A DNA stretch of 59,896 bases from Acidimicrobiia bacterium (GTDB taxonomy: Bacteria; Actinomycetota; Acidimicrobiia; Spongiisociales; JAENVV01), in NCBI GenBank assembly GCA_016650365.1, contig JAENVV010000042.1:1-59896 (forward strand), read 5' to 3'. Below the pieces are notes generated by a model. The model was not told the DNA's origin and ran no database searches. It was given only the letters and a program-made list of their open reading frames with translations. Each line of letters starts with the position of its first letter. Position 1 is the stretch's first letter. A program made the translations under genes and the position numbers. Positions 1-59,896 of this stretch are shown in pieces.

Positions 1-385
1 ACCGGATCGTGAACTCGGCGACCTGCCAGAGCCGCCAACCGGTATGGCCGTCGACGCCGGAGTCCAGTTGGACCTATCCGACGCCGCCGCCGAACGTGAT
101 GTGGATGCCGTACAGTCAGCTGCCGCCTTCGCCGACTCGGATGTGGCCATGTCCGCTCCCCGCCCGGTCCCGGTCGGCAGCAGTGCAGGAGCCACCCACG
201 CGCCGATGGCTGAAGGCGACCCAGGTCGCCATGGCCCGGCAATGACCAAGGCCAACGTCGCCGACGTAGCCCTGTCGGAGAACATGGGCGACGCCCCGGT
301 CTGCTCCAACTGCGGCCACATGACCGTCCGCAACGGCTCGTGCTACGTCTGCCTGACGTGTGGTGATACGACTGGGTGTAGTTAG
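1..385 (+). CDS. nrdJ: Class II (adenosylcobalamin-dependent) ribonucleotide reductase, C-terminal end only; the 5' part lies outside the window
   Basis: Frame 2 is open from nt 2 to the TAG at 383-385. The tail '...GDAPVCSNCGHMTVRNGSCYVCLTCGDTTGCS' is the Cys-rich C-terminus I associate with actinobacterial NrdJ. Confidence 0.7.
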   Translation, partial: PDRELGDLPEPPTGMAVDAGVQLDLSDAAAERDVDAVQSAAAFADSDVAMSAPRPVPVGSSAGATHAPMAEGDPGRHGPAMTKANVADVALSENMGDAPVCSNCGHMTVRNGSCYVCLTCGDTTGCS

Positions 386-394
386 GCCCGTGTC

Positions 395-1870
395 GTGGCC
401 GGGATACCAACCGAGGAGGAGTTAGTCAGCTCACTGCGAGCCGAAAGTCGACGCCAGGGCGACGCGATTCTCAGTGATCCATATAGATGGCGTGACTTAA
501 AGGCTCAAGAAACACTCACCGTTGAGTTGACGCGACAACGATTCGTCGAGTCTCGATCGCCTGGGCGCGCTCACACCTTTCGGTGGCCGAAAGAGGCTTC
601 TGGGTATCGACCGATGGCATGGATGGATCCATTCGACCAAATCAGCTACCACGCTCTAGTCGGGCGATTGGTGGAGCCCATCGTCGGATCGACCGACAAA
701 GAATCGGTCTTTTCTTGCGGCATTAGTTCGGGACCCCCGCTTTGGATGTTGCAGCCCATCTATGGGGCGCTGGGGCAACGCCGCGCTCGTGGGCTAGACC
801 TACTCGACGAGCACCGCTATCTAGGGACAATGGATATCGCCAACTTTTACCCAACTGTCAAGCCCGCCGCGCTGTCCAACGTCTTAGCGGATCTTGGGTG
901 CGACGTGTCGAGTGTCGAACAGCAGGTCCAATGGTTGTCCGATCTTGACCAGGTATCTGGAGTCAAAGGGTTGCCGGTCGGTCCGCAAGCGAGCCAGATC
1001 CTCGCAAACGGCCTGCTGATCCCCACGGACACAGGTCTTGCAAACCTGGGCGTCCCCTTCATTCGATGGGTCGACGACACGTGGTTGTTCGTGGATAGCG
1101 AGGAACAATTCCGAGCGATCAAAGATTCGTACGAGTCCTGGCTGGATAATCTCGGGCTGCGTCTAAACGAGCAGAAATCACGCGTATTAGAGGGAGCCGA
1201 CGCCGAGAATGAAGTTGTACGGTCGGCGATCCAATACTTTGGTGAGCAACTCAACGACCCTGGGCCGGAAGGACTCCGAGCTGCTCTCGCGCTGTGGGAG
1301 TACGCGTTGGAGGATCCGGTCCAGCGCAGAACCGAACTTCGGCGATCGTTAGGAGTTCTCACAACATACGAAAGCCGAATACCGTTCGATCGACTGGTAA
1401 CCGACGATTCGCTCCTACGGATAGCGCCCTTTAAGTGGCGGGCAAATCTCGCCCGCCTCGCCGGTCGACGCGAAACCCGCTCAGAAGTGGAGAGCTGGCT
1501 CCTGGAGATCGCATGTGATACCCCAAGCCCCGACGAGGCCTATAGGGTCCTGCTCGCGCTACAGGCGCTCTCGAATATATCTATCGACCGGGACTCCGGA
1601 ACAAAACTGTTAGATCTCGCGACCATGAGCGGCGGGTGGGCAGGCCCTGTACGCGTCTGGGCGGCATACATCTGGGGGAAGTCGCAAGCGTTCAAGGCAG
1701 AACGAGCGATCGACCAAGTCGAAGAACAGGGCGAATTCGGCACTAGGCGTGCCTTTGCCATGACCCTGGAACAGCAGAGTGGTCATCGCAAAATGGGCAA
1801 ATGGATCCGGCAAGTCGAACTCGCAGACACCGAACTCGGACCCACCGCTCGATTACTCGAAGCCGCGTAG
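395..1870 (+). CDS. Stand-alone reverse transcriptase (UG/Abi- or DRT-like) with a ~225-aa helical C-terminal extension
   Basis: Ordered RT motifs: 'YRPMAWMDPFDQISYHALVGRLVEPI', 'LGTMDIANFYPTV' (motif A Asp at nt 833-835), 'GLPVGPQASQILANGLL' (motif B), 'FIRWVDDTWLF' (motif C at nt 1067-1078), 'GLRLNEQKSRV' (motif D/E). GTG start 9 nt after the nrdJ stop. No maturase-X/endonuclease, Cas1 or integrase domain. Confidence 0.85.
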   Translation: MAGIPTEEELVSSLRAESRRQGDAILSDPYRWRDLKAQETLTVELTRQRFVESRSPGRAHTFRWPKEASGYRPMAWMDPFDQISYHALVGRLVEPIVGSTDKESVFSCGISSGPPLWMLQPIYGALGQRRARGLDLLDEHRYLGTMDIANFYPTVKPAALSNVLADLGCDVSSVEQQVQWLSDLDQVSGVKGLPVGPQASQILANGLLIPTDTGLANLGVPFIRWVDDTWLFVDSEEQFRAIKDSYESWLDNLGLRLNEQKSRVLEGADAENEVVRSAIQYFGEQLNDPGPEGLRAALALWEYALEDPVQRRTELRRSLGVLTTYESRIPFDRLVTDDSLLRIAPFKWRANLARLAGRRETRSEVESWLLEIACDTPSPDEAYRVLLALQALSNISIDRDSGTKLLDLATMSGGWAGPVRVWAAYIWGKSQAFKAERAIDQVEEQGEFGTRRAFAMTLEQQSGHRKMGKWIRQVELADTELGPTARLLEAA

Positions 1871-1973
1871 CCATCCTGCTCGCAGTTACGCTCACCGGAA
1901 TTGCAGGGCGGGTTAACGAAGCGGACGCAACCTACCGATAACCTATGCTCGGTCTGACAAGGAGATGGTAGAG

Positions 1974-3326
1974 ATGCAGCGAGCGCGAATCATCCCGGTG
2001 TCGGGAATCAGCAGCGACAAGGAAGCGGAACAGAGGGCCGCTTCGGCACTCCTCGCGGTGCTCACGGTCGTCCGGGATCTCTCGAGTGAGCTGCTTTCAC
2101 CGCTCGGCGCATCACGGGCAGCAAAGGCGAACGTCGAGTGTTTCACAGAAGTCGTCTTCAAGGTCGCCGGAAAGCCAGTCCGACCGGACGGCCTGATCCG
2201 AGTGTCATTTGGAAAAGCGGTCTGGACTGCTCTCGTTGAGTTCAAGACCGGTCCCACGAGACTGAACGCCGACCAAATCAACGATTACTGGGCCTTGGCC
2301 CGCGATCAAAAGTTTGACCACGTAATCACGATTAGCAATGAGCTCAGCCCTGTCCCGGGTCAACACCCAACGGATGGTCTCAAGGTGCGTTCGAATAGCC
2401 CGGTCCAAGTAACGCATTACTCGTGGACCGCAATCTTGACATCTGCCATCAAGATCAAACAGCACCGCGGTGTCGCTGACCCGGAGCAAGCCTGGATCCT
2501 CGAAGAGCTCATCAGATATCTTGAACACCCAAGTTCTGGGGCGCTCGCCTTCAACGACATGGGACCCGGCTGGACAACGGCGCGAGACAAGGCCCGCCTC
2601 GGCACTCTTAGTCACAAGGACTCTGAAGCAACGGAGTTCGCAGGCAACTTTGAGCAACTTGCGCGCTACGCAGCTCTACTGCTCGGCTCGAAAGTGGGAG
2701 AAGATGTGGATGTTGTCTACCCTCGCAACCAGAAGGATGCCGCATCACGATTGAAGGCGCTGATAGCGTCAGTGTGCGATTCAGGTGTCGCAGCAACCGA
2801 GTTAAAGATCCCCGACACTGCCGGAACACTTTCCGTAACTGCGGATCTGAGGGCGAGTCAGATCCATGCCCAAACCACGATTACTGCGCCTTCCGACCGG
2901 GGAGCGAAAGGCCGAAACACGTGGTTGGTCAACCAGCTAAGCAATGCGCCAGACTCGCTCATCATTGACGCCTACTGCAAGAACGCCCGTCAACCACAGT
3001 CCTGCTCGTTGGCGGCCCTTCGAGACGACCGCGGAGCGAATATCGCCGATACCAAGAACCCACCCACGAAGTACCGACTCACCAAGAGCATTTCAATGGG
3101 GCAAGGTCGGAAAGCCGGTGGCAAATCTCCCGGATTCATCGACTCGACGTTGCAGGCGATCGCCGACTTCTACTCGACGGTTCTACAGGACATAACGGAG
3201 TGGCATCCAAAGGCACCCCGGATAGAGGACCGGCCAGCTCCGACTCCCCCAACAAGCCTGCCAGCCGTGGAGGAGCCCTCTCTATACGAACGGTATTGGG
3301 TCAGCCCACCGCCAACAAGCGAATGA
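1974..3326 (+). CDS. PD-(D/E)XK (restriction-endonuclease-fold)-like protein with a large uncharacterised C-terminal region and Pro-rich tail; putative partner/effector of the RT
   Basis: N-terminal 'EAEQRAASALLAVL ... PDGLIRV ... ALVEFKTG ... QINDYWALA' fits the E-PD-ExK-Q nuclease core pattern (Asp 2187-2189, Glu 2238-2240, Lys 2244-2246). AAGGAG at 1959-1964 sits 9 nt before the ATG at 1974, so the ATG at 1965 is too close to the RBS. Same strand as the RT, 94-103 nt downstream. Confidence 0.6.
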   Translation: MQRARIIPVSGISSDKEAEQRAASALLAVLTVVRDLSSELLSPLGASRAAKANVECFTEVVFKVAGKPVRPDGLIRVSFGKAVWTALVEFKTGPTRLNADQINDYWALARDQKFDHVITISNELSPVPGQHPTDGLKVRSNSPVQVTHYSWTAILTSAIKIKQHRGVADPEQAWILEELIRYLEHPSSGALAFNDMGPGWTTARDKARLGTLSHKDSEATEFAGNFEQLARYAALLLGSKVGEDVDVVYPRNQKDAASRLKALIASVCDSGVAATELKIPDTAGTLSVTADLRASQIHAQTTITAPSDRGAKGRNTWLVNQLSNAPDSLIIDAYCKNARQPQSCSLAALRDDRGANIADTKNPPTKYRLTKSISMGQGRKAGGKSPGFIDSTLQAIADFYSTVLQDITEWHPKAPRIEDRPAPTPPTSLPAVEEPSLYERYWVSPPPTSE

Positions 3327-3334
3327 CCGCACTC

Positions 3335-3369
3335 CGGTCCGTTTCGACCCGTGCTTGGGTTACGGACCG
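3335..3369. terminator. Hairpin between convergent genes (possible bidirectional terminator)
   Basis: CGGTCCGT (3335-3342) pairs with ACGGACCG (3362-3369), with a 19-nt loop holding an inner ACCC/GGGT pairing. It lies 9 nt after the stop of 1974-3326 and overlaps the stop of the minus-strand lipoprotein gene. No U-tract. Confidence 0.3.
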
Positions 3370-5027
3370 AGCATGGTCCAACGCCAGGCATCAATAGTGA
3401 AGGGTGCGTCGCCAGCGCCGTAACAGCATGTGGACCCCCACATCAGGACTTCGTCGCCGGTCCAAGTCATATCGAGGTCTGAGCCCTGCCCTGGCATGTC
3501 GAGCATGACCCAGCTGGCGTCCACGCTCGGAAGCCAGGCGGCATCAGTCCACTGTGGCACCAGGATGCCCGACCCAACGTCGATCGCACCTGAAGCACCT
3601 TCGGCACCGGTCAGCGGAATCGGGTCGATCTCGCTCCACGCGTCCGACCCGAAATCGAACGCCATCGTTGGATGATCGCGATCCTCCCACAAGATGAGCT
3701 GGCCGTCGATCACCGCCGACTGATTGGCCAACCCACAATCCGCATAGGTATCGGTCGATAAATCGACCTTGGGCAGCGGATCCCATTCGACGCCATTCCA
3801 TCTAGCGACCAGGCGTCCCGAGCAGACCGGCGTGTCCAGACCGACTGCGATCAGCCCGCCGCTGGCTGACAGAAGGTTGCCCTCCCACCGTCCGGGCCCG
3901 CCGAATCCAGGAGCGGGTAGCGTGCTCCACTCGCCGGTAGTGAGACTGAGCGTAGAGATCCCATCGGCAGTCCAAATCGCCACCATCGAACCGGTCCAAT
4001 GGATGTGCGAATCGCCGGCGACATTGATTCCATCGCCGATGGTTGTCCATGTATTCTGATCCGGCTCGTAAGCCATCGTGGCTAGTTGTCCCACCACAAC
4101 CATGCGATGCTCGGCCCACACTGCTGCGGTCAGCTGGCGGGTATCGACCAGGTCGGGCGGCAGCAATCGCCATGTAGAAGTGTCTGGAGCAAAGGCCGCT
4201 CCACCCACTAAATTCGGCGGCGCATCAGCAACCGATCCACCCCAGACGATCATCTCGTCGCCGGTCCACATGACTTGATGCCCACCGCGCGGAACGAGCG
4301 GCCCTGGATCGACGTACCAGGCGTCGGTCGTCGGCCTGGCCGCCCGCGACTCAAGCAGCAAGAAGTCATCGTCAGAAGCCTCGACATTGGTCAGCTGAAC
4401 AGCGTGCTTGTCACTACAGGTTGCCGCCAGCGTTTGGCAACCACGGCGCACCGAGAACGTCGAATACTGAACCTGCATGACTGTCTCAGTCTCTATGTCG
4501 GTCGCCCATCGCAACGGCGGCTCCAGGTCCAGGATCGGCATGCCGGATGATTCCCGCCCGATGACGGCTTCAACTGCCTGGCGCAGCTCTCGCTCGTCGG
4601 GTGGCACGCCCGAGATTCGCACGGTCCAATCACCGACCGGGAGCAGGTACGCATCACCCTCCCATGAGGGTGTCCCGGCCGCCTCCGATTCTACCGACAC
4701 GTCAAGGAAGGCCGAAACGTCGCCCAACTCGGCGGCGATCACCGCCGTCACTCCCCCGATCATCTCGTTCGGGCGGTTCGGTTCAATGATCACCGTGTAG
4801 CTCGTTCCGTCAGGCAAGGCACCAACGAAGGCCCGATTGCTGTCGGTCTGCGGCACGGTGGGATCGTTCGCCCGCTGGGTTGGAGTGGTGCTCGTTGTTG
4901 AAGGCGCCGAGGTGCTCGACGATTGTGGGATGAGAATGGTCGACGTTGTCGGAGCGCTGCCCCCGGTACAGGCACCCGCCAGCACGAGAATGGCGGTGGC
5001 AACAGCCACCAATGACCCCTGTTTCAT
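3360..5027 (-). CDS. Secreted lipoprotein with Ser/Thr/Pro linker and Kelch-like beta-propeller repeats
   Basis: 'MKQGSLVAVATAILVLAGAC' is a lipobox signal (start moved to the internal ATG at 5027). Repeated 'W.G.E...WGG'-type blades: 'MWTGDEMIVWGG', 'VWAEHRMVVVG', 'HWTGSMVAIW', 'TWTGDEVLMWG'. Confidence 0.7.
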   Translation of the reverse strand: MKQGSLVAVATAILVLAGACTGGSAPTTSTILIPQSSSTSAPSTTSTTPTQRANDPTVPQTDSNRAFVGALPDGTSYTVIIEPNRPNEMIGGVTAVIAAELGDVSAFLDVSVESEAAGTPSWEGDAYLLPVGDWTVRISGVPPDERELRQAVEAVIGRESSGMPILDLEPPLRWATDIETETVMQVQYSTFSVRRGCQTLAATCSDKHAVQLTNVEASDDDFLLLESRAARPTTDAWYVDPGPLVPRGGHQVMWTGDEMIVWGGSVADAPPNLVGGAAFAPDTSTWRLLPPDLVDTRQLTAAVWAEHRMVVVGQLATMAYEPDQNTWTTIGDGINVAGDSHIHWTGSMVAIWTADGISTLSLTTGEWSTLPAPGFGGPGRWEGNLLSASGGLIAVGLDTPVCSGRLVARWNGVEWDPLPKVDLSTDTYADCGLANQSAVIDGQLILWEDRDHPTMAFDFGSDAWSEIDPIPLTGAEGASGAIDVGSGILVPQWTDAAWLPSVDASWVMLDMPGQGSDLDMTWTGDEVLMWGSTCCYGAGDAPFTIDAWRWTMLGP

Positions 5028-5120
5028 GGCTTGAACATACCTGATACTGCCTTCGGAATTGGCGATCAAAGGCACGAGGCCCTGAACAGATCGTGATCAC
5101 GAATCCTCCATACAGACCCC

Positions 5121-5149
5121 TTGACGAGTACACAGCTTTAGGCCATAAT
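5121..5149 (+). promoter_or_regulatory. SigA-type promoter TTGACG-N17-CATAAT driving a leaderless HNH transcript
   Basis: TTGACG at 5121-5126, 17-nt spacer, CATAAT at 5144-5149. The ATG at 5157 follows after a 7-nt spacer, which is the expected transcription start. Confidence 0.45.
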
Positions 5150-5164
5150 CGAACATATGTTCGA
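5149..5164. promoter_or_regulatory. LexA (SOS) box TCGAACATATGTTCGA
   Basis: Perfect 16-nt palindrome matching the actinobacterial TCGAAC-N4-GTTCGA consensus. It overlaps the last base of the -10 hexamer and the ATG of the HNH gene. Confidence 0.7.
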
Positions 5165-6368
5165 TACTAATGAAGGCCGCGACCCTGGAGGCACCGATGA
5201 CGTGCTTGCCATCGCCGTCACGGCTCTAGCCTGGGCCGAGGACGAAGTAGTCGTTGACTTCAACAACGACGAGCTCACGTTGAGCTACGAACAACTCCGC
5301 ATGCTTGGCGACCTCTTCCATGCGCAGGCACAGCGGCGCCTCGCCGTCGTCGACGAGCGCCAGTCGTACAAAACCGACGGCTACACCTCGACGACCGCCT
5401 ACCTGAAGCACCGATTTCGCACCACCGGTGGCCAAGCGATGCGGCAAGTAACCGAGGTAAGGGCGCTTCAGGAGATGCCGCGGACCCGCCACCTCGCTGA
5501 ACTTGGTCGGCTAAGCGGCGATCAAGTGCGGACGCTCATCTCCGCCAAACAATCTGCCCCGGACCAGTTCGCGGCCGACGAAAAGGAACTCTGCGACATC
5601 GCAGAAACGCTGGAATGGGTTGCCGACCTCCGGAAGGTAACAGCCTACTGGCAGCAGGCCGCGGCTCCCGAGCCGTCGTATCCGACGTTGGAAGACCAGC
5701 GAAACGCCTCTTACCTCTATGTCTCGCGAGCCTTTGAGGATATGGTCAAGCTCGATGGCCTCCTCGACCGGGAACGAGGCGCTCAACTTATCGAAGCGAT
5801 CAAGGCCGCCACCCCTGCGCCGATCGAAGGAGAACCGTCCACGCCATCGCAACGTCGAGCTATCGCCCTGTTCGATCTGGTGGTGTCCGACGGCGAGCGG
5901 CCCGCCACCCCGACGATGCTTGTCCATGTGGGCGCCGAAACACTCGGCGATGACTCACCTCGCCTGGCCGAGATCGGACGGGACGTGCTCGAGAAGTACA
6001 CCGTCGATCGACTCGCCTGCGACGCCGATTTCCGGCGGATTGTGTTCGGCCCGGAGTCAGAAATCATCGACGTAGGGCGCCGACTCCGCCTCGTCACGAA
6101 GCCCATGCGCGATGCGGTAGTCGCCAGGGACCGGCACTGCGCCTTCCCCGGATGTGATCGTCCACCACAGTGGTGCGATGCCCATCACATCATCCCCTGG
6201 TGGGAAGGCGGGCCGACCTCGACGGGCAACATGATCCTGCTCTGTCGCCACCACCACTCACTCATCCACGCCGGCAAGTTCACATTGCGCGGCACTGGTC
6301 ACGAACCGCGGTTTTATCGAGCCAACGGCCAACCTCTCGGCCGCATCGAATTCCTCGATACGGGATAG
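5157..6368 (+). CDS. DUF222 domain / HNH endonuclease (13E12-repeat-like)
   Basis: C-terminal 'RDRHCAFPGCDRPPQWCDAHHIIPWWEGGPTSTGNMILLCRHHHSLIH' is an HNH motif. The long helical N-terminal region is typical of actinobacterial DUF222 proteins. Confidence 0.9.
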   Translation: MFDTNEGRDPGGTDDVLAIAVTALAWAEDEVVVDFNNDELTLSYEQLRMLGDLFHAQAQRRLAVVDERQSYKTDGYTSTTAYLKHRFRTTGGQAMRQVTEVRALQEMPRTRHLAELGRLSGDQVRTLISAKQSAPDQFAADEKELCDIAETLEWVADLRKVTAYWQQAAAPEPSYPTLEDQRNASYLYVSRAFEDMVKLDGLLDRERGAQLIEAIKAATPAPIEGEPSTPSQRRAIALFDLVVSDGERPATPTMLVHVGAETLGDDSPRLAEIGRDVLEKYTVDRLACDADFRRIVFGPESEIIDVGRRLRLVTKPMRDAVVARDRHCAFPGCDRPPQWCDAHHIIPWWEGGPTSTGNMILLCRHHHSLIHAGKFTLRGTGHEPRFYRANGQPLGRIEFLDTG

Positions 6369-6436
6369 GGCAGGCAGCGTCCCCACCTATCCGCCATACT
6401 GAATCCGTGCTCAAAACCAAAGTTCCGGTCGAAACG

Positions 6437-6793
6437 ATGAGTGCCGAAATTGCCCGGAAATCGATCACCGTGACTATGTCATCCGAGGCTTCCGAATTCC
6501 TGCGCGATCGAGATGTCCCGCTGGTCGCCGAAGCCGAGATCCTGTTCAGTTGTCTCATCCGCAAGCGACTGACGTTCCGCGATACCTCACCAGATCTTTT
6601 GTCCTGGCCAATCACCGAGAACCTTCATGTCTCGGTCCGCCCGGTCCTCTACGAACTATGCCGCCCCGAAAATGGCGAATCGGAGCCGAACCTGGTCGAT
6701 TTCGCCGTTGCCGATATTGCCGCGCTGGTGCCAAAGTCCTTCCACATCGACATCGCAGACGGCCAACTGACCGGCACGTTCGAACTCGGATAA
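6437..6793 (+). CDS. Hypothetical small protein (118 aa)
   Basis: Internal ATG of the 6170-6793 ORF, chosen because the upstream part overlaps the HNH gene. The codon third-position G/C bias looks coding. No recognisable motif. Confidence 0.4.
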   Translation: MSAEIARKSITVTMSSEASEFLRDRDVPLVAEAEILFSCLIRKRLTFRDTSPDLLSWPITENLHVSVRPVLYELCRPENGESEPNLVDFAVADIAALVPKSFHIDIADGQLTGTFELG

Positions 6794-6802
6794 CGCATTT
6801 CG

Positions 6803-7588
6803 CTAGGACGACGCCGACGTGTAGCTGTTGATGCCGGCCTTCCACGCAATACGTGACACGACTGCGAACGCCACGGTCAGCGCCACCGTCAGAGCGATAT
6901 CTTTGCCCGAGATTCGATCAACCAGGGTTTGGGCCGGAACGGTGATTGCGAACCCGAGCGGGATTATGTAGGACAGCGACAGGCGCATGGCGATCGGATA
7001 GATGGTGACGGGCCAGCGTCCCGCCTCATAACTACCCGTGACCAGTTCGCCGAGTCGACCGATCTTGATCAGCTTGAAAGCCGACGACGTCATGATGAGC
7101 CACATGCTGTAGAGCAACGTCGCCCCACAGGCGAGGAGCAGACCACCGACGAACAATCCGATGAAGGACAGGCCACCGGTGAACTCGCTCAAACCCCAAA
7201 TGATGATGCCGGTGCCTAGCGCCACATCGGTCAACTGCCACACCCGGAAGGTGCGCAGGCTGGTCAGCAGCTGTGAATCAACCGGCTTGACGAGCGGATG
7301 GTCGAAGGTGCCTTCGTCGACCTCTCGAATGGTTTGCTCCATGTTTGGCTTTATGACTGCCCGCATGACCCCGCCAAGAGCGAGGTGCACACCGAGCACG
7401 ACGAACAGTTCCGGCCTGGTCCAACCACCGAGGTTGGTTGTGTATGAAAAGACCAACTGGATCGCCACGATGCCGGTAAGGATCTGGAGGGCGGATTGAA
7501 CCAGCTGGACGAAAAAGTTCAGCCGGTACTGCATCTCGTATTGGGCGGTCAGTTTGATGAACAACCAGCTCAGGCGCATGACTCTCAT
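6803..7588 (-). CDS. ABC-2 family transporter permease (DUF990-like)
   Basis: Multi-TM protein beginning 'MRVMRLSWLFIKLTAQYEMQYRLNFF'. Its ATG at 7588 overlaps the upstream stop (ATGA). Third gene of the ATPase + two-permease operon. Confidence 0.75.
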   Translation of the reverse strand: MRVMRLSWLFIKLTAQYEMQYRLNFFVQLVQSALQILTGIVAIQLVFSYTTNLGGWTRPELFVVLGVHLALGGVMRAVIKPNMEQTIREVDEGTFDHPLVKPVDSQLLTSLRTFRVWQLTDVALGTGIIIWGLSEFTGGLSFIGLFVGGLLLACGATLLYSMWLIMTSSAFKLIKIGRLGELVTGSYEAGRWPVTIYPIAMRLSLSYIIPLGFAITVPAQTLVDRISGKDIALTVALTVAFAVVSRIAWKAGINSYTSASS

Positions 7589-8391
7589 GAGCCGACCGCC
7601 GTATATCTGCGAACGGCCCTTTTCCAAACCAGACCAATGCTGGTCGCGAGCACGACGATCCATCCTGCTTGAAATATCCAACCGATGAACACATCCGACG
7701 GCGCCAGCCGACCGATGATCACTTCGATCGGAAACTGGAACGTCCACTTGAAGGGTAAGAAATCAGAGATCGACTGGACCCATTCGGGCATCACCGACAT
7801 CGGCACCAGCCTGCCAGACAGGAGGATCTCGCTCATAATGACGACCTCGAACAGAGCCGCCACCCGGGTGGTCCAGAAGCCGATCAGTCCGAGGAGGAAC
7901 TGATAGCTGGCCCGAACGAAGTAGGCACCCCATAATGCAAAAAACCCGAACACGAACGTCCGCCAGGTGAAGACGATGTTCGGATGAAACACGAGAAACA
8001 AGGTGGCTCCGATTGGTAGCCACATGGTGAACCACAGGAACTTCATTCCCACGAAATTCATGGTGGATCGCCAATACACGCTGGTCGGATGCATAAGCAT
8101 GTGTGAGACCCGCCCGAACTGAATCCACCATTCCCACACATACGGGGTCAGCGCCAGGTTCATAGCTCGCACCAGCGTCCACACGACGTAATACGCGACG
8201 ATCTCGTCCGAGGAGTAGTTGCCGATCGACCCCGATTGAAGCGAGACCGTACGCCATACGATGAGCAACACGATCGGCTCGATCAGGAACCCCAACAGCT
8301 GGAGAAATCCCACGACGCGAAACTGCATCTCCTGAAGCAGACCAACTTTGGCTTCCGCCCAGCCAACCGAAATGAGACCGCGCAGGTTCAT
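7585..8391 (-). CDS. ABC-2 family transporter permease (DUF990-like)
   Basis: Multi-TM protein 'MNLRGLISVGWAEAKVGLLQEMQFRVVGFL...'. ATGA overlap with the ATPase gene. Confidence 0.8.
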   Translation of the reverse strand: MNLRGLISVGWAEAKVGLLQEMQFRVVGFLQLLGFLIEPIVLLIVWRTVSLQSGSIGNYSSDEIVAYYVVWTLVRAMNLALTPYVWEWWIQFGRVSHMLMHPTSVYWRSTMNFVGMKFLWFTMWLPIGATLFLVFHPNIVFTWRTFVFGFFALWGAYFVRASYQFLLGLIGFWTTRVAALFEVVIMSEILLSGRLVPMSVMPEWVQSISDFLPFKWTFQFPIEVIIGRLAPSDVFIGWIFQAGWIVVLATSIGLVWKRAVRRYTAVGS

Positions 8392-9359
8392 GATTCGTCT
8401 GCGTTGAACGCCATGTCGATGATGTCCTCGAGCGGTACATTCTCGATGCTCAGGTCATACACTCCCCGCGCCAAGAGCAACGACGCCACCTCGGCCACGT
8501 TGTCGTTGGGTACCTTCAACATGGTCCGTTCCGGCGTCGCTTCGACAGAGTCGCATAGCCGGGCCATCTCGTCGGACACCTCGTTGCCACCAAACGAGAT
8601 CAGTCGATGAGACACGAACTTGCTTCGGAGGCCGCCAATATCGCCGTCGTACAGCATCGTGCCTTCGTGGATGACGATGATGCGATCACACAGGGCTTCG
8701 ACATCAGCCATGTAGTGGCTCGTCAGGATGATCGAGGCACCGGATTCCTTCTGGTAGTTGGCGATGAACCCGCGCAATCGTTTCTGCATCGTTACATCAA
8801 GACCGAGGGTTGGCTCGTCGAGGAACAACACTTCGGGCGCATGGAGGAGCGATGCAATCACTTCCACCTTCATCCGCTCCCCCAGCGATAGATTGCGGAT
8901 CGGCTTTGTGATGAGGTCACCAACGTCAAGCAGTTCGACGAACTCGTCGCGACGGCGCACAAAGTCGGCTTTGGGGACTTGATAGATGGCTCGTTGCAGC
9001 TCGAAACTGTCAGACACCGGCAAGTCCCATTGCAGGGAGTTACGGTTGCCCATCACGAGGGCAATCCGACGGCGATAGGCCTCCTCCCGCAGTCGGGGAT
9101 CGAAGCCGAGGACCCGGGCCTGGCCTGACGTCGGGTACAACAACCCGGACAACATTTTTAAGGTCGTGGACTTGCCGGCTCCATTGGGACCGAGGAACCC
9201 GATCAACTGGCCGTCCGGTACCTCAAAGGACACCTGATCGACGGCCAACACTTCGCGGAACTCCCGCTTGAAGAGGCTGCGGACCGAGTTACGGAGCCCT
9301 GACTCGCGCACCGGTACCTTGTAGGTTTTGGAGAGATCGGTCACTTCGATGGCAGCCAT
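8388..9359 (-). CDS. ABC transporter ATP-binding protein
   Basis: Walker A 'GPNGAGKST', signature 'LSLGERMKV', Walker B 'LFLDEPTLGLD'. Confidence 0.9.
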   Translation of the reverse strand: MAAIEVTDLSKTYKVPVRESGLRNSVRSLFKREFREVLAVDQVSFEVPDGQLIGFLGPNGAGKSTTLKMLSGLLYPTSGQARVLGFDPRLREEAYRRRIALVMGNRNSLQWDLPVSDSFELQRAIYQVPKADFVRRRDEFVELLDVGDLITKPIRNLSLGERMKVEVIASLLHAPEVLFLDEPTLGLDVTMQKRLRGFIANYQKESGASIILTSHYMADVEALCDRIIVIHEGTMLYDGDIGGLRSKFVSHRLISFGGNEVSDEMARLCDSVEATPERTMLKVPNDNVAEVASLLLARGVYDLSIENVPLEDIIDMAFNADES

Positions 9360-9440
9360 GACGACTGAGTCTGGCAGACAGACCTTGCGGGCGACACCGC
9401 ATTTACTTCAGAGCGGCCGGCAGTTGCCTAGTTTGGCCGC

Positions 9441-10001
9441 CTAGGCGGGTCTGGTGACCGCGCGCCAACATGCGGCCGCCAGCAAGTCCAAATCAGCCGG
9501 CGTCAGCAATTCGCCTGAGCTGACGAGCCTGACGATCGGGCCGATCGACAAGTCGTATACGACGCTCATCGGCAGATCAACGAACAACTCGAGCATATCG
9601 GAACCGACCACCTGAACCAGTTCACTGACTTCGTCGATATCCACCGCGTCATGCGCAGCCGCAGCAAGCGGCGAAGCTGCCACCTGCGCCAGGAACCGGG
9701 CTCGCACCGGGTCGGACGCAAGGTGTCGGTAGAACGACAACCACAGCTCCCGGAAACGGGCGGCCGGGTCGACGGCCAACTCCACGGCCGACCCGGCCAA
9801 GCCCATGTCATGCTTCAGTTCCTTGTAGGCGGCCAGGACAAGGTCATCCTTGGAGCCGTAATGCACGTAGGCCGTACCGGTCGCCACTCCGGCACGCTCT
9901 GCCACAGCCGCCATCGACGTTCCCCGGAACCCTCGTTCAGCGACCAACTCGACCAACGCCCGGCGGACCAGTGCGGCCCGGTCGATCCGGGTAGCCGTCA
10001 C
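9441..10001 (-). CDS. TetR family transcriptional regulator
   Basis: N-terminal HTH 'GFRGTSMAAVAERAGVATGTAYVHYGSKDDLV'. GTG start overlaps the SDR stop (GTGA). Confidence 0.85.
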   Translation of the reverse strand: MTATRIDRAALVRRALVELVAERGFRGTSMAAVAERAGVATGTAYVHYGSKDDLVLAAYKELKHDMGLAGSAVELAVDPAARFRELWLSFYRHLASDPVRARFLAQVAASPLAAAAHDAVDIDEVSELVQVVGSDMLELFVDLPMSVVYDLSIGPIVRLVSSGELLTPADLDLLAAACWRAVTRPA

Positions 10002-10945
10002 GCAGCCGCCTCGGCCACCATCTTTGCCACGTCGAACTCAATGCCGGTGTCCGCTTTGGAAACTTCCCACAACTTGGCGAGATCGGCCGGTTTCCGGAGC
10101 TTCTCGCCGACTCTTCCGACGACCGGCACCCCCCTCATTAAGTACTTGGGCCGATACAGCGTGCCACCGGGAGCTGTTGGATCAGTCCCGCCACGGAGCT
10201 GTGGAAGGGACCCTCTTGCCGCTGATTGAGCCAACAGCGGAGTCGTCTTCTCAAAAAAGCGGCTTCGCCCTGCCCCACCGGTATTCGTCGAGCTCGTGGA
10301 TTGAAGGTCGGTGTCCGAGAACCCGGGATCGGCTGCATAGACCTTCAGGTTTGCGCCAGCAGCGGCGAGTCGCTTGTTCAATTCGAGCGTGAACTGCAGG
10401 TTGGCGAGCTTCGAGTATCCGTAGGCGCGCCATGAGTCGTAGACCCCCTCATGGTGAGGGTTGGAAAGATCATATTCACCTGCTCCAAAGCGGGCGGTTG
10501 AGGTCGTATTGACGATGCGGCCCTCAGGGGCTGCCAAAAGGGCGGGAAGCAGACGGGCCGTTAACGCGAAGTGGCCAAGGTGGTTTGTTCCGAACTGCAT
10601 CTCGAAGCCGTCTTCGGTCTTCCACTCGGGAGTGGCCATGACACCGGCGTTGTTGAAGAGCAAATCGATGACCGGATACGCGGCAATGACGCCCGTGGCG
10701 AATTCCTCAATCGAAGCGAGCGAAGAGAGATCAAGTTTGCGAACCTCAAGCGAAGCGTTGGGAATCCCAGCCTTCACATCGGCTTCGGCTGACGCAGCCT
10801 TATCCAGGTTCCGAGCTGCGATCACTACATGTGCGCCCTTTCGGGCCAGTTCACGGACGGTCTCAAGTCCCAGTCCACCGTTGCCACCCGTTACGACCGC
10901 TACCTTGCCGGTCTGATCAGGGATGTTGGTTGCGGTCCAGGACAT
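9998..10945 (-). CDS. Short-chain dehydrogenase/reductase
   Basis: 'GKVAVVTGGNGGLGLETVRELARKGAHVVIAARN' Rossmann motif and 'YGYSKLAN' catalytic YxxxK. Confidence 0.9.
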   Translation of the reverse strand: MSWTATNIPDQTGKVAVVTGGNGGLGLETVRELARKGAHVVIAARNLDKAASAEADVKAGIPNASLEVRKLDLSSLASIEEFATGVIAAYPVIDLLFNNAGVMATPEWKTEDGFEMQFGTNHLGHFALTARLLPALLAAPEGRIVNTTSTARFGAGEYDLSNPHHEGVYDSWRAYGYSKLANLQFTLELNKRLAAAGANLKVYAADPGFSDTDLQSTSSTNTGGAGRSRFFEKTTPLLAQSAARGSLPQLRGGTDPTAPGGTLYRPKYLMRGVPVVGRVGEKLRKPADLAKLWEVSKADTGIEFDVAKMVAEAAA

Positions 10946-10960
10946 GAATACACCTCGTAG

Positions 10961-10998
10961 ATAATGAAGGTTCGTTCATTATGAATGAACATTCATTC
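10961..10998. promoter_or_regulatory. Two adjacent AATGAA/TTCATT palindromes, probable TetR operator in a divergent promoter region
   Basis: ATAATGAA (10961-10968)/TTCATTAT (10975-10982) and GAATGAA (10983-10989)/TTCATTC (10992-10998). AT-rich island between the SDR-TetR operon and the ABC operon. Confidence 0.5.
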
Positions 10999-11053
10999 GT
11001 AATCAACTTCTGCCGGACGTTGGGATCCAACGTCCAAGGGGTAGGGTGTCGAG

Positions 11054-11935
11054 GTGCTTGAACTCAGGGATCTCACCAAACGCTACAACACGGTCCAGGC
11101 GCTCGCCGGTTGCACATTCACAGTCCAGCCCGGGAGGATGCTCGGCTTTGTTGGCCCGAACGGAGCCGGCAAAACGACAACGATGAGATGCGTGTTCGGC
11201 CTCGTCAAACCCGACTCGGGCTCGGTGTCGTGGAAGTCACAACCCATCGGAATGGCCGACCTGCTCACGTTCGGATATATGCCCGAACAACGCGGACTCT
11301 ATCCCAAGATGCGCATTGCCGACCAGGTCTCCTACTTCGGTGAACTCCATGGGCAAAGTCGATCTGAAGCGCGGGCCGCCACCATCAGTTGGCTGGAACG
11401 GCTTGGACTCGGCGAACGACTATCTGACCGTCTCGAACAGTTGTCCCACGGTAACCAGCAGCGGGTGCAACTGGCGACTGCCCTCGTCCACAACCCCAGT
11501 CTCCTGGTACTCGACGAGCCATTTGCGGGCCTTGACCCTCTCGCCGCCGACGTCATGTCCGACGTCCTGCGAGAACGGGCCGCCGCCGGCGTTGCGGTCG
11601 TGTTCTCAAGCCATCAGCTCGACCTGGTCGAGGACTTGTGCGAAGACGTCGCGGTCATCAATGCCGGCAAGATCGTGCTGACCGGCGAACTCTCCGAGCT
11701 CAAGCGGGCCTCCGGGGTTCGGCGACTCGAGGTCTTTGCTCCAGGAGCCGACGATGCCTGGACTGATTCGCTCCCAGGCGTAATCTCAGTCGAGCGCAAC
11801 CACCAGGGGGTGGTTGTCCTCGTCGAAGCTGGGATCGACCCCGCCACAGTATTCGCCGCCATCGACGCCCCCGTCGAAAGCTTCAGCTTTTCGCCGCCGT
11901 CGCTTACCGACCTATACCGGGAGGCCGTGCAATGA
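11054..11935 (+). CDS. ABC transporter ATP-binding protein
   Basis: 'GPNGAGKTT', 'LSHGNQQRVQL', 'LVLDEPFAGLD'. Confidence 0.9.
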   Translation: MLELRDLTKRYNTVQALAGCTFTVQPGRMLGFVGPNGAGKTTTMRCVFGLVKPDSGSVSWKSQPIGMADLLTFGYMPEQRGLYPKMRIADQVSYFGELHGQSRSEARAATISWLERLGLGERLSDRLEQLSHGNQQRVQLATALVHNPSLLVLDEPFAGLDPLAADVMSDVLRERAAAGVAVVFSSHQLDLVEDLCEDVAVINAGKIVLTGELSELKRASGVRRLEVFAPGADDAWTDSLPGVISVERNHQGVVVLVEAGIDPATVFAAIDAPVESFSFSPPSLTDLYREAVQ

Positions 11936-13128
11936 GCTCCTGGAAATCCATATCGCTCGTGTGGCGGCGCGAGGTGACCGAGCGGGCGCGATCCAAGGTC
12001 TTCATGGTCGGGACCGCCGCCACGCTCTTGATCGTCACCGCCATCTTTGTGATCCCGCCACTCATCAATCCCGGACCTGACAAAGTTGCCATCGGCCACG
12101 TCGGCGACGGCTCGGAACCCATCATCGCCACCGTTCAACTCCTGGCGGCGACCGACGACTCCGTCGAGTTGGCCATCACCGCTTTCGACGACCTGGCAGC
12201 TGCCGAGGCAGCCATCGAAGACGCAACAATCGAAGCCTTGCTGGTAGACGGCGAGGAACTGGTGACCCTCGGCCAGGGCAGCTTCTCATCAAACGACGGT
12301 TCGCGCCTGCTCCAGGAGGCGGCCGCCGCCAATGCGGTCGAACAACTCGTGGTCGACACCGGCATGACACCAAAACAGGTTGTCGACCTGCTGACCGGCA
12401 CCACCCTCGAGGCTCGCACCCTATCGGGAGTCGATGTTGAAGACCCCACCCGCGAGATCGTCGCGTATGCGGGTCTCATGCTCATGTACATGGCCATTCT
12501 CATGTATGGCACGTGGACGCTGGCCGGGGTCACGGAGGAAAAGACCAACCGGGTCGTCGAGATCCTCGTCTCGACCATGGAGCCCTGGCAACTCCTCACC
12601 GGAAAGGTCACCGGAATCGGGACACTGGCGATTTTCCAGTTCGGGCTGACCATCATTTACGGGCTCGTTCTGTCGCGGGTCACCGGGAGTGTCGACCTTG
12701 GCGAGATCCCTCTCGACTCAGCCGGGATGGTGGTCCTGTGGTTCGTGCTCGGATTCGCTATCTACTCGGTGATGTTCGCCGGCGTCGGGGCTCTGGTCAG
12801 TCGCGCCGAAGATGCCTCTTCGGCCTCAACGCCAGTGACGATCGCCGCGGTCGGCTCGTTCATGATCTCCATCGTCACGCTGAACGACCCGTCCGGCCTC
12901 ACCGCCAAAATCGCTACCTTCATACCGTTCACCGCCCCATACGTGGTTCCGGTTCGCTATGCCCTCGACGCCATCGCCTGGTGGGAAATGGTTGTGGCTG
13001 CCCTACTCACGATCGTCACTGCGTACTTGATGATCCGGGTGGCAGGGCGGATCTACCGGGGAGCGCTCCTCTCATACGGTGCCCGACTCAAACTTCGTCA
13101 AGCCTGGTCGGGCGCCAACCACCAATAG
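11932..13128 (+). CDS. ABC-2 type transporter permease
   Basis: N-terminal TM, large extracytoplasmic loop, then 5 TM segments. ATGA overlap with the ATPase gene. Confidence 0.8.
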   Translation: MSSWKSISLVWRREVTERARSKVFMVGTAATLLIVTAIFVIPPLINPGPDKVAIGHVGDGSEPIIATVQLLAATDDSVELAITAFDDLAAAEAAIEDATIEALLVDGEELVTLGQGSFSSNDGSRLLQEAAAANAVEQLVVDTGMTPKQVVDLLTGTTLEARTLSGVDVEDPTREIVAYAGLMLMYMAILMYGTWTLAGVTEEKTNRVVEILVSTMEPWQLLTGKVTGIGTLAIFQFGLTIIYGLVLSRVTGSVDLGEIPLDSAGMVVLWFVLGFAIYSVMFAGVGALVSRAEDASSASTPVTIAAVGSFMISIVTLNDPSGLTAKIATFIPFTAPYVVPVRYALDAIAWWEMVVAALLTIVTAYLMIRVAGRIYRGALLSYGARLKLRQAWSGANHQ

Positions 13129-13132
13129 ATTT

Positions 13133-13603
13133 TCAAACCGAAACCGGGGCTACCGGCCAGACGACCTTGGTTTCCCATTTGGCAGGATCGGGTTCCTCGG
13201 CCGGATCCGTGAGGTAGAACTCCCACATCTCGTCTGACGGAACCAGGCTGTGGTTGCTCATCCAGTCCATCATCTCGTGGTAGGTCTGCTCGAGCGTGTC
13301 ATATGGGCCAACATGCACGGCCTCGACCGCCTCGATTGCGGGTAGTTCGCCCGCCACCACATCGGCGTGGCCCTCGGCTGGTTTGGCAATCGGGACCCCG
13401 GCCTCCACATCAACCTTGTCCGTTGGCATACCGCGATAGCGCCCAAAAGGCAGCCCGGTCACTTTGATGTGCTCCCGACCGATCTCTTCAAAGAGTCGAC
13501 CATAGGATTCCCCGAAAAACGACTGCATCTGATCCATCGGAACTACCGAGCGAATACCGATCGTCGGCGTTTCTTCCTGTGGAACTAGTGCACACTGAAC
13601 CAT
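13133..13603 (-). CDS. GyrI-like small-molecule-binding domain protein
   Basis: About 155 aa with the duplicated beta-alpha-beta-beta pattern ('...VEAGVPI...', '...WEFYLTDP...'). GGAGG RBS upstream. Confidence 0.7.
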   Translation of the reverse strand: MVQCALVPQEETPTIGIRSVVPMDQMQSFFGESYGRLFEEIGREHIKVTGLPFGRYRGMPTDKVDVEAGVPIAKPAEGHADVVAGELPAIEAVEAVHVGPYDTLEQTYHEMMDWMSNHSLVPSDEMWEFYLTDPAEEPDPAKWETKVVWPVAPVSV

Positions 13604-13676
13604 GTCACCTCCATGTGACTATCTCCGCTCATTATCCAGTACGGGCAGTCACGGGGTTGAGGGTCCAAAGTCACCA

Positions 13677-13698
13677 GGGCCGGTTAAGTCACCGGCCC
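13677..13698 (-). terminator. Stem-loop downstream of the glycosyltransferase gene
   Basis: GGGCCGGT (13677-13684), loop TAAGTC, ACCGGCCC (13691-13698). About 55 nt after the stop on the minus strand. Weak T-tract. Confidence 0.35.
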
Positions 13699-13751
13699 AG
13701 AACCTGCGCATCGATAGCGGACTCACTCACTCGGAGCGATCAATCCGCTGA

Positions 13752-15191
13752 TCACCGGTGGGTGAGTACTTCAAAGGTCTCGTTGGACCACTCAACTAGG
13801 TAATCTCCATCGATCGCGAGGCGATCTTCTTCATCGACTTCATCGCTCCGGACGACCAGCACGTCGAACTCCGAGTCCGGGTTGAGCGGGTCGGCCTCGT
13901 CGATCTGGACGGCTCGGCGATCCGTGTAAAGGGTCATTGACCGTGCTTTGAAAAACCCTATCACTGCCACGTCGGCTGTCTCGGTCCGGACGGCGGCAAA
14001 CATCTCCACCGCGTCGGAGCGGTTCGGACCTTCTTTGATCACACCGTTGAACTGATTCGCCCGCTCCCCTTCATGAACGGCCTTCACCCCGTTGAGATAT
14101 ACGACCGGGGCAAAAACCAGGATGACGAGCAAGGTCGCCAATCGCGAGGGTGAACCGTGATCGCGGGTGGGGATCATCAAAGCCCCCAAGATGAGCAAGG
14201 GAACCGCCGTGGAAAAATACCGTCCAGAGGGGACAAAGAAGCTGCCCCCGATCACCATGACGGCCAGCAGATATCCCGCGATCGGAGCGTGCTTCCTCCA
14301 GTCCGAACGTAGGGCCATGGCCCATCCGACGAACCCGAGTGAGACGACGAGCCATCCGATTACGGAGTTGTCGAACCCCACGATCTCGCCGATCCGCTGA
14401 GCGATCACATTGGCGTATCGAAAGAGATTCCAAACGGTGTTCGCGGGATAATTCGGAACCAGAGTGCTTGGAAGGACAAGTTGGAGCAGCAGGACAGCCG
14501 ATCCGAACGCCGCATAGGGTGTCAGGGCGACCCAGCGACGGTCCCGATCGGCGAAAGCCCGATCAGCGATCAGCGCTAGGCCGATCACCCCCACCAACGC
14601 CAGCCCTTCTCGCCTGGTTGAGAACGCGGCCGCTGCTAATACTCCGGCGAGCGCTCCTCTCGTCCACGAGGTCGACCATCTACCCCGGTTCCGGTCGATG
14701 ACTATCAGCGTCGCGAACACGAAGACCATGAATGGGAGTTCGGTGTGCAGCAGCTCGGTCCAGTCGATGTATATGGGACTCGTGCCAATAGCCAACAGCC
14801 CGAACAGCGCCGTCAACCGGCTGACACGCTCAAGAGCGAACCAGTACCAGGTCGCCATCGCAAGGACATAGAGCGCCAGACTCACGAAGAACAGTTGATC
14901 AATGTTCAAACCGACGATTCGTATGGGTATCGCCAGGATCAGCGGCCAACCCCACGGGCCGATCGGCGGCGAGAAATCCGACTTATACGAATGATCAAGC
15001 ATGTACTGGTTGTCGGCGATCACATCGCGGACCGACAGATCGCCCAGAAGGCTGGCTCCCTGGCGCAGATAAAGGGCGAAGTCGTCCCCCCAATAGTGGC
15101 CTGGACGATGAGTCCGCCAAGCCAGCCAGGCAAGGCCGAGCAACACCACGCCTGCACCGGCGCGTCGCGACCAAATCTTCAGCGCATTCAC
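13752..15191 (-). CDS. Integral-membrane glycosyltransferase (GT39/ArnT/PMT-like)
   Basis: About 10 TM segments followed by a soluble C-terminal domain. N-terminal 'WGDDFALYLRQ' loop resembles the acidic catalytic loop of GT-C enzymes. Confidence 0.65.
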   Translation of the reverse strand: MNALKIWSRRAGAGVVLLGLAWLAWRTHRPGHYWGDDFALYLRQGASLLGDLSVRDVIADNQYMLDHSYKSDFSPPIGPWGWPLILAIPIRIVGLNIDQLFFVSLALYVLAMATWYWFALERVSRLTALFGLLAIGTSPIYIDWTELLHTELPFMVFVFATLIVIDRNRGRWSTSWTRGALAGVLAAAAFSTRREGLALVGVIGLALIADRAFADRDRRWVALTPYAAFGSAVLLLQLVLPSTLVPNYPANTVWNLFRYANVIAQRIGEIVGFDNSVIGWLVVSLGFVGWAMALRSDWRKHAPIAGYLLAVMVIGGSFFVPSGRYFSTAVPLLILGALMIPTRDHGSPSRLATLLVILVFAPVVYLNGVKAVHEGERANQFNGVIKEGPNRSDAVEMFAAVRTETADVAVIGFFKARSMTLYTDRRAVQIDEADPLNPDSEFDVLVVRSDEVDEEDRLAIDGDYLVEWSNETFEVLTHR

Positions 15192-15321
15192 CCGAGTACT
15201 TTATGGCGTACTTGCAGAAGTCGCTGCCATTCGGGCGGGTCGGTAGGCGCCGGCCAGTCGGATCCAGCGCTGCGGGCTCCCGCACGACCCAACACATTCT
15301 GGAACGCTGCCGGCCACCCGC

Positions 15322-15719
15322 TTGTTTGGCATCGGGCGGGAAGGCACGGAGTATGCGGAACTGTTCCGCAAATTCATCCAACAGACAGTTCCCCGAGACT
15401 TGCCCGACGACATACACCTTCTCTTGACGAAACTGAACGAATCCAAGCATGCGGACGCCGAAACGCGAACCCGCGAGCTGGAAGCGATCGGATTCCGCCT
15501 GCTCATGGGGGGCTCGTTACCCTGAATAACCCCGACGAATCGGCATACATCTCCTACATCGCGGTTGTGCCAGACCATCGCGGTAACGGTTACGCGAACG
15601 ACCTGGTCCGTCATGGAACGAAACTCGCCCTCGAGGCCGGATGGGGCCTGCCGATCCGAGCTCAGACAGACCTCATCAACGTGCCAATGCGCACTGCGTT
15701 CACCAGCCATGGCTACTAG
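15322..15719 (+). pseudogene. GNAT-family acetyltransferase, frameshifted in a G6 run
   Basis: Frame 1 gives '...ELEAIGFRLLMGG' and frame 3 gives 'GGLVTLNNPDESAYISYIAVVPDHRGNGYANDLVRHGTKLALEAGWGLPIRAQTDLINVPMRTAFTSHGY' (GNAT motif A/B). The two frames join if one G is added to GGGGGG at 15507-15512. Confidence 0.5.
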
Positions 15720-15815
15720 GAAGAGCCACGATCGCGCACTTGGGGTCATCTCCTGAATTTCTAACCCGATTAGATACATCGACGCGATTCGCGCTGGTAA
15801 TCCGGACCCACACAT

Positions 15816-15831
15816 GCGAACATATGTTCGA
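15816..15831. promoter_or_regulatory. LexA (SOS) box GCGAACATATGTTCGA
   Basis: 15 of 16 nt identical to the box at 5149-5164. Its last base is the A of the dinB ATG. Confidence 0.7.
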
Positions 15832-17045
15832 TGTCGCGTATAGGTGGCGCCACCCGAACCGAAGCCACGATCCTCCACGCAGACCTTGACGCGTTCTACG
15901 CCTCGGTAGAACAGCGCGACAATCCGTCACTTCGCGGCAAACCGGTTCTCGTAGGGGGCGGAGTGATTCTGGCGGCGAGCTACGAAGCCAAGAAGTTCGG
16001 CGTCAAGACCGCGATGACCGAGAGGAAGGCCAAGGAACTCTGTCCCCAGGCCATCGTCGTACGTCCTCGCTTCGATGCGTACACCGAAGCGAGTCGGGCC
16101 GTTTTTGACGTGTTCGACGACACGTCGCCGACCGTCGAGGGCCTGTCCATCGATGAGGCATTCATCGACGTCGGCGGTCTCGCCAAGATCGCCGGCAGCC
16201 CGGAGCGAATCGCTGCCTGGCTCAGAGCCGAAGTCAAAGACCGAGTCGGCCTCAACATCACGGTGGGAGTAGCTCGCACCAAGTTCCTCGCCAAAGTGGC
16301 GAGTGCCGTTGCCAAGCCAGACGGTTTGCTCGTGGTGCCTCCCGACATGGAGACCGAGTTTCTCTACCCGTTGCCGGTCCGAGCTCTGTGGGGGGTCGGC
16401 AAAGTGACATCCGAGAAACTCAACAACTGCGGGTTTATAACCGTCGGCGATGTCGCATTGGTCAGCCGGGACAACCTCACATCAATCCTGGGCAAGGCCG
16501 CCGGGCATCACCTGTACGCGCTGGCTCATCACCAGGACCCTCGTCCGGTGGAGACAGGCAAGCGCCGCGGATCGGTCGGCTCCCAGCAGGCGCTGGGACG
16601 GTCTCGCAAAACCCCACAAGAGATCGAGTCACTGTTGCTCGGGATTGTTGACCGGGTTATGCGTCGGCTTCGCTCAGGCCATCGGGTAGCCAGAACAGTC
16701 GTACTGCGTCTCCGCTACGACGATTTCACCAGGGCAACCCGGTCTCGCAGCCTGCGATGGGCTACCGGTGCCACCGAACCCATCGCCGCCATCGCCCTCG
16801 AACTCCTCCACGAGGCCGAACCGACCATCCGATCAAAAGGGCTGACGCTGATCGGCCTCTCGGTCGCCAACCTATCGGACGACAAAGTCGTTCAGCTGAC
16901 GTTGCCACTAGCCGAGATCTGCCAAACCGGCCAACTCGACCACGCATTGGACGATCTACGAGAGCGATACGGCACAAAAGCGATCACCCGTGCCTCGCTT
17001 CTCGGGCGCCACACCGGTTTTGAAGTGCCGAAACTTCCCGACTGA
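15831..17045 (+). CDS. dinB: DNA polymerase IV (Y-family)
   Basis: 'ILHADLDAFYASVEQRDNPSLRGKPVLVGG', 'SIDEAFIDV' and 'VGVARTKFLAKVAS' motifs. Confidence 0.9.
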   Translation: MSRIGGATRTEATILHADLDAFYASVEQRDNPSLRGKPVLVGGGVILAASYEAKKFGVKTAMTERKAKELCPQAIVVRPRFDAYTEASRAVFDVFDDTSPTVEGLSIDEAFIDVGGLAKIAGSPERIAAWLRAEVKDRVGLNITVGVARTKFLAKVASAVAKPDGLLVVPPDMETEFLYPLPVRALWGVGKVTSEKLNNCGFITVGDVALVSRDNLTSILGKAAGHHLYALAHHQDPRPVETGKRRGSVGSQQALGRSRKTPQEIESLLLGIVDRVMRRLRSGHRVARTVVLRLRYDDFTRATRSRSLRWATGATEPIAAIALELLHEAEPTIRSKGLTLIGLSVANLSDDKVVQLTLPLAEICQTGQLDHALDDLRERYGTKAITRASLLGRHTGFEVPKLPD

Positions 17046-17087
17046 CTGCGATTCTCGATACGCCCCGCCCTGGCTAGCCTGGCTGCC

Positions 17088-18935
17088 ATGACTCCGTTAG
17101 CGGCGATCTTTGAAGACCCTCTTAATGCACTGGCCGGTGTGGTAATTCTCGCCGTGGCCGCTGCATACATTGCCTCCCGACTCAACATTCCGTCGATCGT
17201 GGCTTTGCTCGCAACCGGAGTCATCGTGGGTCCCGGCCTGCTGCTCATCGATCCCGACGCAATGGCAGGCGATCTCTTGACGCCATTCGTGTCGCTGGCG
17301 GTGGGCCTCATCCTGTTCGAGGGCGGGCTAAGCCTTCGACTCCACGAAGCGAGGCGCAATCCACTGGTGCTCTGGCTACTCGTCACAGTCGGTGTGCTCA
17401 TCACCTGGTTGATCGGAAGCGTCTCGGCCAGCTTGTTCCTCGGCGTGCCACGGTCTATAGCCGTCTTGCTCGGAGCCATTCTGATCGTATCCGGCCCGAC
17501 TGTCATCGGCCCGATCCTCCATCACGTCCGCCCGACCCGCACGGTGACCTCCATCCTCAAATGGGAGAGCATCGTCATCGACCCCATCGGAGCGATGCTG
17601 GCGGCCCTCACGTTTGAGATCATCCTGTTGGGAGCCGAGCAGGCCCCGGGCCAGCTGGTTACCGGTGCGCTCCTGTTCATCGGCGCAGGACTTGGCGCGG
17701 GTCTTGTCGTCGCGCTTCCGACCGGCTTCGTGATCCAACGGCACCTGGTACCTGAGCGGCTCGTGCCATTGGTTGGCATGTCGGCGGCGCTGCTCGCTTT
17801 CGCCGTTGCCCATGCCTTTGCTCCCGAGTCGGGGCTACTTGCCACACCCGTTCTCGGATTTGTTCTCGCCAATAATTCGAAGGTCCGCACCGAGCCACTC
17901 ATCGACTTCTCCGAGAAGCTTCAGCTGCTCCTTGTCGGAATCCTCTTTATCCTTTTGAGTGCCCGCCTCAGTCGCGATCAGCTTGGCTCGATCTCGTGGG
18001 GAGTAGGCGGCGTCATCGCCGTGCTGGTCCTCGTAGCCCGCCCGATCAGTGTGGCTGTCGCCACGTGGCGGTCCGGATTGACCAAGGCGGAACGCATCTT
18101 CTTGGCCTCTGTCGCCCCGCGGGGAATTGTGGCGGCTGCCGTGGCCTCAGTCTTCGCCCTGGAGCTCGAGCATGCCGGCGTAGCCGGCGCCGAACTGCTC
18201 ACCCCGGTGACGTTCGCCGTCATCGTCGGGACCGTCATCGTTTATGGCTTCGGCGCCGGGCCTATCGCCCACCGTTTCGGGTTGGCAGAAAAATCGAGCC
18301 AGGGTGTTCTCATCCTTGGGGCAGGCCCTGTAGAAGAGGCGATCGGGCGCAGCCTGTTCGAGCTCGAGATCCCGGTTCTGTTCTCGTCAACCAACCACGG
18401 TGATGAGGCACGACTCAGACAGCAAGGCTTCCGGACCTACTACGGCAACCTGATCGGACACGAGCTTCCGTGGGATCTGGAAATGTCAGGCCTCGGTCGC
18501 CTCCTCGCACTGACACCAAATGACGAGGTGAACACGCTGGCCGCTCGGAGTTTCGCCCAACTTTTCGGTGCGGCGGAGACCTACCAGTTGACCGCCGCCA
18601 GACCAGGACCCGGCCTCGAAAGCGTGGCCGCCGACATCGGCGGGCGCTCACTGTTTGATTCGGCACTGACATATGGCGAGCTTCGTGACCGCCTCAGGCG
18701 CGGCGTGAAGATTCGCCAAACGAGCCTCACCGAGAAATTCACGGTTGCCGACCTCAAAGCCCAGCTCGGCACGGACGGGCGCATGCTCTTTGTGGCTCGG
18801 GGCAAAAATTTGCTGATAGCCACCGACGAGCAGCGGCCGCCTCTGATCGACAAGACCCGGCTGGGAGACACGGTCCTATGGATCCCTTCCGAGGCGGCCC
18901 CGGCCGCCGAGCCACCGTCTGGTGGGGAGGATTGA
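17088..18935 (+). CDS. Cation/H+ antiporter (CPA1/NhaP-like) with C-terminal TrkA-like regulatory domains
   Basis: About 12 TM segments, then 'VLILGAGPVEEAIGRSL' Rossmann-like and TrkA-C-like segments. Confidence 0.85.
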   Translation: MTPLAAIFEDPLNALAGVVILAVAAAYIASRLNIPSIVALLATGVIVGPGLLLIDPDAMAGDLLTPFVSLAVGLILFEGGLSLRLHEARRNPLVLWLLVTVGVLITWLIGSVSASLFLGVPRSIAVLLGAILIVSGPTVIGPILHHVRPTRTVTSILKWESIVIDPIGAMLAALTFEIILLGAEQAPGQLVTGALLFIGAGLGAGLVVALPTGFVIQRHLVPERLVPLVGMSAALLAFAVAHAFAPESGLLATPVLGFVLANNSKVRTEPLIDFSEKLQLLLVGILFILLSARLSRDQLGSISWGVGGVIAVLVLVARPISVAVATWRSGLTKAERIFLASVAPRGIVAAAVASVFALELEHAGVAGAELLTPVTFAVIVGTVIVYGFGAGPIAHRFGLAEKSSQGVLILGAGPVEEAIGRSLFELEIPVLFSSTNHGDEARLRQQGFRTYYGNLIGHELPWDLEMSGLGRLLALTPNDEVNTLAARSFAQLFGAAETYQLTAARPGPGLESVAADIGGRSLFDSALTYGELRDRLRRGVKIRQTSLTEKFTVADLKAQLGTDGRMLFVARGKNLLIATDEQRPPLIDKTRLGDTVLWIPSEAAPAAEPPSGGED

Positions 18936-19687
18936 GGAACGGCGACCAAATCACCAGCACCCCCCGATGACCCACGGTTGCGAGAAGCATGCCGACCTGA
19001 TGGCCTGCACGTCCCCGCTAGCGTCTCAAGTTCCGGTTCGTCGAGCAAGTCACGAGCGTTGAAACGTTCGACTCTGAATCCAGCCTCTACTGGTCGATCG
19101 ACATAGTTAGGTCCGTACACACGAACGTGGTCCTTCTGGCCAAATCGCCTTAATCGTTCGACAGGGTCGGTCACCGTTGGGTCCTCAACCGTTGGGTTCT
19201 TGCCAATCGGCACATTCAAAATGGCCCATCCATCGTTCTTGAGAACTCGCCGGAATTCGGCCATGGCCTTCCGATCGTCGGCAACGTGTTCCAGCACGTG
19301 GCTGCAGTAGATCACATCAAAGATCTCGTCGGGATACCCGATGTCCGTGACATCCATCTTCTCCATCACACTGTCGTCGAGCAGATCGGCGGTCAGATAT
19401 CCCCCTCCAATCGCCCTGGAGAATATGGGGATGAAGGCCTTTTCGGGGGCGACATGCAGAAACCGCTTCGGCTTCCCGTCGAATAGATCGGTCATCTGTC
19501 GGAGAAAAAGAATCAAAAGCCGATGGCGTTCAAGAGCTCCACAATGAGGGCAGCGCGCATCGGTTCTGGCAACAACCCCGAACTCCAAGAACTCCCGTGA
19601 ACTCGTTTCGCACACTGCGCAGTAGCGCCTTGTCCCGAAATGCTTAAGACGCCTGCGCCATGCAGCAAAGACCGGGGCCGAATTCAT
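18581..19687 (-). CDS. Zn-ribbon + class I SAM-dependent methyltransferase; the 3' part of the ORF is probably not genuine
   Basis: 'CAVCETSS...CPHCGALERHRLL' zinc ribbon and 'FDVIYCSHVLEHVADD...LKNDGWAILNVP' methyltransferase core. The ORF then runs 355 nt antisense through the antiporter 3' end. Adding one G to the G6 run (18960-18965) gives a stop at 18951-18953. Confidence 0.65.
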   Translation of the reverse strand: MNSAPVFAAWRRRLKHFGTRRYCAVCETSSREFLEFGVVARTDARCPHCGALERHRLLILFLRQMTDLFDGKPKRFLHVAPEKAFIPIFSRAIGGGYLTADLLDDSVMEKMDVTDIGYPDEIFDVIYCSHVLEHVADDRKAMAEFRRVLKNDGWAILNVPIGKNPTVEDPTVTDPVERLRRFGQKDHVRVYGPNYVDRPVEAGFRVERFNARDLLDEPELETLAGTCRPSGRHASRNRGSSGGAGDLVAVPQSSPPDGGSAAGAASEGIHRTVSPSRVLSIRGGRCSSVAISKFLPRATKSMRPSVPSWALRSATVNFSVRLVWRIFTPRLRRSRSSPYVSAESNSERPPMSAATLSRPGPGLAAVNW

Positions 19688-19740
19688 CGGCAAAATATAC
19701 GGGCCCACTAAATCGGGCGTTGGCCAGTGAGTGTCTGTTC

Positions 19741-20622
19741 GTGAACAAGCCGAGCCTATCCTCGCCGGATGTTCAAAGCCGGTGGCAATTAGTGGGGGCG
19801 CTCTTCGGGTCGATCAGCGCCCTGCTCATTGGTTTTGCAGATCTGTTTGGTCGTCGGGTGGTCGGGGCTTCGAGTGCCACCACTGCGGCAGCAACCATGC
19901 AGTTTGTGGCCATCTTCTCGGCGCTCGGTTCGATGGTTCTCGTTGCGAGCTCGTTCGGGTGGCGAGACCTTGTCATCGGCGCACTTTCCGGTCTGGGAAT
20001 GGGGGCCGGCCTGGCGCTTTACTACGGCGGTATCGCTCGATCGTCTTCAACCGTGGTGGCTCCACTGGTAGGTGTCATGTCGGCGGTCATCCCCTACGGG
20101 TACACATTGGTGACCGGCGCCCGCCCGTCGCCCCTCGCCTTGGGCGGGGCGATCATCGCCTTTGCTGGATTGGCGATCATCACTGCCGGCAAGCCCAAGG
20201 GCCGGGCAGCCTTTGTCCGAACCGGGCTCACCTGGGGATTCGCCTCAGGACTCGGTTACGGCTTCGGGCTGAGTGTCATCATCGGAGCGTCCTCCGAAAG
20301 TGGGGCTTGGCCGGCCGTGAGCCAACGGGTCATTGCTTTCCTGCTCATGGTTGTCGTCGCACGCGGCGTGTCCGCACCGGTCATCCCTCCCAAGGGGGTG
20401 CGGCTCAGTGCGGTGACTGCAGGGGTATTCGCAGGACTCACGACCATATTCTTTCTCATCGGGGTCCAGACCGACGCGCCACCTGCCGTCGTGACAGCCT
20501 CCATGTTCCCCGCCGCCAGCGTGGCAATCGGCCGGTTCGTCTATCGGGATCCAGTGACCAGGATGCAGGCAGTTGGGATCGGAGTAGTCCTGCTCGGAGT
20601 CGCCGGCGTCGTCGGCGGCTAA
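19741..20622 (+). CDS. EamA/DMT family transporter
   Basis: 10 predicted TM segments rich in Gly/Ala. GTG 19741 preferred because ATG 19660 would overlap the divergent methyltransferase start. Confidence 0.7.
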   Translation: MNKPSLSSPDVQSRWQLVGALFGSISALLIGFADLFGRRVVGASSATTAAATMQFVAIFSALGSMVLVASSFGWRDLVIGALSGLGMGAGLALYYGGIARSSSTVVAPLVGVMSAVIPYGYTLVTGARPSPLALGGAIIAFAGLAIITAGKPKGRAAFVRTGLTWGFASGLGYGFGLSVIIGASSESGAWPAVSQRVIAFLLMVVVARGVSAPVIPPKGVRLSAVTAGVFAGLTTIFFLIGVQTDAPPAVVTASMFPAASVAIGRFVYRDPVTRMQAVGIGVVLLGVAGVVGG

Positions 20623-20739
20623 ACGCAACGCACACCAAGAACGGCCGAACCCTGCCCACGTGTTAAACAAACCTCCGGAAACTGCCCGCCATGATCTTTC
20701 GAAACTGCGTACATTTACAGAACGCGCATTGGGAGAACG

Positions 20740-22347
20740 ATGACCGCAACCGTCACGCCACCGAAACCGGACGGATCATCGCGGCGAGACGGTCACAGGC
20801 GCGGCGACACGGTTCCGGTGCTGCTGAGACCGTTCGTCCACTTCGTCGCCAAGATCCAGGCTCGGCTTGAGACAAAACTGCTGGCAGGCTTTCTTGGTAT
20901 ATCGGTACTCATGCTTGCCCTCGGAGTTGTCGGGTTGCTGGCAGTGAACCGCATGCACGATCAAGTCCAAGAAGTAGCCGCCCTTCATGAACAGTCAAAC
21001 AACGCCAACAAAATGCTGTACAGCATTACTTCTCAATCGCACTTTCGGACAATGGCCCTGCTGACTGGCGACCCGGTCTGGACCGAAAAAATCGTGACGG
21101 CCAAAGCCAACTTTCAAACGCTTCTCGACGAAACCGAGTCAAACGCCATCGGGGATCACCAGGCGTTATTTGATAGCCTCAGATCGATCAACGTGCGATA
21201 CAAGGCCGCCGGCGAGCGAGTCGGGGCGATTCAGCAGCAGGACACCCAGGAAGCAACTCTGGCCCACATTCAGTCGGAACACGAGATCAGCCACGACCTC
21301 GAAGACTCGCTCAATGCGTTCATCCGCGACACTGACAAGCTCGTAGAGGGGGTGCTTTTCGACTTCTCGGGCGACACACAATTCTTGACCGTGGCACTGG
21401 GAGCTTTCTCAGCCATGAGCCTTCTCGGGGCATTGGCAGTTGGGGCGATCATTTCCTGGACGGTCATCGGCCCGGTTCGCAAAATCGACGAAGCCCTCGA
21501 CACCCTTGCCAGCGGCGACTTCACCGCCCGCATCGACGTCCCCAATCGGGACGAGTTCGGCAAACTTTCGGAGAACGTCAACCGGGCCAGCGAACAGCTG
21601 GAAACGCTCTACGGACGACTTGAGACAGTCAACCGCGACCTCCAGACGACCGTGGATGAACAAGTGGCTTTGCTTGAGCACACCTCTTTGCTTCGCCGAT
21701 ACCTGTCACCTCAGGTGGCCGAAGCGATCGTCGCCGGCCGGAGCGGCATCGGAGAGTCCCGGCGGCAAGAACTCACCATCGTGTTCGCCGACGTCCGTGG
21801 GTTTACGGCGCTATCTGAGCAGTCTGAGCCTGAGGAAATGATCGGGAGTCTCAACCGGTTCCTAACCGCCATGACCGACGTGGTCTTCCGGTACGAGGGA
21901 ACGTTGGACAAGTACATCGGTGATGCGTTGATGATCTTCTTCAACGACCCCCTCCCCCAGGAGGACCATGCCGAACGGGCCGTACGCATGGCACTCGACA
22001 TGCAAAAGGAACTGGCGGAACTACGCGAGGAGATGGCCGACGCCGCTCTGACGAAGATCAGCGCCGGTATCGGTATTTCCACCGGGTTCGTGACGGTCGG
22101 CAACATCGGATCTCCCACTCGAATGGACTACACGGTGATGGGCAACCACGTTAACCTTGCATCGCGGCTGGCTGACGATGCCGGCCCCGGAGAAATCCTC
22201 GTCTCCGACCGCACTCTCGCATTGCTCCCGTCCGGACTCGTTACCGCCGAGTCAGCCGGGGAGCGTAACCTCAAAGGCGTCCAGCGCCCGATCACCTTGT
22301 ATCGGATCAGCGACCCGACGGACGTCTCGCAGGAGGTTGAGACCTAG
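20740..22347 (+). CDS. Membrane adenylate/guanylate cyclase with HAMP domain
   Basis: Two TM segments, HAMP 'IGPVRKIDEALDTLASGDFTARIDVPNRDEFGKLSENVN', cyclase 'LTIVFADVRGFTALSE ... GTLDKYIGDALMIFF'. Confidence 0.9.
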   Translation: MTATVTPPKPDGSSRRDGHRRGDTVPVLLRPFVHFVAKIQARLETKLLAGFLGISVLMLALGVVGLLAVNRMHDQVQEVAALHEQSNNANKMLYSITSQSHFRTMALLTGDPVWTEKIVTAKANFQTLLDETESNAIGDHQALFDSLRSINVRYKAAGERVGAIQQQDTQEATLAHIQSEHEISHDLEDSLNAFIRDTDKLVEGVLFDFSGDTQFLTVALGAFSAMSLLGALAVGAIISWTVIGPVRKIDEALDTLASGDFTARIDVPNRDEFGKLSENVNRASEQLETLYGRLETVNRDLQTTVDEQVALLEHTSLLRRYLSPQVAEAIVAGRSGIGESRRQELTIVFADVRGFTALSEQSEPEEMIGSLNRFLTAMTDVVFRYEGTLDKYIGDALMIFFNDPLPQEDHAERAVRMALDMQKELAELREEMADAALTKISAGIGISTGFVTVGNIGSPTRMDYTVMGNHVNLASRLADDAGPGEILVSDRTLALLPSGLVTAESAGERNLKGVQRPITLYRISDPTDVSQEVET

Positions 22348-22394
22348 GCCACCCGACTGGAGAACACGGCCAAGCTCTCACACAGCGCGCCGGT

Positions 22395-23483
22395 TCACCG
22401 AGGCAAAGAGAGCGAGACCCTTGTACCCGAGGGACCAGTACTGACGATCTCCAGGTCACCACCGTGTGCCGTGACGAAGCTCCGCGCAATCGAGAGGCCA
22501 AGGCCGCTGCCGCCGGAATCGTCGGATTTGGTGAAGCGATCGAATACATGCGGCAAGAGCTCAGGGCTGATGCCGGCTCCGGTGTCAGTGACGTCGACAG
22601 TCATCCGCACGGGTTCGACGTGCAGTTCAATGGTGAGCGTGCCACCGGAAGGCATCGCTCGGAGCGCATTGACCACCAGGTTGGTGAGTGCCTGACGGAT
22701 CCGGACCGGATCGAGCTCGACCGGAGGCGGGCCGTCCGGGGCGGCAACCAAAATCTCGACCCCGGAGGCGGCGGCCGTTGGTCGATAAGAGGACGCCACC
22801 TCGTTAACGATCGACAGCAAATCACCAAGTTCGGTCTGCAGCTCCAGCTTGCCAGCCTCCGACATCGACAAAACCCGTAAGTCCTCGATGAGGCGTTCCA
22901 TGACTGCCACCTCGTCGAGTAGCGATGCCATGTGTTCTGGTCCGCCATCCCTTACGCCGTCGATCACGGCTTCGATCTCGCCGCGGATGATTGCTAACGG
23001 GGTACGAAGTTCGTGTCCGAGGTCTGACATGAGGCGGCGGCGCTGTTCGTCGGCTGTTTCAAGGCGCTCGGCCATCGTGTTGAACGACGACCCCACCGCT
23101 CGCATGCTCGGCGACGACCGCACATCAGCCCGGGCGGAATAATCGCCATCGGCTAGTCGGCCGGCCGTGTCAATGAGCGAGCGGACCGGTCGCCAGGTCC
23201 GCCGAAAGATGCGCTTCATGATGTTCAAGCCGAAGAAGGCCAGGATCACGGTCCCCACCACGGTCGGCCACTTTGATCCCGCTGATACGCCGCTCATTAC
23301 CGTCGCAATAACCGTGCCAACCAGGACCGCCACGAATGTGATGAACGTAAGGAAGGCGATAGCGGCGCCAAGCATTTTGCGACCGGCGCCCGACCACGCC
23401 TCTTGCCCGGGTCCACCTTTCGGTGGCCATTGCTCCCCTTCTGGCCACCAATTGGGGCCGTGACCGTGTCTACGCATCGGCAT
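22395..23483 (-). CDS. Sensor histidine kinase
   Basis: TM + HAMP, H-box 'LGHELRTPLAIIRGE', N/G boxes 'VVNALRA...', 'DTGAGI', 'GGSGLGLSIA'. Confidence 0.9.
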   Translation of the reverse strand: MPMRRHGHGPNWWPEGEQWPPKGGPGQEAWSGAGRKMLGAAIAFLTFITFVAVLVGTVIATVMSGVSAGSKWPTVVGTVILAFFGLNIMKRIFRRTWRPVRSLIDTAGRLADGDYSARADVRSSPSMRAVGSSFNTMAERLETADEQRRRLMSDLGHELRTPLAIIRGEIEAVIDGVRDGGPEHMASLLDEVAVMERLIEDLRVLSMSEAGKLELQTELGDLLSIVNEVASSYRPTAAASGVEILVAAPDGPPPVELDPVRIRQALTNLVVNALRAMPSGGTLTIELHVEPVRMTVDVTDTGAGISPELLPHVFDRFTKSDDSGGSGLGLSIARSFVTAHGGDLEIVSTGPSGTRVSLSLPR

Positions 23484-24150
23484 ACTTGTATCCCACCCCG
23501 TAGACGGTCAGTAGATGCTTCGGATGGGTCGGGTCAGATTCAACCTTGCGACGAAGATTCTTGATGTGCGCATCGATGGCTCGCTCATACGACTCGAAGG
23601 CGACTCCATGAATGGCGTCGAGGAGTTGTGAGCGTGTGAACACCCGTCCTGGAGACCTGGCGAAATGCAGGAGCAGGTCGTACTCGGTCGGCGTGAGGTC
23701 GACCACCTCGTCGTCGATAATCACCGCTCGACGTGCCGTGTCAATGGACAGGCCGGGGGCTCGCACGATGTCGGGAGTTTCCACGGAGGCATCGACGCGC
23801 CGTAAGACCGCCCGGACTCGGGCCACCAGCTCCTTCGGGCTGAACGGCTTGACGAGATAGTCATCGGCACCGAGCTCGAGCCCGACGATTCGGTCGGACT
23901 CGTCGGCGCGGGCGGTGAGCATGATGATGGGGACGTCAGACGTTGTACGCAGTGCCCGGGTGACGTCAAGGCCGTCTAATCCGGGCAACCCGAGGTCGAG
24001 CACGATCATGTCAGGGTGCTCCCGCCTGGCGACTGCCAGGGCCGACGGCCCATCGGCTGCAGTCAGCACACTGAAGCCCGCCTGCTGCAAGTAATCGCGC
24101 AACAGGCGGGTGATCTTCAGTTCGTCATCTACGACGAGGATAGTCTTCAT
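23470..24150 (-). CDS. OmpR-family response regulator
   Basis: Receiver 'ILVVDDE...DMIVLDLGLPGLDG' and winged-helix 'LTPTEYDLLLHFARSPGRVFTRSQLL'. Confidence 0.92.
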   Translation of the reverse strand: MKTILVVDDELKITRLLRDYLQQAGFSVLTAADGPSALAVARREHPDMIVLDLGLPGLDGLDVTRALRTTSDVPIIMLTARADESDRIVGLELGADDYLVKPFSPKELVARVRAVLRRVDASVETPDIVRAPGLSIDTARRAVIIDDEVVDLTPTEYDLLLHFARSPGRVFTRSQLLDAIHGVAFESYERAIDAHIKNLRRKVESDPTHPKHLLTVYGVGYKYADA

Positions 24151-24167
24151 AAGGGCATTCTCGCCGA

Positions 24168-24545
24168 TCAGTCCTCGACGGGCGGGACGTGATCGTCAAC
24201 TTCCTCCCGGGCATGGGCCATCCGGTGCCATTCCTCGAACCGATCAGTGGATGATCGGGGTTCATCACCTGCAGTTGCTTCATGGCGCTTTTGCCAGTGC
24301 TGGCGGGCTTCTTCGGACCAAGGTCCTGTCGCCTTTTCCCAACGGCGATGACCACCGAAGGCCTTGGCGATGAAGCCGAACAGCAGGAAAAAGAACAGGA
24401 TCTTGAATATCAGACCGAACACCAGGAACGGGGCTGCCAACCAACCGGCCGTAGCGGCCGAACCGCCAGACAATGTGGCACCAAGCAAAACACCCAGCCC
24501 CACCAGGATCAATATCCCGAATGGGCTCCTTCGCATAACAGTCAT
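24168..24545 (-). CDS. Small two-TM membrane protein with His/Trp/Glu-rich tail, first gene of the two-component operon
   Basis: Two hydrophobic segments, then 'GGHRRWEKATGPWSEEARQHWQKRHE...FEEWHRMAHAREE'. 17 nt upstream of the response regulator gene. Confidence 0.55.
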   Translation of the reverse strand: MTVMRRSPFGILILVGLGVLLGATLSGGSAATAGWLAAPFLVFGLIFKILFFFLLFGFIAKAFGGHRRWEKATGPWSEEARQHWQKRHEATAGDEPRSSTDRFEEWHRMAHAREEVDDHVPPVED

Positions 24546-24710
24546 CGAAATCTCCTTTCATCTGATTCGATAGACACAGCATGTCGATCAAATGTGGAGA
24601 TCCGATGAACGCGGTGCGGAGATGGGGTGGAGGTTTGGTCGCCTTGAGGAAACGCCAACTGCCCCACTTCCGGGATAGACCACCAGGGTGGCGTTGAGCG
24701 TCGTACTGTC

Positions 24711-25238
24711 ATGCGCACAAGGAGTGACGTGAACCGGACGGACTCAGATCCGCAACCCATTGTCCTCGCGTTCGAGCCTTTCTACCGCGAGCACAATCCG
24801 GCCGTGGTCGGTCTGGTGTACACACTCAGCGGGAGCCGGAACGGCGCCGAGGACATCGCCCAGGAGGCGTTCCTCCGGGCGCACCGTAATTGGGACGAGG
24901 TCGCCCGCTATGACCGCCCCGGAGGTTGGGTCAGGGTGGTCGCCATGAACCTCGGTCGATCCCGGATCCGACGTCTCGGAGCCGAGGCCCGGGCTCTGGC
25001 CCGCTTCGCCGGGATGAACGTCAGTGCTTTCCCCGAATTGGAACCACATAACGAGAAGTTCTGGGCGGCGGTTCGATCCCTCCCCCGCCGCCAGCGTGAA
25101 GTCGTGGCGTTCCACTACCTGGAGGACATGGCCACGGCCGACATCGCCGCTCTGCTGGGAATCACTCAGAGCACCGTCAAGAACTCGCTCGCTCAGGCCA
25201 GGGTATCGCTCGCTAAAACGCTGGAGATGGTGTTATGA
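24711..25238 (+). CDS. ECF-type RNA polymerase sigma factor
   Basis: Region 2 'AEDIAQEAFLRAHRNWDEV' and region 4 'LPRRQREVVAFHYLEDMATADIAALLGITQSTVKNSL'. An alternative GTG start at 24729 follows AAGGAG. Confidence 0.85.
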   Translation: MRTRSDVNRTDSDPQPIVLAFEPFYREHNPAVVGLVYTLSGSRNGAEDIAQEAFLRAHRNWDEVARYDRPGGWVRVVAMNLGRSRIRRLGAEARALARFAGMNVSAFPELEPHNEKFWAAVRSLPRRQREVVAFHYLEDMATADIAALLGITQSTVKNSLAQARVSLAKTLEMVL

Positions 25239-27121
25239 AACTTGAAGATCTCGCACAAAATGCCGCCCGCCAAGCTCGCAACGCCGCACAAGAGATGCCG
25301 GTTGTTCCGATCAAGGAAGTCAGAAAGCATCGTCGAACTGTCGGTGTTCTCGTCCCGATCCTCGGCGTGGCCGCCACCTGGATGGTGATTGCAGTTCTGA
25401 CGCCACCACCTGTACAGACATCCCCGGTCGCGACCAGTCCAACCGCCACCAGTGTCGGCAACACGCAGACATCGACTGCCCTACCGAACGTCTTCCAGAC
25501 TGTGGTCGTGACCGATTCCGATCTGATTGGCTTCGATGACCACACCGATTCAATCCTCCCGCTGCCTGTCGAAACGGTCAACCCAGCGACCGACTGCTGC
25601 ATCGTGGAGGGAGCCAACGGCGAGTTGCTTGTCCTCAGACCCAACCGGGTGTTGTCCGTCACGGATGGGACCAGGGAACTCATCGCCTGGGACGACATGA
25701 ATGGTCTGGCCTTCATTGCCACGTCCGAGGGGTTAGCGATCGCCGGGACCGACGACACGGGCAGTTCAGTACTGCGACTCTACGCGGCAGACGGATCGTT
25801 GCGCTGGTCCATGCCTCTCGGCGTGGATTGGGGCGAAGGCCCGCAATTGGCGCTAGACGGAGACAACGTGATCTGGCGGGGGGCACGCAATTTCTTCCCT
25901 GAGGACTCTGGATTTGCCGAGGTGCAGTGGTTCCCGATTGCCAACTTGAATGGAACGCAAGACGTGTCCGGTCGCCGAATGGAATCGCGGCCTCTGCCAG
26001 ACGGACGGTCGGTAGGGATCACCGAATACTTCGCCCGCCTCATCGGAGCCGATGGAAGCGGTATCCAATGGGAGCTGCCAAAGGACCTGACCGTCGTGTC
26101 AGCTGATCCGTTTCTTGATGGTCTTCTCGTCACTGCAGTCGCTGACCCATCATCAGAAGTGGGCCGGGTACTCGTCGCGGTCCTCCAACCGGGTGTGCCT
26201 CCGATGGGATTCTGGCTTGACCGCGTTTTTGGACCGTTCATGCCCGGGCCCACCACGATCTCCACCACAGACCAAGCACTATTCGGGCTAGGCGGCAATG
26301 ACGAGTCGTTTACATTCATCTCGGTTGCATCCCTGGAGACGCTCTATCCACTCCCGCCATTCACCATAAAAAACGTTGATTGGATCGCCGTGGACCACCA
26401 AACCATCAGGTCGCCAGAGGGCACCGTTCTCGCTCGAGGGACCTACGCGTTCCTCGGGCGACCATCGGCCTGGGACGAAGATGGGGGTGTCGTGACCTTC
26501 GGCGACGATGGACTACTTCGGTGGATGCGACCCGGAGGTGAGTCTTTCCCGACGCTACCCAGCCAAGCCATCGCGGAGATCGTCGAGGTGGTCAAGAAGA
26601 ACAATGGTTACGTGGTTGGTGCTCGGTTAGCCCGAAGCGTGAACACCATCATCTGGTTCGAGCTTGAGTCCGGCACCCTGACAGACCCACCCACGCTCGC
26701 TCGTACGCTCGATGGGCTCACATTCTCGGCGGGCGGAAGGACGGCCACCATCGCCCCGCCGGACTGGAGCAACGTTCAGTTGGGCGAAGGCGGCGAGCCG
26801 ATCCCGCCCTACGACCTGCCGGAGCTTCTTGTGACTGCCGACGACGGGACCGAACTGCTTAGAGTTCCTGTAGGGACCACCGACCGACCGTTTGTGGAGA
26901 TTCACGACTTCGACGGACGCCGCTTGATTCTGAGCGCAGTGCCACAGGAACCGGGCTTACCGCCGCAAACGGTCTGGATCATCGACCTGGAATGCTCAGG
27001 GTGTACCGAGATGATGGCTACCGGGGGCCCGGTTTGGTTCGACTTGATCGGAACGCTGACGTCGACGGGCGACGTGGTCGAGCCGAGCCTGCCTACCGAT
27101 CCCACCAGACTGTGGCCCTAG
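25235..27121 (+). CDS. Single-pass membrane protein with large extracytoplasmic beta-propeller-like domain; putative sigma-factor partner
   Basis: ATGA overlap with the sigma gene. About 40 cytoplasmic residues, TM 'VGVLVPILGVAATWMVIAVL', then a roughly 560-aa external region with 'DGSLRWSMPLG'-type repeats. No HxxxCxxC zinc anti-sigma motif. Confidence 0.6.
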   Translation: MKLEDLAQNAARQARNAAQEMPVVPIKEVRKHRRTVGVLVPILGVAATWMVIAVLTPPPVQTSPVATSPTATSVGNTQTSTALPNVFQTVVVTDSDLIGFDDHTDSILPLPVETVNPATDCCIVEGANGELLVLRPNRVLSVTDGTRELIAWDDMNGLAFIATSEGLAIAGTDDTGSSVLRLYAADGSLRWSMPLGVDWGEGPQLALDGDNVIWRGARNFFPEDSGFAEVQWFPIANLNGTQDVSGRRMESRPLPDGRSVGITEYFARLIGADGSGIQWELPKDLTVVSADPFLDGLLVTAVADPSSEVGRVLVAVLQPGVPPMGFWLDRVFGPFMPGPTTISTTDQALFGLGGNDESFTFISVASLETLYPLPPFTIKNVDWIAVDHQTIRSPEGTVLARGTYAFLGRPSAWDEDGGVVTFGDDGLLRWMRPGGESFPTLPSQAIAEIVEVVKKNNGYVVGARLARSVNTIIWFELESGTLTDPPTLARTLDGLTFSAGGRTATIAPPDWSNVQLGEGGEPIPPYDLPELLVTADDGTELLRVPVGTTDRPFVEIHDFDGRRLILSAVPQEPGLPPQTVWIIDLECSGCTEMMATGGPVWFDLIGTLTSTGDVVEPSLPTDPTRLWP

Positions 27122-27133
27122 CCCCTGCCGGAG

Positions 27134-27700
27134 CTAGATCGGTCGACGCACGACCGCCCGGTTGCCGCGATGTTCGACCAGGTCGAAGCCAGCCTTCTCG
27201 AACATCGTAAGACTGCCGACAAACATGGTTCCCCAGGCGTCGTCCTTCATGGGCTTGTCCCACGGAAAGCCTTCCAACAAGCGGGCGCCATGGTTCCGAG
27301 CATGGTCGATTGTGGCTTCGAGCAGCGCCGTCGCCACGCCGGTGTTCCGGTGCGCCTTGTCGATGTAAAAGCAGCTGACCACCCAGGCCGGTTGGTCGTC
27401 GATTGGTTTGTGGCTGATGGCCCGGGGAGCGTTCATCCGGGCGTAGCGTTCCCGGGGACCGACTGCGCACCAGCCAACCGGCACGCCGCCGCGATAAGCC
27501 AAAAGACCTGGCTCAAGACCGTCGTCGACTTGCGCGAGGAGAATGGCCCTCCGGTCGTCGGGAGCGGTTTCATTGAACTGCTTGTTCGTAAGCAGAAACC
27601 AGGTACACCAACAGTTCGAGTACGCCCCGTTTTCGCCAAACAGCACCAGCAGATCAGTCCGCCTATCGGCGGTGACCGGATGAATGTCAAGGTCAGGCAC
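27134..27700 (-). CDS. GNAT family N-acetyltransferase
   Basis: 'WVVSCFYIDKAHRNTGVATALLEATIDHARNHGARLLEGFP' acetyl-CoA-binding motif. GTG 27700 chosen as start; the ORF extends to 27796. Confidence 0.75.
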   Translation of the reverse strand: MPDLDIHPVTADRRTDLLVLFGENGAYSNCWCTWFLLTNKQFNETAPDDRRAILLAQVDDGLEPGLLAYRGGVPVGWCAVGPRERYARMNAPRAISHKPIDDQPAWVVSCFYIDKAHRNTGVATALLEATIDHARNHGARLLEGFPWDKPMKDDAWGTMFVGSLTMFEKAGFDLVEHRGNRAVVRRPI

Positions 27701-27721
27701 AGAAATCAGACTATCCGATCC
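27687..27721 (+). repeat. 35-nt motif copy A (TCAAGGTCAGGCACAGAAATCAGACTATCCGATCC), putative promoter/operator
   Basis: 31/35 identical to 29752-29786, same orientation. 112 nt upstream of the 27833 start. Confidence 0.5.
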
Positions 27722-27832
27722 CCAAAGAGTCAGGATCGCAACCGATGGCGGAGTCTTTGCTGCCCACGCTGCTCGAGTGGTTTGGTCTCCGAGCACGCCC
27801 GGCAGGAGATCTAGGAAATCTAGGATTACCAG

Positions 27833-29659
27833 ATGAACTGCACCAGGTGGACCGCGTCCTTCGTCGGGTTAACGCTCGTGGCGGCTCTGGTCGCTCCGGT
27901 GGGTGCCGTCGAAGGTGCCGAGTTCCTCCGGATCGTGGTGCAAACGGACTCCGCTGCCCCCATTACCTCGGCTCGGGTCACACTGAACGGGGTCGCCCTG
28001 ACCGCCTCCGAAGATGGCGCGTTTCTGGCGACCGGTCCAGGAGCGGTGCGGGTTGAGGCACCTGCCTACCTACCGGCTGTGTACACCTGGGAAGGTACTC
28101 CCGGTCGGTTGACGGTCACCCTCGCTCCGCGTCCCGTGTTCGCATTGCACGTGACGGGCGACGCGGCCGCCAATCGGTGGTCATCGATGCTGGCCATCGC
28201 CGCCAATAGCGCCGTCAACGCGCTGGTCATCGATCTCAAAGACGAATCGGGAAGAGTGTTCTCGTTGACCCCATCCGGGGTGGCGGCCACAGTAGGGGCA
28301 TCCACTCCGCTGTTCGACCTGTCGGCCCGAGCCGAGGCCGCCCATGACGCCGGGCTCTATGTGATCGTGCGCGTGGTGGCGTTTCAGGACCCCATCGCGG
28401 CACGGGCCGAAACCTCCTGGGCCGTGTGGAACACGGCCACGGCTGGTCCCTACAGCAAAGGGGGCCAATGGTTCCTCGATCCGTGGGATCCCGATGCCCG
28501 CGGATACGCCCTCAGTCTGGCCGAGGACGCATGTGCGATGGGGGTCGACGAAGTGCAGTTCGACTATGTGCGGTTCCCGGATGGGTACCCTTCGACGGCA
28601 CGCTTTGACGGCCCGACGACCGAAACAGGCCGGAAAGAGGCCATCACCGGATTCCTGGCCGAGGCGGCGGCTCGGTTGCACCCCGCCGGGTGTGCCGTCG
28701 CCGCAGACATCTTCGGATTCATCACTTCTACGTCCGGCGACGGTGGAATCGGTCAACAACTCGAGGACCTCGCTCAAGTGGCCGATGTTCTCTCGCCCAT
28801 GCTGTACCCGAGCCACTATTCCACCGGTTGGTTCGGCTTCTCGGATCCGAACGCGCACCCGTACGAGGTGGTGACCCGGGCTCTGGCCGATGGGCAGGCC
28901 CGCATCGACGGCGCCCCGGCGGTGCTTCGACCCTGGATCCAGGATTTCTACTACTCGGCCTCGCAGGTGAATGCCGAGATCCAGGCAGCCGACGATCGGC
29001 GGGTCGGTTGGATGTTGTGGAACGCTCTCAGTTCCTTCACGGAAGGCGCCCTGCCTGCACCGGGCATCCTCGACGTCGAGGATGCCCGCACCACGACCCG
29101 GTTTGAGGTACTTCCCGGCTCGGGGTTCTGGGATGTCCCAGATGGCTACCTGTTCGAGAACGAGGTCATTTGGCTTGCTCGGGAGGGGATCACGTTGGGA
29201 TGCAATCCTCCCGCCAATGACTTGTTCTGCCCCTCGCTCTCACTGACTCGAGGGCAGATGGCCGCATTGCTCTCCCGGGCCCTGGACTATCCCGCCGGAG
29301 GAACAACCGACCGTTTCATCGACGACGACACTTCGATCTTTGAACATGACATCGATCGCCTGGCAACTGCCGGGGTGACCCTGGGATGCAACCCGCCTGA
29401 CAACGATCGATTCTGCCCGGACAACACCGTGACGCGCGGTCAGATGGCAGCGTTCTTGCATCGGGCACTGCCTGACTTACCTGAGGCTCGTGCGGCTATC
29501 GATTTTGCCGATGATGACGGCTCGGTGTTCGAGGCGGATATCGAATGGTTGTATTCGCGCGGTATTACCCAGGGTACGTCGGCAACGACATTCGGTCCGA
29601 CGAATCCGGTGACTCGCGCCCAGATGGCGGCGTTCCTGTATCGGGCCCTCGGCAGGTAG
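27833..29659 (+). CDS. Secreted putative glycoside hydrolase (DUF4015/GHL-type TIM barrel) with three C-terminal SLH-like repeats
   Basis: Signal peptide, 'VQFDYVRFPDGYP' motif, then three 'F.D...F..DI.WL...G.T.G......F.P...VTRGQMAAFL.RAL' repeats at nt 29126-29656. Confidence 0.75.
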   Translation: MNCTRWTASFVGLTLVAALVAPVGAVEGAEFLRIVVQTDSAAPITSARVTLNGVALTASEDGAFLATGPGAVRVEAPAYLPAVYTWEGTPGRLTVTLAPRPVFALHVTGDAAANRWSSMLAIAANSAVNALVIDLKDESGRVFSLTPSGVAATVGASTPLFDLSARAEAAHDAGLYVIVRVVAFQDPIAARAETSWAVWNTATAGPYSKGGQWFLDPWDPDARGYALSLAEDACAMGVDEVQFDYVRFPDGYPSTARFDGPTTETGRKEAITGFLAEAAARLHPAGCAVAADIFGFITSTSGDGGIGQQLEDLAQVADVLSPMLYPSHYSTGWFGFSDPNAHPYEVVTRALADGQARIDGAPAVLRPWIQDFYYSASQVNAEIQAADDRRVGWMLWNALSSFTEGALPAPGILDVEDARTTTRFEVLPGSGFWDVPDGYLFENEVIWLAREGITLGCNPPANDLFCPSLSLTRGQMAALLSRALDYPAGGTTDRFIDDDTSIFEHDIDRLATAGVTLGCNPPDNDRFCPDNTVTRGQMAAFLHRALPDLPEARAAIDFADDDGSVFEADIEWLYSRGITQGTSATTFGPTNPVTRAQMAAFLYRALGR

Positions 29660-29751
29660 GGAGTCGCTACCTCAAAAGAGACCCGAAACTCTGCTGTGGC
29701 CGCGTGCAACTCCGTAGCGCCCGCAAGCCGATCGGCCGCGCCGGACGAATT

Positions 29752-29786
29752 TCAAGGTCAGGCACAAGAATCAGACGATCTGATCC
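29752..29786 (+). repeat. 35-nt motif copy B (TCAAGGTCAGGCACAAGAATCAGACGATCTGATCC), putative promoter/operator
   Basis: 31/35 identical to copy A. Contains the inverted repeat ATCAGA-cga-TCTGAT (29770-29784). Upstream of the APC permease gene. Confidence 0.5.
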
Positions 29787-29918
29787 TCACATGGCAAGGC
29801 GATCGACAGGTAGTGTCCAACCATCCTGACTGACCACAACAACCCCCAGCCATCCGGACACGACTCACTGAGTCGGACCCTGGGGCTGGTAGGAGTCCTG
29901 ACCCTTTCCATCGGAGCC

Positions 29919-32015
29919 ATGATGGGGTCGGGTATCTTCGTCCTGCCGAGCCTGGCATTCAAGATCACCGGACCAGCTGCCGTCATCGCCTACGTCATTG
30001 CCGGGGTCGTAGTTCTACCAGCGGTTTTCTCGAAGGCCGAGATGTCGACAGCCATGCCCAGTGCCGGCGGCACGTACCTCTTCATTGATCGAGCGATGGG
30101 GCCGCTCCTCGGGACGATCGCCGGGTTCGGGGTGTGGTTCTCCATGGTCTTCAAAGCGGCCTTCGCTCTCGTCGGACTCGGTGCTTACATGTCACTGTTC
30201 TTCGATGTGCCTGCGAAGGCAGTTGGGTTGGCGATCGCCGCTTTGCTGATCGGGTTGAACTTGCTCGGTGTCAAACAATCGGTGAAGTTCCAGACCATTC
30301 TCGTGACGATTGTCGTGGCGGTGCTGGTCGGGTTCGTAGGCTTCGGCCTGCCCGACATCAGGGCATCCGCCTTCGAACCATTCGTCACCCACGGAGAAAT
30401 TGGCCTGCTGAAGGCGGCGGCCGTCGTATTCGTTTCCTATGCCGGGGTCACCAAGATTGCCTCGATCGCCGAGGAAGTTCGCGATCCGGGAAAGACCATT
30501 CCGAAGGGAATGTTCATATCGATCGCACTGATGATCCTGCTCTACCCGGCCGTCGTCGCCGTCATTGTCGGAGTGACCCCACCCGAAATCCTGGCCAAGA
30601 CCGCGGCCCCGGCGGCGGCGGCCGCCGAGGCATTCGGAGGGACCGTCGCTCTTGAGATCGTATCCTGGACCGCCATCATCGCGTTGATCTCGATGAGTAA
30701 TGCCGGCCTGGTCGCCTCGGCCCGGTACCCATTCGCCATGGCCCGCAACCAGCTCGCCCCTGCCTTCCTCGCCAACGTAGGCAAGAAGTCTGGTGCTCCG
30801 ACTTCATCCATCATGATCACTGGCCTCGTCATGGGGCTTCTGGTTGCCACGGTGCCCATCCTCGAACTCGCCAAGCTGGCATCGGCTTTTCTGTTGCTCG
30901 TATTTGCGTTTGAAAACCTGGCGCTCATCGCATTCCGGGAAAGCCACCCCGCCTGGTACCAACCCACGTTCCGCTCCCCGCTATACCCGTGGATGCAGTG
31001 GTTTGGGATCGTCGGCGCCCTCGTCCTCCTTACCCAAATCGGGGTCATCCCGGCGGTCGGCGCCATTGGCTTCATCGTGGCGGGGATCCTCTGGTACCGG
31101 GGATTCGGCCAGGCTCGGGCGTCTCGAGAGTCCGCCGCACGCGACGCGCTCCGTCTCCGCAGCCAGGACCGACTGGTCGCCGAAACCTCACAAGCGGTGT
31201 CATCCGCCGGACTTCAGCATGTGCTCGTTGCCCTGCGTCGGCCCGCCAGAGCCGAACGGGCTCAGAGCCTCATCCGATTGGCATCCAACCTGGTGGCCCC
31301 TGGGGGCCAACTGCATGTGCTGCATCTCGACGCCAAACTCGAAAACGTCGTGCCCTCCATTGACGACATTGCCGAAATGGCAGGGCGCGACATCACGGTC
31401 ACCGTGGAGTATGCACCCGAAGCCAACCCACGGGGCGAGGTACATCGTTATGTCTCACGCACCGCCGTCGATCTGGTCTTGGCCGACCTTCCCCAAGAGC
31501 TGGCAGCCACCAAATCGATCATTCGCGACTGGCGCTGGCTACGTGAGCATTTACCAAGCGACTCGGCGTTCATTCGCAACCGACCCCCCACGGGAATGGA
31601 CACCATCTGTGTCCTCGGAACGGGCGGACCCTACGACCCGCTCAAACTCAACCTGGCTTCCCGGATCGCCCGGCGGGAGAACGCCACTCTCCGCCTCATC
31701 CATGTGGTCCAGGGGGAAGCCTCCCCCGAGCAAATCGCCTCCATCGAGAACTACCACCGTCGGTTGATAGAGATTCTTGATGTGCCAGCCGTCTCCGTTG
31801 TCGAAGCAGCGAACGACCTCGTCCAAACGGTTTCGCGGCTTTCTCGGGGAGCCAACCTGGTGCTCATGGGGGCCCCATCTCATCGATTTCACCTCGTCAC
31901 CGATCTCGCAGATCGAATCGCCGAACAGGTCGACTGCCCGACGTTGCTCATCCACACCCCGATTCACGAGAACCTGTCATTCCGTCGGCGGATCCTCGAA
32001 CGATTTATCGCTTGA
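29919..32015 (+). CDS. APC-family amino acid/polyamine permease fused to C-terminal universal stress protein (Usp) domains
   Basis: 'GSGIFVLPSLAF...' permease core with about 12 TM segments, then two Usp-like modules ('HVLVAL...', 'ICVLGTGGPYD...LVLMGAP'). The conserved N-terminal segment continues upstream of the first ATG (see findings). Confidence 0.85.
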   Translation: MMGSGIFVLPSLAFKITGPAAVIAYVIAGVVVLPAVFSKAEMSTAMPSAGGTYLFIDRAMGPLLGTIAGFGVWFSMVFKAAFALVGLGAYMSLFFDVPAKAVGLAIAALLIGLNLLGVKQSVKFQTILVTIVVAVLVGFVGFGLPDIRASAFEPFVTHGEIGLLKAAAVVFVSYAGVTKIASIAEEVRDPGKTIPKGMFISIALMILLYPAVVAVIVGVTPPEILAKTAAPAAAAAEAFGGTVALEIVSWTAIIALISMSNAGLVASARYPFAMARNQLAPAFLANVGKKSGAPTSSIMITGLVMGLLVATVPILELAKLASAFLLLVFAFENLALIAFRESHPAWYQPTFRSPLYPWMQWFGIVGALVLLTQIGVIPAVGAIGFIVAGILWYRGFGQARASRESAARDALRLRSQDRLVAETSQAVSSAGLQHVLVALRRPARAERAQSLIRLASNLVAPGGQLHVLHLDAKLENVVPSIDDIAEMAGRDITVTVEYAPEANPRGEVHRYVSRTAVDLVLADLPQELAATKSIIRDWRWLREHLPSDSAFIRNRPPTGMDTICVLGTGGPYDPLKLNLASRIARRENATLRLIHVVQGEASPEQIASIENYHRRLIEILDVPAVSVVEAANDLVQTVSRLSRGANLVLMGAPSHRFHLVTDLADRIAEQVDCPTLLIHTPIHENLSFRRRILERFIA

Positions 32016-32036
32016 CGCCATCCAGGTTGGACCGGC

Positions 32037-33203
32037 TCAGGCCGGCTGAACAACCGACCAAGCCCGACTAAGAACTATCCCGACAATGCCCGCTGCCGCC
32101 ATCAAGGCGGCAGTCGCCCAGGCCGCCGGATAGCTGACTCGCTCAGCAATCGTGGCCAACAGCGGCGGGCCAATCACGGCTCCGAAGAAGACTCCCGTGA
32201 TCACGAACCCGGTGCTGGTGGCCGGAGGGGCGGTCGAATTACGAGCGGTCACCAGGTAGATGATCGCCGGCCAGCCCCACCCGGCAGCAAAACCAAGCGC
32301 TACGCCGACCACGAGCAGGGGCACCGAAGTACCGGCGAGCGCCAGGGTTGTGAAACCAACCACACCTAGTACAACGATGGCGATGAGCTCTGAGAATCCA
32401 CTGGTGCCTCGCCGGTCGACGATCCAACCAGCCAAGACCCGGCCAACGACCGCCGCGGCACTCCCGAACGCCAACACGCTGGCCGCCACCGACTGGGAAT
32501 AGCCGACCGTCTCGAAGGCGTCGACCACGAGAACCGCCAGCGCGTTGCCGGTGGCCCCAAACAGGGCTCCGGCGACACTCAGGGCGATCAAGCATCGGGC
32601 ATCGGCACCAACCCCGGTCGTGGACCGCCGATCTTCGGGCAGGACCGCTCCGAACTCGGGAGCAACGACGGCAAGCCCCAACGAACCAATGACAGACAGC
32701 AGGAATACGGTACGCCACTCGACGCCGGCGGTCACCGCGAACGTCGCCACCAACCCGGCGACAAGGGCCCCAAGCGGGACTGCCGCTTGTTTCGCGCCAA
32801 ACCCGACACCTTGCCGTCCGGTTTCCACATACGCCCCGATGATCCGATTACCGGCCAGCTGACCGGCCACGTTGCTGAAGCCGGTGAGTGCCAGTGCCAG
32901 TACAACGACCGCCCAGTGGCGGGTGGTGACTCCGATGATCAACAACGACGCGGCTCCTCCGACGGAAGCAACCAACCCGCCGAATCGGGTGCCGAAACGA
33001 TCGACGAGTTTTCCAAGTTGGAATGATCCAAGCGATCCGGCGGCGAAGTAGGCGGCCGCCGCCCATCCCCATTGGCTTTTTGAAACACCAAAGGATTCCT
33101 GGATACGAACGGCGTAGGCACTCGCCAGGAACAGCGGATACGAGGCAACGACCGAGAACAGCACCGCGGTCAAGATCGGAAAGCGCAATAAGGCTTTCCT
33201 CAT
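32037..33203 (-). CDS. MFS transporter
   Basis: 12 TM pattern. Start at 'MRKALLRFPILTAVLF', whose ATG overlaps the upstream MFS stop (ATGA at 33200-33203). Confidence 0.8.
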   Translation of the reverse strand: MRKALLRFPILTAVLFSVVASYPLFLASAYAVRIQESFGVSKSQWGWAAAAYFAAGSLGSFQLGKLVDRFGTRFGGLVASVGGAASLLIIGVTTRHWAVVVLALALTGFSNVAGQLAGNRIIGAYVETGRQGVGFGAKQAAVPLGALVAGLVATFAVTAGVEWRTVFLLSVIGSLGLAVVAPEFGAVLPEDRRSTTGVGADARCLIALSVAGALFGATGNALAVLVVDAFETVGYSQSVAASVLAFGSAAAVVGRVLAGWIVDRRGTSGFSELIAIVVLGVVGFTTLALAGTSVPLLVVGVALGFAAGWGWPAIIYLVTARNSTAPPATSTGFVITGVFFGAVIGPPLLATIAERVSYPAAWATAALMAAAGIVGIVLSRAWSVVQPA

Positions 33204-34345
33204 CGGCTCAGGCCGCGCCCACCGACGAACATGAAGCCGGCCGCCACCAGTGCCATCACACCGGCGTATTGCCACGCCACCTGATAGCTGAACCGCTCGA
33301 CCAGAAACCCGAACCCGATCGGTCCGATGATGCCACCCCCGTACTGCCCGGTCCCGATGATGCCCGATGCGACCGCCGGGGCCTGGGGTTGCCGTTGCAC
33401 CACGGCAAAGCTGAGCACGCTCGGCCACGCCCATCCGGTCGCGTAGATGAGCACGGTCAAGAAGAACAGCTGGGTGCCACCGGAGATTCGCCCCATAAGC
33501 GAGAACCCGATCGCTCCGATCAGGAGAAACGCCGTGATCATCGGAAAGTGCCACTCACGTTGACGATCAGCGATACCGCCCCAGACGATCCTGGTGACAA
33601 CGCCAAGTGCACTTCCAACCGCCAACAGGGTCCCGGCCAATGCCGGCGTAATCCCCCTGACCACCGATGACTCAACATAGAAGGCCCCGAAAGAACTGGT
33701 CGCAACAACGATAGAAAAGGCGCCCATCGACAGGATCCACAGGGAGCGGGTGTCGACAGACCGGGTTGGCCGCTTTCCGGCCCGGCTAGGACTTGAGCCA
33801 ACATTCGAACGGGCCAGCACCGGGATCGTTATCAGCGCGGCAAGTACGAAGGCCCACCGCCATCCGATGGTAAGGGCTACCAACGGCACCGAAGCTCCCG
33901 CCAAAAGGGTGGCGTAGGGCCCCGAAGACTGTTTGACCCCAAAAGCGATTCCTTGCCGTTGGATCGGGATCCCTTCGGCCAGCGCCAAAGCGGAGGCCGG
34001 GAAGGAGAGGCCGTTCGCCGAGCCGCCGATCATCAGAAAAAGGCCCAGAGACCACCACTCGTGGACCAGTCCGGCAATACCGGCGACCGACACCAGCGTC
34101 AGTAGCGCGGCGATTCCCATCGACCAGGCCGCACCAAGGCGCTCGGTGATTCGGCCGCCCGGAACGGAGAAGGCAGCCGCTCCTAGATAAAATAACGAAG
34201 CGGCCGCCCCAAGCGCCGTCTCACCGAAGCCGATCTCGGTCCGGATGAAGATGGCATTGGCCCCGACCAGGAAGATAGGTAGAGCACCCAGAGTTACCGA
34301 AAGTGTCGCGGTGGCCAGTGTCGCGATAGGTCCGGTCGAGCGCAC
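33200..34345 (-). CDS. MFS transporter
   Basis: 12 TM pattern with a 'GGRITERLG' loop-2/3-like motif. Confidence 0.8.
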   Translation of the reverse strand: MRSTGPIATLATATLSVTLGALPIFLVGANAIFIRTEIGFGETALGAAASLFYLGAAAFSVPGGRITERLGAAWSMGIAALLTLVSVAGIAGLVHEWWSLGLFLMIGGSANGLSFPASALALAEGIPIQRQGIAFGVKQSSGPYATLLAGASVPLVALTIGWRWAFVLAALITIPVLARSNVGSSPSRAGKRPTRSVDTRSLWILSMGAFSIVVATSSFGAFYVESSVVRGITPALAGTLLAVGSALGVVTRIVWGGIADRQREWHFPMITAFLLIGAIGFSLMGRISGGTQLFFLTVLIYATGWAWPSVLSFAVVQRQPQAPAVASGIIGTGQYGGGIIGPIGFGFLVERFSYQVAWQYAGVMALVAAGFMFVGGRGLSR

Positions 34346-35317
34346 CTACTTGATGGCCAACGGGTTGAGAGGCGAACCAACCGCCCGGGTGAACGGCAAT
34401 GGCGGACCGGCGAACATGAACTCGTACACGCCATCGTCTGCGCAGTCCTTGGCGAGGGCTTCGAAGTCGAATATCTCACCGAGCCAAAGCCCCATGTGGG
34501 CGATGAAGATGATGTGCATGGGCTGAGCAACGTCAGCCGTCTCGTTCGGGCGCACTTCGAGGCCCCATGTGTCGGTAGCCACGGCGACAATATTGCGGCT
34601 GTGCACCCACTCGGCACTCTTGAGTCCTAGCCCCGGAGCATCGCCCCCGGCGTAGTCGCCCCAAGCTCCATCTGCCTTGACTTTCGCCATGGCTCCGGTG
34701 CGTACGAACACGTAGTCGCCCTCGCCAACGGTGACATTGCCAAAGGCGGCGGCGCGATCAAGTTCGTCGGCGCCGATCGCGAATCCTGGCTCAAGCCATT
34801 CCACGCCTAGGGCGGCCGCGACATCGAGTAACACGCCTCGACCAACCATGCCCTCGGCTGCTTCCGTGATGGCGCCTTTCATGGCTCCTTTGCTACTGAC
34901 CTGATCGGCGGAGTATCCATTCCAGATGATGTCGCCGAACACGACGTGTCCGAGAGCATCCCATTGGGTTCCGGACTGGAGCGGCATGATGATGATGTCA
35001 TCGGTGCCACGAAAGTGCTTATCGACACCGCCATAGAAGTCCCGGATCGAAGTTCCGGCAATGGCATCTGCCCCATCGCGGATCATGAGATGGATAGGGT
35101 TGAAACGCCCGAGTCCACCAGTCTGCGGCCCGTCTTCGTCGAACGGGACCGCCATGGAGATCACCTTCCCCGATCGGACCAGCGAAGCGGCGTGGGTGAT
35201 GTGCTCAGGTCGAATGAGGTTGAGCGTCCCTTTGCCATCTTCGGGTCCCCACCGACCCCAGTTGGATAGCTGCTGACCGAGGGCACGAACGGTATCAATG
35301 TTGGGACCATCAGACAT
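34346..35317 (-). CDS. Putative cyclase family protein (kynurenine formamidase-like fold)
   Basis: 'GTLNLI...HITHAASLVRSGKVISMAVPF' and 'GTQWDALGHV' motifs. Start moved to ATG 35317, preceded by GGGAGGA. Confidence 0.75.
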   Translation of the reverse strand: MSDGPNIDTVRALGQQLSNWGRWGPEDGKGTLNLIRPEHITHAASLVRSGKVISMAVPFDEDGPQTGGLGRFNPIHLMIRDGADAIAGTSIRDFYGGVDKHFRGTDDIIIMPLQSGTQWDALGHVVFGDIIWNGYSADQVSSKGAMKGAITEAAEGMVGRGVLLDVAAALGVEWLEPGFAIGADELDRAAAFGNVTVGEGDYVFVRTGAMAKVKADGAWGDYAGGDAPGLGLKSAEWVHSRNIVAVATDTWGLEVRPNETADVAQPMHIIFIAHMGLWLGEIFDFEALAKDCADDGVYEFMFAGPPLPFTRAVGSPLNPLAIK

Positions 35318-35414
35318 GTTAATCCTCCCTAAGTGTCTCATTTTGTGAGACGGTGTCGTACCAAGTGAACCATACACCGTCCGAATGTGCCAGTATGCCC
35401 ACAGGAGGTAGAAG

Positions 35415-37085
35415 ATGATTACTGGCGCACAGGTACTGGCACGAATGCTCGATCTCTACGAGGTGACCCACATCTTCGCCGTCCCAGCCGTTCTCCGCAG
35501 AACGATGGCAGAACTGGAATTCCTCACCGACATCAAACGTATTCGACCGCATGGTGAAAAACCGGCCGCCTACATGGCGGATGGCTTTGCCAGGGTCTCC
35601 GGCAAACCGGGCCTCTGCATGGCACAAGTCATCGGCGCCCAGAATCTGGCCGCCGGATTAAGAGACGCCCACCTTGCCCACTCGCCGGTCATCGCTTTCA
35701 CCGGCGGACGCGACCCGAATAACAAGTACCGCAAGGTCTATCAAGAAGTCGATGACCTCCCCTCGTTCGACACGGTGACCAAGTTCAACGCGACAGTCGA
35801 CAAGGTCGAAAGAATCCCCGACATGGTTCGCCAAGCGTTCCGGGTGGCAGTAAGCGGATCACCAGGACCCGTGCATCTGCAATTCGCCGGGAACGAGGGC
35901 CAGATTGATCTTGGCGAAGCCGACATGGATGTCATCGTTGACGACTTGTTCAAGGCCGTTCCCCCGTTCCGTCCGGCCGGAGACGCCTCCGCCATCCAGG
36001 CCGCCGTCCGGGCTTTGGAAACAGCCGAGCGTCCCGTGATCGTCGCCGGTGGCGGAGTACGCCATTCACGGGCCGGCGCCGAGTTGGTTGCCCTGGCCGA
36101 AGCGTTGGCGATCCCGGTCGCGACGTCCCTCAATGGAAAGGACACCATTGCTGCTTCACACCCGATGTCGGTTGGGGTCGTCGGCAGCTATTCGCGTTCC
36201 TCGGCCAATTCGGTCGTAGCGTCCGCCGATCTGGTGTTGTTCATCGGAACCGAAACCGGCGGGATGACCACACATTTCTGGCAGGTCCCCGAGGTCGGTC
36301 GCCGGGCCATGCAGATTGACATCGATCCCGAAGCTCTCGGTCGCAACTACCCGCTAGAGGTCGCTATCCAGGCCGATGCCAGAACGACCCTGGCGGCCAT
36401 GATCAAACTGGCTGACCCTTCGACGGCCAGTCGCAGAGCTGGTTGGATTACCGACGCCCAGGCCCGGGTCGCCGCATGGCGAACCGAATTCGAGCCATTG
36501 TTGACATCCGACCAAGCACCCATCCGCCCCGAGCGACTCGCTTCAGAGCTGAGCAGCCTCGTCCCCGACGACGGAGTGTTCGTAGTCGACACGGGCCATG
36601 CCGGGATGTGGATGGGGGGCATGTACGACGTGCGGGCCGGACAGACGTACATTCGCAGCGCGGGCCATCTGGGGTGGGCCTTCCCTGCCAGCCTCGGGGC
36701 CAAGTGTGCCGCCCCCGATCGACCGGTGGTTTGTTTCACCGGCGATTCCGGATTCCTCTACCACATCGGCGATATCGAGACTGCCGTCCGTTCGAAGATC
36801 AATACCGTCACCGTCGTGAACAACAACTCGTCGGGTAACCAGTCAAAACGCGGGTTCGACCGCGCCTACGGTGGCGAGCAAACCGACCAGGCCGGCGAAC
36901 TCTGGAAGTTCACCGAACTGAACTTTGCCAAGATCGCCGAGGACATGGGAGCGGTTGGCATACGAGTGGAACGGCCAGGCGACTTTGGCCCTGCGTTGGA
37001 GCGAGCGCTCGAAATGGATCGGCCGGTCATCATCGACACGGTGACCGACATCGACGCCCTGGCCCCCCTCGCCGTCACCAAATAG
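35415..37085 (+). CDS. Thiamine-diphosphate-dependent enzyme of the acetolactate synthase/sulfoacetaldehyde acetyltransferase superfamily
   Basis: N-terminal pyrimidine-binding domain, central domain, and the C-terminal 'GDSGFLYHIGDIETAVRSKINTVTVVNNN' ThDP motif. Confidence 0.85.
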   Translation: MITGAQVLARMLDLYEVTHIFAVPAVLRRTMAELEFLTDIKRIRPHGEKPAAYMADGFARVSGKPGLCMAQVIGAQNLAAGLRDAHLAHSPVIAFTGGRDPNNKYRKVYQEVDDLPSFDTVTKFNATVDKVERIPDMVRQAFRVAVSGSPGPVHLQFAGNEGQIDLGEADMDVIVDDLFKAVPPFRPAGDASAIQAAVRALETAERPVIVAGGGVRHSRAGAELVALAEALAIPVATSLNGKDTIAASHPMSVGVVGSYSRSSANSVVASADLVLFIGTETGGMTTHFWQVPEVGRRAMQIDIDPEALGRNYPLEVAIQADARTTLAAMIKLADPSTASRRAGWITDAQARVAAWRTEFEPLLTSDQAPIRPERLASELSSLVPDDGVFVVDTGHAGMWMGGMYDVRAGQTYIRSAGHLGWAFPASLGAKCAAPDRPVVCFTGDSGFLYHIGDIETAVRSKINTVTVVNNNSSGNQSKRGFDRAYGGEQTDQAGELWKFTELNFAKIAEDMGAVGIRVERPGDFGPALERALEMDRPVIIDTVTDIDALAPLAVTK

Positions 37086-37727
37086 CTATTTCTTGATGGC
37101 CAGAGTCAGCCCATCGGCGATGCCAACCATCTCGACGTCGAAGGCTGGATGGGCGACGAGCCATTGGTTGAAAGCCCGGATGGTGACGGTGGACGGTGAC
37201 GCATCGTCGGTGATCACCTGGCGTCTCCACAACGTGTTGTCGACCATGACGACGCCGCCTTGCGGCACCTTGGGAATTACTGCTTCGACATAGGCCTGCA
37301 AGTTTTCTTTGTCGGCGTCGATGAAGACGAGTTGAAAGGGACCGTCGAGGTGGGCAATCGACTCGAGGGCGGGGCCGATAATGAGATCGATCCGATCGGC
37401 AACCCGCGCCTCTGCCCAGGCCTGACGAGCGATGGCGGTGAACTCATCGCTGATGTCGAGACAGGTCATCCGCCCACCATCGACCATGGCGCCAGCCATG
37501 ATCAGCGAGGACAGGCCGGTGAAAGTACCGATCTCGAGGATTGCTTCTGGGCGAATGAGGCGGACCATGGCTCGTAGGAAAATCGCCTCGTCCGGCGTGA
37601 TCTGCATAGAGCGCTCCGGCATGGCCTGGGTCTCGGCAATGATGCGACGCACGACCGGATGGACTGGCTCGGACGAGGCGAAGATGTAGTCCTGGAGTTC
37701 CTCGGGGAGCTCGATCGCATTGTCCAT
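37086..37727 (-). CDS. Class I SAM-dependent O-methyltransferase (caffeoyl-CoA OMT-like)
   Basis: 'ILEIGTFTGLSSLIMAGAM' SAM motif and 'LVFIDADKENLQAYVE'. Start at the internal ATG 37727. Confidence 0.85.
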   Translation of the reverse strand: MDNAIELPEELQDYIFASSEPVHPVVRRIIAETQAMPERSMQITPDEAIFLRAMVRLIRPEAILEIGTFTGLSSLIMAGAMVDGGRMTCLDISDEFTAIARQAWAEARVADRIDLIIGPALESIAHLDGPFQLVFIDADKENLQAYVEAVIPKVPQGGVVMVDNTLWRRQVITDDASPSTVTIRAFNQWLVAHPAFDVEMVGIADGLTLAIKK

Positions 37728-37731
37728 CAGG

Positions 37732-38340
37732 TCACTCCTTGATCGTCGCTCCGGGTTCTCCCACGGCCAGGGCATCCCTGAGCCGACGGATCCGCCCGGC
37801 GTGATCGCTGTGATGCACTGCCCGAAGCTCATGGGTGTTGAGAACTGGCATCACCACAAAGTGGGGACCGGGTTCGTCAAGCAGGCCGGGAAGCTCCGAC
37901 TGGAAGGTCTCGAGGTCAGCGATACGTTCGACTTTGCCGTTCCCCGTAGCGCCGCCACCCTGGATCCCTGCCCCCTTCGCCAATGTCACGAAGTCGACCC
38001 TGGCCGGCAAGGGCTGGCCACCCACCATTTCGTACGTTCGATTCTCAAGCAGCAACACGATCAGATTCTCCGGACCGTACTGGGCCATGGTCACCAGCGA
38101 TCCGAGGCTCATTAGCAGTCCACCGTCGCCTTTGAGCACGATCACTTTTCGTTCCGGTCGAGCCAAGGCGAGTCCCATCCCAAAGTCCGAGGCGTGCCCC
38201 ATCCCGAACGCCAGAAAATCAAAGTCGAGCGGATGGTCCGACACGAGAGGCCACTGCAACGTCGCCGTCATCGTCATGACCACGATTTCGTCAGTCCGGG
38301 AGTCGGCCAACGCTCTGAAGACATCGAGCCGTTCCATCAT
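37732..38340 (-). CDS. Sulfopyruvate/phosphonopyruvate decarboxylase-like beta subunit (ThDP pyrophosphate-binding domain)
   Basis: 'VIVLKGDGGLLMSLGSLVTMAQYGPENLIVLLLENRTYEMVGGQ' ThDP-binding motif. ATGA overlap with the alpha-subunit stop. Confidence 0.8.
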   Translation of the reverse strand: MMERLDVFRALADSRTDEIVVMTMTATLQWPLVSDHPLDFDFLAFGMGHASDFGMGLALARPERKVIVLKGDGGLLMSLGSLVTMAQYGPENLIVLLLENRTYEMVGGQPLPARVDFVTLAKGAGIQGGGATGNGKVERIADLETFQSELPGLLDEPGPHFVVMPVLNTHELRAVHHSDHAGRIRRLRDALAVGEPGATIKE

Positions 38341-38876
38341 GGTCGAAACTTCCAACCGGTTATGACTGCGGCCGGTTTCGACGTGCGGGCGGCCCGCTCA
38401 TCCATGCTGGCGATAACGCCGATATCGTCGTTCGACATGAGGTGTTCATAGGGGATCTGCCAGGCGTCGAGGATCGGCTCGGTGTATGGATAGGCCGAAT
38501 CCACCGGCTGCTTACCCTGGGAGGCCCCGGCGTAGCCGCGCCACCCGATCAGCATTTGCAGAGGAACTCTGGGCCCAATTCCACATCCTCGCAAGGCATC
38601 GCCCGCTTCCATCAGCCCCGTGTTCTGAATGACGAGTAGCGGCTTGGCGCCACCCACCCATAGACCGGCGGCAATTGCGATACCTTCGCCTTCTCGACAG
38701 GGGGTGAGATAGGAAAGCCGTTCGTGGGCGGCGGCAGCTTCACAGAGCAGCCGGCTTTCGCTGTCGGGAATGGCGATCACGTGAGTGAATCCAAGCCGAA
38801 CGATCTCATCAATCGTAAGTCGGGCGCTCGCCCCGATCACGGCGGGATCGGCGATCACGGCGGGATCGGCGATCAC
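38337..38876 (-). CDS. Sulfopyruvate/phosphonopyruvate decarboxylase-like alpha subunit (ThDP pyrimidine-binding domain)
   Basis: 'FTHVIAIPDSESRLL...CREGEGIAIAAGLWVGGAKPLLVIQNTGL'. Start ambiguous, with GTG candidates at 38912, 38876, 38858 and 38840. 38876 is the GTGA-coupled one. Confidence 0.7.
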   Translation of the reverse strand: MIADPAVIADPAVIGASARLTIDEIVRLGFTHVIAIPDSESRLLCEAAAAHERLSYLTPCREGEGIAIAAGLWVGGAKPLLVIQNTGLMEAGDALRGCGIGPRVPLQMLIGWRGYAGASQGKQPVDSAYPYTEPILDAWQIPYEHLMSNDDIGVIASMDERAARTSKPAAVITGWKFRP

Positions 38877-38888
38877 GGGGTAATCGGC
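38835..38888. repeat. Tandem 18-bp repeat x3 spanning a stop/start junction
   Basis: GATCACGGCGGGATCGGC (38835-52), an identical copy (38853-70) and GATCACGGGGTAATCGGC (38871-88). On the coding strand each unit carries GTGA. Confidence 0.85.
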
Positions 38889-39970
38889 TCGACGCCGAGC
38901 TGATCCGCCCACCGCTTGAGATTGGCCAGCACGGCTGGCGTGATCGGGATCCCCTCCACACGGTTGGCGGCTTCGGCCATCGCCTCGGGTTCGCCAGGAA
39001 TGAAGATGCGGTCATGACCGGGCGCCTTGGCGGAGTCGCGTATGAGCGTGAAAGTCGCTTCCATCTCGGCGGCAATTTCTTGCGGTGGCCGAAACCCGGC
39101 GAGCTTGATGGCACCCATAAAGTGGCCCATGGCGGGCGGCTGGTGCCCGTCGGCACCCGCCAGGCGATCAGCCAGTGGACTGCCCGGTAACGCCCCGCAT
39201 AGAAGCTCGGCCAGCAGGGAGAGCCCATAACCCTTGTGTCCGCCGGTTTCTACGCCTTCCCCACCGAGCGGCAGGAGCGGAGCCGAGTAATCAAGCACTC
39301 CGTTCGAATCTAGTTGCGGGGTCGGAGCAGCTGATGCGGTCCACCCAGGAGGGACCGGGCGATCTTCCCGTAGCGCGGTTTCGATCTTGCCAACCGCCAC
39401 GGCGGTGGTCGCCATGTCGAGGTAGAAATCGGTCCCATCTCCCGCTCCCGGCATGGTGATGCTGATCGGGTTCGTTCCGAGAATCGACTCGACCCCGAAT
39501 GTCGGGGCCGCCCGCCTTCCCCCGCTGGAAACGCTGATACCAATGCACCCTTGCCGCATGGCCTTTTGCGCCCAATAGCCTGCGAAACCGAAGTGGCTCG
39601 AGTTGCCGACGGCCACAAAGCCCGAGCCGTATCCATTGGCCATCGTGAGGGCCTCGTCCATGGCGCGGTTGGCCGCCACAATTCCAATGGCGTTGTCGGC
39701 GTCGAGCACTCCGGTGGTGGGCGAATCGGAAGCGTATGAAAAGGTCGGTCGCGTATTGATGGTGCCGCGGGTGAGGCGCACGAGGAAGTAGCTGACCCTG
39801 GCAACCCCATGGCTGCGGATCCCCCGAAGGTCGGCACTAGCCAGAACGTCCGCCACCAGGTCGGCGTCGGCAGGCGGTACATCGACGGCTTCAAGTAGTC
39901 GCCGTACCAACGCCTTGGCGTCGGCTGGAGAAACCCGGATGGTTCCCGCCGGGGGCGCTGCTTCAACCAA
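38873..39970 (-). CDS. Ldh_2 family dehydrogenase, (R)-sulfolactate/malate dehydrogenase-like
   Basis: 'ADLRGIRSHGVARVSYF' and 'NSSHFGFAGYWA' motifs of the malate/L-lactate dehydrogenase type 2 family. Adjacent to split decarboxylase subunits. Confidence 0.8.
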   Translation of the reverse strand: MVEAAPPAGTIRVSPADAKALVRRLLEAVDVPPADADLVADVLASADLRGIRSHGVARVSYFLVRLTRGTINTRPTFSYASDSPTTGVLDADNAIGIVAANRAMDEALTMANGYGSGFVAVGNSSHFGFAGYWAQKAMRQGCIGISVSSGGRRAAPTFGVESILGTNPISITMPGAGDGTDFYLDMATTAVAVGKIETALREDRPVPPGWTASAAPTPQLDSNGVLDYSAPLLPLGGEGVETGGHKGYGLSLLAELLCGALPGSPLADRLAGADGHQPPAMGHFMGAIKLAGFRPPQEIAAEMEATFTLIRDSAKAPGHDRIFIPGEPEAMAEAANRVEGIPITPAVLANLKRWADQLGVEPITP

Positions 39971-39982
39971 GTGGTGCGCTCG

Positions 39983-40780
39983 TCATGGCGTCTCAGGCGG
40001 AAGAGAAACGAGAGCCGCGTAGAGAGAAACTTGATCGACGGTCGCAAAAGCTGACACCACGCCGACATTGGTTTCGTCTTCGATGGTCTGACGCAACTTG
40101 AGACCTGCCGCAGTTACTGCCCCGTCGGCGACCAGTCCGCGCTCCTCGAGGCGGTCGGTCATGACCACCGGTGCCTGAGTGTCACTTCCACCCCAGGCGG
40201 CCGTCAGCATCTCGATCTCAGCCGGGTTCAAGTCATACCGCTTCCACGCTTCGACGTGAGCTTCGTTGCGGAGAAGCCGCAGTCCGGACAACCGATAGTG
40301 GAATCGGTGGAAGAGGTCGTCAGGTTTTGGACCGGATATGGCGGCCTGCGCCAGGCCGTACCGTTCAGGACTCGCTTCAAGAATCCGACGCACGGGTCCG
40401 GCGGCCGCTTCAACCGTGTCTCGATGATCAATCCAAAAGTAACGCGCCGAGTTTCGGACCGCGGTGTTCAACTCCTCCAGGATCGGCTGAACTCGATCTG
40501 TCGGGCGCAAGTGGTCCCCGTCTCTCGAAAAGAAGCCGCCGTCGACCATGTCCTCGATAAACGCCTTCAATACTTCCGGCGGCCGATAGAGGTAGCGTCG
40601 CAATACGAACTCTTCGGACAGAACATCAACGAACGGCACCAGGTTATTGAGCGTGCCGAAGGCGCCAGGGTCCATCCCCGCCTTCTCCAGAATCGCCAGA
40701 TCCACCTCGTGATCGCGGGCTCGAAAATTCACCGCCCACACCAGTCGGTCAATTTCGGGGGCGAGCGCAGCAGGGTTCAT
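39983..40780 (-). CDS. Hypothetical protein with C-terminal MarR-like winged helix
   Basis: 'LNPAEIEMLTAAWGG...RLEERGLVADGAVTAAGLKLRQTIEDETN' resembles a wHTH. First gene of the minus-strand operon. Start at ATG 40780 (7 nt after a TATAAT) or ATG 40789. Confidence 0.45.
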   Translation of the reverse strand: MNPAALAPEIDRLVWAVNFRARDHEVDLAILEKAGMDPGAFGTLNNLVPFVDVLSEEFVLRRYLYRPPEVLKAFIEDMVDGGFFSRDGDHLRPTDRVQPILEELNTAVRNSARYFWIDHRDTVEAAAGPVRRILEASPERYGLAQAAISGPKPDDLFHRFHYRLSGLRLLRNEAHVEAWKRYDLNPAEIEMLTAAWGGSDTQAPVVMTDRLEERGLVADGAVTAAGLKLRQTIEDETNVGVVSAFATVDQVSLYAALVSLPPETP

Positions 40781-40787
40781 ATTTTGC

Positions 40788-40793
40788 ATTATA
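40788..40793 (-). promoter_or_regulatory. TATAAT -10 hexamer, leaderless geometry
   Basis: The minus strand reads ATATAATGCAAAATATG, i.e. TATAAT, a 7-nt spacer, then ATG 40780. Part of a 13-mer shared with 50816-50828. Confidence 0.35.
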
Positions 40794-40853
40794 TTTGGTG
40801 ATCGGCCGGAACGGCGGCCACACGACATCGGGCAAGCCGACGGGAGACATTTC

Positions 40854-41606
40854 TTGAGCAACATCAACTGGGATTTTTCGGGCAAGGTGGTAGTGATCAC
40901 CGGTTCGGCCATCGGGATGGGTGCCGATGCCGTAGCCAGATTCCGCCAGGCCGGAGCCACCGTATACGGTCTCGACATTGATCAGGAACGCGGCTCCCAG
41001 GTAGCCCTGGACACCGACACGACCTTCATTGCCTGTGACATCACCGACCGGAGCGCGGTGGGAACAACGTTCGATCGAATAGCTGCCGAATCTGGCAAGC
41101 TCGACATCCTCATCAACAATGCCGGCGGTTTCTGGGAACAGTTGACGGTCGAAGAAACCAGCGAAGGGGAATGGAACAAGGTCATCGATCTGAACCTCAA
41201 AGCCGTGTTCCTGTGTGCGCAAAGAGCGATCCCCCTTCTTCGGCTGTCGTCGAGCGGCAGAATCATCACGATCGGATCTCTGGCCGGCCAGACCACGATG
41301 TATCGATCGTCGCCTCCCTATGCCGCAGCCAAAGCCGGGGTCATGGCGCTCAGCCGGAACCTCGCGTATGAGTTGGCCGCCGACGGTATCACATCGAATG
41401 TCATCGCCCCGAGTGCGGTACTCACCGATCGAATCCTCAAAGTTCGCGGGCCCGAAGAGCGTGCCGCCACCCAGAAAACCATCCCGCTCGGCCGCTATGG
41501 CGAAGTCGATGACATCGTCCAGTGGATGATGTTCCTCGCCTCTGACGAGTCTGCCTACATGACCGGCCAGACCATCACGGTCAACGGCGGCCGGTTCATG
41601 ATTTAG
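40854..41606 (+). CDS. SDR family oxidoreductase (FabG-like)
   Basis: 'GKVVVITGSAIGMG', 'NNAG' and 'YAAAKAG' motifs. TTG start with a GGGAGA RBS. Confidence 0.9.
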   Translation: MSNINWDFSGKVVVITGSAIGMGADAVARFRQAGATVYGLDIDQERGSQVALDTDTTFIACDITDRSAVGTTFDRIAAESGKLDILINNAGGFWEQLTVEETSEGEWNKVIDLNLKAVFLCAQRAIPLLRLSSSGRIITIGSLAGQTTMYRSSPPYAAAKAGVMALSRNLAYELAADGITSNVIAPSAVLTDRILKVRGPEERAATQKTIPLGRYGEVDDIVQWMMFLASDESAYMTGQTITVNGGRFMI

Positions 41607-41746
41607 CGCTGGCCGACATATCGCCTGCAGAGCGAGCGAATTCTTCTGCAATAGCCAGGAAGCCCACTCGCCGAAATAGTCTCGATTCGGGTCCCAACGC
41701 TCGGTGAGATCCATATGATCTCTCCATCGACCAAGTGGGAGGGACC

Positions 41747-42394
41747 GTGAGAAGATTAATTGGTTCGTTGACGATCATCGGACTCCTCGCAAGCGCTTGC
41801 GGAAGCACCACAGTGGCCGCCACCACGGTCCCCATTGCAACGACCACGACGGCCCCAACTGAGACGCCCACCACCGTCCCCGTCGACACGACCGTTGCCC
41901 CGACTCCGGAGACTCCTACGACCGCCACCGCTGCGCCAGGGCCGGCGACCTTCAAGGACCGAAATTTCCCCGTGTCGTATGCGATCATCAAGCCGGAGAA
42001 GACGGTTCTAAAACAATCTCCCGACTCAGGCGAGGTCAACTACCTTGAACACAAGTCCGGCGAGAACGCGGGCGTCGTCTTGACGACAAGGGGCCCATCG
42101 ACCCTTGATGAGTGGCGAGAGAGCCAGGTAGGCAAGCCAATCACCGTTTCGAACGAGTCGACCGAGGTCGAGATCGGTGGCATTACCGGTGCCTACCTGA
42201 CATTCACGGCCCAAGAGAACTCAGTAGCACCTGGACAATTGGACTTTACGTTTGAACCCGGCGACTCCGGCCGCGTCTACATGGTGGATGTCGGCAGCGA
42301 AGTGGTCACGATCATCGGCGTTGCCGGACCTGACCTTTGGCCGGATTTCCAGTTCGAACTCGACGAGCTTATCGCGGGTCTCACCTGGGACTAG
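41747..42394 (+). CDS. Lipoprotein with Thr/Pro-rich linker, function unknown
   Basis: 'VRRLIGSLTIIGLLASACGS' lipobox. GTG 41747 preceded by GGGAGGG. Confidence 0.6.
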   Translation: MRRLIGSLTIIGLLASACGSTTVAATTVPIATTTTAPTETPTTVPVDTTVAPTPETPTTATAAPGPATFKDRNFPVSYAIIKPEKTVLKQSPDSGEVNYLEHKSGENAGVVLTTRGPSTLDEWRESQVGKPITVSNESTEVEIGGITGAYLTFTAQENSVAPGQLDFTFEPGDSGRVYMVDVGSEVVTIIGVAGPDLWPDFQFELDELIAGLTWD

Positions 42395-42402
42395 TTCGTC
42401 CG

Positions 42403-43857
42403 CTAGATCCCGCCCATGGCGAGGTACTTGGTCTCCAGGAACTCCTCGAGGCCTTCGTGGCCACCCTCCCGGCCGATGCCGGATTCTTTGACACCGCCGA
42501 AGGGGGCGACCTCGGTCATCAGCAGACCGGAGTTGATGCCGACCATGCCGTAATCGAGTCCTTCTCCCACCCGCCAGACACGCCCGACGTCGCGAGCAAA
42601 GAAGTAGGCAGCCAGGCCATACGGCGTGTCGTTGGCGGCCGCGATGACTTCTTCTTCGGTTGAGAATCGAAAGATCGAGGCGACCGGCCCAAATACCTCT
42701 TCGTTGGCGATCGCCATCGAACCGGTCACGCCGGTCAACACCGTTGGTTCGTAGAACGTATGTCCGAGCGGATGGGGTTTGCCCCCGATCCGGGCTTGCG
42801 CCCCACCAGCAACGGCTGCATCGACCAGGCGAATCACCTTGTCGAAAGCTTCCCGGTTGATCAGCGGGCCGACATCCGAGCCGGCTGATCCGCCGGCGCC
42901 AACCCTGAGCTGGCTGGCGGCCGCGGTGAATCGATCAACGAACTCGTCGTACACGGCGTCCTGGACGAACACCCGATTGGAACAAATACACGTCTGTCCA
43001 CCGTTGCGATACTTGGCGATGATCGCCTGGGAAACGGCCTGATCGAGATCGGCGTCATCGAAGATGATGAATGGGGCATTGCCTCCCAATTCCAGACTCA
43101 CCTTCTTGACGGTGTCGGAGCTCTGACGCATCAACAGCTTGCCGACTTCGGTACTCCCGGTAAACGACACCGCCCGCACGATCGGGTTGCGAGTCAGTTC
43201 GGCGCCTATCGGAGCAGGATCCAACCCGGTCACGACGTTGAAGACTCCTGGCGGGATACCGGCGCGATCGGCCAGTTCGGCCAACGCCAAAGCAGAAAGC
43301 GGGGTGTCTTCGGCTGGCTTGGCAACCACCGTACATCCGGCAGCCATGGCCGGGACCGCCTTGCGGGCAATGGTTGACGAAGGGAAGTTCCACGGCGTGA
43401 TCGCCGCCACTACGCCAATCGGCTCCTTGACGACAATAAGTCGCAACTTGGGATCGTGGGTCGGGATCACTTGACCGTAGGCACGCTTGGCTTCTTCGGC
43501 GAACCACTCGACGTAGTTCGCTCCGAAGATGATTTCCCCCCGGCCCTCGTTCAGCGGCTTGCCCATTTCGGCGGTGACGATCGCCCCCAGATCGTCAGCG
43601 TGCTCGACCATCAACTCGTACCACCGGCGAATGAGAGCTGATCGTTGTTTGGCGGTCAGCGCCTTCCACGCCGGGAACGCTTCATTGGCCGCTTCGATGG
43701 CACGTCGCGTCTCGGCTTGACCCAGGTCGGCTACTTCGGCGAGGACGGCTCCGTCGGCCGGGTCGAGCACCTGAAACCTTGCTCGCGAGTCTGCCTCTAC
43801 CCACTCACCACCGATGTAGGCGTCGGTTCGCAACAAACGCTGGTCGGTAAGGTTCAT
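42403..43857 (-). CDS. NAD(P)-dependent aldehyde dehydrogenase (succinate-semialdehyde / sulfolactaldehyde dehydrogenase-like)
   Basis: 'FTGSTEVGK', 'ELGGNAP' and 'GQTCICSNR' catalytic motifs. Confidence 0.9.
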   Translation of the reverse strand: MNLTDQRLLRTDAYIGGEWVEADSRARFQVLDPADGAVLAEVADLGQAETRRAIEAANEAFPAWKALTAKQRSALIRRWYELMVEHADDLGAIVTAEMGKPLNEGRGEIIFGANYVEWFAEEAKRAYGQVIPTHDPKLRLIVVKEPIGVVAAITPWNFPSSTIARKAVPAMAAGCTVVAKPAEDTPLSALALAELADRAGIPPGVFNVVTGLDPAPIGAELTRNPIVRAVSFTGSTEVGKLLMRQSSDTVKKVSLELGGNAPFIIFDDADLDQAVSQAIIAKYRNGGQTCICSNRVFVQDAVYDEFVDRFTAAASQLRVGAGGSAGSDVGPLINREAFDKVIRLVDAAVAGGAQARIGGKPHPLGHTFYEPTVLTGVTGSMAIANEEVFGPVASIFRFSTEEEVIAAANDTPYGLAAYFFARDVGRVWRVGEGLDYGMVGINSGLLMTEVAPFGGVKESGIGREGGHEGLEEFLETKYLAMGGI

Positions 43858-44708
43858 GTTGCCTCTCCCGTCGGTCCGGTTTCAAGGGCTTTGATGAGGG
43901 CTGCCAGATCCGCTTCTCCGTACCCGAGTTCGCCGGCTTCCTCAAGAATCTGGCGGGTGAGCGAACCGACCCTGGCGGCCGGAAGAGCCTCCGCCGCCAG
44001 GCCCAGATCTTTTCTCATCAGGTTGACGGTGAACGTGGGCGTAAAGTCACGATCCACGAGAGGCGCTGCCTTGTACTCCAGTAGCTTCGCGACCGCACCT
44101 GATCGAATCATTTCAATACCTTGCCACACGTCAAGGCCGACCGCTTCGAGGTCGAGAACCGCCTCTGCCATCGCCGTCAAGTGCGAGGTGAGAAGGCGAT
44201 TCGTGATGAGCTTGAGCAACAGACCGGAACCGTTTGGACCGACGTGTTCCACCCGGGATGCGAAAGTCTCGAGAGCAGGTCTGGCTACTGCGAGTGCGTC
44301 GTCTTCTCCACCAACCATCACAACGAGAGTGCCCGCATCGGCGTGGATCGACGTGCCACTCACCGGGGTATCGAGGAAACGGATCCCGTGGTCCGCTGCC
44401 AGTGCGGCGAGGTTCCTGGACGCCTCGACCCCAATCGTTGATAAATCCGCGCACACGGTGCCTTCCTTCACGAGCTTGAATACCTGGCCATAAACCGCCT
44501 CGACCTGGGGCGTGGCAGGAAGCGATGAGCAGACCAACTCCACGTCCTTTACACCAGCTAGACCGTCAGCGATGACCATGCCGGCGGCAGCAGCTTTCTG
44601 GAGGGCCACCGGCGACTCGTCGAAACCGACGACGTCATGACCTGCTTCCTGCATGTGGCGGGCCATCGGAAATCCCATCCGGCCCAAACCAACCATCGCA
44701 ACTTTCAT
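43854..44708 (-). CDS. Beta-hydroxyacid dehydrogenase (3-hydroxyisobutyrate/tartronate-semialdehyde/sulfolactaldehyde reductase family)
   Basis: 'MKVAMVGLGRMGFPMARHM' Rossmann motif and 'LDTPVSG'. Start at the internal ATG 44708 overlapping the upstream stop (ATGA). Confidence 0.85.
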   Translation of the reverse strand: MKVAMVGLGRMGFPMARHMQEAGHDVVGFDESPVALQKAAAAGMVIADGLAGVKDVELVCSSLPATPQVEAVYGQVFKLVKEGTVCADLSTIGVEASRNLAALAADHGIRFLDTPVSGTSIHADAGTLVVMVGGEDDALAVARPALETFASRVEHVGPNGSGLLLKLITNRLLTSHLTAMAEAVLDLEAVGLDVWQGIEMIRSGAVAKLLEYKAAPLVDRDFTPTFTVNLMRKDLGLAAEALPAARVGSLTRQILEEAGELGYGEADLAALIKALETGPTGEAT

Positions 44709-45778
44709 TTCGCCTCCCATGTGATTGTGTCTCCTGTCCGGGCCGCCGCGTCGATCGCCAACGTTATCTGGAGGGTCTGCCGGGCCTCTCGGGCGGTGGT
44801 GAGATGGCACGGCTTATCGGTGGTCAGAAAATCGAGCCATGCACGGGTTTCATCTGCCACCCGTCCGAACATGGTGTCGCCCACCCACTCCCCCGAGGTG
44901 CGACTTCCGAGGAACGTCAGCCTGAGATGTTGATCGACATACTCGTTGTCGTGGCCGACCTCGCTGTACATGATCTGGTCACCGTGATCCTCGGTCACCA
45001 TGAGGACCCCGTCGGTCCCGAGCAACTCGAATCGGGTAGCCATTCCGTTGATCGGATAGCCGGCCGGCAGCGAATAGCTGGTGGCCAACTCGAACACGGC
45101 CCCATCGGCAAACGTCAACAAAGCGACGGTGAGATCATCTACGTCGTGGCCTTTGGCCCGCAGAATGGACCCGTGGGAGCGAGCCACCACTTCCACCGGT
45201 GCAAACGGGTGATACCAGCCGATGATATCGACGAGGTAGGTGAGGATGTCCATCACCGGGGTGGCCGTCGGCGACCGTTTCAGGATCGCTTCGCCGATCG
45301 CCAGCGTGTCATAGGTTCGTGCCAGACCACCAATCAATGTTCCGATCCTGCCCGCGGCGATCTGTTGGCGGGCAACCGCGTAGCGCTGCGCATATCGCAT
45401 CGAGTAACCGACCCGAAGATCCACCCCGAGTTGATCGGCAAGTCGCGTCAAGTGGTCCGCTTCATCGAGGTTCAGGGTGATCGGTTTTTCGACCATGGTG
45501 GATCTACCGGCCCGCAATGCCGCCTCGACGGGGGCCATGTGGGCGCCTTCGGGGGTAGCCACGACGACTGCGTCCACCTCGTCGAGCAGAACGGTGGCGT
45601 CGGTGTCAGTTGACCAAACATCGGCTCCTGTCTCGGCAGCCAACTTCTCGGCAGCTGCGGCATCCTGGTCGACAATGGCCAAGAACCCGACACCGGCATG
45701 GGCCGATGCCAGCCGGGCGCGATGGCGGCCGATCTTGCCGGCACCCACGATCGCCAGACCAACCGATCGACGGTTCAT
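44705..45778 (-). CDS. Gfo/Idh/MocA family oxidoreductase
   Basis: 'GLAIVGAGKIGRHRA' N-terminal Rossmann fold and 'MVEKPI' motif. Confidence 0.85.
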   Translation of the reverse strand: MNRRSVGLAIVGAGKIGRHRARLASAHAGVGFLAIVDQDAAAAEKLAAETGADVWSTDTDATVLLDEVDAVVVATPEGAHMAPVEAALRAGRSTMVEKPITLNLDEADHLTRLADQLGVDLRVGYSMRYAQRYAVARQQIAAGRIGTLIGGLARTYDTLAIGEAILKRSPTATPVMDILTYLVDIIGWYHPFAPVEVVARSHGSILRAKGHDVDDLTVALLTFADGAVFELATSYSLPAGYPINGMATRFELLGTDGVLMVTEDHGDQIMYSEVGHDNEYVDQHLRLTFLGSRTSGEWVGDTMFGRVADETRAWLDFLTTDKPCHLTTAREARQTLQITLAIDAAARTGDTITWEAK

Positions 45779-45827
45779 CGGGTTGTCTCGTCTTTTTGCA
45801 AGGTCGACCTCCGGGTTCTACATCATA

Positions 45828-45833
45828 TATGAT
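45828..45833 (+). promoter_or_regulatory. TATGAT -10-like hexamer inside the shared 11-mer ATATATGATCT
   Basis: AT-rich word 18 nt upstream of the thiolase ATG. The same 11-mer occurs at 55276-55286. Confidence 0.3.
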
Positions 45834-45850
45834 CTGCTCCTGGAGGGTTC

Positions 45851-47059
45851 ATGACAGACATTTATGTTGTTGATGCGGTCCGTACCCCGATGGGTCGCAT
45901 CGGGGGTCAGTTGGCTCACATCCGACCAGACGACCTGGCGGCTCACGCCATCCGGGCGCTCGTCGCTCGCCAGAGCGACCTGGATCCGGCTGGGATCGAA
46001 GACGTGGTCTGGGGAGCCGCCAATCAGTCCGGCGAGGACAACCGCAACATCGGACGCATGGCTGCCCTGCTGGCCGGTTTGCCGATCGAAGTCACCGGGA
46101 TGACCGTGAACCGGTTGTGCGGGTCAGGGCTCCAGGCGGTCATTTCCGCCGCCCATTCCCTGGCCGAAGGCTGGGGCGACATCATGGTGGCCGGCGGATC
46201 CGAATCGATGAGCCGAGCACCGTACGTCACGCTCAAGGCTGCCACGGCGTTCCCCGTTGGCCCACCCCAGGTCGCCGACACCGTACTCGGATGGAGGCTG
46301 ATCAACCCGCAAATGCAGCAGGACTATCCACCAATCAGCCTCGGTCTTACCGCCGAACGGGTAGCCGAAAAGTACGCGGTCAGCCGTGAGCGGCAAGACG
46401 CGTTCGCACTTCGATCACATTTGTTGGCTTCCGCAGCCCAGCAGGCCGGTCGCTTCACGAGCGAGATCTCGCCTATCGAGGCACCCCAGGATGCCAGAGG
46501 CCGTACGGTAACCACCGTCGATACCGACGAGGGTGTTCGTCCCAACTCAACCGTTGAGATGCTTTCCAAGCTCCCGTCGGTGTTCACCGAAGCCGGGACC
46601 GTGACAGCCGGAAACTCATCTCCTATGAACGATGGAGCCGCCGCCGTGCTGCTTGCCAGCACGGCCGGGCTCGAGCGATATGGCCTGAGGCCGATGGCGC
46701 GAATAGTCGCCAGCGGCGCGGCGGGAGTTCACCCCGACTACATGGGGATCGGCCCGGTGCCGGCAACCCGCAAAGCCCTGTCTCGGGCCGGGTTATCCAT
46801 TCAAGATCTTGATCTGGTTGAGCTGAACGAAGCATTCGCCGCCCAGGCTCTGGCGTCTCGCGACGAACTCGGCATCGATCCGGAAATCGTCAATGTCAAC
46901 GGTGGAGCCATCGCCATAGGGCATCCCTTGGGAGCCTCCGGCGCCCGGATACTCACCACTCTGGTGCACGAACTGCACCGGCGGGGTGACCGATACGGAT
47001 TGGCCACGATGTGCATTGGCGTTGGACAAGGCATTTCGATGATCGTGGAGCGGGTATGA
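45851..47059 (+). CDS. Acetyl-CoA C-acetyltransferase (thiolase)
   Basis: '[12 protein letters not shown]' active-site Cys, 'NEAFAAQ', '[17 protein letters not shown]' and 'MCIGVGQG'. Confidence 0.92.
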
Positions 47060-48231
47060 GTCAACCGTTGGAAGGCATCAAGGTTGTGGAATTCGGCAAC
47101 CTGATTGCCGGCCCATACTGCGCGATGTTGCTGGCTGATCTCGGAGCGGACGTGACCAAGGTCGAGCCGTCTTCGGGCGACCTGGCCAGGGCATTCGGCC
47201 CATACGTCGATGGCGTCAGCTACTACTTCGCGGCCGTCAACCGCGGAAAGAAGAGCGCAGTCATCAACCCCCGCGCCGATGCATCGAAGAAATGGGTTCG
47301 CAAGCTTTGCTTGGATGCCGATGTGATCGTCCACAACCTTCGTCATGGCGCCATGCAACGCGCCGGTCTGGGCTACGAGGATCTCGCCGACGAGAACCCC
47401 GGGCTCGTATATGCGGAGATTTCGGCTTTCGGGTCGTCCGGTCCCGACGCCGAGCGCGCCGGGATCGACATCATCTTCCAGGGCGAATCGGGGATGATGA
47501 GCATCACGGGTGAAGAGGGAGGCCCACCGGCCAAAACGGCGACGACGGTCGGGGACTACCTGGCAGGAACGAATGCGGCGATGGCCGTATCGGCTGCCCT
47601 GGTCGGCCGGGCCAGGACTGGAAAGGGTCGCAAGATCGAAGTTTCCCTGAGAGACGGACTCATTGCCATCCAGTCGACCTGGAACGCCATGTATTTTGCC
47701 TCAGGAGGCCAGCCCGGACGGGTCGGCACCGCATCCTGGTTCACGGCACCGACCGAAACCTTCCCGACCGCCGACGGCTACTTCAACCTGGCGATCGTCA
47801 GCGATGGGCACTTCAAGATCCTCTGCGACGACCTCGGCCTGGACATAGTCGCCGATCCCCGCTTCGCCACCAACGAAGCTCGAGTCGAACATCGCACCGA
47901 ACTCAACGAGTTGGTCAAGCCGATCTTCGCCTCCGACAGCACGGACGCCTGGATGGACAGACTGCTCGGCCTTGGCCTGCCAGTCGGGAGGCTGATGACA
48001 TTCGGCGAGGTGTTCGACGACCCTCAAGTCCAACACAACCGGATGAGGGTCGAGTTGCCCGATGGGGCGGCAGTTACCGGCTCCCCTGTGAGGATGACCG
48101 GAGAACCCTCGCTGGCACCATCGGCCGCGCCACGTCTGGGAGCAGACACCGACTCCGTCCTGCGCAGTTTGGGAGCCACCGATGAGGAGATTGCCCAGCT
48201 CAAGGCTGCCCACCTGATCAGACGCTTGTAG
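47056..48231 (+). CDS. Family III CoA-transferase (CaiB/BaiF)
   Basis: '[31 protein letters not shown]' N-terminus. ATGA overlap with the thiolase stop. Confidence 0.9.
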
Positions 48232-48264
48232 GAACGCACACCCGGTAAGGGACGTTACAGCGGT

Positions 48265-48651
48265 ATGGCAGCAGTCCATCAAGCAACAAGACTTCTTGCA
48301 GTCGCCCTAGCTGTGGCCGCGTGCAGTGGACCGACCTTTACCGGCCCAGGTGGGTGCGTCGACGTCTGGAATGAAGCCGTGACAAGCGGCTCCTTCATCG
48401 GACCGCCGGAAGGAGCAGAGGCGACGATGACCTACCGACGTTATTGGGAAGGGGATACCCCGATGTGCTGGCTCGGCATTAGTACGTCAGAGGCCTGCCA
48501 AACGTTCTCATTCGATATCGAAGGTACCTGGGGACCAGCTGAGTGGGTTGAAAGTGAGGTAATTCCAGGTGACTGCATCTCCGAGAACCCGCCAGATCGT
48601 TACGTCGCGAATCTCCTGGTGACCGCAAAGGGCACATTGATCGAGAGTTAG
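48265..48651 (+). CDS. Small lipoprotein, function unknown
   Basis: 'LLAVALAVAACSG' lipobox. Confidence 0.5.
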   Translation: MAAVHQATRLLAVALAVAACSGPTFTGPGGCVDVWNEAVTSGSFIGPPEGAEATMTYRRYWEGDTPMCWLGISTSEACQTFSFDIEGTWGPAEWVESEVIPGDCISENPPDRYVANLLVTAKGTLIES

Positions 48652-48660
48652 GCGATGAAG

Positions 48661-49731
48661 CTAGTGAGCGCGCGAAACGTGGCTCTGGAGGATATCCTCG
48701 CCGAAGTCGCCCCGGGGGTTTCGCCAGACGGCATGGATGTGGGTGGCGTTGTCCTGGACGCAGTCGTACTCAACCAGAAAATCGGGACTGTGGATGCGGT
48801 AATAGTGCGGTTGATGGCGTTCGGCCGGCCCTGCCCAAGCGAAGTGCAGGCCAGCCCAATCGTTGGCTCCGAGACGAGTCTTCTCTCGATCAGCCAGATC
48901 CTCAGGGAGCCGGTCGAGATAAACCGCAATGAGATCGTGCAGGTAGCCGACCTGATCTTTAGTCATGGCATCAGCTCTCAGGCCGGACGGCTCGGCGGCG
49001 ACCAACCGCAAGTTGCTTTTCTGCTCGGCGGTCATGGCCTCATGGACTTCCTGAAACATGGTCAAGGCGGCCGGCGGGTTCCCCGGTTCGCTGACCTCCG
49101 GTACGAACGAGACGTTGGGAACGATGGTGTCAATCGGAGCTGTGGCGTCGAGGAGCGCCACTGCCTGTTGATCGGCATCCAATGACGAAAAGAGGGCCCG
49201 CCCGGCGTCCTCTTCCTGACCGCAGGGCCTGATGATGGGATGGGCGGACGGGCCGATCCCGGCCGGACTCGCCCCCATGAACAACGGCGTACTCGACAAA
49301 ACCTCGCCGTCGCGAATCGTGTAGTTGACGGACACGTGGTGTCCTTCGTAGCGCCACCCCCACAGCCCGGTCGGACCTGGTTCGCCGTAGATAGTTATCC
49401 AGTACCGCAGCGGGTCACGCCAATGGGTGCGAACGTAGTTCTCGCGTTCGTCTAGAACCAGGTCGAGGGACATGATGGTCGCCACCCGGTGATAGGCCTC
49501 GGCACGTAAACCGGTCCGGGCCAGCTTCAGGGCCAGTTTTCGCTGGACCGGGGTCATGGCATACAGAGGTACGCCAAGATAGGTGCCGTTGGCCATCTCT
49601 CTCGGGAAGAACGCCCAGTCGATGCGACCTGGATCATCAAACCCGAACGTAGCCTGGGCATCGGCCGGCAGCGACTCAAGGAAATCTATGGCCGCTTCGG
49701 CCATCCGGGTCGGGCTAGGGCTGGTCGACAT
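48661..49731 (-). CDS. DUF3500 family protein
   Basis: 'WGWRYEGHHVSVNYT' and 'IDWAFFPRE' resemble the DUF3500 signature. Start at 49731, or alternatively 49704. Confidence 0.65.
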   Translation of the reverse strand: MSTSPSPTRMAEAAIDFLESLPADAQATFGFDDPGRIDWAFFPREMANGTYLGVPLYAMTPVQRKLALKLARTGLRAEAYHRVATIMSLDLVLDERENYVRTHWRDPLRYWITIYGEPGPTGLWGWRYEGHHVSVNYTIRDGEVLSSTPLFMGASPAGIGPSAHPIIRPCGQEEDAGRALFSSLDADQQAVALLDATAPIDTIVPNVSFVPEVSEPGNPPAALTMFQEVHEAMTAEQKSNLRLVAAEPSGLRADAMTKDQVGYLHDLIAVYLDRLPEDLADREKTRLGANDWAGLHFAWAGPAERHQPHYYRIHSPDFLVEYDCVQDNATHIHAVWRNPRGDFGEDILQSHVSRAH

Positions 49732-50788
49732 CGATCCCCAATCCGGGGGCAGTTGGCACGGCAATCACACCGTTCTCGATTGCCAGTGGGTGGGAGGTAA
49801 CGTCGGAACTGATCCCCTGATTGCCTGGGCTACAACCGAAATCCACTGCCTTCATGGCCGCTGCGCAGTGAATATTGGCAGCGGCCGCCACGCTCGATTC
49901 GGCGATCTTGCCTGCCAGGTTTACCGAAAGCCCGAGCGATTCGCAGAGCGCCGCACCGCGCATCACTCCGGTGATGCCACCCAGTTTGACAAGTTTGAGG
50001 CTCACACCTGCCACACCGGTCCGTCCGAACGACATCACGTCGTTGAGCGAATGAACGCTCTGGTCGGCGCAGATCGGGATGGGCGATCGTTGGGCGATTC
50101 GCACCATGGCGGCGTGATCACCCTGGGGAATGGGCTGTTCGATGAACCGGACGTCGAGACCCGACAGGCCGTTCAGAAAACGCATGGCGGTCGGTTCGTC
50201 CCATCCCTGATTGGCGTCGCCACTCACGATCGCCTCCGGTGGCAGCTCACTGCGGACCCCTTGAACCGTTTTCAATTCGTCGTTGACCTCACCGATGCCA
50301 AGCTTCACCTTGAACCAGCGATAACCAGCCTCATACTTGGTGACGGCCGCCTGAATGTCGACATCCGGCACACCACTGCCGACCATCGTCAGCACAGGAA
50401 CTTCGTCGCGCACCCGTCCCCCCAACAATTCGACGACCGGGACACCAAACTCTTTGCCGGCAATGTCGTACAAGGCCATATCGATGGCCCCGATGGCAGT
50501 TTCGTTGGCGTGCATCATTTTCTTCATGGCCCACCACAGCGTGGTCCGGCGAAGGGGGTCGGCACCGACGATCTGCGGGCCGAGAAACTCGAGGGCGGCC
50601 TTGATGCTCTCCTGGGTGTCTCCCGTCAGATCGGTGGCCTCGACTCCTTCGCCCCATCCAACTATCCCGGTGTCGGTGGTCACCTTGGCAAGAACGTTGT
50701 TGGACTGGGTAATGGTGATGTGCGACATCACGATCGGTTTGGTGAGCGGGACCGCAATGGGGATGGCTTCGACGCTGACAATCTTCAT
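49715..50788 (-). CDS. Enolase-superfamily enzyme (mandelate racemase/muconate lactonizing enzyme family)
   Basis: 'MKIVSVEAIPIAVPL...GWGE', 'AIDMALYDIAGK', 'KVKLG', 'DANQGW', 'IEQP' and 'ADQS' motifs in order. GGAGGG RBS. Confidence 0.85.
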   Translation of the reverse strand: MKIVSVEAIPIAVPLTKPIVMSHITITQSNNVLAKVTTDTGIVGWGEGVEATDLTGDTQESIKAALEFLGPQIVGADPLRRTTLWWAMKKMMHANETAIGAIDMALYDIAGKEFGVPVVELLGGRVRDEVPVLTMVGSGVPDVDIQAAVTKYEAGYRWFKVKLGIGEVNDELKTVQGVRSELPPEAIVSGDANQGWDEPTAMRFLNGLSGLDVRFIEQPIPQGDHAAMVRIAQRSPIPICADQSVHSLNDVMSFGRTGVAGVSLKLVKLGGITGVMRGAALCESLGLSVNLAGKIAESSVAAAANIHCAAAMKAVDFGCSPGNQGISSDVTSHPLAIENGVIAVPTAPGLGIDVDQP

Positions 50789-50821
50789 AAACCCTCCATA
50801 CGAGCACCAAACGGTTTTTGC

Positions 50822-50827
50822 ATTATA
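50822..50827 (-). promoter_or_regulatory. TATAAT -10 hexamer for the enolase-superfamily operon
   Basis: The minus strand reads CTATATAATGCAAAAAC, about 34 nt upstream of the ATG at 50788. Confidence 0.35.
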
Positions 50828-50863
50828 TAGGATTCGAGTCGACCGCTTCGGGGAAAGGTTCAC

Positions 50864-51751
50864 ATGACGATTCGAGTAGGTGGCTACGCGCCCCAGGGAA
50901 GTGCCCACAGCCGGGCTCTTGACCATTTTGTGGACGCCCTGGCAGCCGTTACCGATCATCCGGCCGAAGTCATGTATAACGTCATGGACGATGGTCGACC
51001 CGCCACCGACTTGTTCGACATGGTGGCGAATGGCGAACTGACCTTGTGCTATTTCTCGACCTCATACCTCGGCAAACAAGTTCCCGCCCTCAACGCGCTG
51101 GAGGTCCCATTCCTCTTCGCAGACCTCGAACAGGCCCATACCGCACTCGACGGCGACTTCGGCGCAGCGCTGACCACCGCCACCGAAGCGGCCACTCCAT
51201 TCGAAGTACTCGGCTACTGGGACAACGGGTTCCGACACTTCACGAACCGACTGCGCGAGGTGCGCTCCCCCGCCGACGTTGCCGGCATGCGGGTCCGCCT
51301 CCAACCGAACGCCGTCCACGAGGCGCTCATCCGGTCCTGGGGTGGAGAACCCGTGCCCGCCGAGTTGAGCGATGGTATCGCCATGATCGCCTCGGGGCAG
51401 GTTGACGCTCAGGAGAACCCCCTCGCCAACTCGGCCGCCTATGGCGTCGATCACCAGCACATCACGATGACGGGACACCTCTATGGCGCCCGCGGCCTCT
51501 ATGCCAATCGGTCCCAGATGTCGACCCTCGGATCAGACGTAGCAACCGCGGTCCGCTCCGCCGCCAGGGCGGCGATCATTTTCCAACGACGAGCCGCCGC
51601 CGACTATGAAGCTGAATTGCGAACCCGATTTGAAGGGGAAGGTCGAGTGGTCATCGATCTTGACCCGACCGACCGACAGGCCTTCGCAGACGCGGCATCC
51701 GATGTGATCGCCGCAGCCAGAGCGGGCCAACCGGCCCTGAATTTCTTGTAA
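50864..51751 (+). CDS. TRAP-type DctP-like solute-binding protein lacking a signal peptide
   Basis: 'ALEVPFLFADLEQAHTALDG', 'GYWDNGFRHFTN' and 'GQVDAQENPL' are DctP-family motifs. The sequence starts directly with the mature-domain strand 'IRVGGYAP'. Confidence 0.7.
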   Translation: MTIRVGGYAPQGSAHSRALDHFVDALAAVTDHPAEVMYNVMDDGRPATDLFDMVANGELTLCYFSTSYLGKQVPALNALEVPFLFADLEQAHTALDGDFGAALTTATEAATPFEVLGYWDNGFRHFTNRLREVRSPADVAGMRVRLQPNAVHEALIRSWGGEPVPAELSDGIAMIASGQVDAQENPLANSAAYGVDHQHITMTGHLYGARGLYANRSQMSTLGSDVATAVRSAARAAIIFQRRAAADYEAELRTRFEGEGRVVIDLDPTDRQAFADAASDVIAAARAGQPALNFL

Positions 51752-51766
51752 ACAGAGGAGAGGAAT

Positions 51767-52177
51767 ATGGGACAATTGATCAAGTTCGCGGATGCCGACG
51801 TCGTCGAACGAGGCAACGGAATCCAGAGCATCCGGCTGACCGACCCACCGGTGGACGGCCAATGCTTCGTCATGGGTATCACGATGTTCCCGCCGGGTGG
51901 TGAACTCCCCCTCCATACCCACAACACCATCGAGCAAGTCACGGTGCTTGAAGGATCGGGGATCGCCGAGATTGACGGTGTTCAACAGGAGGCCGTTCCC
52001 TACGACACCACCATGATCGAACCCGGCTCGGTACATCGGTTCATCAACACCGGTGACACGCCCATGAAAATCCTCTGGGTGTACGGCAACACGTACGTGA
52101 CGAGAACCTTCGCCGAAACGGGCGAGACGGTCGAACAGTTCGGGCGGCCCGGCCACGACGACCACGTCCATGAGTAG
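51767..52177 (+). CDS. Cupin domain protein
   Basis: 'GGELPLHTHNTIEQVTVLEGSG...GSVHRFINTG' two-motif cupin pattern. Confidence 0.7.
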   Translation: MGQLIKFADADVVERGNGIQSIRLTDPPVDGQCFVMGITMFPPGGELPLHTHNTIEQVTVLEGSGIAEIDGVQQEAVPYDTTMIEPGSVHRFINTGDTPMKILWVYGNTYVTRTFAETGETVEQFGRPGHDDHVHE

Positions 52178-53219
52178 TCGCTATCCGATCGCAGAACTTG
52201 AAGAGTTTACGTCAGCGATCTTTCGCTCCGTCGGGGTCAAAGCTGAGCATGCCGACATCGTGGCGACCCGTCTCGTTGAAGCCGACCTGCGGGGCCGGAC
52301 CGGTCATGGGCTGATCCGGGTCGGACCGTATGTGCAGCGAATCGAAGCAGGAGGGGTCAACCTCGACCCCGACATACGGATCATCCATGAAACTCCCGTT
52401 TCCGCTCACTTCGACGGTGACAACGGAATGGGCCAGGTGGTCATGACGATGGCCGCCGAGGTTGCGATCGCCAAGGCGCAAGCCCTCGGCATGGCCTGGG
52501 TGGGCACGGTGCACTCGAATCACGCCGGGGCGGCTGGTATCTACCCGGCGATGGCCGCCAAACGTGGTCTCATCGCCATGTACTTCGCGGTGGCCAACGC
52601 CAACGGTATGCCACCCTGGGGTGGGATCGAACCAATTCTGGGCACCAACCCGATCTCCATTGCCATTCCGGCTGGCGATGGCATACCGTTTCAGCTCGAC
52701 ATCGCGACGACAGTGGCATCGCACGGCACGATCAAAGTGGTTGCTCAGGCCGGCGAGCAGATGCCGATCGGTTGGGTCGCCGACGCCGATGGTAACCCGA
52801 TTACCGACCCTGCCAGGGCCCATGAAGGGTTCCTGCTTCCGATTGGCGGATACAAGGGAGCCGGCCTGAACATTGCCATCGGACTCCTCGCCGGTGCCAT
52901 GAACGGCGCGGCGTTTGGCAAGGCGGTGGTCGATCATCGAAAGCACCTTGAGGTACCTACCAACACCGGTCAGGCAATGCTCGTGATGCGTTCGGACCTC
53001 ATGTTGCCTGCCGAAGAAGCGTTGGCCTCAATCGATGCTCATCTCGAACAACTTCGGAACTCGCGGACGGCGAGTGGAGAACGAGTCCGATTGCCAGGCG
53101 ACGGCGCCCACGCAACGGAAGTCGAGAATCTCCGAATCGGGATCCCGCTACCAGAGCAACTGCGCCATTCGTTGAACGAATTAGCCGCTCGCCTGGGTGT
53201 CGTCGCTCAACTCGACTGA
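52170..53219 (+). CDS. Ldh_2 family dehydrogenase (malate/L-lactate dehydrogenase type 2; second paralogue)
   Basis: 'ADLRGRTGHGLIRVGPYV' and 'SNHAGAAGIY' motifs. Confidence 0.85.
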   Translation: MSSRYPIAELEEFTSAIFRSVGVKAEHADIVATRLVEADLRGRTGHGLIRVGPYVQRIEAGGVNLDPDIRIIHETPVSAHFDGDNGMGQVVMTMAAEVAIAKAQALGMAWVGTVHSNHAGAAGIYPAMAAKRGLIAMYFAVANANGMPPWGGIEPILGTNPISIAIPAGDGIPFQLDIATTVASHGTIKVVAQAGEQMPIGWVADADGNPITDPARAHEGFLLPIGGYKGAGLNIAIGLLAGAMNGAAFGKAVVDHRKHLEVPTNTGQAMLVMRSDLMLPAEEALASIDAHLEQLRNSRTASGERVRLPGDGAHATEVENLRIGIPLPEQLRHSLNELAARLGVVAQLD

Positions 53220-53971
53220 ACGTCCTCAATAGCCAAAGCGGGCGTTTCCGACTTCGCGAACGGGTTGGCCCACCGCCGCCAGGTATACAACCCGAAGACT
53301 GAGGACAGGGCCAGTTCGGTGATTTCGCCGAACTCCGAGACCCCGTAGTACAGGCTCTCGGGTGGCTCAAAGAAGTTCCGGTAGGACCTCCAGACGAACA
53401 TCAACAGGAAGGAGGGAATCAGGATTGGGTGCGGCGCCAGGGTCCGGGTGAGGGGCGACCACGACTCATAATTACCGTACCGCTTCATAGCGAACCACGA
53501 TGCCCCGACGCCGTAGCCTCCAATAAGGAACATCAGCCAACTGAACACGTCCTGGACGCCGTAGATGTTGTGAAGATTGGACTCCCCCTGGCGATTCTGC
53601 TCGACAAGTTCGGCAGGAGTCTGGAAGTCGAGGATACGTTGCCCCCAGCTGATCTCCTCACCGATGATGAAGAAGATCCCGGCCCCCAAAACCGCCATCA
53701 GAACCCTCGTCGAGGTCGGGAAATCCGCATTCCTGGCAATCCGGATGCAGAAGTAGAGGGCCACAGCCCACCCCACCACCTGGAGGTCTTCGGCAAGAAG
53801 ATCTTCACCAATGATGAAGTCGAACACTGGACGGGCCAGGACGGCCGCCACAATGGTGACGATCGAAATAACGAAAGGAAACCAGAAGGTAGTGGCAGTG
53901 AACCAACGACTCGGATGCCACTCCGCTGATAGTCCATTCACAACTGATTTGGCCCACTGCATCGCAAACAC
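53207..53971 (-). CDS. Integral membrane protein, function unknown
   Basis: About 7 hydrophobic segments with a 'GEEISWGQRI' loop. Confidence 0.55.
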   Translation of the reverse strand: MFAMQWAKSVVNGLSAEWHPSRWFTATTFWFPFVISIVTIVAAVLARPVFDFIIGEDLLAEDLQVVGWAVALYFCIRIARNADFPTSTRVLMAVLGAGIFFIIGEEISWGQRILDFQTPAELVEQNRQGESNLHNIYGVQDVFSWLMFLIGGYGVGASWFAMKRYGNYESWSPLTRTLAPHPILIPSFLLMFVWRSYRNFFEPPESLYYGVSEFGEITELALSSVFGLYTWRRWANPFAKSETPALAIEDVQSS

Positions 53972-54054
53972 CCCCCGGTATCCGTTTTCCCTTGGCGGGA
54001 GAGTATCACCACTTCACGTAGCGTGCTAGTTAAACCAGTCAGGGTGACATAGCG

Positions 54055-55167
54055 TTAGGTGCCCGCCCGGCTTCGATCCCGCCGAGTCCCATCTTCATCT
54101 AGATCTGCCACACCGGGATCACCGGGTCGGCGCGGCACACGCGGACCAGACAGGGGGGAGGCATCCAGATTCCCGCCTGTCGGTGCGGATGGCTCATTGG
54201 CGGTCGGAGACCGGTCCGTTGCCGCCTGCCGATCAAATATCGACCGACTGATGACTCCGAAAGCCGCCAGGCCAACACCCGCCGGGATCCAGTAGTCCAC
54301 GACCCGATAGACGAGCACCGGAGCGACTATCACTCCTGCCGACAACCCGTACAGCGAGAGAATCCCGATAAGGCCGCCCTCAACAATGCCAAGACCTCCT
54401 GGCAGACCGGGCAAACCACCCACGAGCATCGAGAGTCCGTGAGCAACGAACACCTCGGATGGAGTTAGAAAGATCCCGAACGCGGCGAGCGCCGACCACA
54501 ACACTGCCGACTCAGCCAGAACTCGCACGGCCACCAGCACCGCCTCAACCGGGGTCACCCGGCCCCCACCCGCGGTCGGACCAAGATAATTCGCCAGACG
54601 GCGCGGAAGTCGAACCACAACCCGGTCAAGCCAGGCGGCTCCGGCCATCACCACGAAGCCGGCGACAAGGAGCAACCCCCCAAGTATCACCGCGCCGGCA
54701 AACACAACTGGATGCGGACCTTCCGTCGCCATCCAAACCAGGCCGAGACCCGTGATGATGAGCAATCCCGCATACGTCAGGAGAGTGGCGCGAACCGCTG
54801 CTCCGGCGGCGTCATTCTCCTCATCGCGCACTGACCAGGCCATCGTCGCCGGAGTCAGTGCTCCCCCGGCCGGAATCAGCCTGGCGACGGCCGAACCCGC
54901 AAAGGCGGCCGAGATGGCACCTTTCCAGCTGACCAGGTGGCTCACCGAACCAAGCTCCCACCTGAACAAGGCCGCAAACATCAGTTTGCCGAGGAGCTCA
55001 AACAGCAGGGCTAACACCAGAAACGCCAACGCTCGGGCAGTGAAGCTCGGTAGATCCCACCGCCGAAAGGCCAATACGAGCGCCACGGCATACCCGCCAA
55101 ACCCAACCATCAGCAAGGTGGAGCGGGCGCCCGTCAACATACGCCGTCTAGTGCGAGGAACTGCCAT
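54055..55167 (-). CDS. Membrane protein, lysylphosphatidylglycerol-synthase-TM/flippase-like (UPF0104)
   Basis: About 8 TM segments with a Pro/Arg-rich C-terminal tail. The family assignment is a weak recollection. Confidence 0.45.
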   Translation of the reverse strand: MAVPRTRRRMLTGARSTLLMVGFGGYAVALVLAFRRWDLPSFTARALAFLVLALLFELLGKLMFAALFRWELGSVSHLVSWKGAISAAFAGSAVARLIPAGGALTPATMAWSVRDEENDAAGAAVRATLLTYAGLLIITGLGLVWMATEGPHPVVFAGAVILGGLLLVAGFVVMAGAAWLDRVVVRLPRRLANYLGPTAGGGRVTPVEAVLVAVRVLAESAVLWSALAAFGIFLTPSEVFVAHGLSMLVGGLPGLPGGLGIVEGGLIGILSLYGLSAGVIVAPVLVYRVVDYWIPAGVGLAAFGVISRSIFDRQAATDRSPTANEPSAPTGGNLDASPLSGPRVPRRPGDPGVADLDEDGTRRDRSRAGT

Positions 55168-55278
55168 TGCATCAGTCTGGCAAACTCAGGCCCCTAGATG
55201 TGGGGTTTAACGCGATAGTTACGGAACTTGGGCCTCTCACGACGAGCATGACGCATAACTGAAGAGCCATACAAAATA

Positions 55279-55284
55279 TATGAT
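55279..55284 (+). promoter_or_regulatory. TATGAT -10-like hexamer inside the shared 11-mer ATATATGATCT
   Basis: AT-rich word about 60 nt upstream of the FAH-family gene. Confidence 0.3.
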
Positions 55285-55345
55285 CTAGTGTGCGGGGCGT
55301 CGTCCCTGCCTGTATTAATTGAACCAACCCCATTCGGAGACTGAA

Positions 55346-56209
55346 ATGAAACTCGTCACCTATACCTCAGAAGGGTCAGCCCGACCCGGCGCCGTCCAAC
55401 CGGACGGGTCGGTCATCGACCTTTCGGACATCGCCGGGTCGGTCGGAGAACTCGTGGCGATGGGCGATCCGGGGTTAGCCGCCGCCAGCGCTGCAGAGGT
55501 CACCGGAACGGCCGTGACCCCGGACAAACTTCTGGCCCCGATTCGTCCCCGAAACAACATCATGGCGGTCGGGCGCAACTACTTCGATCACGCCCAGGAG
55601 TTCTCGGACAGCGGCTTTGATGCGTCGGAAGTGAAAGTGATCCCCGATTTCCCGATCATCTTTACGAAAGCTCTGTCATCGATCATCGGGACCGGCGACG
55701 CCATCGACATCTCCAACGACCCCAGCAACACAAGCGATTACGAAGGTGAGTTGGGCGTGGTTATCGGAATTGGCGGCACCAAAATCGCCAAGGAGGATGC
55801 GTGGGATCACGTATATGGGTACACGGTCATCAACGACATGACCGCCCGCGAGGTGCAGCGCCGCCATGTGCAATTCTTCCTCGGTAAAAGCCCGGCAACC
55901 TACTGCCCGATGGGACCGTGCATCACGACCCGCGACGAGATTCCCGACATCACGAAGGCTCGCTTACGCACCGTCGTCAATGGCGAGACCAGACAAGACG
56001 CAGAAATTTCACAGCTGATCTTCGACATTCCGACCCTGATCGCTTCCATCTCCGAGACCGTCCTGTTGGAGCCAGGCGACATCATCGCCACCGGCACACC
56101 GGTCGGCTGCGGGATCGGGTTCGACCCGCCGATCTACCTAAAAGCCGGGGACATCGTTGACGTTTCGGTAGACGGAATCGGGACCATTACCAATCCGGTC
56201 ATCGAGTGA
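55346..56209 (+). CDS. Fumarylacetoacetate hydrolase family protein
   Basis: 'VGRNYFDHAQE', 'DYEGELGVVIG', 'GKS' and 'GDIIATGTPVG' motifs. ATG 55346 preceded by GGAGA. Confidence 0.88.
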   Translation: MKLVTYTSEGSARPGAVQPDGSVIDLSDIAGSVGELVAMGDPGLAAASAAEVTGTAVTPDKLLAPIRPRNNIMAVGRNYFDHAQEFSDSGFDASEVKVIPDFPIIFTKALSSIIGTGDAIDISNDPSNTSDYEGELGVVIGIGGTKIAKEDAWDHVYGYTVINDMTAREVQRRHVQFFLGKSPATYCPMGPCITTRDEIPDITKARLRTVVNGETRQDAEISQLIFDIPTLIASISETVLLEPGDIIATGTPVGCGIGFDPPIYLKAGDIVDVSVDGIGTITNPVIE

Positions 56210-57390
56210 TCGTTGAAGTCATCGCCGTCGGCACGGAATTGTTGATCGGCCAGATCATCAACTCCAACGTGGCGTTCCTAGGATCCCGCCTGCACGACGA
56301 GGGATTTGACGCGCACTTCCAGGTAACCGTCGGTGACAACCTGGACCGAATGACCTTCGCAATCGAGCAAGCGCTCGGACGCGCCGATGCGGTAATCCTC
56401 ACCGGAGGGATCGGACCGACCCAGGACGATGTGACGCGCGAAGCCATCTGCCGCGTAACCGGAAGGGCCATGACCCGGGACCTCGAACACGAAGAGAAAA
56501 TCCGCGAACGCCTCATGCGCCTGCGCGGCGAAGTGAACATCAACACCCTGCGGATGGCCGATTATCCGGAAGGCGCCGAGACAATGGAGAATCGCAAAGG
56601 GGTGGCGCTCGGAGTCGCGCTTGATCAGGGCGGCAAATGGATCTTTGCCATGCCGGGAGTACCAACCGAGATGAAGGTCATGTTCGACGAGCAGGTCATG
56701 CCCCGCTTGCGGGCCTCGGCCGGCGAACCGGCCATTCTCAAGAGCCGGGTGGTGCGCACCTGGGGATACGGCGAGTCGTCGGTGGCGGAAAAACTCGACG
56801 ACCTCTATGAGTCCTCCAACCCGTCGATTGCGTTTCTCATCGACGCCAGCGAGGTCCGGATTCGGATCACCGCCAAGGACGACGACGAAGCCACGGTCGA
56901 CGCCATGTTGGATCGGGTCGACGCCGCCATCGTGGCAAAACTCGGCGACGCCGTGTTCGGGCGAGATGACCAGGTGATCGAGGTCGTCCTGATCGACAGC
57001 CTCTCGCGGAAAAACTGGACGTTTGGCACCATCGAACAGTTCACGGCCGGTGCGGTGGGCGCCCGTTTCGCCAATGTCGGTCCTGCCCACTTTGCCGAAT
57101 CGATCGGACTACGACCGGTCAGGCTTCCTGAGGGCGCCGATACCCAGGCGGCAGCCCGACAGTTGCTCGACGCCCATGACTGCCCGGCCGATGTGGTCGT
57201 CGCGGTGAGCGGCGTAGCCGGAGATCCCTCCAACCCGAATACTTCCCGCACGGTCGGAATCGCCGTCCGAACGCCCAATGGAGTGTCGTCGCGAGAACTC
57301 AACATCCTCGGTGACGACGAGCGAGCCAGACAATTCGCCAATACCGGGGCCCTCCACGGCGCCCGCCTGGCCATCGAAGGCCGCTGGTAG
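56206..57390 (+). CDS. cinA: CinA-family protein (MoCF-binding domain + nicotinamide-nucleotide amidase-like domain)
   Basis: 'VEVIAVGTELLIGQIINSNVAFL' and 'VILTGGIGPTQDDVTREA'. GTGA overlap with the upstream stop. Confidence 0.85.
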   Translation: MIVEVIAVGTELLIGQIINSNVAFLGSRLHDEGFDAHFQVTVGDNLDRMTFAIEQALGRADAVILTGGIGPTQDDVTREAICRVTGRAMTRDLEHEEKIRERLMRLRGEVNINTLRMADYPEGAETMENRKGVALGVALDQGGKWIFAMPGVPTEMKVMFDEQVMPRLRASAGEPAILKSRVVRTWGYGESSVAEKLDDLYESSNPSIAFLIDASEVRIRITAKDDDEATVDAMLDRVDAAIVAKLGDAVFGRDDQVIEVVLIDSLSRKNWTFGTIEQFTAGAVGARFANVGPAHFAESIGLRPVRLPEGADTQAAARQLLDAHDCPADVVVAVSGVAGDPSNPNTSRTVGIAVRTPNGVSSRELNILGDDERARQFANTGALHGARLAIEGRW

Positions 57391-57399
57391 CGACATCAT

Positions 57400-58797
57400 A
57401 TGTTGGAAGAACCATTGCGCCCCACCAATCCGGATCTTTTCGAGGGGTTGAAGTCGGCACTTGGTGAACAAGCGGTTTCAGTGAGCGGGGCCGAAAGGCA
57501 CCTGCACTCACAGGACGAATCGACCTATCCAGCCGTGGTGCCCGATCTCGTGGTCTGGCCGCAATCCACCGACGACGTGGTCCGGATCGTTACGCTGGCC
57601 GCCGAATATGGCGAGCCGATCACCGGGTGGGGGGCGGCATCGAGTTCAGAAGGTCATGCCATTCCGGTCAGGCATGGGATCGTCGTCGACTTTGCCAGGA
57701 TGAACCGGATCCTGGCCGTGCACGCCGAGGACTTCCAGGCCACGGTCCAACCGGGGGTGTTGCGTCTTGGCCTTGAGAAACATCTGAGTCAGTACGGCCT
57801 GTTCTTTGCTCCCGACCCGGGTGCGAATGCGTCCGTCGGCGGCATGATCGCCAACAACGCTGCCGGGATCCGGGCCCACAAATACGGGGCGACCAGGAGC
57901 AATGTGCTGGCACTCGAAGTCGTGCTGGCTAACGGAGACGTCATCAAAACCGGTTCGCGGTCGGTAAAGCAGTCCTCGGGCTATGACCTCACCCGCCTCA
58001 TGATCGGGTCGGAGGGTACGCTGGGCTTGGTCACCGAGGCGACGCTCAAACTCCACCCGGTTCCCCAGCATTTCGCCACAGCGGTGGTCGGGTTTGGCAC
58101 CGTCGCGGGGGCCGCTCAGGCCGCCTACGGGATCATCGGCGCCGGTCTCGCTCCGGCCGCCCTGGAGATTCTGCATCAGAACCACATCCTCTACATGAAC
58201 GAGGATGACGGTTCCGACTGGCCGGTCTTGCCATCGCTCATGATCGAATTCACCGGATCAAGCGATGTGGCGACCAGCGACGCTCTCGACGAGGCCAGGC
58301 TCATCTGCGAGGACGCCGGTGCGGAGTCATTCACCTCGGGCCTCGGTCACCAGGACCGTTCCGAGATGTGGACGATGCGCCACGGGGCCCGGTATCGATA
58401 TCGGCGCCGGGCACCTGGCTACGTCTGGTCGGCCATTGACGTGAGCGTGCCAATCTCACACATGCCACAAATCATCGCCTATGCCGAGCACTGCGCCACC
58501 GCTCTCGGACTGCCCGGCGAGGTCCTCGGGCACGCCGGCGACGGAAATATCCATATGGGTATCGGCTACAACCCGGGCGACGCCGACGAAAAGCGACGGG
58601 CCGGCGAACTGAGCCAGTTGATCATCGAAAAGGCCCTGGAGCTTGAGGGAACTGCCTCCGGTGAACACGGGATCGGGCTCGGGAAACGCAAGTACATGGT
58701 GGCCGAGCATGGCGCCCCGGCTGTCGAGGCCATGCGAGCCATCAAGAAGGCCCTCGACCCGCAGAACCTCCTCAACCCCGACAAGGTTCTGCCCTGA
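57400..58797 (+). CDS. FAD-linked oxidase (GlcD / D-lactate dehydrogenase family)
   Basis: FAD-binding PCMH-type domain and the C-terminal 'GTASGEHGIGLGKRKYM' motif. Confidence 0.9.
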   Translation: MLEEPLRPTNPDLFEGLKSALGEQAVSVSGAERHLHSQDESTYPAVVPDLVVWPQSTDDVVRIVTLAAEYGEPITGWGAASSSEGHAIPVRHGIVVDFARMNRILAVHAEDFQATVQPGVLRLGLEKHLSQYGLFFAPDPGANASVGGMIANNAAGIRAHKYGATRSNVLALEVVLANGDVIKTGSRSVKQSSGYDLTRLMIGSEGTLGLVTEATLKLHPVPQHFATAVVGFGTVAGAAQAAYGIIGAGLAPAALEILHQNHILYMNEDDGSDWPVLPSLMIEFTGSSDVATSDALDEARLICEDAGAESFTSGLGHQDRSEMWTMRHGARYRYRRRAPGYVWSAIDVSVPISHMPQIIAYAEHCATALGLPGEVLGHAGDGNIHMGIGYNPGDADEKRRAGELSQLIIEKALELEGTASGEHGIGLGKRKYMVAEHGAPAVEAMRAIKKALDPQNLLNPDKVLP

Positions 58798-58806
58798 CCC
58801 GCTGGT

Positions 58807-59568
58807 CTAACCCGTGAACGCCTTGACGCTGTCATGGAATTCGTCTGGTGCCTCTTTATAGATGAGGTGCCCTCCCGCCAGGATCTCCAGACGGGCACCG
58901 GGAATCGACCGGGCGAGGTCTTCGGACATGTGCGGCGGTGTACAGATATCGGCGTCGCCGACCAGCACGAGAGTCGGGACGTCAATCTGATTTAGTCGGG
59001 CCGATTCGTCGAAGGCGACGATCATGTCGATCCGCCGAGCCATCACGGCAGGATCGGCCCCGCCGGCCAGCTTGATCCAGGCCTGCACCTGGTCATAGTG
59101 ATCACGAAAGTATTCGGCGCCGAATAGGAACAATGCGGAGGCTTCCGTGTAAGCCTCGACGCCTTGTTCGGCGAGGATCCGTTTGCGCATGGCGAACTGG
59201 TGCCGGAAATAGTCATCAGGTCGCGCCCACGAGTCGGCGAGCACGATCGACTTTGTCACGTCGCGGTGATCGAGAGCCATCACCTGCGCAATGGCACCCC
59301 CGGTCGAGCTACCCACCAGATGAGCGGGTCCACAGTCCAACTCGCCCAAGACGTCGGCCATCGCCCGGGCATGATGAGCAATGGTGTAACCATCGGGTGG
59401 CGGGGCGGATTGTCCGGTGCCGGGATGGTCCGGCACGATGGTCAGGTAATCCTGCGCGAAACGATCAACGATGTTCCCCCATCCGCGACCAACCCCACCA
59501 AGACCGGTGATGAGCATCAACGGCGAACCATCACCGTACGTCTCGTAGTGCACCGCCGGTCGACTCAT
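58807..59568 (-). CDS. Alpha/beta hydrolase
   Basis: 'LMLITGLGG' and the nucleophile elbow 'VGSSTGG'. C-terminal His region 'GGHLIY'. Confidence 0.85.
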   Translation of the reverse strand: MSRPAVHYETYGDGSPLMLITGLGGVGRGWGNIVDRFAQDYLTIVPDHPGTGQSAPPPDGYTIAHHARAMADVLGELDCGPAHLVGSSTGGAIAQVMALDHRDVTKSIVLADSWARPDDYFRHQFAMRKRILAEQGVEAYTEASALFLFGAEYFRDHYDQVQAWIKLAGGADPAVMARRIDMIVAFDESARLNQIDVPTLVLVGDADICTPPHMSEDLARSIPGARLEILAGGHLIYKEAPDEFHDSVKAFTG

Positions 59569-59571
59569 CGC

Positions 59572-59896
59572 CTAGCTTTTCACCGAAGCGGCCAAAGCCA
59601 GGCCGATCTGGTCTTCGGACAGTGGCAGCTCTACCACCTGGTTGAGTTCGGCCGACAAGTCGGCCGCCATGTAGACCTCCATGACGAGGCGGGCGGCGCG
59701 GGGCTCCACCATGACGGGGCGATCGAACAGTACCGCCTCGATGAAGTGGATCGTTTCGCGTTCCATCGGACCGGCATACATGGCGCCAACGTATTCGCCC
59801 GGCATGGTTGACAGAGGGAACTCGACCCCCCGGTCCATCGACTGAACCATGATGTCCTTGTGCGAGTCGTCTACAAAAACGGACCCATCGGTACCG
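59572..59896 (-). CDS. C-terminal part of a Gfo/Idh/MocA-like oxidoreductase (5' end outside the window)
   Basis: The frame stays open to the window edge ('GTDGSVFVDDSHKDIMVQS...'). The tail 'IHFIEAVLFDRPVMVEPRAARLVMEVYMAADLSAE' resembles the C-terminal domain of this family. Confidence 0.5.
   Translation of the reverse strand, partial: GTDGSVFVDDSHKDIMVQSMDRGVEFPLSTMPGEYVGAMYAGPMERETIHFIEAVLFDRPVMVEPRAARLVMEVYMAADLSAELNQVVELPLSEDQIGLALAASVKS

Follow-up and report, generated by a model that had tools for sequence, protein, structure and literature searches.

Does a reverse transcriptase (RT) gene form a single antiphage system with the gene for a restriction-endonuclease-like protein (ORF2) that follows it, or are the two simply neighbours? 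This question is raised by a 59,896-nt stretch of DNA (the window, meaning the whole stretch that was analysed) from an uncultured Acidimicrobiia-like actinobacterial lineage. The initial annotation of this DNA had read the pair as a two-gene module of an architecture that it did not recognise, possibly an undescribed RT-based immunity system, lying in a patch of accessory-looking genes. The features concerned are collected in Table 1, and the loci compared with the window are given L numbers.

Table 1. Features of the RT-ORF2 locus, numbered from the first letter of the window
Feature	Position (nt)	Strand	Remarks and basis
3' end of nrdJ (class II, B12-dependent ribonucleotide reductase)	2..385	+	truncated by window edge; TAG stop 383-385
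Class 1 UG/Abi-type reverse transcriptase, stand-alone, 491 aa	395..1870	+	GTG start; Pfam, PADLOC, AF2, Foldseek
RT fingers/palm, motifs 1-7, aa ~39-266	509..1192	+	Pfam/PADLOC and 64-sequence alignment
All-helical repeat domain, C-terminal, aa ~267-491, ~13 helices	1193..1867	+	DSSP on AF2 model
RT-ORF2 spacer, 103 nt, with ORF2 RBS	1871..1973	+	
ORF2, PD-(D/E)XK-fold protein (predicted), 450 aa	1974..3326	+	AF2, Foldseek, homologue alignment

Results

The RT is an intact class 1 UG/Abi-type enzyme

Both open reading frames and all of the motifs quoted in the initial annotation were confirmed in the sequence, those of the RT being YRPMAWMDPFDQISYHALVGRLVEPI, LGTMDIANFYPTV, GLPVGPQASQILANGLL, FIRWVDDTWLF and GLRLNEQKSRV. 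The catalytic YxDD-type motif takes the form WVDD (nt 1067-1078; VDD at nt 1070-1078, with D227 and D228), the motif A residue D147 is encoded at nt 833-835, and D147, G192, P194, D227, D228 and K261 are invariant among 64 relatives reaching down to 21% identity. The GTG start at 395 agrees with the aligned N-termini of homologues, and Pfam RVT_1 matches the reading frame at 4e-14, above its curated cut-off. Residues 267-490 form 13 consecutive helices (DSSP) in an AF2 model with a pLDDT of 96.4, so that the region of about 225 aa after the RT domain, described earlier as helical, is all-helical in the model, and among clade homologues this domain is kept to its last residue. An alpha-Rep/HEAT-like C-terminal domain is the defining trait of class 1 UG/Abi RTs (Mestre et al. 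2022), and the window RT, composed of an RT domain and an alpha-helical repeat domain, is an intact enzyme of this type.

In the profile searches that had been suggested as a check, RVT_1 was joined by class 1 UG models, and the top nine PADLOC matches all belong to class 1 UG groups (Drt8, UG23, UG33, UG20, UG22, UG21, UG32, UG19 and UG31; 5e-37 to 2e-14), group II and retron models reaching 1e-9 to 1e-12, far under their cut-offs. The best profile, Drt8 (5e-37, 126 bits), matches the RT part only (residues 39-294; model positions 37-283 of 493), UG23 (model positions 6-320 of 489) and UG33 (25-363 of 490) reach partly into the helical domain, and NCBIfam Drt4 gives 41 bits against a cut-off of 450 bits. 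UG23 is the model matched by 54 of the 64 RT family members, none of which is scored better than 1.7e-48 by any UG model, and no named UG/DRT model in PADLOC or NCBIfam covers the RT along its full length. The groups UG23, UG33, UG20-22 and UG32, all class 1, provide the next-best matches and are of "inconclusive" defence status (PMC9226505), and the window RT scores far under the level seen within these families. Judged from its profile scores, the RT clade is an unnamed one that appears to lie close to, yet outside, UG7/DRT8, UG23 and UG33.

Structural comparison gave DRT6 as the best Foldseek match (9wy8; E 7e-12, TM 0.63/0.63), with further full-length matches to Abi-P2 (7r08), DRT4 (9vdo), UG15 (9l9s), AbiK (7r07) and AbiA (8oz7). 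DRT6, Abi-P2, DRT4, AbiK and AbiA rank ahead of group II, retron, DGR and DRT9 RTs, and the whole chain of the AF2 model superposes on DRT6, Abi-P2, DRT4 and AbiK. DRT6 (UG12), DRT4 (UG15), Abi-P2, AbiK and AbiA have the same layout of RT and helical repeat, at about 490 aa, and DRT4, DRT6, AbiK and Abi-P2 also share the single-gene organisation of the window RT; however, sequence identity to these five is only 10-15%, the actinobacterial host is unlike theirs, and the window RT is fixed behind nrdJ whereas they reside in defence islands or prophage hotspots. The class 1 PADLOC hits and the fold matches bear out the earlier assignment of a stand-alone UG/Abi (DRT-like) RT with a helical C-terminus.

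Searches for other RT types and non-coding RNA

No group II intron, retron or other Rfam RNA was found in window positions 1-6000 at E<=1, no TR/VR-like direct repeats or inverted repeats in positions 1-9000, and no tRNA genes in the window, and the RT has no maturase X or endonuclease domain, its C-terminus being alpha-Rep instead (AF2, Foldseek). These Rfam, repeat and fold searches agree with the initial description of an RT free of maturase, Cas1, msr/msd and DGR parts. The RT groups with UG/Abi enzymes and not inside the group II, retron or DGR clades, the placements which that annotation had named as arguing against its reading. Across the clade loci, simple alignment together with MFE revealed no conserved ncRNA up- or downstream of the RT, and the window RT has only 9 nt of intergenic DNA upstream, in contrast with the ncRNA of DRT2/DRT9/DRT3-type systems. 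An ncRNA-dependent system of the DRT2/DRT9/DRT3 type was rejected because there was neither an Rfam hit in positions 1-6000 nor, by simple alignment and MFE, conserved intergenic sequence or structure.

nrdJ is the only neighbour that the RT retains

The nrdJ fragment at the window edge encodes a Cys-rich C-terminal tail (...CSNCGHMTVRNGSCYVCLTCGDTTGCS) and is 83% identical to the NrdJ C-terminus of L007; the syntenic full-length genes of L006 and L007 comprise Ribonuc_red_2_N, Ribonuc_red_lgC and TSCPD (tblastn, Pfam). Its stop codon is followed after 9 nt, and in the same frame, by the GTG of the RT. The association of nrdJ with the RT had passed unnoticed in the initial annotation.

All 7 of the 7 loci that reach far enough upstream have the nrdJ 3' end directly before the RT; these loci represent at least five lineages, with RTs at most 55% identical to one another, and the adjacency persists at NrdJ identities as low as 37-47%. 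Only 9 nt separate the two genes in the window and L007, whereas the remaining loci have 100-260 nt there, including a GC-rich hairpin. The identity of NrdJ rises and falls with that of the RT (83/70, 67/53 and 47/42%), and between the window and L007 the junction of the two genes is 89% conserved against 73% overall. Genes upstream of nrdJ vary by lineage, as do those after the RT (ORF2; minus-strand small ORFs with DUF222; APH; sigma-70; a 630-aa protein), and nrdJ is the only neighbour that the RT retains across its clade relatives, these comparisons of context being based on a handful of sampled loci.

Apart from nrdJ, the neighbours of the window RT are a Kelch-repeat protein, DUF222-HNH and an ABC transporter; a survey of ORFs and Pfam domains found no known defence genes flanking the RT, and there are no NUDIX, SLATT or HEPN partner genes near it. 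GC3 is 0.63-0.64, of accessory character, against 0.70-0.76 for neighbouring genes, and the RT has been lost by deletion in L006 and is a pseudogene (a frameshifted fragment) in L022. The accessory-gene patch of the initial annotation does not describe the upstream side, where the stop codon of a core gene, nrdJ, lies 9 nt before the RT start, and so the locus is not merely an accessory patch. RT relatives at 31-33% identity occur without nrdJ, in L023 as cargo of an integrative element and in L024 within a conjugative stretch of defence-like make-up, alongside PLDc_2, DUF5677, a giant methyltransferase-helicase and TraG. The RT clade is rare, with 10 clusters in a word-based search of 5.8 billion proteins and zero matches in a pattern scan of 185,579 species genomes.

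ORF2 belongs to a large family of its own

ORF2 carries RPDGLIRV...ALVEFKTG, and its residues D72 (nt 2187-2189), E89 (nt 2238-2240), K91 (nt 2244-2246), Q101, N103 and Y105 show no variation among 53 homologues. The ATG start at 1974 aligns with the start in L007 and is preceded by AAGGAG at 1959-1964, the separate RBS that had been annotated, and conservation of the spacer between the window and L007 is limited to the ~30 RBS-proximal nt. The AF2 model (pLDDT 88) shows an N-terminal PD-(D/E)XK-fold domain, with strands at residues 53-90 bearing D72, E89 and K91, followed by an alpha/beta region and a disordered Pro-rich tail. The top Foldseek matches in PDB and BFVD were EcoT38I, MspJI, PaqCI, BamHI and viral PD-(D/E)XK proteins, at weak E-values (1e-3 to 0.4) and with a TM of ~0.2 over the whole protein. 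The model and these matches agree with the restriction-endonuclease-like core proposed earlier, and ORF2 is accordingly a putative nuclease with a predicted PD-(D/E)XK fold and an invariant D...E-x-K. The N-terminal domain resembles EcoT38I, MspJI, PaqCI and BamHI in fold and in the D...E-x-K motif; in contrast with them, ORF2 has no sequence-level match (none in Pfam, NCBIfam, PADLOC, PHROG or PDB), no methyltransferase gene adjacent to it, and an unassigned C-terminal part of ~250 aa.

The ORF2 family comprises more than 1,583 homologues, with more than 1,500 actinobacterial proteins or clusters occurring without the RT, and its genes are often situated at the edges of mobile elements. ORF2 aligns from end to end (residues 2-419) with the last ~425 aa of TerD-fusion proteins from Rhodococcus and Streptomyces plasmids (35% identity, E 1e-73; for example WP_241065045.1 on pLP337 and WP_208869023.1 on pSglau1), which share the ORF2 module including its PD...E-x-K core. 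They possess an N-terminal TerD that is absent from ORF2 and its more than 1,500 Acidimicrobiia-type relatives.

RT and ORF2 are paired in one shallow clade

Adjacency of the RT and ORF2 is limited to the window and L007, whose RTs are 70% identical. There is no RT at the ORF2-family loci L001-L005 and L025-L027, and no ORF2 downstream of the RT relatives at 40-53% identity; an ORF2 homologue in L001 that is 83% identical is located elsewhere, with neither RT nor nrdJ nearby, and the more than 1,583 ORF2 homologues compare with about 20 RTs of the clade. The two-gene module finds no support, as the ORF2 family occurs, overwhelmingly, without the RT and the RT relatives at 40-53% identity occur without ORF2. 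In the comparison that the initial annotation had itself chosen beforehand as a test of its proposal, the two families were not found together across the sampled loci outside the window and L007, and its undescribed RT-nuclease immunity system is not upheld, the pairing being lineage-specific and the ORF2 family independent. ORF2 is not a conserved partner of the RT, and we infer that it is functionally independent of it. In L006 a deletion took out the RT and the nuclease core of ORF2 together; as this is one event that also cuts into nrdJ, it tells little about linkage between the two.

The architecture, which the initial annotation did not recognise, has in fact been published as DRT8/UG7 variant 1, in which a class 1 RT is followed by a PD-(D/E)XK-fold gene ("cluster 17"), as in the window, and the RT and nuclease activities are both needed for defence (PMC9226505). 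In contrast with DRT8/UG7, the Drt8 profile covers only the RT domain of the window protein, with UG23 and UG33 nearly equal, the window and L007 are the only clade loci with the nuclease-fold gene beside the RT, and ORF2 has no PADLOC match. Membership of DRT8/UG7 was rejected, there being no full-length profile match and the nuclease pairing not being conserved in the clade.

Discussion

The locus is probably best explained as two unrelated accessory genes situated side by side behind nrdJ, namely a single-gene class 1 UG/Abi RT and an independent ORF2. By analogy with its structural relatives, the RT is most likely a defence enzyme that works by itself, a protein-primed DNA polymerase needing no template. 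Untemplated synthesis is known for class 1 DRTs (PMC13174585), DRT4 among them (PMC12783706), and protein-primed, template-independent DNA synthesis is described for AbiK, Abi-P2 and DRT4 (PMC12783706, PMC13174585). The finding of no conserved ncRNA beside the RT, from Rfam and simple alignment of clade loci, accords with such synthesis but does not prove it. The window RT would, as in AbiK, Abi-P2, DRT4 and DRT6, synthesise untemplated DNA with its own protein as the primer, and would act alone as an abortive-infection or antiphage enzyme whose DNA product turns toxic or sequestering upon infection. It would almost certainly be co-transcribed with nrdJ and perhaps be translationally coupled to it, meaning that the RT would be made whenever the dNTP-producing enzyme is made. 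The ORF2 family, for its part, may act alone or fused to TerD while moving on mobile elements, and would have arrived beside the RT only in the lineage of the window and L007.

A real, recently assembled two-gene defence system in that lineage, similar to DRT8/UG7 variant 1, its RT serving as a sensor or making DNA and its PD-(D/E)XK protein being the effector, would account for the two genes being adjacent, co-oriented and kept in both loci; this adjacency and the joint loss in L006 leave room for a recent partnership. Drt8 is the best profile match of the RT, the nuclease of DRT8 variant 1 is needed for defence and UG/Abi RTs readily swap effectors (PMC9226505), and relatives of ORF2 travel on mobile elements, as defence cargo does. 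We nevertheless regard such a system as improbable, since the other members of the RT clade are without ORF2 and the sampled outside relatives of ORF2 without the RT, including the 83%-identical one of L001, which also lacks nrdJ nearby, and since ORF2 matches no PADLOC defence model and has a separate RBS after a gap of 103 nt; the L006 deletion, in which the RT was lost together with the catalytic core of ORF2, has little bearing, as it is a single event that reaches into nrdJ. Far less credible still is a mobile retroelement (group II intron, retron or DGR) or a site-specific element targeting the nrdJ terminator. Selfish elements classically target ribonucleotide reductase (RNR) genes, which counts in its favour, and in most loci the RT lies just past a terminator-like hairpin, like group IIC introns. 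This reading is largely refuted by the lack of any intron, retron or other RNA family in positions 1-6000 and of TR/VR or inverted repeats in 1-9000, by an RT with an alpha-Rep C-terminus in place of a maturase or endonuclease domain, by non-coding flanks that are not conserved across loci on either side, and by an RT divergence that follows that of NrdJ and does not indicate recent spread.

The deep retention of nrdJ beside the RT, at a pace of evolution about equally slow in the two, is a hint that they may be functionally tied. In that case nrdJ and the RT would together form a conserved two-gene unit, expression and/or activity of the RT being coupled to dNTP synthesis by the class II RNR, either as immune DNA synthesis gated by a dNTP pool under the control of NrdJ or a phage RNR, or as a non-defence role in nucleotide or DNA metabolism. 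We consider such a tie rather unlikely. It is favoured by nrdJ and the RT alone staying adjacent in all seven informative loci while the outer flanks reshuffle, by the congruent and similarly large divergence of their products, and by the 9-nt gap and well-conserved junction (89% against 73% overall) of the window and L007. There is also published precedent linking RNR to DRTs: phages escaping DRT9 carry nrdA/nrdB mutations, nucleotide availability controlling poly-dA synthesis (PMC12483538), and DRT1 has been proposed as a nucleotide-pool sensor (PMC13275509). The RT is, however, dispensable, being deleted in L006 and reduced to a frameshifted fragment in L022, its clade is very rare whereas nrdJ is common, a strong terminator-like hairpin separates the genes in most loci, RT relatives at 31-33% identity are found away from nrdJ, and one insertion in an ancestor, inherited vertically and lost in places, suffices for the pattern with no functional tie. 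It is similarly doubtful, and if anything slightly more so, that the unit works by untemplated DNA synthesis co-expressed with, fuelled by or gated by the dNTP production of NrdJ.

Such retention beside one gene is unusual for a freely exchanged defence gene, and is left unaccounted for by the explanation that we prefer, that of an independent RT and ORF2 behind nrdJ.

In conclusion, the actinobacterial PD-(D/E)XK-fold family to which ORF2 belongs has no Pfam, NCBIfam or PADLOC model and merits a description of its own, and the RT represents a rare, apparently unnamed class 1 UG/Abi clade from uncultured Actinomycetota that widens the catalogue of DNA-writing enzymes. Should its linkage to nrdJ be functional, this would be an Abi-type polymerase tied directly to the cell's dNTP-producing enzyme, in keeping with recent evidence that the nucleotide pool is read by DRT9 and possibly by DRT1; a true nrdJ-RT unit would then either be a host-encoded counterpart of the RNR/dATP dependence of DRT9 or give a UG/Abi RT a role outside defence.

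Class and fold of the reverse transcriptase

The stand-alone reverse transcriptase (RT) encoded in the window is a new member of class 1 within the UG/Abi RTs. Every motif quoted for it in the initial annotation is present, the Pfam RVT_1 match is significant, and residues D147, G192, P194, D227, D228 and K261 are invariant in its family (64 relatives, down to 21% identity). Strong PADLOC matches were to class 1 UG/Abi groups throughout, namely Drt8/UG7 (5e-37), UG23 (6e-31), UG33, UG20, UG22, UG21, UG32 and UG19, none of them spanning the whole protein (the Drt8 match covers model positions 37-283 of 493), and scores against the NCBIfam Drt models were far under their cut-offs. When 1.84 billion representative proteins were searched with a profile, 180 clusters passed E<1e-30, most of them full-length at ~490 aa; because none of the 64 sampled family members is matched by any UG model more strongly than 1.7e-48, the family is probably a distinct, unnamed group within class 1.

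In the AF2 model (pLDDT 96.4, pTM 0.94) the RT domain is followed by 13 helices (residues 267-490). Foldseek aligned the chain over its full length with DRT6 (9wy8, TM 0.63), Abi-P2, DRT4/UG15, AbiK and AbiA, these solved class 1 enzymes ranking above group II, DGR, retron and DRT9 RTs. A fused alpha-Rep domain is the defining feature of class 1 RTs and is required for UG15 immunity (PMC9226505), and untemplated synthesis has been reported for class 1 DRTs (PMC13174585), among them DRT4 (PMC12783706).

Linkage to nrdJ

The gene truncated by the window start is nrdJ, encoding a class II ribonucleotide reductase, since the full-length gene at the syntenic loci L006 and L007 carries Ribonuc_red_2_N, Ribonuc_red_lgC and TSCPD domains. 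The 3' end of nrdJ lies directly upstream of the RT gene, on the same strand, in every locus of this clade with sufficient upstream sequence (the window, L007-9, L010/11, L012-14, L015, L019 and L022), while genes upstream of nrdJ and those downstream of the RT vary by lineage. Across three pairs of loci RT identity co-varies with NrdJ identity, at 70% and 83% respectively for the window and L007, 53% and 67% for L010 and L013, and 42% and 47% for L007 and L010; from the linkage and these co-varying identities we therefore infer that, across a deep divergence, the two genes were either inherited or mobilised as a pair. Nothing relevant on an RT encoded beside nrdJ came from literature searches.

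In the window the GTG start of the RT is located nine bases past the nrdJ stop TAG (junction 383-397), in the same frame and with no further stop between; the counterpart in L007 (6429-6443) has the same 9-nt gap, and the junction is 89% identical between the two, against 73% for the whole region. Elsewhere the gap measures 100-260 nt, and within it is a strong GC-rich hairpin resembling the nrdJ terminator. In the window and L007 the TAG could formally be read through to give a NrdJ-RT fusion. The other loci do not share this arrangement, their genes being separated by additional in-frame stops or lying in another frame, and the fusion reading was set aside on that ground. Scanning for promoters and terminators told little: a single terminator-like site appeared, within the RT ORF, and shuffled sequences gave more.

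Distribution and loss of the RT

Members of the RT clade are rare: a word-based search gave only 10 homologues and six metagenome loci were found, and genome-collection scans with either the single protein or an alignment as query gave none. There was no match in the viral-contig scan and none by tblastn against phages, and plasmids yielded remote RT-domain matches only. Two relatives at 31-33% identity lie away from nrdJ, one (L023) as cargo of a small HTH_17/AAA_25 element and the other (L024) among PLDc_2, DUF5677, a 1,601-aa methyltransferase-helicase and TraG. GC3 is 0.63-0.64 for the RT and ORF2 genes versus 0.70-0.76 for neighbouring genes.

The RT is dispensable, as judged from two loci. 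L006, a close relative whose ORF2 remnant is 95% identical to that of the window, was considered as an RT-free "empty site" and rejected as such, DNA alignment revealing a ~1.94-kb deletion at 7990-8060 (window ~347-2286) that removes the last 12 nrdJ codons (including part of the Cys-rich tail), the entire RT gene and, at the start of ORF2, ~104 codons with its nuclease core. The locus may represent a genuine variant in decay or an artefact of assembly. Behind nrdJ in L022 (364-943) only an RT remnant is present: ~134 aa are missing from its N-terminus, a frameshift interrupts motif C (…VPFHPLRG* / MDDTWFFVD…), and the sequence breaks off shortly afterwards. In L015 (231-310) no in-frame ATG, GTG or TTG precedes the conserved N-terminus, and the RT as called by the gene caller begins 73 residues late, so it may have a non-canonical start or be damaged.

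Features of the window and of compared loci
Locus	Feature	Coordinates	Strand	Description
Window	nrdJ 3' end	stop TAG 383-385	+	product tail ...CSNCGHMTVRNGSCYVCLTCGDTTGCS; gene truncated by window start
Window	RT	395-1870	+	491 aa, GTG start; Pfam RVT_1 4e-14
Window	ORF2	1974-3326	+	ATG start, aligned with L007 start; after 103-nt spacer with AAGGAG
Window	571-aa protein	3360-5075	-	N-terminal hydrophobic stretch, Ser/Thr/Pro-rich linker, weak Kelch-repeat matches
Window	DUF222 + HNH gene	5157-6368	+	
L006	DUF222 + HNH gene	11584-12849		
L007	DUF222 + HNH gene	13253-14325		
L010	DUF222 + HNH gene	10158-11333	-	
L010	downstream of RT			small minus-strand ORFs with DUF222
L012	downstream of RT			APH
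L015	downstream of RT			sigma factor
L016	downstream of RT	1675-3567		630-aa ORF, no Pfam match; start overlaps RT stop
L001	ORF2 homologue locus	4313-7356		83% identity; adjoins Terminase_7/HIRAN genes
L002	ORF2 homologue locus	1603-7365		56%; adjoins phage capsid gene
L004	ORF2 homologue locus	6001-13464		54%; adjoins integrase/HTH_17/Toprim/DUF3987 element
L027	ORF2 homologue locus	3-5167		41%; adjoins capsid, large terminase, WhiB; viral contig
L025	TerD-fused ORF2 homologue	6182-8278		~35%; Rhodococcus or Streptomyces plasmid; RT not annotated
L026	TerD-fused ORF2 homologue	6221-8263		~35%; Rhodococcus or Streptomyces plasmid; RT not annotated

ORF2 and its relatives

ORF2, the gene downstream of the RT, belongs to a common actinobacterial PD-(D/E)XK family without annotation and is probably not a partner of the RT. 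The motifs previously read in it (RPDGLIRV...ALVEFKTG) are present, and D72, E89, K91, Q101, N103 and Y105 are invariant among 53 homologues; Pfam, NCBIfam, PADLOC, PHROGs and PDB sequences gave no match. An alpha/beta domain forms the N-terminal part of its AF2 model (pLDDT 88), and the closest folds, in PDB and BFVD alike, were consistently PD-(D/E)XK proteins: EcoT38I, MspJI, PaqCI and BamHI, along with viral PD-(D/E)XK, Mrr-like and UL24 proteins, all at weak E-values of 1e-3 or worse. Homologues number more than 1,583 (the best 120 at 50-60% identity), those with a named source coming from Acidimicrobiia or other Actinomycetota. Some are labelled "stress response protein", a name accounted for by tblastn searches of plasmids, in which ORF2 aa 2-419 matched (35% identity, E 1e-73) the last ~425 aa of "TerD family proteins" ~690 aa long from Rhodococcus and Streptomyces; there the whole module follows an N-terminal TerD domain. 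The fusion on pLP337 adjoins ThiF/E1-like, JAB/MPN and DUF6602 genes, surroundings that resemble those of conflict systems; literature searches on TerD-nuclease fusions gave nothing relevant. Genes of the ORF2 family recur at the edges of compact mobile elements (L001, L002, L004 and L027), which suggests that satellite- or prophage-like elements of Actinomycetota carry it as cargo; neither Pfam, NCBIfam nor PADLOC has a model for this large family.

The initial annotation had proposed that the RT and ORF2 form an undescribed two-gene defence module, and had itself named a lack of co-occurrence beforehand among the points that would refute it. ORF2 and RT homologues do not travel together: sampled ORF2 homologues elsewhere lack an RT (none detectable by tblastn in L001-L005), and genes downstream of the clade RTs are, L007 aside, unrelated to ORF2. 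A pairing of RT with a PD-(D/E)XK nuclease has moreover already been published as UG7/DRT8 variant 1, where the nuclease active site is needed for defence (PMC9226505). The claimed novel two-gene system is thus not supported.

Other neighbouring genes

The 571-aa protein, probably a secreted or anchored beta-propeller, is kept in L006 and L007 (66-72%) and is hence syntenic. The window clade and the divergent L010 clade (31% identity) each have a REP13E12-like gene, combining DUF222 with an HNH endonuclease, at 1-3 kb downstream of nrdJ-RT. The recurrence may be coincidence, this family being multicopy in actinobacteria, or may reflect a variable region that is conserved behind nrdJ. L010, whose RT is 67% identical to that of L016, has no neighbour resembling the 630-aa ORF of the latter.

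Interpretation

Gene order, folds, class membership and neighbour statistics come directly from the comparisons, and the reading that we consider fairly probable is that the RT is a stand-alone, protein-primed, untemplated defence polymerase co-transcribed with nrdJ, with ORF2 separate. By analogy with AbiK, Abi-P2, DRT4 and DRT6, the enzyme would most likely synthesise DNA in a protein-primed and template-independent manner and would most likely serve by itself in abortive infection or antiphage defence, while ORF2 would be a separate nuclease-fold accessory gene derived from mobile elements. That the RT is instead part of a retroelement is essentially excluded, given that a permissive Rfam search of window positions 1-6000 gave no match and that no TR/VR-like or inverted repeats occur in positions 1-9000. 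There is no tRNA in the window. A DRT2/DRT9-style ncRNA was also rejected, the intergenic regions on either side of the RT in clade loci showing neither alignment nor a common fold, apart from the terminator-like upstream hairpin.

A recent, lineage-specific partnership of RT and ORF2 would fit their adjacency in the window and L007 (RT 70%, ORF2 86% identical) and is clearly improbable, this pairing being confined to these two among the loci compared. The main rival, that the linkage between nrdJ and the RT is functional, draws on reports that RNR-driven nucleotide levels govern DRT9 immunity (PMC12483538) and that DRT1 has been proposed as a nucleotide-pool sensor (PMC13275509); we regard it as rather unlikely in view of the relatives found away from nrdJ, the loss or decay of the RT in L006 and L022, and the lower GC3 of the RT and ORF2 genes. 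Under the stand-alone polymerase reading, the window RT almost certainly shares a transcript with nrdJ and would therefore be made together with a dNTP supplier, and it is this linkage to nrdJ that constitutes the sole unexpected feature of the locus.
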